A stretch of DNA of 56,657 nt from Plasmodiophora brassicae. Its lineage: Eukaryota. The notes beneath the pieces were generated by a model. It was not told the DNA's origin. It saw nothing but the letters and a program-made list of their open reading frames with translations, and did no database searches. The stretch is taken from positions 1,488,001 to 1,544,657 of the forward strand of contig CP145413.1 in the NCBI GenBank assembly GCA_036867785.1, written 5' to 3'. Every line of letters starts with the position of its first letter. Position 1 is the stretch's first letter. This document shows positions 1 through 56,657 of this stretch, piece by piece. Made by a program: the position numbers and the translations under genes.

Positions 1-190
1 AACGCAACGGGTACCGCGCCCAGGTCTTCAACGTCATGGACGGCTATGGCGAGTCGCTGTGGGTCCACAGCCGCTGATATATATAAACGACGTCCTCTGG
101 CCCTGTTCGACGACGATCGCACGCAACGCCTGAAGCCGTTTGCCCGAGCCATGCGAGAGCGCGTGTTAATTTCAAAGCGTACGACGCCTG

Positions 191-1717
191 TCAGATCAGG
201 GAGCCGAGCAGGTCGGCGGTGGCCCAGCAGGACTTCTCGGGCGGTTCTTGGTCGGCGCAGTGCTGCCCCATGTACGTGCTGGTCTCGTACTGGTCCACCG
301 ACAGGCGCATGGCCCATCGGTCGACAAAGAGCAGGCCGCGTTCGCGAGCGAGGTCCCGTGCGATGCGGTTGAACTCGATGACGCGCACGTCGCTGTTCTG
401 CATGTTGACCGTGGAGCGCCCTTCCGGCAGTGGCTCGATGCGGGCGATGTGGACCGTGCTCAGCATGATGACGCGGGCCGGAGCCGTCACGTTCACGACG
501 AAGTCCAGCATGGCGCCATACCGCTGGCGGTACTCGATTACCTTGGCGATCTGGGCCGGGTCCTTCGGGCAGAAGTAGTGCACGTGGTCGTGCAGGCCCG
601 AGTTCACGATGACGACGTCGGGTTTGCGATCCCCGATGCCACCCATCAGCGTCAGGAACCGGTCGGTGGCCGGCGTCGGCGGGATCATCGTCGTGGACCC
701 ACCGTAGTTCTCAAAGACATCGATGCCGCCGTCGTAGAAGTGTGTGAGGCGCGTGCGCGGATCGACCACCATCGGGCAGGAGTCGCCGGAGATGGCGCCC
801 GCCTGCCATTCCGTGTCGAACATCCGGTATTCGTGGTGGCCGCCCGCGTTCCAGGTCCCCCACGGGTGCGGGTACGCGCCCCGGATGTCGCCCACAGTGC
901 AACCCATGCGTCGCATCATCAGCATGGTCGCCTCGGTCATCGTCGAGTCGCCGACCAGGACGACCCATCGCCCCACGATGTGCTGCGCCATCGAGCGGCG
1001 GTCCCGAACGGGGACGGCCGCCGAGCGGAATCGGAACTCCTCGGACGTGTTCGAACGCCTCCAGGAGTTGTCGCCGGGGAGGTCCACCAGGTCGGGGGCA
1101 TCGCCCGGGATCGTGATGGAGCCAGGGTGAACGGGGAAACGCCCCAGGAACGGCGTGAAGCTGAACACGTCCTCTGCCTTGTGCGACCATTCGTCGGCGC
1201 GCGCGATCGGGACGAAATTCGTCCCGTGGCTGACGAGGTCGACGCGGTAGGTTCCCGGGGGCAACGCGGCAACCTGAACGACGGGCACCGACAGGCTATC
1301 GGGTGTGACCAGCACGGCTCGGCGGTACAATGGCGACGAGATGATCACCGATAGGACCGACCCATAGAGGAACGTCCACGTGCCGTTGTGCCTGCGCTCC
1401 ACCCAGATGTAGGCGACGCGATCGGCGGCCATGCAGGTCCCGATGCGGATGTCCACCGCGTCTCTGGACAGGTTCAGCTCAGGGAAGGCCATGCGCCGCA
1501 GCGACGGCAGGGGCACCAGCAGGTGTCGGTCGGCGACATGCCTTCTGCACGAGTCGTCTTCGCCGACGCCGAGCCGGATCGGGGAGTCGTGTACGATGGC
1601 GCCCGGGACGGATACGCCCAGATTGAGAATGGTCAGCAGGGCGACAACCGTCGCGCCACACACGATCGCAAGACGTATCCTGGAACGCTGCGGCGGCGAG
1701 GACGTGTTGTCGTCCAT
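191..1717 (-). CDS. Type II membrane SGNH/GDSL-like (PC-esterase/TBL-like) polysaccharide O-acyl esterase or transferase
   Basis: N-terminal TM (IVCGATVVALLTIL), GDS motif (VVLVGDSTM), block VIVNSGLHD and a C-terminal His (YMGQHC). Start taken at MDDNTSS. Confidence 0.6.
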   Translation of the reverse strand: MDDNTSSPPQRSRIRLAIVCGATVVALLTILNLGVSVPGAIVHDSPIRLGVGEDDSCRRHVADRHLLVPLPSLRRMAFPELNLSRDAVDIRIGTCMAADRVAYIWVERRHNGTWTFLYGSVLSVIISSPLYRRAVLVTPDSLSVPVVQVAALPPGTYRVDLVSHGTNFVPIARADEWSHKAEDVFSFTPFLGRFPVHPGSITIPGDAPDLVDLPGDNSWRRSNTSEEFRFRSAAVPVRDRRSMAQHIVGRWVVLVGDSTMTEATMLMMRRMGCTVGDIRGAYPHPWGTWNAGGHHEYRMFDTEWQAGAISGDSCPMVVDPRTRLTHFYDGGIDVFENYGGSTTMIPPTPATDRFLTLMGGIGDRKPDVVIVNSGLHDHVHYFCPKDPAQIAKVIEYRQRYGAMLDFVVNVTAPARVIMLSTVHIARIEPLPEGRSTVNMQNSDVRVIEFNRIARDLARERGLLFVDRWAMRLSVDQYETSTYMGQHCADQEPPEKSCWATADLLGSLI

Positions 1718-1861
1718 CGTTGCCCGTTCCCACCAGAGGTGCGGCTGTGCCGATTCCCGGCAGGCCCTGCTGGGCGCGCGTCCCAAGTCAGATACAGCAG
1801 GGGACAGCTGATCAGAGAGGCCACGCCCCGAACCTGACATGGCCGCACGTTCGAATTTATG

Positions 1862-3115
1862 CTAATCAACATTCATAGCGAGGCGCAGCATCAGGTCAAG
1901 GTCCTGGCTGATACAGCTTTGCAGCGTGTCGTACCACTGAGTGCATCGATCCTGCAGGGCGTCCAGCTGGCCGCTGTCGCCCGCCAGCAACGCCTTCATG
2001 GCGCGGGCCGCGTCTTCCCATGATTCCTCGATGACGCCAGGCATCGGCTCGAACAGCGACGTCAGGAACGACGCCCTCCTCATCACGGGAATGGTGCCCT
2101 GGTCGAGAATCTCGGGCAGGCGGTGCGTTTCAGGATGGTTGCCCCATGGGTTCAACCCGAAGACGGCATCCGTCAGGCGCATCTGGCTGTACCGGACGTG
2201 GCCGACAGTGCCCTGGAACTTGTCCTCCGTCTGTGTATCGCAGCCTGGGAACTCTCTCCGCATGACGTCGATCATCTCGTGCCGATCGGCACGTATCGAC
2301 CCGATCCAGGTGCACGGGCGCGGGCGTCTCGACGCCGGCCAGTGCGTCCCGGGTGCATGGCCCGACGCGATGTTCCGCTCCAGGCCCTGCAGCATGATCC
2401 AGTGTGCACCCAGCCAGGGCTCCTCCTGCTGCAGACGGCCCCTGGGGTCGGGTTCGAACGCGGGCCCGGTCCCGCACGACAGGTTGCCGAGGGCGCGCAG
2501 GCCCAGGACGTCGAACCAGTAATGCCTGAGGACGTAGTCGAACGCGTGGAACGACGCCCGGCCCAGTTTGTTCTTCTCGTCGGCGGTGTGCATCAGGCCC
2601 GCTGACAACCCCCTCGCGCGATGCTGGATGGCCCATTGGACCCATTCCTCTGGGTGCCTGCACGCGCCTCAACCGTCAAACGGGGCGCGTCGCGAGGAGC
2701 GGCCGGTGTGAGCAACGGACCAGGTCACGATGAGAACGTCGGTGTCCAATGTTGTCTTGGCGATATCACGGCAGGCGATCTCCACATATCGCCACCGGAT
2801 GTACGTCGGCAGGTACCAGTGCAGGAACGCTGACTTTTCCGGGCCCGACGACGACGAGTCATCGATGACGATGGTCAGCAGTCGTCGCCGGGGCAGAGGT
2901 GGCGTCGTGCCTGCGATCCGATTGGCGACGTGGGGCGCCTCCCGATGCATCGGTGGCGGCGGCGGATCCGCCACACGAAGAACATAGGATCGCGGGTCGG
3001 TGTCGATGCTCATCCTCACGACCAACATCGTGGCAGCAGCAGCCATCGCAGTCAGCACGATGACGCGCCCGCCCCGCTGGGCGCGATGCCTTCGACTATC
3101 ATTCGTGCTGTGCAT
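1862..3115 (-). CDS. Exostosin-like (GT47-like) glycosyltransferase, probably two exons
   Basis: ORF 2669-3115 carries a TM anchor. ORF 1862-2608 has exostosin-type motifs DYVLRHYW, WLGAHW and AVFGLNPWGNHPETHRLPEILDQGTIPV. Confidence 0.6.
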
Positions 3116-3351
3116 TGCGGGCGACTATGGCCCAGGGGCGGGCGAACGAGGAGAACAGGCTGACTTCTGATTACAGGAACAGACGTGCGGCAGGGTTGCG
3201 CTAGGCTGCGCCAGGTCGAACTTGCCCTGGGTCGTTCATTCGTGCCATGTCAGTCACCGACCCTTCGTTCTCCCAATCGTTCTGTGCGAAACGTAGACCG
3301 ACTCGACGGCAGGTCGCATGGTATACGCCGACCCGCTGGCGCCGGTTAAGC

Positions 3352-4392
3352 TCACGTATTGTGTATGGGATGGAGAACGGATCGGCCAGCGACGCGTTGC
3401 AGCATGCGACGAAGGGCGGTGACGGATCGCGCGTCGTTGAATTGCAGGCGGCCGTCCTGGCAGACGATCCAGGTCGGCGCAGGGCTGTGCCAGAACGGGT
3501 CGTAGATCACCAGGTTGTCGTTGAGCAATGCGGCGACGTACGAGAACGAGCTGTGCGCCATGACCAGGACGTCGGCCATGACCAGGGCGTGCACCGTCGC
3601 GAACGTGTCCGTGTCGAGGTGCAGGACCGGGTCCAGGGCGTCCAGATCCGTAAAGTCGGCCGGCGCCCCGCTCGAGTACACGTTCAGCCGGACGGGCATT
3701 GCCGTCCGCGCCCTGATCGCGTCGACCAGCACGACGAGCTTGTCCCGCGTGGCGCCGTTGCTGATGATGCGCCTCTGGTCGGCGTCGCTGGCGCCGTACC
3801 CCCGCCGAATGTGAACGGCGATGTTGACCGCGTCGGCGGCGAACTCGGGCAGCGCCGGCTTGGCCGTCGCCAGGTACTTGCGACGCAGCTCTGGGCGCGC
3901 CAGGTCGATCGCGAACGGGTGCGCGTCGACGTAGTTGACCGACGCCTCCCCGTCGATGACGTCAACGGCGACGCCGCCGGGCAGGTCGTCGCGGTGGATC
4001 TCGCCGTCGCCCAGGTTGAAGAAGTCGACGACGCGGGCGGTGTCGGCGCCCCACTCGATGGTGTTCGGGACGCCGCCGAACACGTACGGGCGGCCCGTCG
4101 CCGTGCGCTCGATGAAGTTCGCCATGTACCGTTGCATGGTGGATCCCAGGCCGCCCCACAGGACCGGGCCGACCACGTTCATCCCATCCGGGAACGTCAC
4201 CGACGCGTAGTCGTCCGCAGGCGACCTGGTGATCAGCAGCCCGTCGGGCGTGGCGGGGCGACCGTGCGCCGTCGTCTGCTGGTACAGGACGGCCCGCCCG
4301 ACCGGGTGCACCGTCATGACGGAGGCCAGCGCTAGCAGGACGTACACCGCGATGGCGACAGCGGAGCACCTGGTCCACCGCGACGACGACAT
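3352..4392 (-). CDS. Putative fucosyltransferase-fold glycosyltransferase
   Basis: Signal anchor, GGLGS motif, donor-binding IAVHIRRG, and ADVLVMAHSSFSYVAALL, all typical of the GT11/GT23/NodZ-like superfamily. Confidence 0.6.
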   Translation of the reverse strand: MSSSRWTRCSAVAIAVYVLLALASVMTVHPVGRAVLYQQTTAHGRPATPDGLLITRSPADDYASVTFPDGMNVVGPVLWGGLGSTMQRYMANFIERTATGRPYVFGGVPNTIEWGADTARVVDFFNLGDGEIHRDDLPGGVAVDVIDGEASVNYVDAHPFAIDLARPELRRKYLATAKPALPEFAADAVNIAVHIRRGYGASDADQRRIISNGATRDKLVVLVDAIRARTAMPVRLNVYSSGAPADFTDLDALDPVLHLDTDTFATVHALVMADVLVMAHSSFSYVAALLNDNLVIYDPFWHSPAPTWIVCQDGRLQFNDARSVTALRRMLQRVAGRSVLHPIHNT

Positions 4393-4501
4393 CGCTGGGC
4401 GGCGCCGGCCACCCGTCGTCGAGAGACCTGGTGGCCGCGCCCTCCCCCGCCGAATGGCACCATCATCGTCCCACAGAATCCCAGATTGTGTGTGTGTGTC
4501 C

Positions 4502-5893
4502 TCAGTTCATTAAGCTATCGGGGTCGCGGGCCAGCCGCGCAGGGCTGTCGCTGCGTTGCAGAGCGAACCCGCGATGCTCCATCTGCAGGTCGTGGCGGAT
4601 GCGGAGGATGCGCCCGGTGAAGGACGACCCGCGCGTCCCGATGAAGTGCCGGGTCATGCCGCAGACCTGCTGCTCGACGGCGATCCGCATCACGGGACTG
4701 GAGGCGCACCGGGCGAACCGGTTCGGGTCGCAGCCGAGCACGACGCCCGGGATCCGCTCGAGGATCCGGCCGCGCTCGTCCGAGTTGCCGTCGGTGAGGA
4801 CGATGACGGCGGTGGTCCCCGTCGCCAGGTACCCGAGCGCGATCTCCAGGTACGCGTCCAGGTCGGCGATCACCGGGATCGCCGTGAAATCGGATCGGCG
4901 GATGTGCATGCACAGAACCGAGGCGTGCTCCTGCTGCTGGGCGCCGCCGCTGGCCTGCTGGATCACGTCGCGGGCAGTCTCGATGATCTCGGGGCGGTAC
5001 CGCAGCGTGACGGGGAACGACGCGTTCCGCGGGATGTCCGTCCTCGTGTCGTAGAACGTGATGCCCAGGTCCGGGTACATGTGGTAGATGGCCTGGCCGC
5101 TGAAGAACCGCAGCCAGTGGGCGTCGACGTGGGCCACGTCGGCGTCGGCGAGGTACTCGGCCGAGCAGTACCCTTTGGGGACGGACGCGCCGTCCGTGTC
5201 GTACGCCAGGCTGGCGGGCACGCTGGGCTCCTGGGCGACGTCCTTGACGAGCCAGCCCATGTGGAAGAAGGGGCGGACCCAGCACGAGTCGCTCCAGTTG
5301 GACGGGTCGCGCAGCATGGTCGGCGCGTCGGACGACGATACCTGCCCGAGCTGGCACGTCGGCGTCGGCGCGTACGCGTTCGCGCCCGTGTCCATGTACG
5401 CAGCGGCGACGGCGTCCGGGTCGACGTTCCAGCCCCGGATCAGGCACGGGGGCCCACCCGGGTTCAACAGGCCGTTCAGGTAGTCGAGGTCGAGGATCTG
5501 CAGCCAGCCCAGGCTGAAGCGGACCGAGAAGCGGTCCTTGTCCCAGTCGAGGGCGGGCAGGAGAACGCCTTTGCCCTCCGTCTTGGCCAGCAGGACGGCG
5601 TTCTCGATCTGCACCAGGTTGTTCGACACGCGCCCGATGATCCCGAACGAGACCCATCCGTGATTGGGGTCGCCCGGCGCAGGGCTGCTGTCACTGGCGA
5701 TCGTCGCCGGTGACGTGATTTGCAGCAGATGCGGGTCGAGGACGTCCACCAGGCAGAGCAGCATCGACAGCGGGACGCCGCCGACCAGCAGGGCCACGCC
5801 CACATGCTTCGACTTGGGGAACATCCATCGCACTGCAACGGCGACGGCGAGGCACGACCAGAACAGATACAGCCAGAACGTGCCGACGACCAT
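4502..5893 (-). CDS. Putative O-fucosyltransferase family protein
   Basis: GRVSNNLVQIENAVLLAK..LLP, CMHIRRSDF and FIGTRGSSFT motifs of the GDP-fucose O-fucosyltransferase family; N-terminal TM segments. Confidence 0.7.
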   Translation of the reverse strand: MVVGTFWLYLFWSCLAVAVAVRWMFPKSKHVGVALLVGGVPLSMLLCLVDVLDPHLLQITSPATIASDSSPAPGDPNHGWVSFGIIGRVSNNLVQIENAVLLAKTEGKGVLLPALDWDKDRFSVRFSLGWLQILDLDYLNGLLNPGGPPCLIRGWNVDPDAVAAAYMDTGANAYAPTPTCQLGQVSSSDAPTMLRDPSNWSDSCWVRPFFHMGWLVKDVAQEPSVPASLAYDTDGASVPKGYCSAEYLADADVAHVDAHWLRFFSGQAIYHMYPDLGITFYDTRTDIPRNASFPVTLRYRPEIIETARDVIQQASGGAQQQEHASVLCMHIRRSDFTAIPVIADLDAYLEIALGYLATGTTAVIVLTDGNSDERGRILERIPGVVLGCDPNRFARCASSPVMRIAVEQQVCGMTRHFIGTRGSSFTGRILRIRHDLQMEHRGFALQRSDSPARLARDPDSLMN

Positions 5894-6266
5894 GTCTGGC
5901 GAGTTTGCAGACGCTGCCCTGGAGGAGGCAGCGAGAGAGAGATATCGGCGTCTCGCCCCGACGATAGGCTGCGCGTCTGAGCGTATGGCCGCGCTCCCTC
6001 AGCCGCCGTCCACTACCAGCACCATGTTGGGCCGCTGCACTGACCGCGAAAGGGGAACCAGACAGCAAAGTCAGCGCGTCGCCAGAGTGACCTCGCCCAT
6101 CGCCGAACCTCCCGTGTGGCACAGTGCCCTGATCCTGTTCAGCGTTGGTCTCGGCAGCGCCATGCTGTAGTGGGTCGCGGGAGGAAGGCCAGCCGACGCG
6201 CGGACAGATCGGTCGAGCGGCCTCGCCACTGTTCAACGCCACTAATCAGACAGTCGTTGTGAGGCA

Positions 6267-7553
6267 ATGCGGGAGTGGGCCCTGCGCCCCAACAGAGGCG
6301 TCTCGCTCGTCTGCGCCCTGTTTGTCGTTGCCCTGCTCATCATCCAGGTGGGGCGCCTGTCCCGATACAACATGGTGCCCTTCACGTTCGCCGAGGCGAA
6401 CGTCGCGGACGCGGCGCCACACGACCCAGTCGTGGGGCAGATACCGTCCTGGCTGCTCGAGTACGTGCGATGGCGGTCGCCCTCTCGTTACCTGGTGTAC
6501 ACATGCACCGAGACGAAGCAGTGCGGCGGCCTGGGCGATCGCGTTCGCGGGATCGTGGCCACGTTCGCTCTGGCGGTTGCCCTGAACAGGACGTTCCTGC
6601 TCCACTCCGATATACCCATCGGCCTGGAGCGCGTGTTCGCCCCGAACCGGCTCGATTGGCTGACCGACGCCAAGGCCAAAGACCTGCCGAGCGCGCCCAT
6701 ATTCATTTATGGGGGCGGGCCCAACGCCACTCTGGAAACCCACCTGCTATCACTGAACCGTACGAGCGTCTTCGTTTGGCGCGTGCGATGGCGTTTGCTC
6801 ATGGTGTCGTGCCCGGCAGGCGATCCCGTGTTCGCGGACGACGTCCCCGTGATTCGAGCCAACGTCAACCGCCCGATCTGGTCCCGAATCTTGGCATCGC
6901 CCGCCTACCGCAACACGATGGACGGCTGGGGCGGTCCGTCGCGCTTGGACCGACAGCAGGAGGAGTTGTTCGCCGCCTGGGTCTGGGCCCTGCTCTTCAC
7001 CCCGTCGCCGCTGCTGACCGAAACGGTCGCCGCCAAACGACGCACGCTGGGCATCGCCGACAACGCCGAATACATCGCAATGCACTTCCGGCATGGTGGG
7101 AGCTGGGGCGACCCCATACGCCACGAGACGGACGCCATTGGCCGGTTCGCGACGTGCGCCGACAGCATGGCGGCCGTCCTGGGCGGCAGGGCGGCGTCAC
7201 CGTTGCCGTCGGTCATCATCTCGGACAGCAACGAGGTGAAGCGCGCGTACAAGGCCAAGTACCCGGACGTGCGCTACGACTCGATGCCGCTGGCGCACAT
7301 CGACGTGGCCGTCAAGGGCGCGCCGGTCGATGAGGCGGCCATCGTGAACCTGTTCGCCGACTTCTACCTGATTCAGCAGTCGACGTGCGCGGTCATCTCC
7401 AGGAGCGGGTTCAGCGAGTGGCCGACGATCCTGTCGAGGAACCTGACGACCGGGGCGCGCTGCTTCGCCAGCTTCCAGGGCGACTGCTCCGCCGAGGCCA
7501 TCCGCCGCTCCCTGCAGACGTTCGTCCCCGCCGTCGACTGCAACAGCCTTTGA
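6267..7553 (+). CDS. Putative alpha-fucosyltransferase (GT23/GT37-like)
   Basis: TM anchor, CGGLGDRVRGI, YIAMHFRHG, IISD and ISRSGFS motifs. There may be an in-frame intron near 6761-6819. Confidence 0.65.
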   Translation: MREWALRPNRGVSLVCALFVVALLIIQVGRLSRYNMVPFTFAEANVADAAPHDPVVGQIPSWLLEYVRWRSPSRYLVYTCTETKQCGGLGDRVRGIVATFALAVALNRTFLLHSDIPIGLERVFAPNRLDWLTDAKAKDLPSAPIFIYGGGPNATLETHLLSLNRTSVFVWRVRWRLLMVSCPAGDPVFADDVPVIRANVNRPIWSRILASPAYRNTMDGWGGPSRLDRQQEELFAAWVWALLFTPSPLLTETVAAKRRTLGIADNAEYIAMHFRHGGSWGDPIRHETDAIGRFATCADSMAAVLGGRAASPLPSVIISDSNEVKRAYKAKYPDVRYDSMPLAHIDVAVKGAPVDEAAIVNLFADFYLIQQSTCAVISRSGFSEWPTILSRNLTTGARCFASFQGDCSAEAIRRSLQTFVPAVDCNSL

Positions 7554-7585
7554 CGGCGACACGCCCACGTATACAGCAAACGAAT

Positions 7586-9045
7586 ATGAACCACCACGAT
7601 GGTTGTGTCCGGCACGCGGGGTGACCTCGTCATCAGCAGGGCGTCCTGGCAGTGGCTGGTCGTCGTCGACTCGTCGCGGACCGCTGGCCGTATTTTGGGT
7701 CGTCGTCGTCGTCGTCGTCGTCATGGCCGTCGTCGATGCCCGTCGCAACGAGGTCGTCAAGAACGTTGGCGACACGGTGCGCGCCACGAACCGCATTCTG
7801 ATCACGGGCGCATGCGGGTTCATCGGGTCGCATCTGGTACGCCCGGGGGCGATGGCGCGGGATGCGCGTGCGTTGCGTTCGTTGACACGCGCGCTGTGGA
7901 CGTAGACGGACCGGCTCATGGAGGACCCCCACAACGAGGTCATTGCGGTCGACAACTGCTTCTCGGGCGACAAGCGCAATTTGCAGAAATGGTTCGGCAA
8001 TCCTCGTTTCGAATTCATTCGTCACGATGTCTGCCTGCCGCTGACGGTCGAAGTACGGATACGTGGTCGCTCGTCGCCGTCGTCCTGTTCTCACTACGCG
8101 ATGCGCACAGGTTGACCAGATTTACCATTTGGCGTGCCCTGCATCGCCCGTGTTCTATCAGCACAACCCGATCAAGACGGTGAAGACGGCGTTCCAGGGC
8201 ACCCTGAACATGTGCGGTCTGGCCAAGCGCGTCAAGGTGCGCGCGCGCGTCTGATCTCCTGGCGTGTTGGGCTTACATGTCGCCGTGTCAGGCTCGTCTA
8301 CTGCTGGCGTCCACGTCGGAGGTGTACGGCGATCCCGAGGTGCACCCACAGGTGGAGACGTACTTCGGCAACGTCAACTCGATCGGCATTCGCTCCTGCT
8401 ACGATGAGGGCAAGCGCGTGTCCGAAACGCTCTGCTTCGAGTATCACCGTCTCCATCAGACCGACATTCGCGGTGTGTGCACGGGTCCAGTGAGTACGGG
8501 CGCTGCCGCTGTCTGACCGTGTGTGGGGGGCGTGTCACAGTTGCACGAATCTTCAATACGTACGGCCCGCGAATGCTGGAGAACGATGGCCGCGTCGTCT
8601 CGAATTTCATCGTCCAGGCGCTGAAAGGGATCCCGCTGACCGTCTATGGTGATGGGTCCCAGACGCGGTCGTTCTGCTTCGTCGGCGACCTCGTCGATGG
8701 GCTGATTAAGCTGATGCGAGGCAGCGATATCGGCCCTGTCAACCTCGGTAGCGCGTGCATGCCCGTCTGATCCCACCAGTGCTGCCCAGTGATGACACAC
8801 GGTCCTTGCTCGCAGGAAACCCTGGCGAGTACACCATCAAGGAGCTGGCCGAGAAGGTTCAGGGTCTGGTCAACCCTGCCGTACCGGTCGCCTTCAAGCC
8901 GCTGCCGTCCGACGACCCCACCCGTCGCAAGCCGGACATCACGCGCGCTAAGCAGAACCTCGGCTGGGAGCCCAAGGTCCCACTCGAGAAGGGCCTGCGT
9001 CTGACGATTGAAGACTTCAAGACACGCGTTCACGGTCACAAATAG
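7586..9045 (+). CDS. UXS1: UDP-glucuronate decarboxylase (UDP-xylose synthase), multi-exon
   Basis: Exons encode [66 protein letters not shown] and [10 protein letters not shown], separated by short GT-AG introns. Confidence 0.93.
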
Positions 9046-9160
9046 GTGGTCCTGCCTGCGGCGACCATTTTATGGGGGGCGGCACCCGCAGATGAACATG
9101 ATAAAGCGGGGGTACCACCCGGAATGTTCATCCGGCACCCGTTGTACTGCTGCAGGATGG

Positions 9161-10372
9161 CTATGCCGAGGCAATCAGACGATCGATGGCCCCGTGCATG
9201 TTGGCCCGGTCGGCGGCGCACGTGTCGGCGCTGGCGCTGAAGTTGTACAGGTACGCCGGGCGCGTCCTGTCGCCGTACCGGTCGATGTCGCCGGGCACAT
9301 AGTGCCAGAACACGTCCGTGTTGAGGATGTCGCCGGGGAGCGGCCCGCCGGCGAACGCATGGCAACTGCAGTGGATCAAGGTGATATCGTCGACGATTCG
9401 GCCGAGGTCCGCCAGGCGCTGTCGCTCCCGCAGCTGGAAGACGAACCCGCAGAGGAAGTTCATTCCGACGGGCATCGAACCGACGTGGCCCGCCTGGGCC
9501 ATGATGTTCAGGACGTTCTGGTCGCCCAGGTTCAGCACCTCGTCGTCGTCCGGCATCGCCTGCATGAACGCCGCCGTCCATTGCACCTGGCGCACGCGTC
9601 CCATGTTGTAGAAGATGACGCCCGAGTTCATCCCGTACAGCGCGATATCGTCGAGGATCACGGCATGGTCGGCGCGGAGCGGTGCCGTCCAGCGCTCGAA
9701 GTTCGCCCCGGGGCCATACGCGCTCTTGCCCCATGGGGCCAGGTCGGGCGCCGCCAGGGCGGCATAACCCTGCGAGTCCTGCCGCAGGCGATAGTACGCC
9801 GGGCAGGGATCGGCAATCAGGAGCGTGTCCGTGTCGACCACGAGGACGTCGGCAACGTCGGCAGGGAACAGGAACTCGGGGGTGAGCTTCAGCAGGGCGA
9901 ATCGGGACGGCCATCGCGTGCGTAACGAGGCGACGGCCTGCAGGGCGGCGTCGGGCGTGTGGTGGTGCGCCTCCAGGGCGTACACGTCCGGGTGGGCGAC
10001 GTACGGCCCGAGGAGGTCGTCGACGCGTTGCCGCGTGGCGTCATCATTGACGAAATGCAGGTGGACAGGGCAGGACATGGTCTCGATCAGCGATATGAGC
10101 AACGTCTTCAGCTCCAGGAATCGCGTGCCGGATTCGTTGTCGAAGATGATGCCGATGTGGATGGCCTGCTTGGTGGCGTCGACCGGGTGGCGCAGGTGAT
10201 CGCGACAGAGGAGCGGATCGCGAGGCAGCCGTCGTCGAGGTGCGCCTTCCGACACGACATGGTCGACCCGCGCCTGCAGCGTCCACAACGACATCAACAT
10301 GAATAGCGTTGTCATCAGGACGACGACCATGGCCAGCGCCAGCAGCATGCGTCGCTGCTGCGACCGTGCCAT
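9161..10372 (-). CDS. GT8 family glycosyltransferase (LARGE/GXYLT xylosyltransferase-like)
   Basis: TM anchor, LKTLLISL, VHLHFVND, LLKL, DxD (VVDTD), GMNSGV and LGDQNVLN. Confidence 0.8.
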   Translation of the reverse strand: MARSQQRRMLLALAMVVVLMTTLFMLMSLWTLQARVDHVVSEGAPRRRLPRDPLLCRDHLRHPVDATKQAIHIGIIFDNESGTRFLELKTLLISLIETMSCPVHLHFVNDDATRQRVDDLLGPYVAHPDVYALEAHHHTPDAALQAVASLRTRWPSRFALLKLTPEFLFPADVADVLVVDTDTLLIADPCPAYYRLRQDSQGYAALAAPDLAPWGKSAYGPGANFERWTAPLRADHAVILDDIALYGMNSGVIFYNMGRVRQVQWTAAFMQAMPDDDEVLNLGDQNVLNIMAQAGHVGSMPVGMNFLCGFVFQLRERQRLADLGRIVDDITLIHCSCHAFAGGPLPGDILNTDVFWHYVPGDIDRYGDRTRPAYLYNFSASADTCAADRANMHGAIDRLIASA

Positions 10373-10559
10373 GGGCGCGCTGGAACGCCAGGCGATCCTG
10401 AGCAACCAGCCCTGGGGAGTGTGGAAATATATTCACATTATGTTCCGCACCGCGCCGTACCCCTCTCCAAAAATTGCGCATTGGTTTTTGGCGAGATACT
10501 GATTGAAATTCGCGGACCTGTAGCGTCGACGACGTATGTACCTTGCGTACGGACGACTT

Positions 10560-11023
10560 CGTCTCATCGAGCGAATCGAACGGCTTCGGGAATCTAGGAT
10601 CCAGATACATGCCCAAAAGCGCAGGGTCGCTCACCAAATTGGAGCTATACGTCTGCAATTTGGCAACCATGGCGGCTGCCCCAGATCGCAGAACATGTAG
10701 ACCGGACCGCCAACTAGGCCACGAGAGCGGTCTACAAAACATCTCACCGACGGGAGTTCGAGCCTCCTCGAAGTCCGCCGTGGACGGAGAGTTTTGGGGA
10801 GGATGGTAGATAGTACGGACGCGCCAGGCACGAGAGCAGCTACACGGGTAGGCGGCGGACATCGCTCGATCGTCGGGGGGGACGAGCTTCCCCGGTGAGA
10901 TGTTTTGTAGACCGGAGGATGAGATTCGTGGTTCTGAATGCAGTTTTCGCAGTGCGTCTGCAAGAAGTTGAAAGATCCTTTCACCATGTTGATGGTAGGT
11001 GACTTCGATTTCGCCAACCCCTT
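10560..11023 (-). pseudogene. hAT transposase remnant, 3' part (interrupted by the gypsy element and a MITE)
   Basis: Frameshifted segments SKSPTINMV and AAAMVAKLQTY...LGMYLDPRF continue the EEWQELEQVRDFLLP segment on the other side of the LTR element. Confidence 0.6.
10728..10914. mobile_element. 187-bp MITE-like insertion
   Basis: Perfect 22-bp terminal inverted repeats CGGTCTACAAAACATCTCACCG (10728-10749 and 10893-10914), flanked by a GAG 3-bp duplication (10725-10727 and 10915-10917). Confidence 0.75.
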
Positions 11024-11220
11024 TGTTCATCCAGAGTACCAGTACTCAGATGATGCTGCTCAGATGCTGCTGCCACCCGGTCACATGATCATGACCGTAC
11101 TCGACCCCGCAGCGGCCCTTGCTGTGACGATCCTGTCCAAATACATCAGTTCGTTATATCACCAGGCGCCGACTCTTGCGACCGACCGCCCCCGTAGTGG
11201 GCAGCGGCGGCGTTAGCACA
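11024..11220 (+). repeat. 5' LTR
   Basis: TGTTCATCC...GTTAGCACA, apparently identical to 16163-16359. Confidence 0.97.
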
Positions 11221-11263
11221 GAAGCTTCTTGCGCAAAGAGCCCCAAGCAAACGAACTCACTTA

Positions 11264-14200
11264 ATGGCAGGAGGTGGCCGCAGAGCGCCCGTTCGTCTAC
11301 AGATGGAGGACGACGCCAGGACCAACTCCGACGCCGAGGCCAAGGAGCATGAATCGTCGACAGATGACGAAATCGATCGAGGGCTTCAGTCAACAAACCT
11401 GCACGGTAAGAGCCCGATCTTTATGCCTTTGAAACCGCCCATCCTACGTACCCTGAGCCTTACGGCCAAGGACGGAATTAACGATTTCCTCAAGAAATAT
11501 AGGAAACACGTCGAGATCGTTAACGAGCGCCGACTGATCTACAAGGAGGATATTCATCCGCCAACGGTGAAGTCATGCATTACCGAGGACGTCCTCAAAG
11601 GGATGTCGAAATATCGCCTACGTCAACCCGCCAGCACGATCACGGATGGCGACATCATGAGCTACTTGAGGTCAGTCCAACGCAGGGAGGCTGATGTCGA
11701 GAGTTCGACAGACATCAAGGCGCTTCTCACGAAGACAGTGGTCATGAACCTGTCAATCAAGAGTATTGAGGAACGTGTCACGTCTTTCTTCGCCAAGTTC
11801 GATGAGCTAATCGACGACTATGGGCTACAAGACACATACGCCAAAGGAACGAAAGGAACCAAGCGCAAGATCAAGGTATTACGCGGAGGTATCCGTCCCA
11901 CTGACCTTGCGGTTCTAGTCGAACGCGCGATCGAGTTCGGAGGGTGCAGGGACGCTGAGAAGGACGAGCTCAAATTCTTCGACCTCGTCGACCGTCTTGC
12001 CAAAGAGCAGGACAAACACTTCCGGCTGCAAGCTGAGAAGAAGAAGTCTCCAGCGCAGACCATGTCCCCACCTGCAGGTAAGAAAGGTAAGGACGTTGTT
12101 GCTCCGAATAGGAATGGCGGCAAGCATCCGACAAATCCGATCGGACTGAAGACAGCTCAATCGTCCACATCGCAAACGAAAGACGAATCGAGGGACATCC
12201 CCGAGCACATCCGAAAACGTTTCGAAGGTAAGGATCCTCCAAAGGCAGGTTGCCTAATCTGCAAGGAGCAGCACTGGGTCCAAGTGTGCCCGAAGGCAAC
12301 TCAAGGAGAACGCAAAGCTGCCATTGAAAAGTTCCAGAAAGAGCGCAAAGAGAAGGAGGAGAGTAAGGGCAACGCAGACACGGCAAAGCGCATGGGCCCG
12401 CCGTCGCCGTCAACACCGTCCCCTATGAGACTTCGCTTCCAGAACTCGCTCGACCTTCCATTCGAAGCCGATAGTGGTGCGACGAAGACCGTCATTTCGC
12501 AATCGCAACTGCTACGGATTCAAGCCATCCAGCATGTCCCAGTCAAAGTGTTCGACCATCCAACGGAGGCGAAACTTGCAACGATCGGGGCTACGACAAC
12601 AATTGTCGCCACAGCGATCGTGGACATCACCATTGTCCCACCTTCGCATGGCAAACCTGCACATCTACGCGGGCGGGAAATCAACGTATGTCGCGAAGAC
12701 CTATCTGATGACATTGTCCTTTTAGGAGCCCCGGAACTGGACGCGTTGGGTATCAATCCAGCTACACAACTGAAGGAGATGTTAATCGAGGCAAATGGTC
12801 CTATCATCATCGAAGCGGATCCGACCCCGGAACGTCACGCCCCAGGTGGTCAAGGGATCACGATGAGAGCGGTAAGACACCCGGAGGTAAGTGGAACAAC
12901 TCGCGATCATGAGCCCCAATTGGACACCAATGATCCGGGTGACGACTATGATGTCGAAATCGGAGAACACTCCGATACAGACGTGGACAGGGCAATAGAC
13001 CGGATGATACAACGTGCAACTGACTCCGGTTTCCCTAACGATCAAGTCCCGCGTCTACGCACAACTGTCAATCGACACAAAGACATATGGCGAACGAAGC
13101 TTGGCCGTGATCCACCTGCGAAAGTAAGTCCACTGAAACTACACTTCAAAGCAGATGCTCGTCCTGTTCGTTGCCGAACACGAAGGTATACCCTCGAACA
13201 TCAAAAATTCATGGATGATCACGTAGGAACCTTGGCGGAAAACGATTTTGTGTACCGCAATCCGCACAGCAGGTACGCGTCGCCGTGTCTGGTCGTCGAC
13301 AAGAAGGACACGGAGGTTCGCGGCCATCGGCTGACCGTCGACATCAATGAAGCCGTCAACAAACAGACCGAACGCATTGCATGGCCGATGCCTCACATCG
13401 ACATCATCCTGACCTACCTACGTTCCGCGACCATCTTCATGCTGTTCGATGCCTTTAAAGGCTATTGGCAATTTCCGTTGCACCCTGATTCGCAGGAGGC
13501 CTGCTCGTTCATGACACACATCGCCACGTTCACACCCAGGCGCATCATCCAGGGAATTGCTGATTGCGTGTTTGCGTTCCAGGCGGGAATGCAACAGGTG
13601 TTGGGGAAACTTCTATATATCTGCGCCCTACTCTGGATCGACGATATCCTCGGCTACGTATCTGGATTCGGAGCCTACATGGACACACTCGAATCTCTTC
13701 TCAACGCTTTCGACGAGTTTGGAGTTAAACTCAACCCTGATCGCTGCCAGTTATATCTCACTTCAGTGACATGGTGCGGTCGCGTTATATCCGCTGATGG
13801 AGTGTCGTTCGATCGCTCGTATCTCAACGCCTTGCACGATCTATCAACTCCTATCACGGCTGCTGATCTCCAACAGTTCCTCTCGGGCCTCAATTGGGTC
13901 CGTTCTGTTATCCCTCAATTCGCGGCACATGTTCATCCGCTACAGGATCTACTTCTGTCCGCTTCTCGTTCTGTCAGCAGTCTGAAGAAATCACACCTAC
14001 GTCGAGTTCGTTTAGCCGACATCGGCTGGACCACTGACCATCTCACCAGTTTCAATTCTCTGAAGCATCGACTATCGGAGGCCATGACGCTGGCGCACAC
14101 CAAGGACGAATGGATCATGTGTCTCTTTCCGGATGCGAGTGACCGTTTCTGGTCTGTTTTCCTGTCGCAGATCCCTCCGGAAGATATTGATCTCCCGTAC

Positions 14201-16153
14201 GGTGAGCAACACCACGAACCTTTGTCGTTCATCTCGGGGACATTCCGTGGTTCTCAATTGAAGTGGGCGACCATTGAGAAGGAGGCCTACGCCATCATTG
14301 AAGGCTGCTATCGCCTCAGACACTTCATCTCTATGTCAAAGCTGGCACTTCGAATCTTCACAGACCACCGTAATTTGGTTTTCATTCTGAACCCAGCCTC
14401 GGTTGCACGAATTAGTCGGACGACCGGCGATCGCTTGGAGCGCTGGCGACTTCAGATTATCGACCTAGATTTTCACATTGAGCACATTGCTGGGGAGGAC
14501 AACGTTTGGGCCGACCTCGCCACGCGGTGGGGCGTCGCCCTGCAACCACTCTCCTCATTTTCCCCTCCATCGTTCCGTTCTATTCGTCATATGGCAATTA
14601 ATCTTGACTTCGACGATTACAAGATGACCGATGAGTTTATCTGGCCGTCTGTCGACGAGATTAGTAACGCTCAGACCGACTACATTCGCCAACACGACCT
14701 ATCTGCCGTTTCCGATATTCTCCAACTCGAAGGGGACATGTCTCTCCACCTTAGCCCGGAATCTGGCTGGCGTACTCCAGACAATCAACTCTGGGTACCA
14801 TCACATGCACTGCAGCTACGCATCGCAGTGATTTCACATATGGGACTGTCTGGTCATCAACCTGCTGCATCGACTATTTCGAGCATCGCACAACTCTTCT
14901 GGTGGCCTGATCTGGATTCCTTTGTTCGTGCATTTGTGGACAAATGCTTACACTGCCTACGCAACAAAGATTCGATGATTCCCCGACCTTTTGGCACGGC
15001 TATGCATGCGGACAAGCCCAATAAGGTCATCCACTATGACTTTCTGTTCTTATCCAAACCTCGTCCAGGCGATTCTCATCAACTTCGTTATGTTCTGGTT
15101 CTGAAGGACGACGCCACGGCATTCGTCGAGTTAATTCCTTGTCAATTCGCGGATCACAGCGTTGTCGCCGAATCTCTTCTGGATTGGTTCAAACGTTTCG
15201 GCATTGTTTTCCAACATGTCTCTGACCGCGGCACACACTTCAAAAACGCGGTTATCGCCGAGCTTAATAGCCGGTTACACTGCAACCATCATTTCACAAC
15301 TGCCTACACACCTTGGGCGAACGGCACGGTTGAGGTTGTCAACAAGCGGCTTCTCTTCCTGCTGAAGTCCCTCCTCTCCGAGCTAAATCTTCCATTCCAG
15401 GATTGGCCGTATGTCCTTCCGCTGATCAACATGACGGTAAATCACACTGTTCGATCAAGTGTGGGCTACGCGCCTGTCACGATGTTTACGGGTTTGCCAC
15501 CCTCGACACCTATCTCGATTATCTTCAACAAACGCATCGACGCGGTTATCGACGTGCCGTTGACCCCTGACCGTCTCAAGGAAATGACGACGGAACTTAT
15601 CGATTCTCTCGAGGACATGCACAAAGCAGTGGCACGTACACGCACCCATCTACGTGATCTCAAGCAACGCGCCCGGCGTCGCCGACGCAATGTTCGCGAG
15701 ATCAACTTCACGACGGGCGACTATGTTCTCGTGGCCAACCATGGCAAGCACTCCAAGTCCGAGTACAACTGGACTGGACCTGCCCAGATTATCGACACCA
15801 TCAACGACTGGGTGTATCGAGTTCGAGATCTCTTGACTGATCGTATCTCAGATGTACACGCCCAGCGCTTAATGTTCTATGCAGATGCGCACTTGAATGT
15901 CACCTCTTCCCTGAAGCACAACATCGCGCTCACCGGCGTGGCTTACCAAGTCAACGCAGTCGAGGACATTCGAGTCAATTCTACGTCAGGTGACACTGAA
16001 CTACTGATCAACTGGATCGGATTCGATGCCACCGACAATTCATGGGAACCTTACTCGGTCATGGCGGCCGATGTTCCTGATATCGTCAGGGCCTTCCTCG
16101 AACGACACGCCGAAGGAGACTCGCTCTGCTCACGACTGTTAGCAGATTTCTAA
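11264..16153 (+). CDS. Gag-Pol polyprotein (Zn knuckle, protease, RT, RNase H, integrase, chromodomain)
   Basis: CLICKEQHWVQVC knuckle, ADSGA protease, FDAFKGYWQ and LWIDD in RT, DAS/EKE/TDH in RNase H, HHCC plus SDRGTHF integrase, and C-terminal LINWIGFDATDNSWEP chromodomain. Domain order PR-RT-RH-IN. Confidence 0.97.
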   Translation: MAGGGRRAPVRLQMEDDARTNSDAEAKEHESSTDDEIDRGLQSTNLHGKSPIFMPLKPPILRTLSLTAKDGINDFLKKYRKHVEIVNERRLIYKEDIHPPTVKSCITEDVLKGMSKYRLRQPASTITDGDIMSYLRSVQRREADVESSTDIKALLTKTVVMNLSIKSIEERVTSFFAKFDELIDDYGLQDTYAKGTKGTKRKIKVLRGGIRPTDLAVLVERAIEFGGCRDAEKDELKFFDLVDRLAKEQDKHFRLQAEKKKSPAQTMSPPAGKKGKDVVAPNRNGGKHPTNPIGLKTAQSSTSQTKDESRDIPEHIRKRFEGKDPPKAGCLICKEQHWVQVCPKATQGERKAAIEKFQKERKEKEESKGNADTAKRMGPPSPSTPSPMRLRFQNSLDLPFEADSGATKTVISQSQLLRIQAIQHVPVKVFDHPTEAKLATIGATTTIVATAIVDITIVPPSHGKPAHLRGREINVCREDLSDDIVLLGAPELDALGINPATQLKEMLIEANGPIIIEADPTPERHAPGGQGITMRAVRHPEVSGTTRDHEPQLDTNDPGDDYDVEIGEHSDTDVDRAIDRMIQRATDSGFPNDQVPRLRTTVNRHKDIWRTKLGRDPPAKVSPLKLHFKADARPVRCRTRRYTLEHQKFMDDHVGTLAENDFVYRNPHSRYASPCLVVDKKDTEVRGHRLTVDINEAVNKQTERIAWPMPHIDIILTYLRSATIFMLFDAFKGYWQFPLHPDSQEACSFMTHIATFTPRRIIQGIADCVFAFQAGMQQVLGKLLYICALLWIDDILGYVSGFGAYMDTLESLLNAFDEFGVKLNPDRCQLYLTSVTWCGRVISADGVSFDRSYLNALHDLSTPITAADLQQFLSGLNWVRSVIPQFAAHVHPLQDLLLSASRSVSSLKKSHLRRVRLADIGWTTDHLTSFNSLKHRLSEAMTLAHTKDEWIMCLFPDASDRFWSVFLSQIPPEDIDLPYGEQHHEPLSFISGTFRGSQLKWATIEKEAYAIIEGCYRLRHFISMSKLALRIFTDHRNLVFILNPASVARISRTTGDRLERWRLQIIDLDFHIEHIAGEDNVWADLATRWGVALQPLSSFSPPSFRSIRHMAINLDFDDYKMTDEFIWPSVDEISNAQTDYIRQHDLSAVSDILQLEGDMSLHLSPESGWRTPDNQLWVPSHALQLRIAVISHMGLSGHQPAASTISSIAQLFWWPDLDSFVRAFVDKCLHCLRNKDSMIPRPFGTAMHADKPNKVIHYDFLFLSKPRPGDSHQLRYVLVLKDDATAFVELIPCQFADHSVVAESLLDWFKRFGIVFQHVSDRGTHFKNAVIAELNSRLHCNHHFTTAYTPWANGTVEVVNKRLLFLLKSLLSELNLPFQDWPYVLPLINMTVNHTVRSSVGYAPVTMFTGLPPSTPISIIFNKRIDAVIDVPLTPDRLKEMTTELIDSLEDMHKAVARTRTHLRDLKQRARRRRRNVREINFTTGDYVLVANHGKHSKSEYNWTGPAQIIDTINDWVYRVRDLLTDRISDVHAQRLMFYADAHLNVTSSLKHNIALTGVAYQVNAVEDIRVNSTSGDTELLINWIGFDATDNSWEPYSVMAADVPDIVRAFLERHAEGDSLCSRLLADF

Positions 16154-16162
16154 CACGGGGAG

Positions 16163-16359
16163 TGTTCATCCAGAGTACCAGTACTCAGATGATGCTGCTC
16201 AGATGCTGCTGCCACCCGGTCACATGATCATGACCGTACTCGACCCCGCAGCGGCCCTTGCTGTGACGATCCTGTCCAAATACATCAGTTCGTTATATCA
16301 CCAGGCGCCGACTCTTGCGACCGACCGCCCCCGTAGTGGGCAGCGGCGGCGTTAGCACA
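16163..16359 (+). repeat. 3' LTR
   Basis: Direct repeat of 11024-11220. Confidence 0.97.
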
Positions 16360-16610
16360 CCCTTCATGGACCGGCGCGGCGGCAGCAAGAAGTCTCTTAC
16401 CTGTTCGAGCTCTTGCCATTCCTCTTCAACGATCAACGTACGGCACGTGCGGATCCATGTTATACGCCGCTTCAATCGCCGCGTCCAGGGACGAGGACTG
16501 ACAGGGGCGAACGGCTGTTCGGAGTGCGGGATGCAGTGTCGCGATGAACTTCTCGACAAGTAGCTTACCACCTGCTTGGCGGTGGAGGACATGGAATTGG
16601 CGTACATGAT
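16360..16610 (-). pseudogene. hAT transposase remnant, upstream part
   Basis: LIVEEEWQELEQVRDFLLP resembles the hAT 'eeW..l..l..fL.PF' block and reads into the TSD. Confidence 0.55.
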
Positions 16611-16613
16611 CTT

Positions 16614-16671
16614 TCAGGTTCGGCGTGCTCTGCTGATAGTTGTCAGGTTCGGCGTGCTCTGCTGATAGTTG
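16614..16671 (+). repeat. 29-bp tandem duplication
   Basis: TCAGGTTCGGCGTGCTCTGCTGATAGTTG x2 at the junction between the gag fragment and the hAT remnant. Confidence 0.9.
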
Positions 16672-17293
16672 TCGAACACGGTCTTCGCCCAGACGGCCGA
16701 GATGTCTGGGAAGGAGCGCAGGAGAGTGGCCCGTAGGTCCGCGATCGTCCCATCGACCATGATATCGACAGTATAGTAGCAGTCAGGGCCGGTCTTTGGA
16801 GCGCGGAAAGCGCATCAAAGGCGTAATCCGGGAGTGGCTCCGTCGAATGGGGGTTGAGTCGGAGGCGCCTGAGGCATAGGGCAAACCACTGGGCCGCAGT
16901 AAGGCCATCGTGCGCCCGGTCCCCGGTGAACGGGGGAAGCTTGCCAGGTTTTACCGGCGGCGGGGCTGACGGCAGCGTCGTCAACAGAGGGTCGGAAGGC
17001 GGCAGGAGCAGCGCGGGGGCAGCATCCGGATGGTCCGTATGATCGTCCCGAGAGGCGTCCAAACAGGGTTTGCCCGGATCGGCAGTGGCAGTTTGTTGGC
17101 GCGTGACTGGCATAGTGGCGGAGGCAGGAGCAACAGTAGCGGAGGCAGCGACGGCAAGTAGGGAAGTGACGGCGAGGACGACAGTGGCGGCACGGCGGGG
17201 AGGACAGCGACGACGAGGCGACAGCACAGGCAGCGGTAGGAGCTTTTGGGCCCACAACCAATGAAGGCGCACACTAACTAAAAGTGAGTGTAC
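16643..17293 (-). pseudogene. Truncated LTR-retrotransposon fragment (LTR end, PBS-like site, gag)
   Basis: Minus strand reads ...CTTCA T TGGTTGTGGGCCC (LTR end plus a TGG PBS-like site), followed by gag-like PVKPGKLPPFTGDR...AAQWF. Confidence 0.45.
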
Positions 17294-17350
17294 AGGCCGG
17301 GCCCCGGGACATTTACGTCTTCCGAGGGCGCGCGCAGCTGGGTCATTGTC

Positions 17351-18014
17351 TCATTGACCACTGTATTCGTGTCCATATCGAACGTGCAGCGCAGCCCTGA
17401 ACGATGCATGGCGGATGCCGGGTGGGCGGGCGCGTTCAAATCGCTCGATAGCCATTGCCGGCGTGACGCGATGGACCTCGATCAGGTAGGCGCAGATCAG
17501 GAAACCGGTCCGATTGAACCCGTAATGGCAGTGGACCCCGATTTGCACAGGGCCTTCTTCCTATACAACGCTTATATGCCTACTATGACATGGCGAGCGT
17601 TGCAGCACAGCAAACGTACGTGTGACATGCGGTTGGAGGCCTGCACGAGGTCGATAAACCTGCTGACATCGGCTGCGCTGGGAACGGACTTCGCCACGAG
17701 CGGTACCTTGTGCCGAACGATTCGACCGTCGACGTCGTAATTGTCCAGGTCGCTGCTAAGGTCGACGATCACACGAACGCGCGGTTTCGCATCGAGGAAC
17801 GCACGGAGCGTGTGCCCGTGCGAATCGTCCCTTGGGCAATCCATCAGTTCGTTGCCGCACCTCGCACGCTGCACCAACGACACGCGGACCTGGAGAACGT
17901 CTTCATTGGCAGCAGATTGGTCCCCTCAACGATGCCGCCGAAATTCTCGACTCGCATCCACTTGTCCAGGTTCTTCAGAACGCTGACGGTGACCTTGCTG
18001 CCCCGGTCCGTCAT
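17351..18014 (-). CDS. Dual-specificity phosphatase (DUSP11/RNA triphosphatase-like), multi-exon
   Basis: CX5R motif IGVHCHYGFNRTGFLIC, plus LLPMKTFS, VIVDLS and FERARPPGI. Confidence 0.85.
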
Positions 18015-18516
18015 TGGCGCGCGCGTCGCGGCGACGGTGGGGTCGTCCACGCTGCGGTCGGCAACAAAGATGAACGCCACTGTGCGGGTGCAGTGCAGAC
18101 CATGTAGTTGTGTTGAGCCCCAGCAGCTGGCGCCACCAACGTGATCGGGCCGATAACGTCCGCCGTTTCAGGCCGTGACGACCCGCGGAATCCCGGCCCT
18201 GCCGACACGACGCACGCCTTGGATTTGTACGTAGCCCCGCTGCCTCCCTCGATGCGCGGCAGTCCAGGACGGACGCTGCGGGAAACGGGAAGCCGCCCAG
18301 GTCTGCCGCCTAGGCACAAAGGCAGTGACGCGCAGTCAGCAGTGGAAGGCACGGTACTGGTACCATTGCACATGGAATAGGCCGTTCACCAAATGCAAGC
18401 CATTCGCGCAGGAATGAACCAGATCGGGTCAGAAAAAGGGGGGTGGTCGGGTGTGTGCGCGCGCGATCAAAATCGAAGGTGTCGTCGGCGTTGCCGGACG
18501 GACCGGTGTCCAGATC

Positions 18517-19830
18517 ATGTCGGAGGGGGGCGGGTCCAAGCCCAAGAAGACGTCGACGGCCAAGAACCTGGTCGCTGGCGGTCTCGCCGGGGTATGCTGC
18601 TGGGTTGCCAGTCGAACGCGTGGCCGCCCCATCCCTGACAATGATCGGTGCGCACAGGCCATCGAGGCGACCATCATGTACCCGACGGAATTCGTCAAGT
18701 ACGCCGCAATCCCATGTGTGTATATATGTGTGTGCCTACTGTTGCTGAACCGCACCACCCCTGTTTCGTATCAGGACCCAGTTGCAGCTGGCGTCCAAGG
18801 CCCAAGGTACGCCGCCGTTCACGACGCCTCTCGGCTGCCTGAAGTACACGGTCGAAACACGGGGCGTCTTTGGCCTATACTCTGTAATTGCAACGGGCGA
18901 TTCGTGGCAACTACCCGGCTTCCGGTTGTAATGGTCGTCCGCTGTTTGTAGGGGCTGTCGACGCTGGTGGTGGGCAGCATCCCGAAGGCTGCCGTTCGAT
19001 TCGCTGCCTTCAACGAGCTGTCTAACCGGATGAAGGGGCCCGACGGGAAACTCTCGACGACGTCGACAATGCTGGCCGGGTTAGGCGCCGGCATATTCGA
19101 GGCCATTATTGCCGGTCAGTTCAGCGGGGCCCTGATGACGGCCGTTGTACGTGCCCGTTTCTGACTCGGGCCGCGAATTCGGCAGTGACGCCGATGGAGA
19201 CCGTCAAGACGAAGATGATTGACGACAAGAACAGGGCGACGCCCCGTTACCGCGGCCTGGTCCATGGTGTTACCACGATCGTCAAGGAGGACGGTATCGC
19301 TGGCGTTTACGCCGGCGTCGTCCCTACGATGCTGAAGCAAGGCGCCAATCAGGCCGTCCGGTTCGCCATTTACGGTCGCATCAAGGCGCTGATCTGCGGC
19401 GATTCCGGGCAGATCACGACGCTCCAGTCCATGCTGACGGGCAGCTTGGCTGGTTTCGTCAGCGTCTACGCGACGATGCCTTTTGACGTCGGCCTGACAT
19501 GCCTTGATTGTGGCCGCACCCGCCTGATTAGCCGTCGTTTCAGGTTGTCAAGACGCGCATGCAGGGCCTGGAGGCAAAGAACTACACGGGCACGTTGAAC
19601 TGTTTCACGTCCGTCGTCAAGAATGACGGCGTGCTGGCGCTCTGGAAGGGGACCACGCCCCGGCTGGGCCGTGTCATGTTCAGCGGCGGCATCATCTTCG
19701 CCTGTACGGTTGCGCGTCCGCTGTCAACAACGTCATCGTCGCCAAGTCGTTCTTATGCATCCTCTATCTCTGCGCAGGCTACGAGGCGATTATCAAGGCG
19801 CTGGCTCCCGTGTGGCCCGACCCTGAATAG
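18517..19830 (+). CDS. Mitochondrial carrier, citrate/tricarboxylate transporter-like, multi-exon
   Basis: Three PxD/ExxK repeats (YPTEFVK, TPMETVKTK, MPFDVVKTRMQ), plus GSIPKAAVRF, KQGANQAVRF and GTTPRLGR. Confidence 0.9.
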
Positions 19831-20036
19831 CGGTCACCTGCTTGCCACTGGAACGTTGATATACACAGTGCCGGATTGCAACTCTACTGCCATACCTGGG
19901 CCTTCCGCATCTCGCTACCTTGTAGGAGCCCCCGTGTATTGTACCACCTCCTACCTGTGTCGCATTGGTCAAGGAGGCCGAGGCGTGCGCGCGGACCAAG
20001 CAAGCGCGCCCAGCGCCGCGTGCGATCGTTGCGGCC

Positions 20037-20827
20037 ATGGCGTACGTCATTGATGCCGCCAAGTCGGTCGACCTGTCCGGCGTCGTCCCACGTACGGCCA
20101 CGCTGCGGGATGGGACGCAGGGTATTGCCGGCAGGACCCGTACTGGTGCCCGGCTCACACACTGTCTGCGCTAGTCACCATCGACCGGTTGAACCGTGCG
20201 GCGCGCGAGGACATCACGACGCTGCGTGACCTGCTGAACGGGGAGATAGGTTGGGGTATTGGCCCATGCGTTCGTGGCGTTCACTCCTGACTATATAGCG
20301 CTGGCGTGCGCTCGCAGAATCGGGGACGTACCCGCAGGATCGGCCAGTCGACGATGCCGGCTTCCTGGCGTACTATGCGTCCCACGAAGTGTTCGTGGCC
20401 AGGCCGACCCAGTCTGGCACAATCCTCGGGTCATTCTACGGTTCGTAAGCACGGCGGGCGCACGTATACGCAACCACGCCTAATCTGATTCCGATCCCCG
20501 CCTGCAGTGAAACCGAACTTCCCAGGGCGATGCGCCCACATCTGCAATTCGGGATTCCTGGTCGTCCCTGCATATCGCGGTCGTGGCGTGGGTCGCGCCC
20601 TCGCCGAGGCGTTCGAAGCCGTCGCGCCGGCATGTGGCTATAGGGCCGCCTTCTTCAACCTCGTCTTCGAGGACAACCCGGCGTCGCTGGCGCTGTGGGA
20701 TTCCCTGCACTACGTACGAACGGGTCGCGTCCCCGGTGCCAAAGTCCCGCCATCAGGAACGCCCGTCGACGCTGTCATGTTCTACAAGGCGTTCCGTCCG
20801 GTTAGGGGCACCTGCCCCGGACAGTAA
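20037..20827 (+). CDS. GNAT N-acetyltransferase, multi-exon
   Basis: KPNFPGRCAHICNSGFLV, acetyl-CoA motif YRGRGVGRAL, and FNLVFEDNPASLALW. Confidence 0.85.
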
Positions 20828-21116
20828 ACCGTGATTCTGTATACCGCAACCGGGTCACGGGGACCTGCAGGTAGGTACCGGTAGGAGCCGCGTCTGTAGT
20901 GTGGTCAGGTGGGACAGACGGCGTCCCATCGCCGGGTGGATGCGGACAATTGGACAACGTCGGCGGTTGGGGCGCATTTTGGCCGTGCCGGTCACGGACT
21001 TGGAGACGCGTCGTCATAGACGAACCCGGGGTGCCGTCGCCTACCCGATAGGCGTCGCCGTGGAGGGCGCACGTGCGACCAGCGACCGTGACGACGAAGA
21101 AGGCGCGCCGCCCACA

Positions 21117-22332
21117 ATGGCGAGCGTCGTGCTTCAGGTTCCCCGGCGCGCCCAATCGCTGATCATCGGCAAGGGTCGCAAGACCATCACCGAGATCATG
21201 CAGGACACGGGCACGGAGATCTACGTGCCGGCCCGCAAGCAGCAGTCCTCGGAGATCACCATCAAGGGCCCGACCGGACAGGCCGTCAAGGACGCCCAGG
21301 AGAGGATCGAACACATTCTGGGATACGAACTCGACGAGGAGGAGCTCACCGTCGCGTACTTCGGCGTCCCCAAGGTACGCACCAGTTTCGCGATGTGTCC
21401 CGTTGTCGTTGACTTGTCGTGGCACAGTCTGAACACTCTGCATTGATTGGCGTCAATGGGACGTTGCTGAAGGACCTGCGCAAACAGGTACGCGCCGGGT
21501 GATGCCCGTCTCGTCCGCGTCCCTCTCAGCGTGCGTGCACGTGCAGTGTGGGTGCCATATCCATGTGCCGCGCATGCGAGACCGGGAGCGTAATGTGGAA
21601 GTGCATGGCAACCCGGCGTCCATCCAGTTGGCGCAGTCCAAGGTCGAGGCCATTGTCGGGCACGCTATCACGATCAGCTACTCGGGTCCCGTTGTCGAGG
21701 GCAATGCCAAGGCGGGTGCGGCGGATGGGTCTCCTGGTGCTGGATCGCCCCATGATGACGGCGGTGCTGGCAACACGCCTGCCGCTGCGGCTTCGGGCAA
21801 CGGGCGGGGCCGTGCACGACCAGTGTCGAAAGGTTCCGTCGATCCTGCCACCGGCAAGCGGCGGCTCGAGAAGGGTCGCATTAACGACATCGTCTTCCTG
21901 CCACAGAAGGCAGCGACCGAGTCTGACCCGTTCGCGCGCATCCTCGGCTACATAGCCGAGGCGTCGTCGTCGGTCAGCCTGTGCGTGTCGGTCCTCGACA
22001 ATCAGGCGCTGGCCGTCCTCCTGCAGAACCTCCTATCGCAGAACATTCCCGTCTCGATCATCGTCAGCAGCAGCGTCCCCGGGTCGAACCTGAGCGAGGC
22101 CCGCACGCTGCAGAGCCTGGGCGCGCAGGTCAAGGTCGACCCCGCCGGCGTCACCGACTTCCTCAACTTTGCCGTCATCGACAATGCCCTCGTGATATCC
22201 GGCTCAAGTACCTGGACCAAGGCCGACAGCCTGCAGGCGCGCCAGTCGATCGTCGTCACGAACCATCGCGACTTTGTCCGCGCCTTCAAGAACGAGTTCG
22301 CCGAGATCTTCACGTCGCTCAACTCGCTGTAG
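21117..22332 (+). CDS. Two KH domains fused to a degenerate PLD6/Zucchini-like phospholipase D domain
   Basis: KH1 SLIIGKGRKTITEIMQDTGTEIYVP. KH2 SALIGVNGTLLKDLRKQ/CGCHIHVP spans short introns. C-terminal LNFAVIDNALVISGSSTWT...FKNEF. Confidence 0.7.
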
Positions 22333-22564
22333 GCGCGCCCTTGCCCCCGCGTCCACAGCAACGTACGGCGTGCATCTCCCATGTCGTCGTCCGTATGCGG
22401 CGCCGACAAATCATCAGCCGTCTCTGGTTATAAATGCGGCCACCTGGGTACGATGGCCTCGACCCGATCTCGTTGAGCGTGTCATTGCGGCGGCCCAGCG
22501 CATGAGCCGACGTACGGCGCCGTGTTGCCGCCGGATGAGGGCGTGCGCCGCCGCCGGGGACGTG

Positions 22565-24340
22565 ATGGTGCCGCCCGGGGGTGCGCGCCAGTGGAGGACG
22601 ACGGCCGCCTTCCTCGGCGTCACCGCCCTGCTGGTCAACCTGAAACCATCGGAGGACTTCCTGTAGGTGTGTCGCGCGCGCGCCCCTGGCCATCCCGGTT
22701 CGTCATTCGAGCGCGCGCCGCCCGTCTCCTATTGCAGGACGCCGTTCTTCGCGGGCGACAAGGGCCTGACCCCGGCACAGGTACGGCTGTACGATCAGGC
22801 AGCGCCCCCTGGTGACGCCAATGCGCGTGTCGATGGCGTGCAGATTGCCGACGACGTGTACCCGCTGTTCACCTACAGTTACCTGCTGTGCCTGCCGCCC
22901 GTCCTGGTCGCTGCCGAGTACTGCCAACGCCCGAAACAGGTCATCGTGTTCGGCCTGATGGCACGCGAGGCCACACGGTTCTTGTTGATCTTCGGCAGCG
23001 GCCTGCTCGTGATGCAACTCACACAGGTGCCTCGCTGGACGCCCCCCGTTGTGAGGACCGGGCAACCTGACCCGCTTCCCATTTGTTGCATCATCGTCAG
23101 TTCACCTTTGGCCTCGCCATGGCCGCCAACGTTGCCATGTTCGGCTTTGTCTACAAGATCGTGCCCGTTGAGAAATACCACGTCATGGTCGGTATGGGAT
23201 GCTCTGTTTGGTGTCGACGCGCTGACGAATCTGCCGACCAGACCGGGTACATCAAGTCGAGCACGCTTGCTGGGCACGTCCTGGCCGGCGCCCTGGGCCA
23301 ATTCCTCCTATCGACGCATCGAGCCGATATCATTACGCTGATGTGGATATCTCAGGTGGGCGTCGCCGTTCTAGCCTCTCAAGTCACCGCCTGGTCATTG
23401 ACGCCTGCCCGATAGGCGTGCGTCTCCGCCGGCGCCATCGTCTTCGTCGTATTCGTGACGTCGCGACCGTGTACGCGTTCTGGCGGTGCATCGTTTAACG
23501 CGTCAGCGTGTTTGGTGGGCGCACAATGGGTACGGCGCTGCTGTGGATACTGGGTATTCAACCGTCCCTGCCAGGATCTCTACAAGAACGGGGACATTCG
23601 TAGGTGGTCGTGCTGCTACTGGATCGCATACGCCGTTGCCGAACTGCTTCTCACCTACAGCACGCCGCTCTTCATGGTCGTCGACGATGCTGTCGACCTG
23701 AACGGCGTTGTCGCTTCGGCGGTTCGACTAGCAGGTGCCGTTGGCGCTCTGGTGTCTACGGCGCCACCTATCCGCCTTGCTCTGGGTCAGGCGTCCAGCA
23801 GGCTGGCACACCCCGCTACTGTTGGTACTGACGACCGGCGGTATCGTGTTAACAGGGCGCTTCCCCGTCCTGTTCATCGTCAGCAGTACCGGTATCGTGT
23901 CCGCCTGCCTGGTGCTGATGGCGAACGCATCCAACGTCTACCTGTGCTACGCGCTGTCTGTCCTGGCGTACGCCATCCTGGTCATGCTGATCACGTTCGG
24001 ATCGGCGGAGATAGCCACAAGGTCTGCCCATGCCGTATATCGCGTCGCACCCGTTTGCTGAAGACTGGCAACGCTGCCCAGATTGCCATCCGACTTCTAC
24101 GTCGCCCTGTTCTGCATGACTGCGTTCGTGTCGCTATGTGTCCAGTCCGTCTGCCAGGTTGCCCTCCAGCTGTTCCCGGCCGTCCGCAAGAAGTTCCTCG
24201 TCCTCGCCGCCGTTGCTTCGCTGGCTGTCGGCGGCGCGTTCCTGTCACCAGCGTCCAGCGCAGCACACACACGTACCGATGAGCGACCGGACACCCAGGA
24301 AAGCCCACTGCTCGCCAGCCTGCCAAACCAATCGGTCTGA
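22565..24340 (+). CDS. Reduced folate/thiamine carrier (SLC19-like), multi-exon
   Basis: LKPSEDFL|TPF, VYPLFTYSYL and DLNGVV motifs, with many TM-coding exons. Confidence 0.8.
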
Positions 24341-24711
24341 TCCTACAAAGCCTATTGTACCGTGGAAACGGCATGATGTGGGTTCGCGAGGTGGGCGAAA
24401 CGCCGACAGCGGCATTCGATTGTTCTTGGCGAGAGCGGATACGTGGGCGCGCCGGCGAATATCTGGGTTCGTTCCGTCGACAGGAATCTGGAGGCGCCCG
24501 CAGCACGCCGGTCGGACGGCGACGCTGCGAAATGGTGAGTACATCAGTACCTGGGCCGGACGGGTCTTCCACTTCCAGTACTCTAACAGCAGGGCCCATG
24601 TCCCCAGGCGCAGGACGCGGCCACCGTTGCGATAGTGGTCGATAGCGTTCGCGCGAAGGAACCCCAAACCGACCCAGGTGACGATCCATTCATCCGAGTC
24701 GACACCTGGCC

Positions 24712-27700
24712 GTGAGACGCTCCATCCTGACGTGGTTCGTGCAACGTACAGGGAACGCCCTGGATGGCACGCGCAGCCGCGACCCGAGCGCGCCCGGCCC
24801 CAGGCCCAAGTCCAGCATCTATGACGACTCGGATGGCGACGACGACGACGACGACGAGGCGGCGGATGGCCTCGAGGCGCCAGGCGGCGACCTGTCCAGC
24901 CAGGTGGAGTTCTACAAGATGGCCTACGCCGAGGCCGAACAGGCTCGGGCCATTGCAGAAGCCACAGCGGGTGCCGTCCAGCGGCGCCTCCGGGACATGA
25001 CCCGCATCGCAAACGAGGCCCAGGAGGCCATGGACGCGCGCTACCAGTCCCGTTTGCGCGAGATCGACGCGAGGCGGCAGGCGGAGAAGGAGGCCGCCGA
25101 CCAGCACCTGCGCCAGGTCGAGTCGCAGCTCCAGGACCAGCAGGACATGGTCGCCCTGATGGAGATCCAACGCCAGACGATGCAGGCGGCCATCAGCAAG
25201 CTCGAGAGCGACCTGCGCCTGAAGAACGACAGCTGCCCGGCCTGCGACCTCCTGCGTCGTGACCTACAGCGCCTGGAACGCGCCCTGGTCAAGGCGTCCG
25301 AGCGCCGCTGCGAGACCTGCCTGCAGAACGAGGTCACCATCGAGGCGCTGCGCAAGGAGATCGCCGACCGCGACCGCCTGCAGGCGCTTCGCGCGACGAC
25401 GTCAACGGCGAGCGCGGACGCGGTCATCGACGTCGACACTGATGCCGACGACGACGAAGAAGGCGAGGTGGCGCCCGATGACGTGCTGGGCCAGTTGAGC
25501 GTGTTCAAGGCAGCGTTCCGGGAGGGCGAGCAGGCCCGCGCCGTTCTGGAGGCATCGCTGCAGGCGTCGCAGACACAGTGCCTGGACCTGCAGGCACAGG
25601 CGGCCGCCCTGCAGGCGCGGATCGACGAGCAGAAGCAGACGATCGCCGCGCTGGACGCGCAGCGCTCCACGACGCAGGCGACGACCGCCAGGCTGAGCGC
25701 ACGACAGGTCGCGGGTGGCGACCGTGCCTGCGTGCAATGTGACCTGCTGCGACAGCGGGTCGCCGAGCTGGAGCGAGCCGCCGAGAGCCGGTGCCCCGCC
25801 TGTATCAGGAAGGAGGCGCGCATCGACGACCTGACGAACGACCTGGAGGAGATGCGGACGCGGGCGCGAGGCCTGCACGACAACGTGCAACGCCTGCAGG
25901 CCGACCTGACCGCCATGACCGAACGACACGGCGAGTGCAGGGCCAAGCTGAACGAGGCGCTCGAGGCCAACCATCGCCTGTCGAAGGTGGCCATTGTCCC
26001 GCTGGCGGCGGGCGGCAACGCAGACGATCCCGTCGGGCAGCTGGTGTCCGAATTGCAACGCAGCGAGCAGCTGGCCGGGTACGCCCAGCCGCTGGTGGGC
26101 ATCGTCGAGCAGCACGCGGCCCTGTCGGCGATGAACGCCCAGTACGCCGACGAATTGCGGAGGCTTCACGCCCAGATCCGGGTGAGCGTCGACCCGGACA
26201 CGGTTCGGCACTTCCAGAAGGTGGCGCGCAGGCTCCGACGCGACGTCAACGCCATCGGCCAGGCCATGCTCGACATGCGGGATACGCTGGGCGGCCAGTT
26301 CGTCCGCGCCGTCCAGGAGCATGACAACCTGCGCCTGGCGTACAGGACGGAGCTGGGCGAGCGCAAGGCGCTGTCCAACCTCGTCCAGGAACTTCGTGGC
26401 AACATCCGCGTCTACTGCCGCGTCCGACCACCTCGCCCGGACGAGGACAACGTCATCGAGCGATCCGACGACGACGGCAACTGCCTCATCATCAAGAAGC
26501 CGGTAGGGGCCCTACCTATGCTGCGCGGGCGCCTGTTCGTCCCGTACGTCCTGATGACGCGGGTGCGACGTCCAACATAGGAGACAGGCACGTTCCGTTT
26601 CCAATTCGACAAGGTGTTCGAGGGCGCGTCCTCGCAGGAGCAGGTCTTCGACGAGGTCAAGGGCCTCGTTCAGCTGGTGCCCGATGGTAAATGGGACCGC
26701 GCGTATCCCCGGTCGCTTGCTCGCTGACCAGCGACGGCCCCGTTCTGTCCAGGGTACCACGTGTCGATCTTTGCGTATGGGCAGACCGGCAGCGGGTGGG
26801 TGCCGCGCGCCTTACCTGTTATTGCAAGCGCTGAGAGCCGGCCCGTCGTTGTAGGAAGACGCACACGATGAACGGTACGCCTGAGGACGCCGGCGTGCAG
26901 ATCCGCGCCCTGAACTACCTGTTCGAATGTGCCAACGAGGAGTCGGACCAGATCAGCATCAGCCTGCTGGAGATCTACAATGAGAACATCTACGACCTGC
27001 TCGCTGATGGCAACGCTACTGACGAACCGCTGAAGGTGGCGATGTCCGCCTCTGGAGGTCGGCAAGCTGGCTAGCTATCGCTGCGCTCGATGTTTCAGCC
27101 GCCCGTTCGTAATCGCTGCCCGCGTGCAGGGACCGCCGTCTCTGGATTGTCGCAGCTTGTTGTCCAGTCGCGGCAGCAGGTCCAGGCGGCGTTCAAGCGC
27201 GGTTCCAGGAAGCGCAGCGTCGCCAGGACCAACATGAACGAGCACAGCAGCCGATCGCACCTGGTGCTCTCGGTAGCATTCACCAGGACGGACCTGGGCG
27301 GTTCCATCTGTCACGGTCGGTCCAGCATCGTCGGGTCACCACCACCTGCCAGACTGACCGCGTCGTCGGTATCGCTCGCTGACAGGGCGTATGCACATGA
27401 TCGACCTTGCGGGGAGCGAGAGTGTGGGGAGATCAGGGGCCACCGGGGAACGTCTCAAGGAGGCGCAGGCGATCAACAAATCGCTGTCCGCACTGGGCGA
27501 CGTCATTGCCGCTAAAGGTGTGTCCCGCAATGTGTCACGGTCGGCAGCGCATCGCAGCGAGTGCCCTGAATGGATTGCGTCCCCTGGCAGCGAACAAGAA
27601 GAGCCACGTGCCGTTCCGCAACAGCAAGTTGACGCACCTGCTTCAGGAATCGCTGTCCAAGGACGGCAAGACGCTCATGATTGTCAATTGCAGCCCATCG

Positions 27701-27838
27701 TCCAAAGACGTCGTACGGATCCATCCACAGTATTCGCATTCCGAGTACTGACGGTGCTGACCGGCGTTCGTCCAACAGAACGAATCGATCAATTCGCTCA
27801 AATTCGCCACCCGGGTTCGATCCGTGGAACTCAAGTAG
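24712..27838 (+). CDS. Kinesin-14 (C-terminal motor), multi-exon; start uncertain
   Basis: Long coiled coil, neck [15 protein letters not shown]-loop [50 protein letters not shown]. Confidence 0.93.
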
Positions 27839-28066
27839 AAGAGTAAACGAAACGAGCTGGTCAACTGTTGGTGACGCGCTCCTGCGAGATACAGCGCCAG
27901 GGCGGGCTGGAAACCCGGAAGTAATCGAGCAGGTGAACCCAGCGGAGGGATTCGTGACCGGCGTCGACGGACGTACGGGCAAGTGGATCGATTAAGTACA
28001 CTGAGTCGCCTAGCCCGGGGCGAGCCTCATCGAAGGGCGCTGGAGGCGACAGTGCATCTCGGGCGC

Positions 28067-30091
28067 ATGTCCTTCCCGACACACAGAGCACTCTGGGCGT
28101 TAGCGCTGGCTGGCGGTGCCCTTGTCGTACACATCGGGGATCGGCGTGCCGTGGCTGTGGATGTGTGTACCGTCTACAAGCAAGGCTGCCTGGCCAGCGA
28201 TACCGTCATGTACGGGCGTACGCGTGTTCGCTGAAGCAGCGTGCCCAGTGCTGACCGTTAGTTGGTGGTCCATGCAGAGAACTGACCGGGAAACAGTTAA
28301 CGGGCGTTGTCGACACCACCTGGTTTGGAAACGTGTCGGCACCAGCCAAAATTCTCGTACTGTACGAATTCATGGTCGCCAGGTCATCCACCATGCATCG
28401 GTGACACGTGCACGAACGACAGGAACCTTGGGAACAACCAATTAACGTATATCGCGGCGGACGCCTTCGGCGCATTCGTCAACCTCGTGCACTTGTAGGC
28501 CGTACTCTGGGGGCTAAGGCTCGCCCGCGTATGGCGTTGCTAATCGGGGCCGAACAGGGAGCTGTGGACGAACATCTTGACACAGATCCCGCCGACCGTT
28601 GTGTCCTTAACATACCTGAACGTCCTGTACGTTTAGAGTCCGCATATACTGATATCCAGTCGCATGCCGACAACAGGTACACTGATGCGAACGGCGCAGG
28701 GATCTGGGCAACAACCAGATCGCGTCCCTGCCTAGCCACTCACTGGACATGCTGACTCGGTTAACATTGCTGTCCGTACTTGCCTCCCGGCACTATTGCA
28801 ACGCGATTGCTGACCGGCCGAGCGTGCAGGCATATAGATACGAACAAGTTCACGTACGTGCCCGATCACTTCTTCGACGCGCTGACGCAGCTGACGGACC
28901 TGAACCTGGCCAACAACAACGTCCTGTTGCGTGTACCCCGATACGCGTTCGTTCGGTTGACGAAGATCACCAGCAAACCGATGTCAGCAGCAGAGCGTCA
29001 TCCACGGGATGAACAATAGCGACGATGGCGCTGACGGGCTGTGCCTACATAGGGATTTCACCGACTGCTCCACGTTGCAGTGTGGCGCTCTCAAGCCACC
29101 GAACCTGCCGGCCACCAGTTATACCATCTCGGTGCCATACTGCCCGGCACCCATGTCGTCGACCTCACATCGCCCGAAAACGACGTCCAGAGTGAAACCC
29201 AGGCCACGTTCGTCGACCAACAGGCCGATCCGGCGCCCATCTTCATCGAGACCCAGAGTGCGTCCCTCTAGCAGCCGGCGCAGGCGCCGAACGTCAACCG
29301 TCCCGCGCACTAGAACCAGTCGTCCCAAGGGTGCCTCTCTTAGAGCCAGATCGAGTTCGGTGTTGCAATCGCGCACGCCTGTGGCGAGGGCGTCATCTTC
29401 CCCGGCGGCACGGGCAGCACCATCCTCGGGATCGCGATCGATGACGACACAACGCAAGGCGGCCACATCCGTCCGAACGCAGCGACCTTTGGCTCTACAC
29501 ACGTCGCGGACAACAACGGGCGCCCCTGAGCCTCCACCACCATCATCGCCGTCGTCTGCGAGCCAAACGCCCACGTTCTGGTCCATGATTACCGCGTCGC
29601 CGGTCGTTGCGGTAACGTCCATCGTCCTTGCAGTGGCCTCGTTCGTCTTTGTCGTCGCAGCGACTGTGGCCGTCACGCGGCGCTGCCTGAATCGGAGATA
29701 TCGACAAGCACAGACGCAGCAGACCCATCCTAGTAGTGGCCCACCGAATCAGGCGACGTTTGGGATACCCTCGTTCTGGAACAGCGTCCCATCGGTGAGC
29801 ACCTACGTCGTACCGCCAGTCGACAGCGCGCCATACGGTGTGGGAACGTATGGGCAAGCAGGTCCCCCATCACCGGAAGTCTACGCGACGCCGCCGCCAG
29901 CGTTGCTGCCGGATCGTCAGCTGTACCAGGGTGCACAACAGCGACGGGAGCCCATGGCGCCGTACCGATCCGAGCCCCTGCCGCCGTCGACAATGCGGAC
30001 GAAACCCGGCGCGAAACGGTTCGAGCGGATGGCCAGGCGTAATCGCGAACGTGCAGCGAACGACACTGTATCCAGCAGCGACATCGACTGA
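28067..30091 (+). CDS. Leucine-rich-repeat single-pass membrane protein, multi-exon
   Basis: Signal-like N-terminus, small exons each encoding about one LRR (NLGNNQLTYIAADAF, DLGNNQIASL, LNLANNN), an S/R/T/P-rich stalk, a TM (VVAVTSIVLAVASFVFVVAATVAV) and a Pro-rich tail. Confidence 0.75.
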
Positions 30092-30156
30092 GCATATATC
30101 GACCTGCACGGGCAGCCGGCGTGTGTGTGTTGCCCGTCTAGACAGTATACAAGGCC

Positions 30157-31218
30157 CTAGAGGTTGGACAGCAACGGGCCGACGATGACCCGCGTCTGGG
30201 AAGGATCCGACTCATGGATCACGACACGGTGCCAGGACTTGTAATCCATCTCGTCCCAGTCCGCCTTCGGGTCGTAGATCTGGTCGCCCGGCAACAGGAC
30301 GGCCGTATACTCGGGACTCTGTGTGTGCATCGTCCATAAGCGCATGCTGCCGAATCGGCATGGCAGGGCATCCACCCCATGACGCTACGTACCAGGCGTT
30401 CGATGCGGGGCAGGATCGGTTTGATGGGATGCCCGCGGCCGATATGTCTGTAGACCTCGTCGATGGTCTCCTTGTGCAGCAATTCGTGCATGATGTAGAT
30501 TTGAGGGGGCGCCATTTTCACCTCCCATGAAGAATACGCCTGCAGGGCTTCCGACGGCGTCCACCAGGACAGGTCGATCAACTCGCCGTCGCCCGATTGA
30601 TCAAGGAGCGATGCCTTGGCGGCCACGTCCGGATCCACGTTCGCCAGGAAGAACATGGTGTTGAACCGCCGCCTCTCGGAGACGGGCGTGATCCAGTTGG
30701 ACCACGGGCGTAACTGATCAGCCAGGTGCGCCCACGAGGGCTGCAATGACTGGAATGGGACGCGCCCATCGATCACATCGCGACGAACATCGTCAGAGCC
30801 GACCTGACATCCGTCGGCACCCAGCAGCAGGCCAGTCTCCTCGAACAGTTCGCGGGCGGCACACACCTTGAACCTGACAACATAGAGGACATGATGGGTC
30901 GCGCGGGACAAATCCAACGCGAGCGCATTCCGAACCTGTCCACGCCTTGCACACCGGTGATGCCGTCTTGCGCGTCAACCTGATGGGGCGACCAGGTCAG
31001 CGACACGGGCAACATATGGCGCTGCCTCCCGCCCAGCAGAGTACCTTCCCGCCTGGGAACACGACCCGGTTGGCGAACGAATCCGCGTGCGACGGGCGTT
31101 TCACGTACAGAACCCGGTACCGATGATGGTGATCGTAGGCAATACCAGTTCTGATGCGCGATATGCAGATGACGCTGGCTGCGTCGGCAACGCCGGCCAC
31201 TGCCGCCGTTGACGCCAT
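30157..31218 (-). CDS. Nudix hydrolase (NUDT19-like), multi-exon
   Basis: AASVIC, VFPGGK, Nudix box CAARELFEETGLLL, WSNWITP..RRRFNTMFF, MAPPQIY and LLPGD. Confidence 0.88.
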
Positions 31219-31384
31219 ACGACGAGAGCGCATCGCCTGCCCGGCACCCGATCACTCCGCCATCGCCCCTATGTTTACGGACGGAAGACATATGTATGTG
31301 GCGTCCAGTTGGGCCACCCGTTTAGTAGAAAGCACAGCAGATGCAAACGACTGCTTGCCGATCGCCAGGGCGCCCATCAATCCG

Positions 31385-32069
31385 ATTTACCGCTGGCGTA
31401 CGCCACGAGGAGTGCAATCTTGAGGAGCTCGCCGACCACGTAGGCGCCATGGTGAACACGGCAGGATGTCGGGCCAGGCATGGGACGACGCGATTGAATC
31501 GCCTGGAGCGCTTTCGATTCGGGAGCGGTTAACGCGGTCTGTGCCGACGTGAGCTCTTCAGCGATGATCTGCTCGGCGCGCTGCTGCAGGACGGGTCCAC
31601 CGAGCAGCGCCTGGTACATGAGTACGACCGTGACGCAGGCAAGGATGGTGTCGGCGGTCGAAACCGACCCATGACGCGGTAGAAACGCACGGTAGGCCCA
31701 CATGCTGGCGCAGACGCCACACTCGGCGCGGTTCAAAGCCTCGAACACGAATCGGCCAACTGAACGGAGAGCGTTATTCAGCGGTGGGGAATCCATGGGA
31801 GAGACGCGCACCGTCAAATGCAACGTGACGTCGGACGAAAGGAGCACGGAACTTCACCCAGGCCTGAAACACTCTGGACGGTCACCAACGACGAAACAGG
31901 CCACGACGAATAGACGCGAAACCTCGAGCAGACTGATGGATGCAATCATGCCGGCCCAGATGCAAGCAAGGTGCCTCAGTGCAGACTTCGATAGGATGGC
32001 GAGCAGCAGGCCGGACAGGCCGCCCCAGGCCGACACGATGACCAGTTGCGTCTTGACGTCAAGGGCCAT
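31385..32069 (-). CDS. Hypothetical small membrane protein, multi-exon
   Basis: Hydrophobic ORF pieces (MALDVKTQLVIV..., ILACVTVVLMYQALL) with plausible GT-AG introns. No recognised motif, and the 3' end is uncertain. Confidence 0.35.
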
Positions 32070-32407
32070 CGCGGATTTTCGAACGCCCACCGATGATTCT
32101 ACGGACCGGATGACGCCACAATCATGTACTATGCGTCCTCATCGCGTGTCAGTACGTGGGGCGGCGTTACATTCGCCGAGCAATCGACCATATATATAAT
32201 GTGGTAGGAGCAGAACAGCCAACTCATTGACAAAGGGGGCCGAACAGACGATGCATACCTAGCGCACAACTACTGTTCTTGACGGAACAAGTCAATCCTG
32301 CCGGCCCGTATCTGGCTGTCTGGCGTCACAGGTCCGCCGTCGAGTTATGGTCAAAGTCCGCCGCGGAGTCCGCCGCGGGGTCCGTCGTCACACACACGGG
32401 TGTCCCG

Positions 32408-34033
32408 ATGGCGCTGAAGAGTAAGGAATATCGTATTGAACCCACCCGTCGCCGTAAAGTGATACACGTTGTTCAACAGAGACCAAAAGCCATCGCCAGA
32501 CCCTCAAGGTCAAGCACATGGTCGACAAGAAGGCCAAGGCGCACCGCAAACGGGTCGCCAAGCTGGCGAAGCAGAACCCTCTCCTGGCCAAGCGCCGGTC
32601 GAAGGATCCAGGCATTCCAAACCTATGGCCTTTCAAAGAGGATCTGTGCCGGCAGATGCTGCAGAAGAAACAAGAGGCCGATGACCGCGAAACGCTGCTC
32701 AGGGAGCAGCGCCGTGTCGAAAAGGAACGTCGCCGCGCCATGATCGAGAAGGCGACTGCTCAGGCCCAGAGCAGCTTCGCTGAGCATACCGCTAAGGACG
32801 CAAATGTTGACGACCACACGGCGCCATCATCATCTTCGAACCATTTCTACAAGGAGCTACGGCAGGTGGCTGAAGCCGCCGATGTTATTCTGATCGTCCT
32901 GGACGCTCGCGACCCGCTCGGCTGCCGGAATATTGACTTGGAGGAACGCATTCTCAGCGGTGAAATGACGTCGTCGTCTCCGATCCCCAAACGCATCGTC
33001 CTTGTACTCAACAAAATCGGTAGCTGCCCTTGCTTTGTATCTCTGGTCTGACCATTCTACTTACCAGTCATGCTGGCAGATCTGGTGCCACACGATGTTG
33101 CCCAGGGCTGGCTGGATTACTTACGGCGTTCGCGGCCAACTGTGCCCTTCTCGACGACTGAAATCGTTACGTCCGGCGGTGCCGATAAGCTCGTCCAGCT
33201 GCTGAAGAACTACTCTCGGTCCCATGGAATGAAGACGGCGCTGACGGTCGGTCTAATTGGTATGCAAGCATGTGGTTGTTATTGGTGGTACGCAACGTTG
33301 ACGTTGCTGTGCAGGATACCCGAACACGGGTAAATCCAGCATCGTGAACGCGCTGAAGCGAACGCGTGCCGTGGCCACTGGTCCTACGCCGGGCGTCACG
33401 CGACACCTGCAGACCGTCCAGCTGGATGGCAAGATTTCGCTGATCGATTCGCCCGGCGTCATCTTCAACGACGACGGTGCCAATGCATTACGCAATGCTC
33501 TACGTGTGGAAACGATTGACGATGCCGTTGGCGCCATTGCTTCGGTGGTCGACAAGTTCCCGGCCGAGCAGCTCATGCAGATCTATGGCATCGGCCGGTT
33601 CAGCAATGCATCCGAGCTCCTGTTCCGCATCGCTCACAAGTGCGGCAAGCTGAAGAAGGGTGGGGTGCCCGATCTGGACCAGGCGGCCCGCATCGTGTTA
33701 CGAGATTGGAACACGGGCAAGATCCCGTACTACGTGCCAGCGCCAGTCGATGAGCAGTCTGCGCAGGTGAACGACGTGCAAATCGTGAGCGACTGGGCGC
33801 AACCGCTCGACATTGACGCGATCGGTGCTGCCGACATGGCCCTTGACAACGAGGAGGAACAGGCGATCGGCGACGAAAACGAGGAACCGGAGCAGGTGTC
33901 GCGGCCAACAACGCGTGCAATGAAGAAGAAGGCGAAGAAGGAAGCGCGGCGTCGGAAAAAGATACTGCCTGCAACGGGTGTCGCCATGAAGGACACGTCC
34001 GATTCGGAAGAGGATTTTGATTTCAATCAATGA
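32408..34033 (+). CDS. Nucleostemin/GNL3/Nug1-like circularly permuted GTPase
   Basis: KDPGIPNLWPFK, ADVILIVLDARDPLG, LVLNKI|DLVP, G|YPNTGKSS, DSPG, LKKGGVPD and DWNTGKIPYY. Confidence 0.93.
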
Positions 34034-34192
34034 ACTCAGATGGCTGCGAATGAGGGCAACGACATGCAGCCCGTTTGCTGTCTGCTCTACTATACCGAAG
34101 CGAACTCATTGGTGACAATATGTCGATAGGTGGTGGTGTATGGCTATGTCAGTTCGGACAGTGATCAGATCAATTACATATCATAATATTCG

Positions 34193-35307
34193 CTACATAG
34201 GTGTTGTTGTAGTGACCTGGATGATCCATTGCTGTGCCTGCTGTGCAACCTCGGCGGTCACCGCCCTTATGAACGAGTGCCCTAACAATTGATCGGCAGT
34301 GGCGCGTTGTCCCGGGTCTTTCTGCGTGCACTGGTCGATGAACGATCGGAACTCAGGCGACGTTGTCTCGGCAGGTAACGACGGCACGTCGCCCGACGTA
34401 ATTTCCGTCATGAGCGCCAGGTACTCGCCGGCATTCGGATACGGGTATCGGCCCAGCGCGCACTCCATGATGGTGATACCCAGGCTCCAGATATCGGACG
34501 GGAACGAATAGTCCTCGCCAATGATTCGTTCAGGACTGTACGCGCAGACCACGTCAGCGTATCCCCATAGACCAATCCGCGCAAGCGCAACCTCATGTAC
34601 GTGCATGTGCCAACGAACGTGGTGGCGACAGCGTTCTCCGGCAGTTCCGTGCTAATGCCAAAGTCGGTGATCTTGGGCCTGGCGTCCCGCGTCAGCAGTA
34701 TGTTCGATGGCTTGATGTCCCGGTGGACCATATGCCTCGCGTTATGCAGGTACTGCAGCGCCAGCAGGACCTGCTTGGAAAGATATGCGCAGACGATCTC
34801 CGGCAGACCATGACCATCATGCTGCTGTTGACGTCGACGCACGCTGGCGAGCAGGTCGACAAGCGACCCGAGCTGCATATGCTCCAGGACGATATAGATG
34901 CTGCCATGGTCGTAGAACGCACCGTAGAAGTTGACCAGGTGTTCGCAGTCGGCCTCGTAAAGCGTCTGCAATTCCTTGACCAGCGAGCGCCGCTGGTCCT
35001 TGTCGAAGATGCTGATCTGCTTGACGGCCAGGTTCAGGCCGGACGTGTGGTGCAGGGCGCGATGGACGACGCCCGTGGATCCGCGACCCAGCTGCTCCTG
35101 CAGGTCCAGCTCGCCGATATCCTTGATGAGGACGCCCGACGACGCCTGGCTAGCCGGGCTGGCCACCGGCTGCGACCCCGAGTCCCGGTACACGCCCGAC
35201 CGGTCGATATGCAGGTTGCCCGTCGTGAAGATCGTGTCTGACGCCTTGAACGAATCGTCCGGCTTGACGGGAACATCCACTGTCAGGCGCGGCTTGCCCG
35301 ACGTCAT
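34193..35307 (-). CDS. MAP kinase kinase (STE7 family)
   Basis: LGRGSTGVV, AVKQI, HRDIKPSN, DFG, TFVGTCTYM|SPERI and SDIWSLG, with one intron near 34540-34593. Confidence 0.92.
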
Positions 35308-35631
35308 GGATGGGAACCTCCCTGTCCGGCGTGCCACACGACAAGCGTCAGATGCGGCCGGCGCAGTCCGCCGCCGCGTCTCGGCTCGAACCGCGACCCT
35401 CCCCGCGTCAACAAACAACCACCACCTGGCACGAGCGCAACGACCCGGCTCAGAGCAAACACCAACGCCGGACGCCCGCACGCGCGTCGATTTCGCGAAT
35501 GACACGTGGATACGCCCGCGGAGCTGGGCTCGTTCACTCGCTCCAGATATACAATCCTTAAAATAGGAATGGACCATGCGGGGTCCGCAGCGACCGAAAG
35601 GGTTTACACACAGGTGACACATCGGCGACCG

Positions 35632-37534
35632 TCACGTGATGACCGTCGGCTCGGTGCGCTTCGTCAGCGCAGCGATATCGCTGAGGCGCAGGGCAATGTC
35701 GACGAGTGGTTTAAGCGCGTCCGCCGTCGCTTGATCCAGGTGGGCCGGGCGGCTCTCGTAGCGCTCCATGTAGATTCGGATCGTAGCACCGACAGACCCT
35801 GTAGCGATTCCGTCAGCATACAGGCCGTCGGGTATCGTGAGCGACCAAGACATGCGAGTGTCCTACCAGTGCCGCTCAGACGATAGATGATGCGTGACCC
35901 GTCCGTGAACAGGAACCGGACGCCCTGTTGACGGGTGACGCTGCCGTCGACGGGATCCTTGTACTCGAACTCGTCCGCGACATCAAGCGCGAACTCGCCA
36001 TAGTCCGTGCCGACATGTGGCTTGGCGATAAGCTGGCGCAGGCGGGCAAAGACGCGGTCGGCCGCTTGGCTCTCGACGCCCTCGTAATCGTATCGCGAGT
36101 AGTAGTTGCGCCCGTATTCGGCCCAATGCGCACGAACGACATCGGCGACGGAGCGGCGCTGCCCATCGCGATTGTTGAACTCCATGATCGACAACCAGGC
36201 CAGCACGGCCCACATGCCGTCCTTTTCGCGAATGTGGTCGGACCCGGTCCCGAAGCTCTCCTCGCCACAGATCCCGATCCGCCCGGAATCCATCAGGTTG
36301 CAGAAGAACTTCCACCCGGTCGGCACCTCGTAGATCGGGATGCCCAGCTGCTTGGCGACGCGATCAACGGCGGATGACGTTGGCATGGATCGAGCGACGC
36401 CGCGCAATGGGGTGCGGCAGTAGAACGGGATGGCCCCACGAGCGGCATGCGCGGCAATGATGGCTAAAGAATCGCTGGGTGTGACGAAGAACTCGCGACC
36501 CAAGACCATGTTCCGGTCCATGTCGCCGTCATTGGCGGCACCGAAATCAGGAATGGGTCCCTGTGCGGCGCCAGGCTGCAGGCCCATGCGTTGCACCAGC
36601 TCGGGAGCGTAGGTCAGGTTCGGATCCGGGTGCGCGCCGCCAAAGTCCTCTAGCGGTTTCTCCCGAACAACAGAGGAGCGCGGCAGGCCCAGCTCCTCAA
36701 CGAGGATCCGGACGGCGGTCGGTCCCGCAACGCCGTTCATGCTGTCATGCAGGACAGTGAACCGGGTGTCCTGAATGAACTTCTTGATCGCCGCGAAGTC
36801 GAAGATCGTCTTGAGTAGGCCGGCGTGGGCAGTAGGACCGTCCACCACCTCAACGGTGAACCCCGGCAGGATCTGCTGCTTACCAACCTATGGACATACG
36901 GGCGCAATCAGCGAACCGGATGGGCGCGTCCCGTGCGGGCAGTGTGTGACCTTGCCGGCATCGAACTCGGGCAGGTTGTGGACAGTCTTGAAATGACTGA
37001 TCTTACGCGACTTGGCAAACACGAGGTCGGTGAAGGACTCGGGGGCGGCACCGCCGTTGCCAACGTTGTACTTGACGCCGAAGTCGCCATCGGGACCGCC
37101 CGGGTTGTGGCTCGCCGTCAATATGATACCGCCCGTTGCCGAATGCGAGCGAATCAGGACGGAGACGGCCGGCGTCGACAGCAGGAAATCAATGCCGACG
37201 ATCACGTGCTTGTAGCCGTTCGCCGCCAGCATCTTGAGAATAATTTGGCAGGCCTGGCATGACAGATGCCTGGGTCAATAAAGCAACGGACATGGAAGGG
37301 CCGACCGCTGACCTGTTTGTTGAAATATCGCCCGTCGCCAGACAGGAGGATCGGTTTCGACTTGTCCAGGCCGGACGTGGTCTCCTCGACGGCGTCCAGG
37401 ATGGCCTGCACGAAGTTCTGCAGGTAGGTGCCCTTCTGGAACGTCGCCACTCGCTTGCGCAGGCCGCTCGTGCCCGGCCGCTGATCATCGTATGGGCCGT
37501 CGGCCTTGACGACGTCAACGGCGAGGTTGGACAT
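35632..37534 (-). CDS. PGM: Phosphoglucomutase, multi-exon
   Basis: [40 protein letters not shown] and terminal EPTVIT. Confidence 0.95.
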
Positions 37535-37779
37535 GGCAGTGGCTCCCATCAATCACGCCCCGTAACGTCCGCGCCAGTCCCCACTTCGCAAAATGTTGCC
37601 CCAGAGTTGAACGGGCGGGCGTTGCTTCCGCCGCCGGCCAGCTGCCCATTTCAGCATGTTTAGCAAACGGCCGGAGCGGGGACGTTGCGCGTTTCCAATC
37701 GTCGACGATCGAGGAGGTCAGTGCCGGAACTTGCAGACAGTGACGACTTCAGCATCGTGCCACACCGGGCTGGCGGGAG

Positions 37780-39363
37780 TCAAATATGTCGTACGAATGT
37801 AGTAATTGAAGTCTGGCGACGTGCAGAGAGGTGGCGTCGGACGGCCTGCCAGACTTTGCGGACGCCCGTTGTCAGCTTGGCGTTGTCGAAATCGGCGACA
37901 GGGACCCATCGGGTCTCTGTATCCGTACCAGAAGTGACGGCCGGGTCGCTTGGGAACCGCGCGTACGTGATGTCAATGGTCATACGAATGTGGGTGAAGA
38001 TATGTTGAACGGGTCCGATTCCGCGATGGACAGCAAGAGCGCTGTCGTCCGTCAGAGCGCGATCGAGCTGGTCGCCAAACCGCTCCCAGCAGGGAAACGC
38101 CCACTGCCCGGCCAGTAATCCTTTACAGGCCCGCTTCACAAGAAGAACACGGCCGTCAGATTCGACGCAGCAAACGCGAGTGCTCTGCTCAGTGACGCGC
38201 TGTTTCAGTTTCTTCAACGGGTACCTGGTCACGACGCCAACAGGGTCCGGGATGTCACCTTCAGCACAGCAGACTGTGCACATTTCAATGTCGCTGGTGA
38301 TACCGTTGCGGTTATGTGCAGGACGGCTTGACTGACATCCCTCCTGCCTGGCAAGGCAAATCGACTCGATGGGACATGCCGAGCACGACGGGTTGTGTTG
38401 CGTGCAAACCGTGGCGCCCAGTTCCATCAGCGCCTGGTTGAAGTCCCCGGGACGCTCGTAGTCCACAATATCGCCTGCCAGCGCCCAGTGCAGCTAGGGA
38501 AAACAACTGAGCCAAACACGACGTCTGCGGGCAGATGGAGGGCGGCTTTACCTTGAGGGCGTTCGACGCATTCGGAGCCGCCGCGATGGCACGCACCCTG
38601 GATAGAACGCGAACCACGTTGCCATCGACTAATGGAACACGCTGGCCGAAAGCGATGGAAGCAATCGCCCCGGCGGTGTATTCGCCAATCCCGGGCACTT
38701 TCTTCAACCCTGCACCGAGTGACAGACGTTATATTTGCACACACAGACTCTGCTACTGCGGCCGACCTGGAACAGATGTCGGCAGCAGACCGCCGCATTC
38801 CTTCATTGCCCACTGAGCTCCTTCTAGCAAGAAACGCGCACGTCGATAATACCCAAGACCGGCCCACATTTCGTTCACGTCCTGCGAACACACGTATCAG
38901 TACTACCCAGGGTCAAAGATCATCGACGAGCACATCGGTTACCTCCATGGATGCAGATGCGAGATCTGCAATTGACGGGAACCGTTTCATCCATCGTTCA
39001 TAATACGGAATCACCTGAATCAGCAGACATGTCAACAGAGCAACGCACCGTGCAACGGCCGGCGTCGTACCGTATCAACTCGAGTCTGCTGGAGCATGAC
39101 TTCCGATACCCAGACCGCGTAAGCGTCGCTGGGCAGCGATCGTCCCGGTCTATTTATCAATGGTGAATTCGCATTCGCACGTTAGTAAATCTTCTCAAGA
39201 CAGACGATGGGTTGTCATAAGGCGGTTTGTCGCCTCTCCAAGGCAGGCACCGCCGATGCGTATCGAACCATGATAGCAGGTTAGCCCGCACCACGGGGAC
39301 CTCGTCATGGGTGAACGTGTGATATGCCGAGGCATGCCCCTCTTGCCGACACCTCTTCGTCAT
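37780..39363 (-). CDS. MUTYH: A/G-specific adenine DNA glycosylase, multi-exon
   Basis: [28 protein letters not shown], Hh[28 protein letters not shown], Fe-S motif [17 protein letters not shown], and a Nudix-like C-terminus. Confidence 0.95.
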
Positions 39364-39756
39364 TGTGCGCAACGCCGACGGACCACCCACCCAGCCCAAC
39401 GCAATGAGCGCGGAATGCCTTTTACATGCGCTTTACGCGGTGTGGACAACGAGAAATGACAGTGAAGCCGGTGTGTGGGGACCGCGCCTGGTGTCGTATA
39501 CGAACTTTGTTCGTGTGGCGGCGATCCACCTCCAGATCAACCGCTTTATCAGGCGCGTGAACTTTCGGTCAACGTTAACGCCTCCAACAACTCATTGGGC
39601 GTGCTGTGCTCTGCCAAACGTGGCGATATCTGTGACAAAACGTCGAACTTAGTACTCTGGACAACGACGTCGACTTCTGCGTAAGTACGGGACGGCTGGG
39701 ATCCGGTCAATTCACTCGGACCCGACGGCGACGCGCGCAGACGTAATCGGGGACCA

Positions 39757-42700
39757 GCTGAAAGTAGGCGTCTCCGACTTGGACTACCGCCTGTGGCACC
39801 ACGTCCTGTACACAGGAGAAGTCAGATATTCCAAGGCATCCATCCATCGCCGTTGTCGGCCCTGTACCTACCACCGTCGTCTTGCGGCGCGCCACAGAAA
39901 CCGTCTGGCCATCGGGACCTGTCTCCTGGACAACTGCAATGGGATCTTGCCGCACCAGCATAACCTGGCCCTCTTCCACCTTCCCCTTCATCTGGCGCAG
40001 CGTCGTGCAGCGGTGCTCCACGTCCCATCCGGAATTGCACGGTCGTTCGGAGGAGCACCTTCTGGCGAGCGTCGTCGTGTGGTCACTGACAAGCGCATCG
40101 GCGAGGGTCGTCCGGCTCCGCGAACCACTCAACATAACAACCGGGAGCTCGCAGGGCGGGCGCCTAGAGGCATGGTCGCAGGTTGCGCAAGTGTCGACGA
40201 CGTGCTCAATGAACACAACAATCGATCTCTCGATCGGTTGACCATTGGCCCAGGTAACGGCGTACGCATCATCTGCTGCAACAGCTCCAGTGCGAAGTCG
40301 TCTGCGTCGTGTTGTTGTCCGGCATCGAACGACCTCGTCGCCAGGTCAGCCTCGCTGACGACCTTGCTGAGGTCCACCAGAGTATCGGACGCCACTTGCA
40401 GATCCAGACGTGGGTTCATCAGATGGTTGTACGTAGGGGTGAGCCCAAGGTGCGGGCCCGGAGACACATTGCCAGCCGGGCAAAGCCCGCATGATCTGGA
40501 TTGGTCCGATGGCGTAGCAAATATGGAACGACAGACGCCTGCCGCATCATTGTTCGAAATGCCCGCTGGCATCAACGATCTGGCGTCATGCTCCTAACAG
40601 CCCCGTTAGCGTCGACGATGCCGTTCAAGGCAGCGTCCCGTACCTGTGGAGCACGTTGCGCTTCTTCGATCAGTTCGCGGTCGACGTGTGGTACGGGCCG
40701 GCTTGCATGCTTGCCAGGAGATTGTTCGCCTTCCTGCGGACAACGCTAGCGCGTTAGACGTCGTCATCGCCTCCGTGCCGGCGTTGCCAATTTCGAACCT
40801 GATCTGGTGCCTTGAAAGAGCGGTCTGCAAGTCCAGCAGCAAATGTAGTGGCCCTCTTGTGTTGTGCCTACAGCGAGCGGACGGTCAGTAAAACAGGCCA
40901 TACGGGTACAATCATCACCGACCGGTGCACGCGGAATGCTGCGCTTGTCAGCAGGGTCCTTGATCACTGTCATCGGCGCAGGCGGCGGCGCTTTCTGCAA
41001 CGTCATGCCGGTTAATGATTACACCCAACCCGGTGTACGCTGTAGTAAACTGACCACAGGGCGTGTCTTTGTGGCACAACGCTTTGAAAGCTTGCCTGCT
41101 TGACAGTAAAGTTTGCTCTGCGTCACACACCCATCGTTAGCATACGTGTCTGCCAACACTGGCCTAAACAGTTACCTCGCTCTCTCGCGATGTCGACTGA
41201 CACAGGTCGTTTGTGTCTCTCGACGATTCATCGCGGTCGCTCTCCGTGCTTGACATAGAACGAGGTCAGCAGCGGCCTGTTGGCAGTGCAGTGATCAGTA
41301 CACCCATTCGTGCCCAGCCATTCAGTCAGCAACGAACGATTCGCCTGCGTTTGCCAGACGCGCGTCTCTGCAGTCTTGTGGCGCGCCGACTCGCCCGCGT
41401 GCGACGAGCAGGTCCATTGCCGTCGGCTGACGCGTCATCATCAATGTCCTTGTCCAGCTGGTCGGCCCGGTTGCCCCGGCGCTGGCGAATGGCAGCCACG
41501 TACGCGCCCACCATATCGTCGACGATGCCGCGAAACCTCGACGACGCTCCCTCAGTCATCGGCCTTGGTCGCGAGTCCAGGATGATCAGCTCGAACGCGT
41601 TTACGAAATATTCATGCGCGCGCTTCGAGCTCAGGCCGAGCTCGACGAGCGTGCGGCCCACAGCGCCGATCCGCGCTAGAGCGTGCTTATAAGGCGCGCC
41701 AATCGATGCGTGCAGCGCCGCACGTCTGCAACAGGTCGTCGATGACGATGACATGCTCAACGGGGTCACGAACGGCGTCGTGTCGACCGGCGCCGACGTA
41801 GGTCAGCACGCCGGGGCGCAGCGCACGTGAGTGATAGACGAGAATCAGAATAGTCGACAGGTCGACGGGAGGCGGCCACGCGTCCTTGACCGCCTTGACA
41901 GCGGCGTGCACCTGCGACGACAGCGTCTTGTGGTCCTTTGACAATTGCACGATGGAATCGACCGCCGCCGACTGGACGAGCAGGCCGTTGTGCGGGTCGG
42001 CCAGGAACGAGCCCCAGTCGATCTAATTGGTGCAAGCGCCCCGCGCGTCCGGCGACGAGTGTAGGACGCCCTGTATGAGGGCCAGCGCCTCCCACAGCCA
42101 GTGACGCTTCTTGCTGCCCTGATTGGCCAACGGCAGGGGTACGTCCTGCCAACTCTCGTACGCATCCAACAACGTGACTGACCGTGATGCCAGCGGCAAC
42201 GCGCTCAGAGTCATCGGGTCAGACGACGCTGGCAGACTCACCACAGCCGATGGATCGTGAAGTGGCGGGACCAACATGACGACATCCGCCAATACGGCCA
42301 GATAACACGACGACGGCACACAGCGTCCATCGGGGCGAGCACGCATCGCTCGACGCTGGGCGACGGTCTTGGTCGCAGACGCCATCAGATCGGACACATA
42401 CTCGTCGGTGATATTGACTGGCGGCGGGTCGACCAGCGTGACGAACGGATGGATGACGCGCCCCGACCAGCGTTGCAACAGCGTCACCTGGATACCATCG
42501 CCACCTAAACGCTCCCTTGTCCTCGCGACCCTGTTCACCAACGCCTGCATCACTCGCTTGTCATCGAAACGTGACTCTGGAATGATTGACATGAAGTCGC
42601 GCCACAGTGCACGGTGTGGCAACCGTTCGAGTTCGTTGCGATCCAGTTGGAAAAAGTGATGGTTGGCAGCAACGACAGCGACGGATCGAGCGTCGACCCA

Positions 42701-43098
42701 CGCCTGCCGAGACGGTGCAGGGCGTCCAGCGACGGCATGAAGCCGGCGAAGAGGTAATCGTGCTTCTGGTCCAGGTCCGGTCGATCCAGAGCAACCCATA
42801 CACCGGGCGCCAGAGTCTTCCTCTTCGCCAACTGGTCGTACGTATACGCACCTTCAGTTTGTAGAGGGTTCAGAGAAATGGCGTCCGGAGTCAGCATTGT
42901 GCTCAGCCCTTTCTAGATGACAAGGAACCACGACTGGACCAAATAGTGGAACGCGTGACGGTTTCCCTTAACGGAGATCCGCAGTACGGTCGCCATCATG
43001 TCGTCGTAGTCGAGGCTGTGAATGAAATCCAGAAATTCGCCCTTGTTGATGACTAGACCCAGCGGATCCATGAATGTTTCGTCGACGAAGAAACGTCC
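39757..43098 (-). pseudogene. Decayed, doubly truncated paralog of the large-ORF/USP unit at 49727-55174
   Basis: Fragments such as TGRFFVDETFMDPL, LRISVKGNRHA, QTEGAYTYDQL, KRHWLWEALALIQGVLH, PAGISNNDAAGVCR and QHDADDF match the distal copy. It has frameshifts and an in-frame TAG near 42913. Confidence 0.85.
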
Positions 43099-43107
43099 GG
43101 TTTTAGG
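43099..43107 (+). repeat. Single telomeric repeat at a module junction
   Basis: GGTTTTAGG lies where homology to the large ORF stops and the non-LTR 3' UTR ends. Confidence 0.55.
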
Positions 43108-45755
43108 AACTTCTATTTGTATTTGTCAGATACAGCTAAAGCGTCGTGAGCTCGGCGGGAACGGACGTGAATAGGACAGGCTTGACTCGAGTGACAGGAT
43201 CGGCGGAGTGCGCAGCGTTCACGGCGGGCGCCATGAACGCGCGCGGCGCTCTATGTCGGCCGCACTGTGCCCGTCTAATGGCGACTGGACACGGCCGGGC
43301 GACGATGCAGGCGACGGCGCGTCGGGGCGCAGCGGCACACGAGCTTCATGCTGGGGTCCAGCGTCGGCTTCCGCCGGTCGCCCGGTCGCGTTGGCAATAC
43401 ATCTCATCACGATGGCCGTCATTATCGCCGTCGGCGAGAGATGGTGGGCGCGTCGACGAACTCGGGCATCGGCATCGATCTCTGGGCCGGCTATGTCCGC
43501 ACCGCCCAGGAACCCGACCAGTGCAGGGTCGTCGAGGACGTGTTCGGCGACTTCAACGGCGACTCGCGCGTTCTCGTTGTCCTCATCGTCGCTGATCTCG
43601 TTCCATAGCGTCGCGTCCAGGCCAGCAAGCGCAGCGACGCCCTGAGCGGAGATGGCGAGCGACTCGCCGCGGATGCAGCGGGCGGCAACGGCGCGGATGA
43701 ACGTGCCCAGGACGGCCAGCCAGCGTCGCTGGCGATCGCTCAGCCGAAACGTCGGGTCGCGCGGATCCGGCATGCGGCGCGGTCGTAGACGGTCGTCTTC
43801 TCTGGCGGGCGGCGCCGTCAGGCGTGCGTAATCGTTGAGCTGGATGGCGACGTAGTCGATGGCGACGCCCGTGTCCGCCCTGTTGAAGTGCAAGGCACGG
43901 ATGCGCCAGTCGATGATTGGCCTGAGCAGGCGCGACGATTCAGTGCAACGGGCAGCAATGTGATACCTCGAGAGGTTCTTGTCGTTGCACGCCCGGCACT
44001 GGGCGTTCGAGCCCGGTATGCGGTTCGTGACCCATGAAGCCACCGCATATGCGTCGTCGCCCGAGTGGTACGCCGCCGGAAACGGGAGGTTATACGGCTG
44101 TAGCTGCAGGCGCATCAGCTTGCAGGACGCATCAGCGGCAGCCCACGTGTGGAGCTCGAGCGCTTGCAGCAGGGCGTCTTGCCGATCGGGCAGGCGTGGG
44201 CGCTTCCGCGTCGGGCGGCCGGCTTCGGCGTCGGCGAGTTCTTCACGGGCGCGTTGCTCGCGGGCGTCACGGCCGTTCCTGTAGATGGCGGTTGCGTCCG
44301 CGTAGACCTTGCAGCCCTTCAGCATCATGTTGAATCGGCTGCGCGGGTTGCTGAGCGCCCAGCGCGTGACGCGGACCAGGAACGGGACGCGATCGCCATC
44401 CTTGATCTGCTCCGACCACGTGATCTGCTTGAACGCGAACCGGGCGCGCAGCTTGGCCTGGCGGGCAGCGGCGGGCACGAGTCCCGCGTACCGGAGCATC
44501 AGGGACGAGCCGATGCGGCGGCGGTATCCACCGAAGAACAGGGCGGCGGCCGACTTCTGCAGCTGGTCGAGCTTCTTCAGTAGGCCGACGTGGCTGTTGC
44601 TGATGGCGAGTCCGTACTCGGCGCGCGAACGGATCCAGGCGCCGACGACGCGCGTCTTCCGGACGATCGACAGGTGCTTCGTGCTGAACACGCCCGAGTG
44701 CATGATCCCGATCATGGCCTTCTCGGCTTTGGCTGTCCGCGAGGCGAGCTGGGCTCGATGATCGAGGCGACCATCCTTCATGACGACGCCCAGGAAGCAC
44801 ACCGGCTTGTCGAGCTCGTGCTCCTCGACGACGCGGTTGCCGCCGATGGTCAGGGCTGCCGGCTGCGCGGCGGTCGACGTCCTCGGCCTGGAGACGATCG
44901 ATTTCGTCGCGTTCCACTCGAGTTCGTGCCGCTGCGCGTACTCCTGACAGAGGTCCATCATGGCCTGGGCCATCTGGTCGGTGAAGGCGTGCAGCAGGGT
45001 GTCGTCGGCGTAGAACTGGCAGGGCACCGGCATGTGGTCGAACATCGGGGCCTCGTCGCCGAACCGCGACACGATCAGGTACGGCAGGTCGTCGATCAGG
45101 ACGTTGAATAAGTCAGGGGAGCCAATCGCGCCCTGGAATAGGCCGACGAGCGCGGCGATCCGCTCGGACAGCTGCCCGTCCAGAGCAATGATGAAATGGC
45201 AGCCGTCAAACAAGGCCTGCAGAACGGCGATGATATGTGCAGGTACGCCTCGTCTGCGTAGCTTTGAGTAGACATGAATGCGGCGGGCGCTATCATACGC
45301 CTTCCTCATGTCGAGGAGGACCTCGATCAGCGGCTTGCGTCGTGCCGCCCAGTGGGTGGTCAGCTCGTCGGCCACCCACACGGCTTCGGGGACACCGATG
45401 CCTCGCCGAAATCCAAACTGGAGGAAGTGCATCTGCAGCCACCCCTTCAGGTGCATGTACGTGATCAGACACGTCTCATATGCCTTCCGGAGGTGGGACT
45501 GCAGCGCAATGCCTCGCCAGTTCGACGGGTCGGCGGGTTCGGTGTTCCGTTTGTGCACGGGCACAACGAGCGCCGACCGCCAGTCAGACGGCACGAGCTG
45601 CACAGTGTACAAGCAGGTGAACATGCAGGATATCCAGGGGCCGGCGGCATCCGGGTCACACTTCAGGAGGTCCATCGGTATGTTGTCCGGGCCGACCCCC
45701 TTCATCCACTCATGCCGTTTGATGAGTTGACGGTGTGAACACGGTGTCCGATACC
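43108..45755 (-). mobile_element. 5'-truncated non-LTR retrotransposon
   Basis: RT ORF plus about 110 nt of 3' UTR, no poly(A), with telomere-like sequence on both sides. Confidence 0.85.
43219..45705 (-). CDS. Non-LTR reverse transcriptase with C-terminal CCHC knuckle (N-terminally truncated)
   Basis: KGVGPDNI, NWRGIAL, QFGFR, LDMRKAYDS, GLFQGAIGSP, catalytic FYADD, FLGV and CRACNDKNLSRYHIAARC. Confidence 0.92.
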   Translation of the reverse strand: MKGVGPDNIPMDLLKCDPDAAGPWISCMFTCLYTVQLVPSDWRSALVVPVHKRNTEPADPSNWRGIALQSHLRKAYETCLITYMHLKGWLQMHFLQFGFRRGIGVPEAVWVADELTTHWAARRKPLIEVLLDMRKAYDSARRIHVYSKLRRRGVPAHIIAVLQALFDGCHFIIALDGQLSERIAALVGLFQGAIGSPDLFNVLIDDLPYLIVSRFGDEAPMFDHMPVPCQFYADDTLLHAFTDQMAQAMMDLCQEYAQRHELEWNATKSIVSRPRTSTAAQPAALTIGGNRVVEEHELDKPVCFLGVVMKDGRLDHRAQLASRTAKAEKAMIGIMHSGVFSTKHLSIVRKTRVVGAWIRSRAEYGLAISNSHVGLLKKLDQLQKSAAALFFGGYRRRIGSSLMLRYAGLVPAAARQAKLRARFAFKQITWSEQIKDGDRVPFLVRVTRWALSNPRSRFNMMLKGCKVYADATAIYRNGRDAREQRAREELADAEAGRPTRKRPRLPDRQDALLQALELHTWAAADASCKLMRLQLQPYNLPFPAAYHSGDDAYAVASWVTNRIPGSNAQCRACNDKNLSRYHIAARCTESSRLLRPIIDWRIRALHFNRADTGVAIDYVAIQLNDYARLTAPPAREDDRLRPRRMPDPRDPTFRLSDRQRRWLAVLGTFIRAVAARCIRGESLAISAQGVAALAGLDATLWNEISDDEDNENARVAVEVAEHVLDDPALVGFLGGADIAGPEIDADARVRRRAHHLSPTAIMTAIVMRCIANATGRPAEADAGPQHEARVPLRPDAPSPASSPGRVQSPLDGHSAADIERRARSWRPP

Positions 45756-45801
45756 TTTAGGGAATGATTTAGGGGGGGTGGGGGGGGGTCCAAAATGGAC
45801 C
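45756..45801 (+). repeat. Telomere-like/G-rich junction with hairpin
   Basis: TTTAGGG AATGA TTTAGGG, then G-runs, then the GGTCCA-AAA-TGGACC inverted repeat. Confidence 0.6.
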
Positions 45802-46399
45802 AGGCAAACTCCGCTTCGGAACCACTGGGAGAGTCGAAATCGTGCAGGAGCCACGATATGAACGTCCGCGCACCACTGCACCATCACGGCAGGACATCTT
45901 GATACGTTCGCGAGTGCACACTGTCTGGCAAACTCGGACGTCAGCCAGACAATTCGGGCCGTGTGCGGCCGGCGAACGTCGGCATGACAGAGAATGTCGG
46001 ATTCTATTCTGCTGATGTGTATCGAGCGTGTCGCAGACCGCGTCCAGTTCTGTTGCAGGGCACGACATCGGTCGGGTTACTGTCGCTTGTGTTTATGGTG
46101 TGTATGCGGATGGATGGCGATATACGTCTGTGTTCGATGCTATCCCCAGGACAAGTACGATGGGCGTAGACACACCCATCGATTGAAGGTGGGCGCCAGT
46201 CAACGTCAAGGCAGCCGCCGACTCCGTGGCGGGCGTCGTCGGCGCGACTGACGACCCGACGACGTCAACACTGCCGGCCGATGAGTAGGGCCGTCTGACA
46301 GCTGACAACGCATGACGCAAGAAGAAATCGGCCCAAAAAAATCGCATTTATGGACCCAGTTTTTTGGGACGTTAAGCCCCTTTGCCGAGCAACGTTGCC

Positions 46400-49300
46400 G
46401 CTTTAGCTTTCGCCCACGCCGGTGGCGGCAGTATGGGACCTGTGGACGACATCGCGCCTCCGGCCGACGGATGCCGTGTCGGCGTGAATCAGTCGCCGAC
46501 TCCGTGTTGCGCTGCGACTGACGACGCTGACGATGCAGCCGATCGCCCACGTCCCCTGCCAATCGCCGACGATCCGACGACCAAGCCGGTGGTCGACGCC
46601 GCCCACTACATCGCCGTACACGGCTTCCCGATACGCCACGATGTTCACCATCGCACCTCGCCGATCGCCGACGACCTGTCGCGACCGCGTGCCCTGCCAG
46701 TGTCTGCGCCGTAAGCCGTTGCACCTCGAGGACAGGTACGAGTCATCGTTTGTTGCACAGTGTCCCAGGCCCTCTGACGCGTTCGACACCGCCCTTATGC
46801 AGTCTCATGCCGTCGAGTCGGACCAGGTCCAACATGACCCCGGCGTGGTGGCTTCCGACGCTTGGAACAATTGGTCATGCACGCCCCATGCCCGGCACCA
46901 TGCGTTGATAGCGGGCTAACCAGTCGATGTCGTCGCCGGCCTCCCTGTCTGCGTGTCGAGCGGTGCCTGCCTGCTGCGTTGTGTTCGTCCTCGCGTCTCT
47001 CGAGTCGTCGACGTCCCGAGGCGCCTGCTCGCTGTTCCTGCGATCGACTGTGACGTAATCGATGCATCCCACTGGACGTATGCCAACGCGCCCAACACGT
47101 CTGGACGACGCCATGCTCCGGTACGGACCGCTGTCTAATGCAAATGATCACGGCCTCACACGTTCTGCACAGGACACTGCCGTCGCCAGTTACGACGCTG
47201 CCGGTCGTCAATGCCGCCCACTACATCGCGATATTCGACTAAGTTCGCGTCTGCAGGCTGCGGGTCCCCAACGACCCGTCGTGCTGCTCGCCGTGCTTAC
47301 GTCCGCGTCGAAGTCACCGCCGAGCACCGACATGGGCCAACGGGATCACCTGCAACGCGACCATAAGGGGGCCTGCTGGGCTTCTGTGCATCTCCTGGTC
47401 AGGAGCGTGTCGTTGCCAAGATGCCCCATCGCCTGATACGGCTGCCTGCCCTGCTTGCGTCCGCGCCGACGTCGCTGCGACCGGGCCAACACATCGTCTA
47501 CTAGGACAGCGGAACGTGATCATCTTCCTTAAGCGCGCCCAATATCTCTGGGTGCGATTCCAGGACAGGTATAGTTTCTCGGCTGATGCGATATGACCTT
47601 CGCCTCTGACATGTGATGAACAGGCTAAGCCAGCTGCCGTGGGACGTCGCTTGTCCATCATGGGAGCCTTCAAGCAGCCGTGGTTCTGCCAAATTGTCAT
47701 TCTGCTCCACACGTGACGCGGTCGACTGCCCCACCCTAGCCGCCGGATGCAATTCGCCGTCTGCCCTGAACCGTCCTGCGATGACGGGCCCCGCATGCAA
47801 GTGCGTCGCCGCCTCCCCCATCTGCCTGGTCCGCTGCGTCTGCCAACTCTGCTGGTTGCCCAGCAGGGCAGCGGTGCCCAGCGCCCGTTGCTGCCGGAAG
47901 CCTCGCGGACACCTGACTTCCGACGACGATCGTCCAGCATCCCTGACGCTATATCCCGATAACCGTGAACGTTGAATACATGCTGCACCTGTTGACATGC
48001 GCGTACACCCACATGTGAAGTGCTTCCTGGCGTCAACTGGCGCGTCCGGCAGAGTCCGCTGCAGTCGTTGTAGGGCAGGGTGCCCGTCGCCGAACGAGAG
48101 CGGCGACGCTGCGTGCGCCTGCGTGACGAGCATGGCCGATCAGTCCAATGCAACGCGCACGCACGACAGTTGGATGCGCCCAGTCAACGCGCATCGTGGC
48201 GCCCACTTCTGCACGCACGTGCCTAGATGCGCCCACGGGCCGAGTCGAACGTCTCAGATGAATCGACATGCCACGACGACGTCCCGCTGCCAGATTACGT
48301 ACTGCAATGGATGCCAGCGGCATTGACTGTCGACCTCTGTCGTGGAGTGCCCTGGATTGTCACCATTGTTGACAGAGAGACCAGCACAGTGCAATGTCCC
48401 CGCCCCCGTTGTCAGACGTTGCCCTTTCAAGGACGTGACGTAATGTGATCGGAGGGTACTTACTCGACTTTAAACGAGGCGAGATCGTACGTACTGATCG
48501 AGTTCCGTGTCGGTACATGGTTTTCCAATGGACGCTGGCCTCGGCGAAAGTCCAGCAGGGCGCCCCACTCCGTACTAGCTGCGTGGTCGTCGACGACCCG
48601 GCTACGCTGCCAACGTCGTCCACTACATCGCCGTACACGGTTCAACGGGTGTTCTTCGCCGTCGCACATCGCGGGTCCCCGTCGACATGCCGTGCCTTCC
48701 CGTCCTGCTTGCGTCCCCGCCGACATCTCCGCCGACCCGATCGGCAAGGGCCAAGGCGTCCCCTACGAAGGCAACGCATCCTGCTGCCGCACAGTATCTC
48801 TGGATCTACTATATCCAGAACAGGTAAGTCGTATCGTGTATGACAGGCGGCCATGGGCTCAGACATGTGATGAACAGGAGACTGCATCCGTATGGCGGGC
48901 GTTGCCAGCGTTGCGGCCACCTGCTCCACACCTGGGGCTATCGCATGTCGCGAATCCCCGACGACACGTCCACGCCGACGTCGCCGCCGACCATATCGGC
49001 ACGTGTAAAACGCATCCCCGGGGAAGGCAATGCAACCTGCTGCTGGTGTGTCAACGCGCTCAGTACCTCTGGATGAAGTATATCCAGAACAGGTACGCCG
49101 TAGCGCGTATGACCAGCGACCATGACCTCTGACATGTGATGGACAGGAGACGGCAGCCGTAGCTGTACCGCATCGTCAGGCTTGCGACCACCTGGTCCCA
49201 CGCCTGAGGCGACGCCTACCCCCTGTCGATCGCTGCGGTTGGTCGTTCGCGTCCCTGCCATAAACCCGTCATTCCATGTCGGCCACAGCGAGCAAGGGCG

Positions 49301-49650
49301 CCGCCAGCGCCACCGTCCGCAAGCCCAGCTGCGCATGCCTACGCTGCTGGTTGCCCAACGTCCATTTCTACCGGCCGCCACGCGAACGCCTGCTATCTGA
49401 TGACGATCGCCACCATCCCGGCCGGCGTATCGCGGCAACCAGGACCGTTCAATACAGGCAGAACCAGTTGTCACGCGTGTACACCGGCCATGCATGGCTT
49501 CCTGGCGTCAGCTGGTGCCGACCAGAGCAGGGCGGGACGCCGTCCGTCCCCAGCGTGTTCATCGACGTTGCGCCCGTCCCTTCATGTCGACGCATATGAA
49601 ACCCATCCCATGACGTTGCCATGCCTGGTTAGGCCAAGCAATGCCTACCC
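46400..49650 (+). pseudogene. Diverged tandem repeats of an unknown intron-containing gene
   Basis: Three copies of an exon-intron module (RAQYLW..YIQNR followed by GT...GACATGTGATGRACAG) and larger duplicated blocks (about 47780-48050 vs 49270-49520). Confidence 0.55.
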
Positions 49651-49726
49651 TTACAATCGACCATCGACGCTCTCGATGCTGCACCTCAAACAGACCCGTC
49701 CCGTGTGTTAAGTTACAAATACAAGT

Positions 49727-51221
49727 TTATGAACGGATACCATTGCATCTGTAGAAGAGCAGCCTGTAGACGCGCTTGTGGAGCAGGCTAGCCACTTGGG
49801 ACTCTCCATACCGCACTAGGCGATTGGTGTCGCAGAAGACCCAGGAACCACCGGGTTGCTTGACCCAGGATATATAATGCCCTTCATCGTGCCCAGCCAA
49901 TTGGGTGTCACTACCCTGGTAATCGACCAGGCCAACGAGATCGAAGTACGCTCTGCCAGTCTGAAACGTCACTTCTGGCACCACGTCCTGCCCACAGGAG
50001 ATATCAGACATCCAAGAGATCCACCCATCATCATCGCTTGATGTCCTGCACCTACCACCGTGGTCCTACGACGCGCCATGCTGATCTGCGCTCCGTCAGG
50101 GCCGGGTTGCTGGACGATCTCCATCGGATCCTGCCGAACAATCAACAGTGACCCCGGCGTTGGACTCCTGGCCATGTGGCGGAACGTTGTCGACCGGTGC
50201 TCGACATCGTGACCAGGTTGGCAGGGAACGTTGGAGGTGCACCTCCTGGTGATCGTCTCCGACTGCTCCCCGACCAGAACCGTTGAGAGTTTGACTCGCC
50301 GGTGGCAGCCCTGCAGCATGACGACGGGCTGCTGACAAGGCGGGCGCGACGAGGCATGGCCGCAGGTGGCACACGTATCAACCACGTGTTCGACGAACTC
50401 GACGAGACTGCCAACAATCGGCTGTCCATCAGCGCCCACCATACGGTATGCCTCCATCTGCGATAGCAGTTCCAGGACGAAGTCGTCTGCGTCGTGCTGA
50501 TGTCCGGCAGGAAACGACCGTGTCGCCCGGTCGGCGTTGCCCAGGCTGCTGATGAGCTCAACGAGCGCGTACGACGCCACGTTCGCATCCAGGCGGGGGT
50601 TCATCACCTGGTTGAACAGGCCCACCCAGGGCGCGTCGCCCGACACGCGGTGCCATCCAGGCAAACGACGCAGGATATGGACCGGTGCAATGGCGAAGCA
50701 AATCTGCCGGCAGACGCCGGCCGCATCCACGTTCGATATGCCCGCTGGAAGTAGCGTGTCAGCACCACACTCCTGAACGTCAACTTCAGCAGCGTCGATG
50801 ACAATTGGATCGCGTTTCGTACCTGCGCAGGAGGTTCCGACCCTTGGGCGGGATCGCTGTGGGCGATTCGTTCGGTGCGGCTCGAACGGTCGACAGCAGG
50901 TCGTTCGTGGACCTGCAGTTATTGCACGCATGTCAGCTGTCTCCCTCGCCACAGTACCGGCGTTGGCAATTGGCAAACCTGTCTGCGCTTCCTCGCTGGG
51001 CGTTTCGCGAGGAGAGCCACTTGAACCCTCCTCCGCTTGCAAGTAAGCTTGGGTGCCTGCAATGTCACGGGGGTTCAGTCTACACCCCGCTCGCAATACC
51101 TTCTAACCCAAATCACCCTGTACTCCGACGACCTGGAGGACGACTCGCAAACGTCGTTCGTGTCCTGGGACGGTGCGTCGCTGTCGTCGTCGCTCGACAT
51201 CGGGTCCACATCCATCGTACT
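49727..51221 (-). CDS. Ubiquitin-specific protease-like (peptidase C19) domain, spliced
   Basis: Cys box GISN...QICFAIA, QHDADDF, CATC Zn ligands and His box GHYISWVK..W..CD. The GTAGGT..CAG intron at 49988-50055 joins the two ORFs in frame. Confidence 0.8.
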
Positions 51222-51241
51222 CTGTTCAGGCCCACAGTGGA

Positions 51242-54200
51242 TCAGCAGGATTGCACAATCAAGGCGAATATCATCAGTACACGTACAGTTCGTCGGCACC
51301 TGATTGCCGACCGGTTCTGCAGTAGTGCTGCCCGCCGACTGGTTACTGTCCTGCGTACGGGGCGGCGCTCGTCACCGGCGTCGTCTCCTGCACCGCCGTC
51401 CTCAGATCCGTTGGCACCGGCAACGTCGATGCCGCTTCGCCGCCTTCGGACGGCGTCCAGGTACATCGGCACAAGCCGGGCAACGAGCGACGCGATCCGC
51501 TCAACGACGACATCGTTCTGGCGCCTCGACGTCAGGACGATGAGTTCGATCGCCACCAGCAAGACGTCGTAGGTGTGCTTCGTCGCGCACCAGACCTCGT
51601 TGAGCTTGGCGCCGACAGCGCCGATCAGCATGAGTTCGTGGGCGAAGTCGTCCCACTCAACCGCGCCTGCGTCCAGCGACCTGAGGACCGCCGACATGTC
51701 GACGACGTGGTCATCGCCGTCCCGCTCGTCAGCGTTCCTCTTCTCACCCACGTACGTCAACACTCGTCGACCGAGGCCGCGCGCATGGAAGATCATAAGG
51801 ATGATCCTCTGCTGCAGGCCCCACTTGGACAGGTCCACGGGTGACGGCCACAGACCAGACACGCTCTTGACGAGTTTGCTGACCTGCGTCGACATCTGCC
51901 GGGGCGACTTCGACAGTTCAATCGTGTCGTCGACGCAGGGCCTCTGAACCAGCACCGCGTTGTGTGGATCGCCCAGGAACCCGTCCCAATCGACCAAGAC
52001 CGGGGTGCCTTTCCCGTCCTTCCTCGAATGCATCACGCCCATGATCAGGGCCATGGCTTCCCACGGCCAATGCCGGCGATGCTTGTTCCCGTGGAAGGCG
52101 GACGGCAGCGGCAGCTCCGCCCACGACCCTTGAGCCTGCGCCAGGGTGACCGACCGCGACGACAGCGGGACCTTGCTGATCTGCAGCGATCCAGCTGACG
52201 TCAACGGTACGATCAGGTCGGGATCACAGAGTGGCGGGACCAGCATGACGACCTGCTGGAGGATGTTCTTGAACTCGGCGGTAGGCACCCATCGACCCGC
52301 CGGACGCTGGCGCAGTGCACGACGCTGGGCCGGGCTGCTGTCGCCGGACGCCATGAGCATGCGGAGATAGGCGTCGGTGACTCGCTCCGGAGGCGCATCA
52401 ACAAGGACGACGGGAGGATGTACGACACGGCCATCCCAGCGTAGACGCAACGACACGTGAATGACATCACGCCCCAGGGCTCGGCGCCTGCCTTGTACCC
52501 TCGTCACCAACGCGCGCATGACGTCGGCCTCTCGGAAACGACTAAGCGGCACGATGGACATGACGTCACGCCAGAGCGCTACGTGCGGCAGCGTGTCCAC
52601 GCCGGGCGACATCCAATTGAATGCCACCCACTCGGCGAACGTGATGTGTTGCATCGACGCGACTGAGGGGTCCAGCACGGATCCAGGGCTCGCCAGGCGA
52701 TGCAGGGCGGCCGGTGACGGAAGGAACGACTTGAACAGATAGTCGTAGTCCTGGTCGAGGTCTGGGCGATCAAGCGCATGGCTGACGTACGGCGCGAGGA
52801 CCTTCCTGGACCGCAGCTGGTCGAACGCGTACGCGCCCTCTGTCTGAAGCAGGTTGAGCGCCACAGCGGCTGGCGTCAACATGTCCGAGAGCATCGACGA
52901 TAACGTTCGAAACCAGGAGCGGACCAGGTAGGTCAACGCATGCCGGCACCCCTTAACCGAAATCCGAAGGATCGTCGACATCACGTCGGCGTTGTCGAAC
53001 CCATGGATAAAGTTCAGGAACTGGCCCTCGTGAATGCGCAGGTTTAAGGGGTCCATGAAAGCTGGATCGATGAACACCCTGCCGGCCGACATGCAGAAAT
53101 TGACGTAATCCAGGCGCGTCCCGGGCGACATCCACACGCCGACATTGCTGTCAGGGGTACCGCCCTGGAAGAACCGGCTTGCCGAGATGAACGAACCGTC
53201 GAGCAGTGCGTTCAGCAGGTCCTCCATGAACTGCAGGCAGTTCATCTGCCGCCGATCAATGTTCGTGACGAACGGTGATCGGCGCCCGCCCTCGATGGGT
53301 CGGAACATGGCCCGATACATCAGACGGGGGAAGTGGGCGTACTGCTCATGTTTCCGCAGAAGATGGGCCCAGAAGTCGTGCGCCGCGATGCACAGGATCG
53401 TGTCGTCGTCGTTCAGGTGGGCAACTTCGCGCCACATCGACTGGAACACAGCGCCGCGCATCGACAGGTTTGCGATGTACTCGCAGCGGTGAACGACGGG
53501 GACCCTTTCGCGCATCATCTGGCGGCACCATCGTATTCTCTGCGTCATCGACCTGTGAACCGGCTTGAGGGCTCGCTTCACGTCCGTCTTGCGGATCGGC
53601 CCGTACTTCCTCAGAGACCGCGGCAACGAAGCGATGAATTTACGAGTGTTACCGCGATCGAAAGACGCCCGCACACAGGCGCTGAATGTGGCCAGGTGCG
53701 AGTAGCGCACAGGCGCCGCCAGTATTCGTGATCGATCTCTTGTGCGTTGAGACACTGTCGCATTGTACGCTGATCTCGCTGAAGCCATTGTCGAGCCGCA
53801 CCGCGTTTTACATCCCCCAAACGCGGCAACCTCACCGATCGGGTAATAGGAGTGGGATCGCGCAGGAGCGCCGCGGTTGGCGTCTCGGTCGCGTAGAGCG
53901 CTGTAGTCGCGACAGACGGCCACAGGTGTCTGATCCGGAAACGGCTCAGCGGCCACGTTGCTGCCAATGTCAAACCGGCCGCAGTCAACGATCGCGGTCG
54001 GCCAGAACGTTCGGAGGTAGTGGCGCTGCTCCAGGATCGAGCCGACGTTGTCCATCCTCGTAAATGATCGAACGCCCAACGATTGCATCAGAACCATCGT
54101 CGAGTCCTGCAGGTACAATGCCAGTGTGTCCAGCATGGTTCGCGCGTCTCGCGGCGCGAACCGTACAGGACGCTTGTGGTTGTTGTACTGCTGGCTGTAG

Positions 54201-55174
54201 TCGACGAGTTCGTCGGGAAGTCGATCAGAGCACGCGGCGATGGCCTCGCTGACTGCGGCGCGGCAGGAACTGGAGAAGCCGCGTCGTGTCGAGTGACGAC
54301 TCGTACTCACCAGGAACAACGTGATCGTGGCCATTGGCGAGCAATACACTTCACCGAGGAGGAACATGGGAAACTTGGTTATCGGCGTTGGACGCGGTTC
54401 GCCTTCCAGCTGCACCCGAAGGTCGTGAAATGTGCTCCCGTTGACCGCTTGGCGGCCAGCGTGCCGTCCCCAGGCTGTCATCAAGTGCAGCGACGTGAAC
54501 GCCGTTGCCCTCTCGAGCGGGAAGACCTGAAGCCATCGCTGGAACGACGTACAAATGGCCTGAAGCGAATCGACGTCCATGGTCTGGAGAATGTCGGGCA
54601 CGCCGCCATGCCTCTCAGACGCTGCGCGTGCCTCGGCTGAAACATCGAAGCGGTACTTGCCAGAGAAGCAGTCGGCTTTCGGTAGCCCATGCTGTGTCCA
54701 GAACAGGTCACCAGCGAAGTCTTGCAGACTAATCGTCTCAAACGCGCTGCAGTCAGTATGCGGTTGGCTTCCCCTTGTCAACTGCTTTTCTTCCGATTCA
54801 GCCAAGAGGGCGAAGGACGGATCCGCGCCATAAGGGTTACCTAACCCGACCTGGCCGTCATCGGACGCAGCAGCATCGTCTTCCGAAGAAACCGTGCCAG
54901 ATGAGTCCGACGAAGGCGCTCCATCGCGGTCGTCATCACCTTGAGCGGTGGCCCTCCTTGAATTGTCTTCAGGTACGCGGACGCTGCCACCAGCGTCGTC
55001 ACCGTCTTCCGCTTCGACATCGACTTCGTCGGCTGCGGCCAGCTTCTGCCGTTCCCGGATATCGCGAAGATAATCAAACGTTGTTCGCGAGAAGGAGTCG
55101 GAACTAACAGCATCATCGTCGCTGTCTCGGTTCGTGTTGCACAGGCCGACGGGAACCCCGGAAGAGTCACACAT
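51242..55174 (-). CDS. 1310-aa protein of unknown function
   Basis: Long uninterrupted ORF with an acidic N-terminus. Its coding status is supported by amino-acid-level conservation with the paralog at 41.3-43.1 kb. Confidence 0.8.
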   Translation of the reverse strand: MCDSSGVPVGLCNTNRDSDDDAVSSDSFSRTTFDYLRDIRERQKLAAADEVDVEAEDGDDAGGSVRVPEDNSRRATAQGDDDRDGAPSSDSSGTVSSEDDAAASDDGQVGLGNPYGADPSFALLAESEEKQLTRGSQPHTDCSAFETISLQDFAGDLFWTQHGLPKADCFSGKYRFDVSAEARAASERHGGVPDILQTMDVDSLQAICTSFQRWLQVFPLERATAFTSLHLMTAWGRHAGRQAVNGSTFHDLRVQLEGEPRPTPITKFPMFLLGEVYCSPMATITLFLVSTSRHSTRRGFSSSCRAAVSEAIAACSDRLPDELVDYSQQYNNHKRPVRFAPRDARTMLDTLALYLQDSTMVLMQSLGVRSFTRMDNVGSILEQRHYLRTFWPTAIVDCGRFDIGSNVAAEPFPDQTPVAVCRDYSALRDRDANRGAPARSHSYYPIGEVAAFGGCKTRCGSTMASARSAYNATVSQRTRDRSRILAAPVRYSHLATFSACVRASFDRGNTRKFIASLPRSLRKYGPIRKTDVKRALKPVHRSMTQRIRWCRQMMRERVPVVHRCEYIANLSMRGAVFQSMWREVAHLNDDDTILCIAAHDFWAHLLRKHEQYAHFPRLMYRAMFRPIEGGRRSPFVTNIDRRQMNCLQFMEDLLNALLDGSFISASRFFQGGTPDSNVGVWMSPGTRLDYVNFCMSAGRVFIDPAFMDPLNLRIHEGQFLNFIHGFDNADVMSTILRISVKGCRHALTYLVRSWFRTLSSMLSDMLTPAAVALNLLQTEGAYAFDQLRSRKVLAPYVSHALDRPDLDQDYDYLFKSFLPSPAALHRLASPGSVLDPSVASMQHITFAEWVAFNWMSPGVDTLPHVALWRDVMSIVPLSRFREADVMRALVTRVQGRRRALGRDVIHVSLRLRWDGRVVHPPVVLVDAPPERVTDAYLRMLMASGDSSPAQRRALRQRPAGRWVPTAEFKNILQQVVMLVPPLCDPDLIVPLTSAGSLQISKVPLSSRSVTLAQAQGSWAELPLPSAFHGNKHRRHWPWEAMALIMGVMHSRKDGKGTPVLVDWDGFLGDPHNAVLVQRPCVDDTIELSKSPRQMSTQVSKLVKSVSGLWPSPVDLSKWGLQQRIILMIFHARGLGRRVLTYVGEKRNADERDGDDHVVDMSAVLRSLDAGAVEWDDFAHELMLIGAVGAKLNEVWCATKHTYDVLLVAIELIVLTSRRQNDVVVERIASLVARLVPMYLDAVRRRRSGIDVAGANGSEDGGAGDDAGDERRPVRRTVTSRRAALLQNRSAIRCRRTVRVLMIFALIVQSC

Positions 55175-55175
55175 C

Positions 55176-55219
55176 AGGTTTTTTAGGGTTTTTTAGGTTA
55201 GGGTTAGGGTTTTAGGGTT
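55176..55219 (+). repeat. Interstitial variant telomeric tract
   Basis: AGG T6AGGG T6AGG TTAGGG TTAGGG T4AGGG TT, with the same polarity as the terminal telomere. Confidence 0.93.
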
Positions 55220-55225
55220 CGTTCG

Positions 55226-55369
55226 TCGGCATGCCCAACGCGACCACGACCAGGAATGGCGGACACCCGCGCACTGCGGCGAGCTGCATGGTGCAGCTCC
55301 TTATGTCCCACCACCCCTTGGCGGCCCTGGTTTCGCCTTCGGCTCATCAGGTTATCGCGTTGGTGCCGT
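55226..55369 (-). ncRNA. Type I hammerhead ribozyme
   Basis: Stem I CCAACGCGAUAAC/GUGGUCGCGUUGG, core CUGAUGA (55350-55344), stem II GCC-GAA-GGC, GAAA, stem III CCAGG/CCUGG, cleavage triplet GUC (55250-55248). Confidence 0.88.
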
Positions 55370-56384
55370 CCCGGCGAATGTTGTCATTCCCGGGCTTTTC
55401 CCTGCCGGACCTGTGCGTCCTTTCGGTGAATGTCATCCCATCGGCGGCGTGATGCGGCCGTGGGGTATCAACTGATTTAACATCATTGGATTGTCGATTG
55501 CAGCGTGGGCGGCCGCCTGCCCTGCTGTATTTGCCATTAATTATGCGTTTGCACGCGCTGTTGGCTATGTCGATCGTTGATCTGCCTCTTGCGGCAGTCA
55601 GCGTCGTGTTATATTTGTCTAGGACGTGCTGGAAATTCGTTTGCAAGAAGTTCCATCGTGTGTCGGCGCCTCTGTGGGGCCGCACACTGAAGAAGTTCGT
55701 GCTGATCTTCTCCGTCTTTTCCATTAGCCATGCTCGGTCTGTGAACTGATATGGCGTTTTCGATCTGATGATCTTACTGGAGTATCCACGTCTCCTTAGT
55801 TGCTTCCTGAATTTCCCCATTTCTGCAATGAAGGTCTTTCTATCCGCGGTCCCTCGCAGGATGCGAATATTCTCTCCAGTAATCCACGAACATTTCGTTA
55901 GCTCTGGCTTGAATGTCGTGTAGTGGTTGAAGCATTTGTTATTCGTTGGCTTAGTGTATGGTTTGAAATCCAGTAAGCCGAGCGTAGCGTAACGGCGTCC
56001 TTTGTAGATGGTGAGATCTAGAAAGTTCACTGTGCTCCCCATTTGTTCGATGTTGAACTGCAGTGTGCCGTACGATGATAGGTGTCTGGTGAGTGCTTTC
56101 ACCTTCGCTATCTTTTCAGTGGCAATGATTGTGTCGTCTCTGTACCGGCGGTACAGGTATGGCTTGAGGTGGGGGTGCTTCCTCCATGCTTCCTCTTCCA
56201 TTGCTGCCACGACTAGGTCGGCAAAGACGCCTGAGACGTTGCTTCCCATGGCGGCGCCTTGCACCTGTTTGTACCAGGTGTCGCCGTATACGAAGTAGTT
56301 GTTCTGTAGTACCCATTGTAGGACGTCTAGTATGAGTTTGTGGCACGGGATGTGCCCTCGTTCGAGCAGTGGTTCGATGAGTTC
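55347..56384 (-). CDS. Penelope-like reverse transcriptase (partial, open at the 5' end)
   Basis: The frame extends upstream of the listed ORF (LQWVLQNNYFVYGDTWYKQVQGAAMGS). It includes catalytic YRRYRDD, NFLDLTI, PYTKPT and the thumb motif LRRRGYS. Confidence 0.92.
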   Translation of the reverse strand, partial: ELIEPLLERGHIPCHKLILDVLQWVLQNNYFVYGDTWYKQVQGAAMGSNVSGVFADLVVAAMEEEAWRKHPHLKPYLYRRYRDDTIIATEKIAKVKALTRHLSSYGTLQFNIEQMGSTVNFLDLTIYKGRRYATLGLLDFKPYTKPTNNKCFNHYTTFKPELTKCSWITGENIRILRGTADRKTFIAEMGKFRKQLRRRGYSSKIIRSKTPYQFTDRAWLMEKTEKISTNFFSVRPHRGADTRWNFLQTNFQHVLDKYNTTLTAARGRSTIDIANSACKRIINGKYSRAGGRPRCNRQSNDVKSVDTPRPHHAADGMTFTERTHRSGREKPGNDNIRRDGTNAIT

Positions 56385-56657
56385 TTAGGGCTTAGGGTTT
56401 TTAGGGTTAGGGTTTTAGGGTTTTTTTAGGGCTTAGGGTTTTTTTAGGGTTTTTTAGGGCTTAGGGTTTTTTAGGGTTTTTTAGGGTTTTAGGGTTTTAG
56501 GGTTTTAGGGTTTTAGGGTTTTAGGGTTTTAGGGTTTTAGGGTTTTAGGGTTTTAGGGTTTTAGGGTTTTAGGGTTTTAGGGTTTTAGGGTTTTAGGGTT
56601 TTAGGGTTTTAGGGTTTTAGGGTTTTAGGGTTTTAGGGTTTTAGGGTTTTAGGGTTT
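56385..56657 (+). repeat. Telomere (TTTTAGGG)n with proximal variant repeats
   Basis: Variant T2-7AGGG and CTTAGGG units to about 56486, then regular TTTTAGGG to the end of the window. Confidence 0.98.

Follow-up and report, generated by a model that had tools for sequence, protein, structure and literature searches.

We analysed a window of 56,657 nucleotides from Plasmodiophora brassicae (contig CP145413.1) that ends in a telomere. Beyond the last housekeeping gene, MUTYH (an identity backed by HHH and NUDIX_4 matches), it holds four modules: a decayed copy of a cassette made of a large ORF and a USP-type gene, a non-LTR retrotransposon (LINE), an intact copy of the cassette and, at the tip, a Penelope-like element (PLE). 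A preliminary description had pictured a layered end with modules past MUTYH; on re-checking positions 39757-56657 we located every listed feature, and the layout is real. The main ORFs had been said to point centromere-ward. All four modules do read on the minus strand, yet the upstream MUTYH and PGM genes share this polarity. The evidence on layout comes from one chromosome end.

The proximal cassette copy contains a USP pseudogene (39752..41256, minus strand) that is nearer to PBRA_009553, has three frame changes and retains its last intron (39871-39806). It is cut at 39752 ahead of the His box, which is gone. Beside it lies a large-ORF remnant (41473..43100, minus strand) that corresponds to amino acids 703-1253 of its distal counterpart. 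Over most of its length the two are 49-61% identical, and the remnant carries two stops and two frame changes. It is cut on its tip-facing side, and this innermost copy is cut on both sides. We looked for telomeric motifs around 39757, its edge towards the centromere, and found none, leaving the copy with no seam at its base. In the distal unit about 3.9 kb (45800-49700) show no long ORF and only a weak codon-position GC bias; degenerate internal repeats (45802..49726, no strand assigned) are 67-74% alike, with spacings of ~270 and 1,400-1,500 nt, and when 45780-49760 was compared with the window in all six frames, the matches were of low complexity only. An intact USP-type gene follows (49727..51215, minus strand). 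It encodes ~414 amino acids, its five exons are separated by four introns (GT-AG, 50-68 nt), and it has 82% identity to PBRA_009550. Cys, QxD, His and Asp boxes are present, with an atypical spacing in the Cys box. UCH matches have E-values of 2.8e-8 (P0077), 4.4e-5 (P0076) and 2e-4 (the last exon in the window), and there are weak matches to Ubp8/USP14; the gene is predicted to encode a USP (C19) deubiquitinase. A frame change near 50,030 was considered as damage to this gene and rejected, the position being intronic.

The large ORF of the distal copy (51242..55171, minus strand) is intact and intronless, encodes 1,309 amino acids from the first ATG and lies 5 nt from a telomeric tract at 55176. 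Searches against Pfam, PHROG, PDB profiles and the Atlas gave no match for it, nor did an Atlas search with its homologue P0001. Its homologues comprise one long protein (P0001, 24%) and nine fragments. Locus scans yielded none for P0001 among 31 metagenome candidates, and in viral contigs none for the large ORF (0/97 candidates) or the USP (0/600). AlphaFold models were too poor for use (mean pLDDT 39 for the large ORF and 36 for the USP). Between the proximal and distal copies dS is 1.3-2.5, far above dN; the cassette has spliceosomal introns, one of them conserved in both copies, and contains neither a hammerhead core nor an RT. The proximal copy is indeed the more decayed, with its stops and frame changes against an intact distal copy, but this gradient does not give the order of layers: the two copies are old subfamilies and not parent and daughter. 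Since the cassette keeps its introns, lacks ribozyme and RT and exists as such old subfamilies, capture at the DNA level fits better than retro-attachment. The proposal that an RT had attached it as cargo finds no support, given its four GT-AG introns and its lack of a hammerhead and an RT.

Between the two copies lies the LINE (43108..45755, minus strand), truncated at its 5' end, with an RT, a C-terminal CCHC-like motif and an open frame of 845 codons (43219-45756). The copy here has no APE domain. Its relatives P0075 and P0017 match Exo_endo_phos and RVT_1, that is, they form an APE+RT family, and homology to P0075 extends to ~45753. PBRA_009681 represents a sister LINE. Neither poly(A) nor poly(T) was found at 43108, the 3' end of the LINE, or at 55220. 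Locus scans for further LINE loci gave 0/52 in viral contigs and 0/60 in prokaryote genomes.

The element at the tip is a PLE (55220..56384, minus strand) with an RT frame of 345 amino acids (55347-56384), 99.7% identical to PBRA_009616. It is short of at least 84 N-terminal residues, RT motif A among them; longer copies are P0011 and PBRA_009616. The assignment to PLE-type RTs draws on weak RVT_1 matches and on the DKN motif of its relatives. A GIY-YIG motif was seen in 0/5 PLE-family proteins, including the 957-aa P0071, and Pfam gave none, a result that covers the N-terminus of the P. brassicae PLE as far as PBRA_009616 extends. At 55235..55363 (minus strand) we found a type I hammerhead motif with 12/13 pairs in stem I, three in stem II and six in stem III, a GUC site and a predicted cut after 55248; the stop codon of the PLE ORF falls inside its core. 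Rfam gave no match on 39000-56657, and the hammerhead assignment rests on the core motif and the three stems. On both strands of the whole window there is a single hammerhead core with stem II, 15 nt from the 55176 tract, and the 3' end of the PLE consists of the hammerhead followed by reverse-complement telomeric repeats. At this one end the PLE is terminal, and the telomere caps its truncated 5' end. Its anatomy agrees with every feature listed for endonuclease-less (EN-minus) PLEs (PMC8557442, PMC6431247), and by that anatomy it is a predicted telomere-attaching PLE of the Coprina/Athena type with a putative hammerhead. Terminal attachment, already suggested for this element, gains support from the hammerhead, the adjoining telomeric tract and the capped 5' end. 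A metagenome locus scan found relatives in 6/241 candidates, all distant (28-37%); a canonical hammerhead core followed the RT frame in 2/6 and clear CCCTAA-like stretches in 2/6, and none of the six showed a chromosome end. The corresponding scan of viral contigs gave 0/80 candidates.

Telomeric sequence, all on the plus strand, occurs at four places. The terminal telomere (56385..56657) has variant units at its base and then (TTTTAGGG)n, and the internal tract (55176..55219) is built of some five units that vary from T2 to T6 plus AGG/AGGG. The first seam, GGTTTTAGG at 43099..43107, consists of GG in common with the distal cassette copy and a new TTTTAGG in telomeric register. The second (45756..45801) has TTTAGGG at 45756 and 45768, a G7-T-G9 run to 45788 and a 6-bp hairpin at 45787-45801. 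The G-runs (45772-45788) could include assembly error. Taken as a terminal inverted repeat, the G-run and hairpin (45772-45801) have no partner anywhere in the window, and this candidate was dropped. Each seam is as long as one repeat, whereas the tract at 55176 measures 44 nt and the terminal one 273 nt. Upstream of 55,170, GGTTTTAGG occurs once, at 43099, and never on the opposite strand, and TTTAGGG is restricted to its two positions in the second seam. In 300 dinucleotide shuffles of 39757-55170 a telomeric 9-mer appeared in 4% (P ~0.04 taken alone), and two copies of TTTAGGG never fell within 20 nt of each other. The homology between the proximal and distal large ORFs ends at 43100, the GG of the seam belonging to a common CCGG. 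By background frequency (4 matches in 39.7 kb), a telomeric 7-mer would fall within 24 nt of any chosen position with a probability of ~0.24%. The 7-mer TTTTAGG is also present at 12720, within an LTR element. Because both short seams are located where homology stops, they appear unlikely to be chance. The idea of repeated breakage and telomere seeding finds support in seams at homology ends.

The two seams may also be related to one another. TTTAGG stands at 43102-43107 and at 45756-45761 and is the longest direct repeat spanning the ends of the LINE. It is a candidate 6-bp target-site duplication, no more than that since two random 24-nt windows share a 6-mer 11% of the time and two telomeric flanks would share TTTAGG under any model. 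Given a LINE of an APE-endonuclease family with TTTAGG on both sides, the seams at 43099 and 45756 may not be two layers but the halves of a single old telomere scar into which the LINE inserted. The earlier claim that the LINE had attached terminally is not established, because of its APE family and because a 6-bp target-site duplication within a single scar suits its two flanks just as well. The flanks, seen in one copy, fit insertion in a telomeric repeat.

Other P. brassicae records also bring these modules together. The PLE PBRA_009616 and the LINE PBRA_009614 have consecutive accessions and contigs of 14,447 bp both, the USPs PBRA_009550 and PBRA_009553 have contigs of 20,279 bp both, and in PBRA_004393, a gene model, part of a LINE (15/22 identical) is fused to part of a large ORF, ordered as in our window.

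The chromosome end has been broken and rebuilt several times, with a retroelement at the tip, a second retroelement in old-telomere scrap and a copied cassette between them. As a whole it is probably best explained by stepwise growth along three different routes. A break within an old cassette copy at 43100 would have been followed by extension of GG by telomerase, whose presence in P. brassicae we infer from published T4AG3 arrays. This short telomere would have failed, after which ~9.4 kb of another cassette would have been captured at the end, through DNA copying or through end joining, so that the scar came to lie inside. Slightly more likely than not, an APE-type LINE preferring TTTTAGGG would have nicked the G-rich strand of the scar, before or after its internalisation, and copied itself in 5'-truncated form, leaving TTTAGG on both sides. 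The captured cassette stops a short way upstream of the large ORF, a position that is seen directly; this may be its own end or a cut, and about five telomeric units would have been added there. Finally, in a well-supported step, an EN-minus PLE with a hammerhead and a 3' end complementary to the telomere would have used both to prime reverse transcription from the G-rich end. The PLE lacks its 5' part, and the cap at 56385 would be the work of telomerase. Priming on the G-rich strand would explain the polarity of both LINE and PLE. In Pyricularia the same steps are seen directly (PMC7367193, PMC8381367).

Other histories might be possible. Less likely, although it deserves attention, is a history of four separate layers in which the LINE attached without its endonuclease to an uncapped end, was cut and re-seeded, and the cassette came later. 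The LINE polarity fits priming from a G-rich 3' end, telomeric motifs flank the LINE on both sides, LINE and PLE end in C before the repeats like most unseeded MoTeR truncations, and relics bearing a telomere tract at each end are known (PMC7367193). However, two more events are required, the one-repeat seams are far shorter than the tracts at 55176 and the tip, and the LINE family has an APE endonuclease. It is doubtful that the cassette itself is mobile, with the G-rich hairpin sequence at 45756-45801 as its 3' end, either as a DNA element whose recombinase escaped recognition or as a passenger carried by the PLE RT in the manner of Terminons. Its many divergent copies, mostly fragments, its long intronless ORF under purifying selection and an inner end with two telomere-like units, G-runs and a hairpin would suit such an element, and PLEs are known to keep introns (PMC4209133). 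Yet the hammerhead core is absent from the cassette, an inverted copy of its end is absent from the window, there are no transposase matches and the proximal copy has its end elsewhere. Very doubtful is the joint reading of three independent telomere-seeking elements, namely an EN-minus PLE, a non-R1 APE LINE cutting TTTTAGGG specifically and a new kind of mobile cassette, made of the large ORF and the deubiquitinase, which its 1,309-aa protein would join to chromosome ends. Weakest is the notion of subtelomeric clutter, in which only the PLE and the 55176 tract are telomere events and 43099 and 45756 are chance or LINE ends: TTTTAGG at 12720 and the polarity of MUTYH and PGM speak for it, but both motifs sit at homology ends (~0.24% each), the TTTAGGG pair arose in 0/300 shuffles and the GG extension at 43099 is in register.

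We compare stepwise growth by three routes with known systems. MoTeR is a restriction-like-endonuclease (CRE/SLACS-type) element that has a CRE-type RT and no APE, whereas LINEs of the R1 clade carry APE, as does the LINE family here. The closest model is a combination of the MoTeR relics of Pyricularia (Magnaporthe) oryzae and Coprina, not HeT-A/TART or Terminons. With MoTeR relics (PMC7367193, PMC8381367) our end shares a 5'-truncated non-LTR element, a short 3' telomere motif, an internal position gained by the copying of further subterminal DNA to the tip, and de novo telomeres seeded on 1-4 nt. The LINE here differs in coming from an APE family, and target-site duplications were absent from the internal MoTeR relics that PMC8381367 examined. 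With the EN-deficient Coprina/Athena PLEs (PMC8557442; Coprina-1_Alen of Ascochyta lentis, PMC13159263) it shares an RT without GIY-YIG, a 3' hammerhead adjoining telomeric repeats, a position at the tip and telomeric repeats on both sides, and differs in the rhizarian host, a ~70 nt insert in hammerhead stem III and a truncated copy only. SART/TRAS of Bombyx and Tribolium (PMC10088271) are likewise LINEs inside simple telomeric repeats, beside telomerase repeats, but they are R1-clade and form long arrays, whereas here there is one copy without poly(A). The likeness to bdelloid Terminons (PMC6431247) holds for co-oriented units with 5' ends cut by short telomeric stretches and for the 3' end of the PLE, with its hammerhead and telomere-complementary sequence. 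It does not hold for the cassette: Terminons have extra co-oriented ORFs in one hammerhead-ended unit, whereas here the single core lies tip-side of the tract and bounds the 1.2-kb PLE alone, and the cassette beyond the tract has no hammerhead. Drosophila HeT-A/TART/TAHRE (PMC10088271) share head-to-tail polarity and 5' truncation, but they replace telomerase; here there are simple TTTTAGGG repeats and no single-family array, and the suggested likeness to HeT-A/TART fails on these simple repeats and the missing poly(A).

Ends rebuilt in this pattern are already known from fungi and rotifers (PMC7367193, PMC8381367, PMC6431247), and in a literature search we found no description of it for Rhizaria. 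Our findings add this group to the hosts of hammerhead-bearing PLEs that attach to telomeres and of internalised telomeres in the MoTeR style. They also provide two leads, an APE LINE that may be specific for telomeres and a cassette present in multiple copies in which a large protein of no known family stands beside an unusual predicted deubiquitinase. Modular ends of this kind offer a reason why several P. brassicae chromosome ends were hard to assemble, and they predict end polymorphism between P. brassicae isolates that would be usable as markers.

The chromosome end is real and layered, and it was made by known processes. The order, coordinates and polarity of its modules, as given in the preliminary description, were all borne out when we re-examined the window. 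A motif scan of the window found GGTTTTAGG, at the seam at 43099, as the sole match of at least nine bases to the G-strand repeat upstream of 55,170, and TTTAGGG occurs before 55,170 only at 45756 and 45768. Both seams (43099 and 45756) coincide with points where homology ends: the alignment of the proximal and distal large ORFs reaches CCGG at 43097-43100 and is followed by TTTTAGG in telomeric register, and the alignment of the LINE to the related protein P0075 extends to ∼45753, beside the seam at 45756. GG followed by in-register TTTTAGG at 43100 would be expected if telomerase had extended a GG seed; passages of PMC7367193 report telomere seeds of 1-4 nt. The inner edge near 39757, at which the proximal USP breaks off ahead of its His box, showed no such telomeric motif. 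The telomere repeat, TTTTAGGG, agrees with P. brassicae reports (passages of 10.1101/2024.04.03.587992 and PMC6823432). In the newly seeded tracts (55176-55219 and 56385-56480) variant units come first (T2 to T7; CTTAGGG at the tip), then regular TTTTAGGG.

The Penelope-like element (PLE; 55220-56384) at the tip has a frame identical to P. brassicae PBRA_009616 in 344 of 345 residues. PBRA_009616 has 84 additional N-terminal residues and the related protein P0011 11 more, RT motif A included; the copy in the window is thus cut at the telomere and unable to work alone. A GIY-YIG motif was seen in none of five PLE family proteins, a 957-aa relative among them. Both strands of the window yielded one hammerhead core with stem II, at 55350 (12/13 pairs in stem I, 6 pairs in stem III, a GUC site), with 15 nt between the end of the motif and the telomeric tract. 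Rfam did not detect this motif. At 55347-55350 the UGA in the hammerhead core doubles as the PLE stop codon, which makes the ORF end and the ribozyme motif overlap. In the absence of GIY-YIG, the hammerhead motif near a telomeric tract and the telomere-cut end, the PLE matches Athena and Coprina, described with the same features in passages of PMC8557442 and PMC6431247; part of PMC13159263 reports them at 13 ends of Ascochyta lentis. Among 241 metagenome candidates 6 were distant PLE relatives, 2 of them with a hammerhead core downstream of the RT frame. Four of their contigs (L001, L003, L004 and L006) repeat the contig start near the contig end, as expected of tandem or circular forms.

Terminal attachment had been proposed for two RT classes. 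For the PLE this is well supported by its anatomy, the hammerhead motif and the adjoining tract, the likeness to Athena and Coprina being one of features; for the LINE, targeted insertion is favoured instead. The LINE copy (43108-45755) begins just ahead of the RT and has no poly(A). Its nearest relatives are P. brassicae families (39-48%) and a 1,189-aa protein (36%), and the two longest relatives carry an APE domain. The longest direct repeat across its ends is TTTAGG (43102-43107 and 45756-45761). If this were a target-site duplication, removing the LINE would leave a single scar, in which the GG seed, one complete telomeric unit and five further bases are followed by another unit and G-runs. 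On this reading the two short seams would collapse into one, and the LINE would have inserted within telomeric sequence in the manner of SART/TRAS or MoTeR (passages of PMC10088271). Random 24-nt windows share a 6-mer in 11% of cases and telomeric flanks share TTTAGG under either model, so a target-site duplication is unprovable from sequence. The LINE may well have arrived by targeted insertion into telomeric sequence; endonuclease-free terminal attachment, for which the shared TTTAGG would be equally expected, is a more tentative possibility. That its telomeric flanks are coincidence is improbable: a telomeric 9-mer arose by chance in 4% of 300 shuffles, modest if taken alone, the TTTAGGG pair in 0/300, and the background probability of such a motif is ∼0.24% per junction. 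Layering as such stands, and since the short seams may be one, three layers are likelier than the four originally counted. The LINE 3' end (43108-43121, plus strand) and the distal USP 3' UTR (49727-49714, minus strand) have a 14-nt stretch in common, oppositely oriented and differing at one position; TATTTGTA has no further occurrence in the window, and the match is either chance or a 3'-processing signal.

The distal cassette (45802-55171) consists, in this order, of the large ORF, the USP-type deubiquitinase gene and a 3.9-kb stretch of degenerate repeats. Its large ORF is intact, intronless and 1,309 aa long, with the first ATG 5 nt from the telomeric tract, so that upstream sequence is missing. 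The distal USP gene is intact, its four GT-AG introns positioned as in gene model PBRA_009550. The usual USP Cys box has two fewer residues between Asn and Cys than this USP (50745-50710), and the longer spacing is identical in the related proteins P0076 and P0077 and in both window copies. In the non-coding part, an A/T-tract hairpin-like sequence (46330-46370) adjoins TTAA. The proximal copy (39752-43100) is a pseudogene of another subfamily, nearer PBRA_009553. Compared over blocks of 155, 309 and 200 codons, the two copies show dS of 1.3-2.5 and dN of 0.3-0.5 (one further test block, 27 codons long and out of frame, was left out); hence the distal copy was not derived from the proximal one. 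The proximal copy is indeed decayed, but with different subfamilies and such dS the supposed gradient of decay gives no more than a hint of age. The large ORF had 10 matches among 1.84 billion representatives: a 990-aa protein (24%) plus nine fragments, of which three have P. brassicae named as source; family, structure and Atlas searches gave no match, and its predicted fold was unusable. Attachment of this cargo by an RT is not borne out, as the cassette has introns but neither an RT nor a hammerhead. The simplest route is capture at the DNA level, and the cassette would have been captured as at failed Pyricularia telomeres, where passages of PMC8381367 and PMC7367193 demonstrate the process. 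Provisionally, we take the cassette for two rapidly evolving subtelomeric genes under birth-and-death evolution; less probably, it is a new kind of mobile element.

Other module copies are represented by protein records only. The PLE PBRA_009616 and the LINE PBRA_009614 have consecutive accessions, each from a 14,447-bp contig; the USPs PBRA_009550 and PBRA_009553 each come from a 20,279-bp contig; large-ORF fragment PBRA_009557 and LINE fragment PBRA_009561 lie four locus tags apart; and PBRA_004393, on a weak match (E 0.001 within the window), fuses part of a LINE with part of a large ORF. By these records the modules travel together in P. brassicae, on contigs that may or may not be chromosome ends. 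Elsewhere in the window, an intact Ty3/Gypsy chromovirus-type element (11024-16359, plus strand) has identical 197-bp LTRs (TG...CA), a CCCTT target-site duplication, a 10-nt palindrome (11220-11229) at the expected primer-site position and a single 1,651-codon frame with RT, RNase H, integrase and chromodomain. Near the window start (191-10432) lies a series of mostly intronless frames that resemble genes for glycosyltransferases or related membrane-anchored proteins.

In the search listings and main texts covered, neither PLEs nor telomeric LINEs were found described for P. brassicae. Plasmodiophora is not mentioned among the literature matches listed on the subject (20 of 33 and 20 of 178), nor Coprina among those of a separate listing (40 of 785), and no paper was found containing the six locus tags of module genes. 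The word 'Penelope' is absent from the main text of three genome papers, and on chromosome ends the passages of PMC12903343 note only their gene-poor character. The P. brassicae end represents a new host group both for PLEs without a GIY-YIG endonuclease and for MoTeR-style relics.

Follow-up and report, generated by a model that had tools for sequence, protein, structure and literature searches.

We analysed a window of 56,657 nucleotides (56.6 kb) whose final stretch, 56385..56657 on the plus strand, is a terminal telomere of irregular units followed by perfect repeats that run to the window's end. At the telomere's base (56385–56478) there are 94 nt of irregular units, namely TTAGGGC, TTAGGG and T5-7AGGG, and 22 perfect TTTTAGGG units close the window. 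The 16-nt double TTTTAGGG gave 21 overlapping matches over 56479–56654, compared with 0 matches in dinucleotide shuffles of the window, and TRF described the array as period 8 with 32.1 copies over 56392–56657. The G-rich strand reads 5' to 3' outward to the window's end, as it does at a true telomere. The regular T4AG3 repeats at the tip indicate that a telomerase-type activity is also present. Telomeres of the T4AG3 type have been reported from the rhizarian Plasmodiophora brassicae, as well as from Chlamydomonas and Theileria. The host is probably a rhizarian, or at least a plant-associated protist with T4AG3 telomeres, and the rhizarian lineage proposed in the first-pass annotation of this DNA is plausible. 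The runs that contain the stretch are labelled in part as 'plant metagenome' and in part with a single organism label.

A stop-free frame of 345 aa (55347..56384, minus strand) directly abuts the first telomeric unit at 56384/56385 and reads inward, with its 5' end open. It represents a 5'-truncated Penelope-like reverse transcriptase (RT) that begins 11 aa past RT motif A, the cut falling between motifs A and B, and that retains motif B (QGAAMGS), motif C (RYRDD), the thumb and the C-terminal tail. The full set of motifs in the frame reads NNYF..Y.Q..GAAMGS, RYRDD, Y.KPT and RGY. With the 867-aa protein P0001 as a tblastn query, residues 578–867 matched 56381–55506 at 48% identity (E 2.5e-81), and motifs B–E and the thumb of the window frame align with P0001–P0010. 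Pfam returned only a weak RVT_1 match (E 0.1), and a comparison with PDB sequences gave no match at E<=10. The first-pass annotation had described an RT of a Penelope-like element (PLE) that reads away from the tip, is cut within its domain and is fused to the telomere; the motifs on the minus strand, the identity to P0001 and the frame abutting the first unit bear this description out in full. The absence of the DKN/DKG region from the window copy is explained by the truncation.

The window contains a single PLE copy. An RT at 43219–45756 was considered as a second one and rejected, as no PLE query matches there by tblastn. The plus strand (antisense, spliced) was likewise rejected as the coding strand of the element, a long frame being absent from it. 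Two putative antisense GT..AG introns lie at 55737–55799 and 56089–56156.

At the 3' end of the RT frame lies a complete type-I hammerhead ribozyme motif with a large helix III (55236..55362, minus strand), and the TGA stop of the frame falls within its CUGAUGA box. Neither this motif nor the 16-nt spacer that separates it from the telomeric repeats had been noticed in the first-pass annotation; the hammerhead was spotted by eye and then by script. The motif has an intact CUGAUGA box, a helix I paired at 11 of its 12 positions, and a helix II of 3 bp with a GAA loop, followed by GAAA; helix III is a 7-bp stem around a structured insert of ~67 nt. With GUC as the cleavage triplet, the cut is predicted between 55248 and 55247, 28 nt from the telomeric repeats. 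On either strand of the 56.6-kb window this is the sole CUGAUGA...GAAA motif with a helix II of at least 3 bp, and the same hammerhead core stands at the end of the ORF in all five related element copies on contigs L001–L004. An Rfam scan of 50000–56657 at E<=1 returned no hammerhead family and one chance snoRNA match, and the canonical fold of the 127-nt segment has -57.0 kcal/mol, as against -64.1 for the minimum-free-energy fold.

Beyond the spacer (55220..55235, minus strand) follows an interstitial telomeric tract at 55178..55219 (plus strand), composed of T6AGGG, T6AGG, two TTAGGG units and TTTTAGGG. The tract carries the G-strand on the plus strand, and on the sense strand of the element it appears 3' of the stop as C-strand repeats (55219–55178) that begin 16 nt past helix I, in agreement with the earlier claim that the 3' end of the element runs into reverse-complement telomeric repeats. 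When both strands of the 56.6 kb were scanned with a regular expression, two telomere-like tracts emerged and no others; both have the G-strand on the plus strand, and together they bracket the PLE. The hammerhead, the spacer and the reverse-complement repeats are the published 3' module of endonuclease-less (EN-) PLEs, as in Athena, Coprina and Terminons. Cleavage in cis would sever the C-strand repeats from the coding RNA, and for this reason the fold may serve a structural role or process read-through transcripts. The same tension applies to the published model. In the metagenomic relatives a G-strand-like tract comes right after the hammerhead core and the C-strand repeats stand ~800 nt further on, which means that the 3' module is not uniform across the family.

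On its inner side, the interstitial tract joins an orphan gene, a 1316-aa open frame on the minus strand (51242..55177) that is cut at 55177 and goes on through small introns below 51287. Among the pieces listed, contigs of four other runs carry the sequence of this gene beyond 55177 into other DNA, and within the 30 letters past the break they contain an in-frame ATG, 9 nt upstream of it on the minus strand. Neither Pfam (no match) nor ESM Atlas (no usable match) assigned the 1316-aa frame to a family. Runs X13 and X14 show spliced joints in the orphan gene, and no listed run is recorded as RNA; that these two are RNA-derived is a guess from the spliced joints. The broken gene is joined first to ~40 nt of telomeric repeats, which indicates that a telomerase-type addition, and not the element, capped the break. 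The suggestion of the first-pass annotation that the element heals telomeres is not supported at this locus: the repeats cap the gene at 55177 before the element begins. The inner tract at 55178–55219 would be the old chromosome end that bears the attached element.

The closest relatives of the window frame (P0001–P0006; 867–954 aa, 44–48% identity) are metagenomic, and a profile search gave 24,265 relatives at E<=1e-3. Full-length relatives, with proteins of 867–938 aa, combine an N-terminal extension, a DKN motif (ADKNAGLT/ADKGAGLT, upstream of the RT), the RT and the thumb in one long ORF. Single ORFs of 954–982 aa are present on contigs L001, L003 and L004, where the element units measure 3.2–3.7 kb. 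Contig L003 carries a full element, then (CCCTAAA(A))n and, head-to-tail, a second element 39% identical to the first. The frame of this second element opens within the repeats, and its alignment with the first element starts at residue 247 of the latter, which marks the second as a 5'-truncated, capped copy. L004 ends in CCCTAAA(A) repeats past the same 3' end, and terminal direct repeats of 113 nt occur in L003/L004. The architecture of Athena and Coprina, which the first-pass annotation had recognised here, is thus found both in the window, with its hammerhead just before the repeats, and in relatives arranged in head-to-tail arrays split by telomeric repeats.

The missing endonuclease was assessed in the window copy and in its relatives. 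The window ORF lacks a GIY-YIG motif and its C-terminus is complete; the closest relatives lack the motif at either end, and the claim that no GIY-YIG follows the thumb stands. A GIY-YIG/CCHH expression matched four of the 160 proteins compared (P0009, P0010, P0113 and P0159) and none of the 14 that share the clade of the window frame (P0001–6, P0012, P0016–22). Pfam scans of four full-length relatives (P0001, P0003, P0006 and the L003 ORF) detected no GIY-YIG, while the control P0010 gave a weak GIY-YIG match (E 0.047). In the N-terminal 400–600 aa of P0001–3, P0006 and L003 ORF1, the expression and Pfam, both limited in sensitivity, found no GIY-YIG-like motif. As judged through the relatives, an N-terminal endonuclease of the Naiad/Chlamys type appears to be absent. 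The more distant P0007, P0009 and P0010 carry a GIY-YIG of the PLE type, in which two cysteines lie between GIY and YIG, and P0007–P0010 share 28–34% identity with the window frame.

An RT tree of 90 rows was built from cluster representatives without named Athena/Coprina references. In this tree the window family is one clade of 15 rows (SH-aLRT 100), and its sister consists of 47 endonuclease-less rows (support 100). A branch with support 96 divides 84 endonuclease-less rows (15 + 47 + 22) from five EN-motif rows and the motif-less P0093. The window family is possibly a separate EN- clade. Atlas clusters nearest to P0001 by protein-language-model features are commonest in Rotifera and then in Basidiomycota, a distribution that serves as a lead only.

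Further copies were looked for in sequences of the same organism and in public runs; contig depths and parts without contig cover were left out of the evidence. Protein P0011, from the same organism, is 100% identical to the window frame and has 11 additional aa at its N-terminus, reaching into RT motif A. A 2187-nt contig of run X6 matches 55800–56384 and continues for 1602 more letters beyond 56384. In run X14, a contig continues from the 3' end of the element through another short telomeric tract into a flank unlike the one in the window. In run X12, a loose end at 55225 places the 3' end of the element next to non-telomeric letters, so that one or more copies or relatives may lack telomeric repeats at this end. 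A search for shorter proteins gave no further fragments from the same organism and one relative, 47% identical.

The junctions 56384/56385 and 55177/55178 are not bridged by the listed contigs of four other public runs. These contigs have a longer element past 56384 and an intact gene past 55177, with neither window junction, and runs other than the possible sources contain 0.93–0.97 of the sampled words, not all of them; both observations would fit an assembly artefact in which a telomere-bearing read or contig was misjoined to an internal copy of the element. Short-read graph contigs break in such repeats, however, and are therefore silent on the junctions, so that the failure to bridge them is uninformative. 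Both junctions show the polarity and structure of a known element class, unlike a random misjoin, the gradient from irregular to regular repeats is typical of a real telomere base, and unrelated metagenome contigs have the same architecture. We consider a misjoin highly improbable.

The occurrence of the same sequences in several contexts also bears on a possible copying of the whole block, in which recombination or break-induced replication would have brought the inner tract, the element and the telomere from a different chromosome end, with no retrotransposition at this locus. Subtelomeres often exchange sequence, and in other runs the 3' part of the element and the neighbouring gene are each found in more than one context. 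The inner tract here, however, meets the orphan gene at a unique break point, and among the junctions listed the X14 3' junction, with its different tract and flank, points to separate attachment events. Such a transfer is quite unlikely, and it would leave the identity of the element unchanged.

Taken with its polarity, the truncation, the hammerhead–repeat module, the missing C-terminal endonuclease and the same layout in relatives, the anatomy of the locus leads us to regard the element, with a probability of about 0.85, as a dead, 5'-truncated copy of an EN- PLE of the Athena/Coprina kind that forms the last 1.2 kb of unique DNA at the chromosome end. We infer the pairing with the overhang, the priming and the order of events from the published model. 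The chromosome end would once have lain at 55177, in the 5' end of the orphan gene, capped by ~40 nt of telomeric repeats. An element RNA ending in the hammerhead fold, a short spacer and C-strand repeats would then have paired with the G-rich 3' overhang, which would have primed reverse transcription by the element's own RT; priming on the overhang would make an endonuclease unnecessary. Copying may have halted midway through the RT gene, at 56384, or the end may later have eroded to that point, after which telomerase would have added new T4AG3 repeats.

The last steps of this history admit another explanation, in which the element was already subtelomeric and the junction at 56384 arose by breakage or erosion and telomerase healing rather than by incomplete reverse transcription; in a stronger form, the element was an ordinary internal insertion that became terminal only later. 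A healed break is present in the adjoining orphan gene, which is severed at 55177 and bears a telomeric cap, the irregular units at 56385–56478 fit de novo addition, and sequence alone cannot tell incomplete copying from later erosion. An internal insertion, however, would not carry the signature of terminal attachment that is seen here, a 3' end on a telomeric tract of the correct polarity together with the hammerhead–spacer–repeat module; another copy shares this 3' end but has it on another telomeric tract and beside another flank, and the relatives share the layout. We regard this explanation as unlikely, while its weak form, erosion after terminal attachment, is compatible with the preferred reading of a terminally attached EN- PLE.

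Among mobile elements, EN- PLEs stand nearest to telomerase, and they are the textbook case of retroelements that prime on chromosome ends. Their presence in one more supergroup would extend the range known for them and speak for an ancient origin. Should the host be the clubroot organism, it offers a compact genome (~25 Mb) with telomere-to-telomere assemblies of several isolates, and such assemblies would let truncation points, turnover and end-to-end variation be read directly. For annotators of that genome, the element explains irregular, "TTTTAGGG-like" ends and unannotated ORFs at chromosome tips. A more far-reaching reading would place the family in a third deep EN- PLE clade beside Athena and Coprina, in rhizarian or other soil protists with T3-4AG3 telomeres, now active in a plant-pathogenic protist, adding onto ends left by gene-cutting terminal deletions, with isolates that differ in their tips and with spliced antisense transcripts toward the telomere; we put this forward tentatively and consider it doubtful.

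Among known systems, the closest comparison is with Coprina, which in the available text of PMC13159263 denotes the EN- PLEs of fungi, with occurrences also in Selaginella, the diatom Phaeodactylum and the kuruma shrimp, and with Coprina-1_Alen at 13 chromosome ends of Ascochyta lentis. The same text gives Coprina one ORF and Athena two. The window element resembles Coprina in lacking an endonuclease, in the single long ORF of its full-length relatives and in lying at the extreme tip of the chromosome, flanked on either side by telomeric repeats. Its hammerhead, of type I and with a large helix III, matches those that PMC4209133 describes in telomere-associated PLEs of fungi and protists, and relatives L003/L004 have terminal direct repeats. 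The differences are that the window family forms its own 15-member clade, in a tree without named references, and that its telomeric unit is TTTTAGGG. Our literature search found no report of Coprina from a rhizarian or other T4AG3-telomere protist host.

For EN- PLEs in general, the available sections of PMC6431247 describe telomeric repeats directly downstream of the 3'-terminal hammerhead, and copies 5'-truncated by telomeric repeats in head-to-tail arrays. The likeness to Athena and Terminons, as far as the consulted portions of PMC6431247 and PMC8557442 describe them, extends to the 3' module of hammerhead, short spacer and reverse-complement repeats, the repeat-capped 5' truncation, the head-to-tail arrays and the 3' end directed toward the centromere. 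By the same accounts, two ORFs characterise Athena, and Terminons carry accessory genes and reach giant sizes of up to 40 kb, whereas the relatives analysed here have one ORF in 3.2–3.7 kb. Rotifer hammerheads have a small palindromic helix III, in contrast to the large helix III of the window hammerhead, and the repeats are of the (ACACCC)n type in rotifers versus CCCTAAAA here.

With endonuclease-bearing (EN+) PLEs (Penelope/Poseidon, Neptune, Nematis, Hydra; Naiad/Chlamys) the element shares a homologous RT core, the thumb and the DKN region, and hammerheads occur in most PLE clades according to the literature. Unlike EN+ PLEs, the window copy has no C-terminal GIY-YIG/CCHH and its closest relatives have none at either end, and the element is terminal on telomeric repeats rather than internal. 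The hallmark of Naiad/Chlamys, an N-terminal GIY-YIG joined to the RT by a CxC domain, has no such GIY-YIG as its counterpart in the relatives scanned. TERT, in the literature the sister group of PLE RTs, likewise extends a G-rich 3' end from an RNA template; in contrast to TERT, the window element is mobile and uses its own mRNA as the template. Overall, the locus reveals no new mechanism: EN- PLEs of chromosome ends are already known from rotifers, fungi, a diatom and a clubmoss, and the window element is a further case.

The final 273 bases of the window are telomeric DNA: 22 perfect TTTTAGGG units at 56479-56654 come after 94 nt of irregular units (TTAGGGC, TTAGGG and T5-7AGGG; 56385-56478), and the G-rich strand runs 5'→3' toward the window end, the polarity of a real chromosome tip. 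The 16-nt double TTTTAGGG unit gave 21 overlapping exact matches versus 0 in 100 shuffles, and TRF resolved the terminal telomere into 32.1 copies of period 8. Telomeres of the T4AG3 type are known from Plasmodiophora brassicae (Rhizaria), Chlamydomonas and Theileria (PMC6823432; PMC11191646), and a 2026 assembly paper reports "TTTTAGGG-like" motifs at chromosome ends (PMC13547706). Across the 56.6 kb, scanned on both strands, no telomere-like tract was found other than the terminal one and a short inner one at 55178-55219, also with its G-strand on the plus strand, and the two flank the element exactly on either side. The same kinds of irregular unit (T6-7AGGG, TTAGGG, TTAGGGC) occur in 56385-56478 and 55178-55219, before or instead of regular TTTTAGGG, which fits the "-like" ends of PMC13547706; telomerase stutter, element-templated repeats and homopolymer sequencing error are candidate origins.

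Between the two tracts, a stop-free frame of 345 aa (55347-56384, minus strand) reads inward and abuts the repeats at 56384/56385. Pfam returned a single match to this frame, RVT_1, at E 0.1. Its closest relatives in the protein collections (P0001-P0006; 44-48% identity, 623-938 aa) all come from metagenome or Logan contigs, and relatives carry a DKN/DKG motif upstream of the reverse transcriptase (RT). In a tblastn search, residues 578-867 of P0001 (867 aa) aligned to 56381-55506 (48%, E 2.5e-81). No more than the C-terminal third of the protein is left in the window. Longer copies are present in the same organism, as indicated by a Logan-derived protein (P0011) that matches the window frame at 100% identity and has an N-terminus 11 aa longer, reaching into RT motif A, and by a 2187-nt contig from the public run X6 that matches 55800-56384 and continues for 1602 letters past 56384. 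The copy in the window is a dead, truncated one that lacks the first catalytic aspartate. The first-pass annotation had described a Penelope-like element (PLE)-type RT reading away from the tip, cut mid-RT and fused to the telomere at 56384/56385, and both the orientation and the junction were borne out in the sequence.

The TGA stop of the ORF sits within a CUGAUGA box on the minus strand, part of a complete predicted hammerhead motif that goes beyond the earlier account; the C-terminus of the ORF is its natural one. Helix I is paired at 11 of 12 positions, helix II comprises 3 bp closed by a GAA loop, with GAAA after it, and helix III (7 bp) closes a structured insert of ~67 nt; from its GUC triplet, cleavage is predicted between 55248 and 55247. 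The arrangement CUGAUGA...GAAA with a helix II of at least 3 bp occurs only once on both strands of the window. An unconstrained 148-nt fold retains helices I and II (z = -3.7 versus shuffles), and the full canonical fold reaches -57.0 versus -64.1 kcal/mol for the minimum-free-energy fold. The Rfam models did not report a hammerhead, for which the long helix III is the probable reason. In five of five element copies on related loci, the core is found at the ORF end with a minimal helix III. Two predicted proteins of the family, P0004 and P0012, read in frame through the core, with PDEAKSET corresponding to the CUGAUGAG...GAAAC boxes, so the ribozyme sequence is conserved family-wide even where annotated as coding. 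C-strand telomeric repeats (55219-55178) begin 16 nt past helix I and 28 nt beyond the predicted cut, in agreement with the first-pass annotation, in which the 3' UTR runs into CCCTAA(AA)-type repeats.

Left of the inner tract lies an orphan gene on the minus strand (a 1316-aa frame at 51242-55177, continuing with small introns to about 50000), for which neither Pfam nor Atlas returned relatives; joints with CT..AC borders in X13 and X14 reveal its introns of 50-66 nt. In all four aligned runs, a contig over about 54535-55177 runs on beyond 55177 for another 593-2316 letters of different DNA, and X6, X12 and X14 share an identical 30-letter loose-end consensus past this point. On the minus strand, these letters contain an in-frame ATG that precedes the break by 9 nt; the gene was thus cut at its very start, just after the start codon. 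The cut end is capped by ~40 nt of telomeric repeats, with the element attached to the cap. The suggestion that the element itself heals telomeres finds no support here: the break at 55177 is sealed by telomeric repeats instead. Either the intact version is a paralogue, or it is the same locus in other isolates and this chromosome end would be a terminal deletion confined to the source isolate.

Among the contigs listed, one from X14 leads from the element 3' end (starting at 55207) into another short telomeric tract and another flank, which supports repeated attachment to chromosome ends, but one from X12 joins the element at 55225 to non-telomeric letters and calls for caution. Contig joints on the plus strand, antisense to the RT, skip 63 and 68 nt with GT..AG borders (55737-55799 and 56089-56156; the second begins GTGAGT); one was seen in X14 (depth 4), the other in X13 (depth 2), and in length they agree with the introns of the neighboring gene (50-66 nt). 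This suggests that spliced transcripts cross the dead element toward the telomere; the antisense spliced product contains no long ORF.

No GIY-YIG motif is present in the window ORF. A GIY-YIG/CCHH regular expression run on 160 stored proteins matched four (P0009, P0010, P0113 and P0159) and had no match among the 14 further members of the window's clade. The distant relatives P0007, P0009 and P0010 (28-34%) carry a PLE endonuclease in which two cysteines lie between GIY and YIG, given as a PLE-specific trait in PMC8557442. The 400-600-aa N-terminal extensions of P0001, P0002, P0003, P0006 and ORF1 of the metagenome contig L003 lack the motif, and Pfam found no GIY-YIG in full-length P0001, P0003, P0006 or L003 ORF1, with both methods of limited sensitivity (the control P0010 scored weakly, E 0.047). 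Searching 1.84 billion cluster representatives with a profile recovered 24,265 relatives at E<=1e-3; most of the best 150 end 205-330 aa past YxDD, too little room for an endonuclease, and motif-bearing proteins end 375-432 aa past it. The reported absence of GIY-YIG after the thumb therefore stands, and extends to the N-terminus of full-length relatives.

A quick maximum-likelihood tree (90 rows, LG+G4, SH-aLRT, no outgroup; 71 stored proteins omitted as unselected or with insufficient RT) placed the 15 rows of the window family in a single clade (support 100), sister to 47 endonuclease-less rows (support 100). A branch with support 96 parts 84 endonuclease-less rows (15 + 47 + 22) from five motif-bearing rows and the motif-less P0093.

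Four metagenome contigs (L001-L004) encode family members, and their sequences point to the same chromosome-end behavior as that of the window element. L003 carries a full element (ORF 118-2982) ending in a 113-nt direct repeat of its own 5' leader. Behind it come (CCCTAAA(A))n at 3841-3891 and then a second, 39% identical element; the frame of this second element becomes open within the repeats and its alignment starts at residue 247 of the first, which makes it a 5'-truncated capped copy in head-to-tail order. L004 shares the 3' end of L003, followed by 60 nt of (CCCTAAA(A))n to the contig end, and L001 has a short CCCTAAA tract within a 126-nt direct repeat found at both contig ends, 3228 nt apart. 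Unlike the window copy, where nothing similar follows the hammerhead, L002-L004 carry a G-strand-like tract 14 nt after the core, with C-strand repeats ~800 nt further. The two are 86-92% complementary (L003 3032-3057 versus 3860-3885; L004 2997-3024 versus 3803-3861), possibly reflecting long-range RNA pairing or a trace of inverted insertion.

The window has a GC content of about 0.6 and short introns, and occurs in runs of one organism label (several studies) and in runs labelled "plant metagenome". Together with the T4AG3 telomeres, this makes a plant-pathogenic rhizarian a plausible host. An uninterrupted 1651-aa Ty3/gypsy-type polyprotein (11198-16153, plus strand; RVT_1, RNase H, integrase, chromodomain), in a stretch with a GC of 0.52-0.54 versus about 0.62, is probably a young chromovirus copy. 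An 845-aa frame at 43219-45756 (minus strand, as the terminal genes; RVT_1 E 5.5e-19) matched no PLE query by tblastn and belongs to another, unclassified retroelement.

The main text of the genome papers PMC6823432, PMC11191646 and PMC13547706 does not mention Penelope, retrotransposons or subtelomeres, nor does that of PMC6823432 and PMC13547706 mention "reverse transcriptase", and full-text literature searches returned nothing relevant linking Penelope with Plasmodiophora. Only the host lineage is new here, with possibly a separate clade. In the literature, endonuclease-less PLEs have telomeric repeats immediately downstream of a 3'-terminal hammerhead, are cut short at the 5' end by telomeric repeats and lie in head-to-tail arrays (PMC6431247); telomere-associated fungal and protist PLEs carry type-I hammerheads in which helix III is large and loop-loop contacts are absent, and those of animals a small palindromic helix III (PMC4209133); and Coprina occupies 13 chromosome ends of a fungus, 12 flanked by telomeric repeats on both sides, typically with one ORF versus two in Athena (PMC13159263). 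Relatives of the window element likewise have one ORF. Under the published model, the element would have been added by overhang-primed reverse transcription. Truncation, repeats and the missing endonuclease agree with the Athena/Coprina-type architecture originally proposed, to which the hammerhead module adds further proof. The window element agrees feature for feature with the endonuclease-less class of the literature, and the chromosome tip is a real feature, a textbook end of this kind.

Follow-up and report, generated by a model that had tools for sequence, protein, structure and literature searches.

A hammerhead-like sequence at the 3' end of a reverse transcriptase (RT) gene raises two linked questions, namely whether it is a genuine ribozyme and what it could do for the element that carries it. 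The case analyzed here lies in a 56,657-nt stretch of the Plasmodiophora brassicae contig CP145413.1, the whole of which is called the window below, where the reading frame of a truncated RT next to a chromosome end stops within the putative catalytic core of a hammerhead ribozyme (HHR). We propose, with a probability of about 0.7, that this is a genuine, evolutionarily maintained type I HHR and that it constitutes the 3'-terminal module of an endonuclease-less (EN-) Penelope-like retroelement (PLE), a kind of element that attaches to chromosome ends. Among retroelements, EN- PLEs are the nearest relatives of telomerase; how their RNA is prepared, and how it is primed at chromosome ends, is as yet described by a model and not by a demonstrated mechanism. 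All ribozyme positions are given on the minus strand.

The chromosome-end setting of the element

The right end of the window is a terminal telomere, identified by pattern matches, which consists of (TTTTAGGG)n on the plus strand (56385..56657) and runs off the window. Of 23 pattern matches, 22 fall at 56407-56654, with 19 copies spaced 8 nt apart, and the repeats beside the junction with the RT open reading frame (ORF) are variants (CTTAGGG, TTTTTTAGGG). Read on the minus strand, the telomere is (CCCTAAAA)n, which is its C-strand; the G-strand of this TTTTAGGG telomere leaves the window 5' to 3' at the right end. The RT ORF, 345 codons plus stop on the minus strand (56384..55347), starts directly at these repeats. 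The 5' end of the element is therefore directed toward the telomere and its 3' end toward the centromere, which is the orientation described for such elements in the available text of PMC13159263.

Downstream of the ribozyme, the minus strand carries an internal C-rich telomeric tract of 40 nt (55217-55178), made up of irregular CCCTAAAA-type repeats and recognized by pattern and sequence. The initial annotation had correctly pointed to a C-rich tract at this place; its distance of 28 nt from the predicted cleavage site has to be corrected to 30 nt when measured to the first CCCTAAAA (55217), and a value of 28 nt is obtained only if the preceding AA is counted as part of the repeat. The tract is either the remnant of an older chromosome end or the telomere-complementary tail of the template. 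A 1316-aa open frame of no known family (51242..55192, minus strand) starts inside the tract and has no part in the ribozyme; the region of this frame is older sequence onto which the PLE was added. The window copy is a 5'-truncated fragment of an EN- PLE that was re-capped by telomerase repeats and, since the N-terminal half of its RT is missing, a dead-on-arrival insertion. Owing to the same truncation, transcripts entering from the telomere side would be the only possible substrates of the ribozyme, in line with the initial annotation.

Anatomy of the hammerhead

Every invariant nucleotide of a type I HHR and all three helices are present at 55368-55227, in agreement with the complete type I hammerhead that had been reported in the initial annotation and is now backed by relatives of the element. 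The 5' strand of stem I (55368-55351) is formed by the last six codons of the ORF. Counted from the core, 12 of its 13 positions, one of them a G.U, pair with 55247-55235, and the remaining one (position 3) is an A.G mismatch that is absent from the relatives. A fold prediction adds an extension of 5 bp (CGGCA/UGCCG) beyond a 3-nt loop, so that the earlier description of stem I as about 13 bp with a further extension also stands. The catalytic core CUGAUGA (C3 to A9) follows at 55350-55344. The ORF ends ACC UGA UGA, and both U4G5A6 and U7G8A9 are in-frame stops; that the RT stops in the core had been noticed before, with only one of the two UGA codons taken into account.

The G10.1-C11.1 pair comes directly after the core and closes stem II, as in type I hammerheads. 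Stem II itself is predicted to have 3 bp (GCC/GGC) and a GAA triloop (55343-55335), and it is followed by the core nucleotides G12-A13-A14 (55334-55332), which are invariant across the elements compared. The 5' strand of helix IIIa, ACCAGG (A15.1-CCAGG, 55331-55326), pairs with 55254-55249, the A15.1-U16.1 pair being A55331 with U55249. The 3' strand of helix IIIa (CCUGGU) together with C17 occupies 55254-55248, and the 3' strand of stem I, comprising the 13 positions and the extension, occupies 55247-55227; both are given by the fold prediction and by the 3'-partner scan described below. Position H17 is C55248, not G, and the predicted scissile bond after it, at a GUC site, is 55248/55247, exactly where the initial annotation had placed it.

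The topology is that of type I, in which helix I is open and the other two helices are closed. The 6 bp of helix IIIa close an insert of 71 nt (55325-55255), which is made up of a 10-nt 5' bulge, an optional helix IIIb (GGUGGUGG/CCGCCAUU) and two hairpins, and which the fold prediction and the relatives identify as the short 3'UTR of the element. A structured insert of about 70 nt had been anticipated, and both of the folds considered here predict the hairpins that had been named for it. No loop-loop or bulge-loop contact between helices I and II is recognizable in the window ribozyme, and the loop of stem II has only 3 nt.

Chance expectation and covariance models

Taken by itself, the pattern of the 5' half is weak evidence. 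It matched once in the window against 0.16 matches expected, and at least one match was obtained in 16 of 100 shuffles; the HHR core pattern likewise has one match only in the window. The 3' half was therefore scored given the 5' half, by searching the next 1200-1500 nt for a 3' strand of helix III, a U, a non-G nucleotide and a stem I complement. The 3' partner in the window scored 19, the maximum in shuffled sequences was 16, and it was not equalled in any of 1000 dinucleotide shuffles of the following 1200 nt. In addition, the 144-nt region has a minimum free energy (MFE) of -76.0 kcal/mol (z = -4.1), and none of 200 shuffles folds as well.

A search with the Rfam models, which the initial annotation had recommended as a check, did not recover the ribozyme. 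No Rfam match was obtained at the gathering score in the whole window, and at E<=10 the 401 nt around the site (55100-55500) gave no hammerhead, the only hit being Acido-Lenti-1 (E 4.5). This silence is probably explained by the 71-nt insert, which sits where the type I model expects a short helix III hairpin.

Conservation of the ribozyme in metagenomic relatives

A scan of metagenomes yielded 407 pattern matches, which were reduced to four loci (L001-L004), all with a hammerhead core and with five matches in total. Loci L001, L002 and L003 represent one family (L002a) and L004 another, and L002 additionally holds a 5'-truncated element, L002b, which encodes protein P0016. The nucleotide comparison takes in the window copy, L002a, L004 and L002b; the elements of proteins P0006, P0007, P0009-P0011 and P0017-P0023 stand outside it. 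An exact-pattern scan for the conserved 5' half gave no match in genome contigs and none in viral contigs.

The 5' half, CCUGAUGAGC-N-NAA-N-GCGAAAC-N-AGG, is kept in all four elements, the proteins of which are only ~45-48% identical. The alignment of the four 5' halves (A3) is gapless through the core, and 30 of its 70 columns are invariant. Nearly all of these invariant columns lie in the block formed by CC-CUGAUGA, stem II, GAAAC and AGG, and the coding sequence just upstream is poorly conserved. Both CUGAUGA and G12-A13-A14 are invariant (4/4). The ORF stops on the two UGA codons of the core in three of the four elements (window, L002a and L004); in L002b the core is read as CCU GAU GAG, and the called frame extends over 40 further codons.

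A complete HHR is present in each of the three elements for which downstream DNA is available, i.e. the window copy, the L001/L002/L003 family and L004; for L002b, a 3' half was not found within the DNA of its metagenome contig. In each complete HHR the best 3' partner just precedes a telomeric tract or a tandem junction, and in no case was its score reached in 1000 shuffles. In L002a the 3' partner is located 816 nt past A15.1 and 21 nt ahead of a long CCCTAAA/CCCTAAAA tract (0/1000). In L004 the contig ends overlap by ~126 nt, which gives a unit of 3228 nt, and L004 is a tandem or circularly assembled repeat. Candidates for its 3' half at the contig end are poor, and the 3' half lies across the overlap, at L004:140-170, 33 nt before the ATG of the next copy (0/1000). 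Loci L002 and L003 open with the 3' half that belongs to an upstream copy; next come a degenerate telomere-like stretch of 15 nt and the ATG of the full-length copy. L001 has the same junction. At the tandem junctions the cleavage site thus lies 33-36 nt before the ATG of the next copy, and the elements occur head-to-tail and also beside true telomeric repeats.

The helix III inserts measure 71 nt in the window, 326 nt in L004 and 804 nt in L002a, and in each case they correspond to the whole 3'UTR. The insert, which the initial annotation had treated as a feature of the window copy, is accordingly the variable 3'UTR of the element. Each of the three complete ribozymes forms 12 of the 13 stem I pairs. 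At position 6 of this stem the window has G-C where the other two have A-U, the three differ at position 12 (C-G, G-C and G-U), and positions 2, 4, 8, 9 and 11 show one-sided changes in which pairing is kept via G.U. The third pair of stem II is C-G in three elements (GCC/GGC) and A-U in L002b (GCA/UGC). Helix IIIa is nearly invariant, and a single C-to-U change in L004 keeps a G.U pair. Helix IIIb, of 7-8 bp and located beyond a CG-rich 5' bulge of 9-10 nt, is formed by unrelated sequences in the three elements (GGUGGUGG/CCGCCAUU, AUGAGUU/AGCUCAU and GAAGUCCG/CGGACUUC). Position 17 is C in the window and U in both L002a and L004, and never G. The conservation and covariation check proposed in the initial annotation, run here on the metagenome relatives, came out in favor of the ribozyme, with an invariant core, compensatory changes in stems I and II, and a helix IIIb that is kept with differing sequence. 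This pairing pattern would be expected of a maintained ribozyme and not of chance, as judged from three complete and one partial example, all related, and not from a statistical covariation test; since the three complete examples are related, part of the conservation is inherited.

Predicted folds and expected activity

The hammerhead-competent fold of the window region has a predicted energy of -70.4 kcal/mol, or -68.6 kcal/mol with helix IIIb enforced, so that the active fold is predicted to be 5.6 kcal/mol less stable than the competing fold represented by the MFE. In the competing fold, CCUG (C2.1 to G5) pairs with CAGG of the 5' strand of helix III. The same CCUG/CAGG hairpin is the predicted fold of all four isolated 5' halves, with 4, 6, 8 and 5 bp, and it also appears in the MFE structure of the 885-nt ribozyme region of L002a (locus L002). 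In that structure none of the 12 stem I pairs and none of the 6 helix III pairs is in the hammerhead register, although long-range pairing continues to join the two halves.

Type I HHRs with a large helix III and with recognizable tertiary contacts absent have been described in fungal and protist PLEs, and the one of the Serpula lacrymans PLE cleaves as a monomer, according to the text available of PMC4209133. Because PLE hammerheads of this kind are published and the Serpula lacrymans ribozyme cleaves nevertheless, we estimate that self-cleavage of the window ribozyme in vitro is rather probable, at some two chances in three.

Affiliation of the reverse transcriptase

No Pfam match was obtained for the 345-aa fragment or for its 1316-aa neighbor. 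Protein searches returned one protein identical to that of the window (P0001), which covers positions 456-798 of the 803 positions of the clade profile, and relatives of 600-940 aa with 44-49% identity. As seen in the alignment, the relatives carry a nearly invariant D-K-N-x-G block (ADKNAGLT in most of them), RT motifs including R-Y-R-D-D and a conserved thumb-like region, and RVT_1 was detected by Pfam in several of them; the window copy is truncated ahead of the DKN..G motif. A GIY-YIG domain was not found in the window ORF or in its close relatives, and the ORF stops ~100 aa past the conserved thumb. Among more distant hits, GIY-YIG-like C-termini were recognized by eye in P0012 and by a weak Pfam hit, below the cut-off, in P0015 (E 0.047). 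The DKN motif, the thumb and the missing endonuclease are the features that define EN- PLEs in the accessible text of PMC13159263 and PMC8557442.

Judged by its sequence, the RT is that of an EN- PLE. The assignment to PLEs in the initial annotation was thus well founded, on the strength of full-length relatives that have DKN..G and RVT_1 and lack GIY-YIG, with the window copy as a truncated fragment. The window copy is terminal, its ORF points to the centromere, its 5' truncation is capped by telomeric repeats and a reverse-complement telomeric tract follows the HHR; the same is observed in L002 and L003.

At E<=0.001 the clade profile matched 26,292 cluster representatives, of which 2,988 remained at E<=1e-30. 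Compared with PDB sequences the profile gave no match at E<=0.01 and thus did not connect the clade directly to TERT structures. In the ESM Atlas, the closest neighbors belong to eukaryotic HTH_animal/DUF8422/RVT_1 clusters that occur most often in Basidiomycota and Rotifera, which we take as a lead only. The C-terminal peptide encoded by stem I was also inspected. The pattern [AG]T[ND]A[VIML][TA] is found in 3 of the 161 collected proteins (P0001, P0008 and P0010), and close variants, recognized by eye among 70 C-termini, end P0017, P0019 and P0023. Another RT in the window, an 845-aa frame at 45756..43219, was considered as a second PLE with its own ribozyme and rejected; its R2/L1 matches mark it as LINE-like, and it is not related to the clade.

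Proposed role of the ribozyme and alternative explanations

The layout of the element can be summarized as follows: the ORF stops on the catalytic core, its last six codons form stem I, the 3'UTR is enclosed in helix III, and the substrate strand (helix III 3' strand, GUC and stem I 3' strand) immediately precedes a C-rich tract, the reverse complement of the telomeric repeat. In the published model, as presented in the available text of PMC6431247 and PMC8557442, EN- PLEs attach to exposed G-rich overhangs via a short reverse-complement telomeric stretch directly after the HHR fold, and cleavage by the HHR is regarded as an auxiliary pre-processing of the template. If the model developed for Athena, Coprina and Terminon applies here, the folded hammerhead would present the C-rich tail of the RNA, which would anneal to the G-rich telomeric overhang and prime reverse transcription. 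Self-cleavage after C17 would in turn cut read-through or tandem transcripts at the unit boundaries, as suggested by the arrays of the relatives and the position of the site shortly before the next start codon. These tandem arrays fit a transcript-processing role of the ribozyme, for which the initial annotation had proposed read-through subtelomeric transcripts as substrates. The genomic copies keep the 3' strand of stem I, the spacer and the tract, which implies that the RNA that was copied either was uncleaved at its own 3' ribozyme or was held together by the 12-13 bp of stem I.

The retention of sequence downstream of the cleavage site in the genomic copies of the window, L002 and L003 could also mean that the hammerhead-shaped fold is a structural handle only, which positions the telomere-complementary tail and/or serves RT recognition at the end of translation, with self-cleavage in vivo being negligible or irrelevant. 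The minimal stem II, the lack of evident tertiary contacts and the higher stability of the competing fold, by 5.6 kcal/mol, agree with such a role, and so does the finding that insertion by a Poseidon PLE in vitro is unaffected by catalytic mutants of its HHR, as described in the text available of PMC11167929. However, a handle would not require every catalytic nucleotide, and C3, G5, A6, G8, A9, G12, A13 and A14 are invariant in all four 5' halves, with a non-G nucleotide at position 17 (C, U, U) in all three complete 3' halves. Moreover, a related HHR of a fungal PLE does cleave, according to the accessible text of PMC4209133. We therefore regard a purely structural function as unlikely.

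A further possibility arises from the overlap between the ribozyme and the coding sequence. On geometric grounds, a ribosome that terminates on U4-A9 would have to unwind stem I and cover stem II, so that translation and ribozyme folding would be mutually exclusive on any one molecule. An influence of translation termination on cleavage had been suggested in the initial annotation. The ribozyme might then be gated by translation and act in a permuted form. A ribosome at the core would keep it unfolded, and once the ribosome has left, cleavage at two successive units of a tandem transcript would release a unit-length RNA, the 5' end of which (stem I 3' strand and telomere seed) would re-pair with its own 3' end (core and helix III) to give a nicked or religated circle. 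With this circle as the template, the overhang would prime on the seed, the RT would cross the junction, and the conserved CCUG/CAGG hairpin would represent the off-state. Such a scheme would make sense of the stop codons within the core and of the coding function of stem I, and also of the junctions, where only a degenerate telomere-like seed separates the cleavage site from the next ATG 33-36 nt away. The genomic order of tract, spacer, stem I, helix III and ORF is as expected from a junction-crossing template, a stem I of 12-13 bp would keep the cleavage products together, and circular RNAs with HHRs from PLE-linked retrozymes are reported in the available text of 10.64898/2026.07.22.740005 and PMC7229834. 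Nevertheless, an uncleaved 3' end is a simpler explanation of this DNA order, the frame of L002b passes the core without stopping, and cleavage, circles and coupling to translation are put forward here as proposals from the sequences. We consider this scheme quite improbable.

Finally, a chance resemblance, in which CUGAUGA would be present merely as stop codons and the helices would be fortuitous GC-rich pairings, could appeal to the occurrence of the 5' half pattern in 16 of 100 shuffled windows, to the GC content of the window (52-68%) and to the silence of Rfam, but it is already disfavored and in our view highly improbable, given that an equally good 3' partner was found in 0/1000 shuffles for each of three elements and that relatives show the same layout, with stems that covary and insert lengths between 71 and 804 nt.

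Comparison with known hammerhead ribozymes

The maintained, 3'-terminal type I HHR that we favor has several published counterparts, and the following comparisons refer to the accessible text of the cited sources. The closest are the HHRs of telomeric EN- PLEs of fungi and protists (Cervera and de la Pena 2014, PMC4209133), which share with the window ribozyme the type I topology, a large helix III, varied helices I and II, and an EN- PLE at telomeres. In contrast to these, the core of the element described here consists of two in-frame stop codons, and the whole 3'UTR (to 804 nt) is located in helix III, which results in a discontinuous ribozyme; the comparison was made by text, and figures or supplements of that work may show similar cases. 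The Athena and Terminon elements of bdelloid rotifers (Arkhipova et al. 2017, as presented in PMC6431247 and PMC8557442) are similar in that the HHR is followed by a short C-rich, telomere-complementary tract at the 3' end, the 5' truncations are telomere-capped, the elements form head-to-tail arrays and their ORFs point toward the centromere. Our clade differs from them by the CCCTAAAA-type repeat, a single compact ORF in the relatives (~870-990 aa), the overlap with the stop codon and the variable 3'UTR in helix III.

Overlap of an HHR with coding sequence, with core residues adjacent to a translation signal, is also known from the Poseidon PLE of Anolis (PAc; Frangieh et al. 2024, PMC11167929). 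In the EN+ element PAc, however, the ribozyme overlaps the start codon, and its cleavage needs protein and is dispensable for insertion in vitro (PMC11167929). The HHR in the 3'UTR of mammalian Clec2 genes (Martick et al. 2008, as presented in PMC2950038) likewise has its halves split by a long loop insert and escapes standard motif searches. Unlike the ribozyme of the window, it is a regulator of a host mRNA and not part of a retroelement, and it has neither a stop-codon overlap nor a telomeric context. Retrozymes and other circular RNAs with HHRs (PMC5680766, PMC7229834, 10.64898/2026.07.22.740005) resemble the present arrays in having type I or type III HHRs at the boundaries of tandem units, where double cleavage yields unit-length RNA; retrozymes differ in being non-coding and non-autonomous.

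The presence of HHRs in PLEs, the combination of an HHR with reverse-complement telomeric repeats at the 3' end and variants with a large helix III are therefore already published (PMC4209133, PMC6431247, PMC8557442). In the literature text searched, which is main text and may differ from figures and supplements, we found no description of a core formed by conserved tandem stop codons of an RT, of a helix III that encloses an entire 3'UTR of 71-804 nt, or of an EN- PLE whose host has TTTTAGGG telomeres. The clade represents a compact case, of three to four kilobases, in which a single ORF ends in the core of a ribozyme that flanks the 3'UTR on both sides and borders on the telomere seed. It offers a concrete test bed for the role of cleavage, folding or translation termination in terminal retrotransposition. 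Since HHRs with helix III inserts of hundreds of nucleotides escape Rfam and the standard descriptors, such ribozymes may be under-counted.

With regard to the hosts, a search of open-access text returned no paper on EN- PLEs in green algae. TTTTAGGG is the telomere repeat reported for Chlamydomonas in the available text of PMC9940879, and the hosts of the clade carry TTTTAGGG or TTTAGGG telomeres.

Predicted hairpin and helix III of the hammerhead ribozymes

The isolated 5' halves of the hammerheads, which include the CUGAUGA core, stem II and the 5' strand of helix III, were folded for the Penelope-like element (PLE) of the window (55322-55372, minus strand) and for related elements on two metagenome contigs, L002 (2957-3007 and 6095-6145) and L004 (2996-3046). 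All four were predicted to form the same hairpin, 4, 6, 8 and 5 bp long, through pairing between CCUG in the core region and CAGG in the 5' strand of helix III. Such a hairpin would keep the core in an inactive state for as long as the distant 3' strand has not been synthesized. In this model, it may also be the reason why helix IIIa, the part of helix III near the core, is nearly invariant whereas stem I covaries.

Helices IIIa and IIIb are separated on the 5' side by a CG-rich bulge of 9-10 nt (L002 3004-3013; L004 3043-3051; window 55325-55316, minus strand). The L002 bulge, UCGCGCGA, is self-complementary; its counterparts are UCGCGCGGG (L004) and GCCGCCAAGG (window). The bulge could be a site of dimerisation or protein binding. 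Additionally, the 3'UTRs of the relatives, and therefore their helices III, contain telomere-like repeats, which are G-rich in L002 (3034-3060) and C-rich in L004 (3278-3305 and 50-75).

Related elements on the metagenome contigs

The ends of contig L004 (1-127 and 3230-3355) overlap by approximately 126 nt, which leaves a unit length of 3228 nt. The contig therefore represents either a tandem array that the assembly collapsed or the element in circular DNA form. L002 carries a second, 5'-truncated endonuclease-less PLE of another family, L002b (3878-6241; also 6117-6136), which follows the telomeric tract directly. Stem II of its hammerhead covaries (GCA/UGC). The called frame of L002b continues through the hammerhead core without stopping, and the frame in which the core would supply a stop stays open over only about 13 codons. 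L002b is thus either a real variant or a copy with a frameshift.

Telomeric tracts and neighbouring sequences in the window

The terminal telomere starts with variant repeats (CCCTAAG, CCCTAAAAAA and CCCTAA; 56385-56480) and then turns into a perfect 8-mer array; variants of the same kinds are present in the internal telomeric tract (55178-55217). An open frame of 1316 aa (51242-55192, minus strand), in which no Pfam families were found, starts inside this internal tract; its region looks like an older 5'-truncated sequence that was healed via telomere addition. Pieces of the same region, assigned to repeat families D2, D8 and D9, recur about 10 kb farther inward with 73-84% identity (40270-42283 compared with 50455-52252), and this sequence recurrence suggests a large repeated unit.

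An ORF of 845 aa with an RVT_1 domain (43219-45756, minus strand) has R2 and LINE-1 ORF2 proteins as its best PDB matches and is a non-LTR retrotransposon with no relation to the PLE. The 1651-aa polyprotein on the plus strand (11198-16153), with RT, RNase H, integrase and chromodomain, is a Ty3/gypsy-type, chromovirus-like LTR element, and the stretch that holds it has a lower GC content (52-56%). Two neighbouring open frames of 407 aa each (34408-36887, minus strand), located 20 kb from the chromosome end, are probably host-gene exons or fragments; one contains phosphoglucomutase domains II, III and C-terminal, and the other a protein kinase domain.
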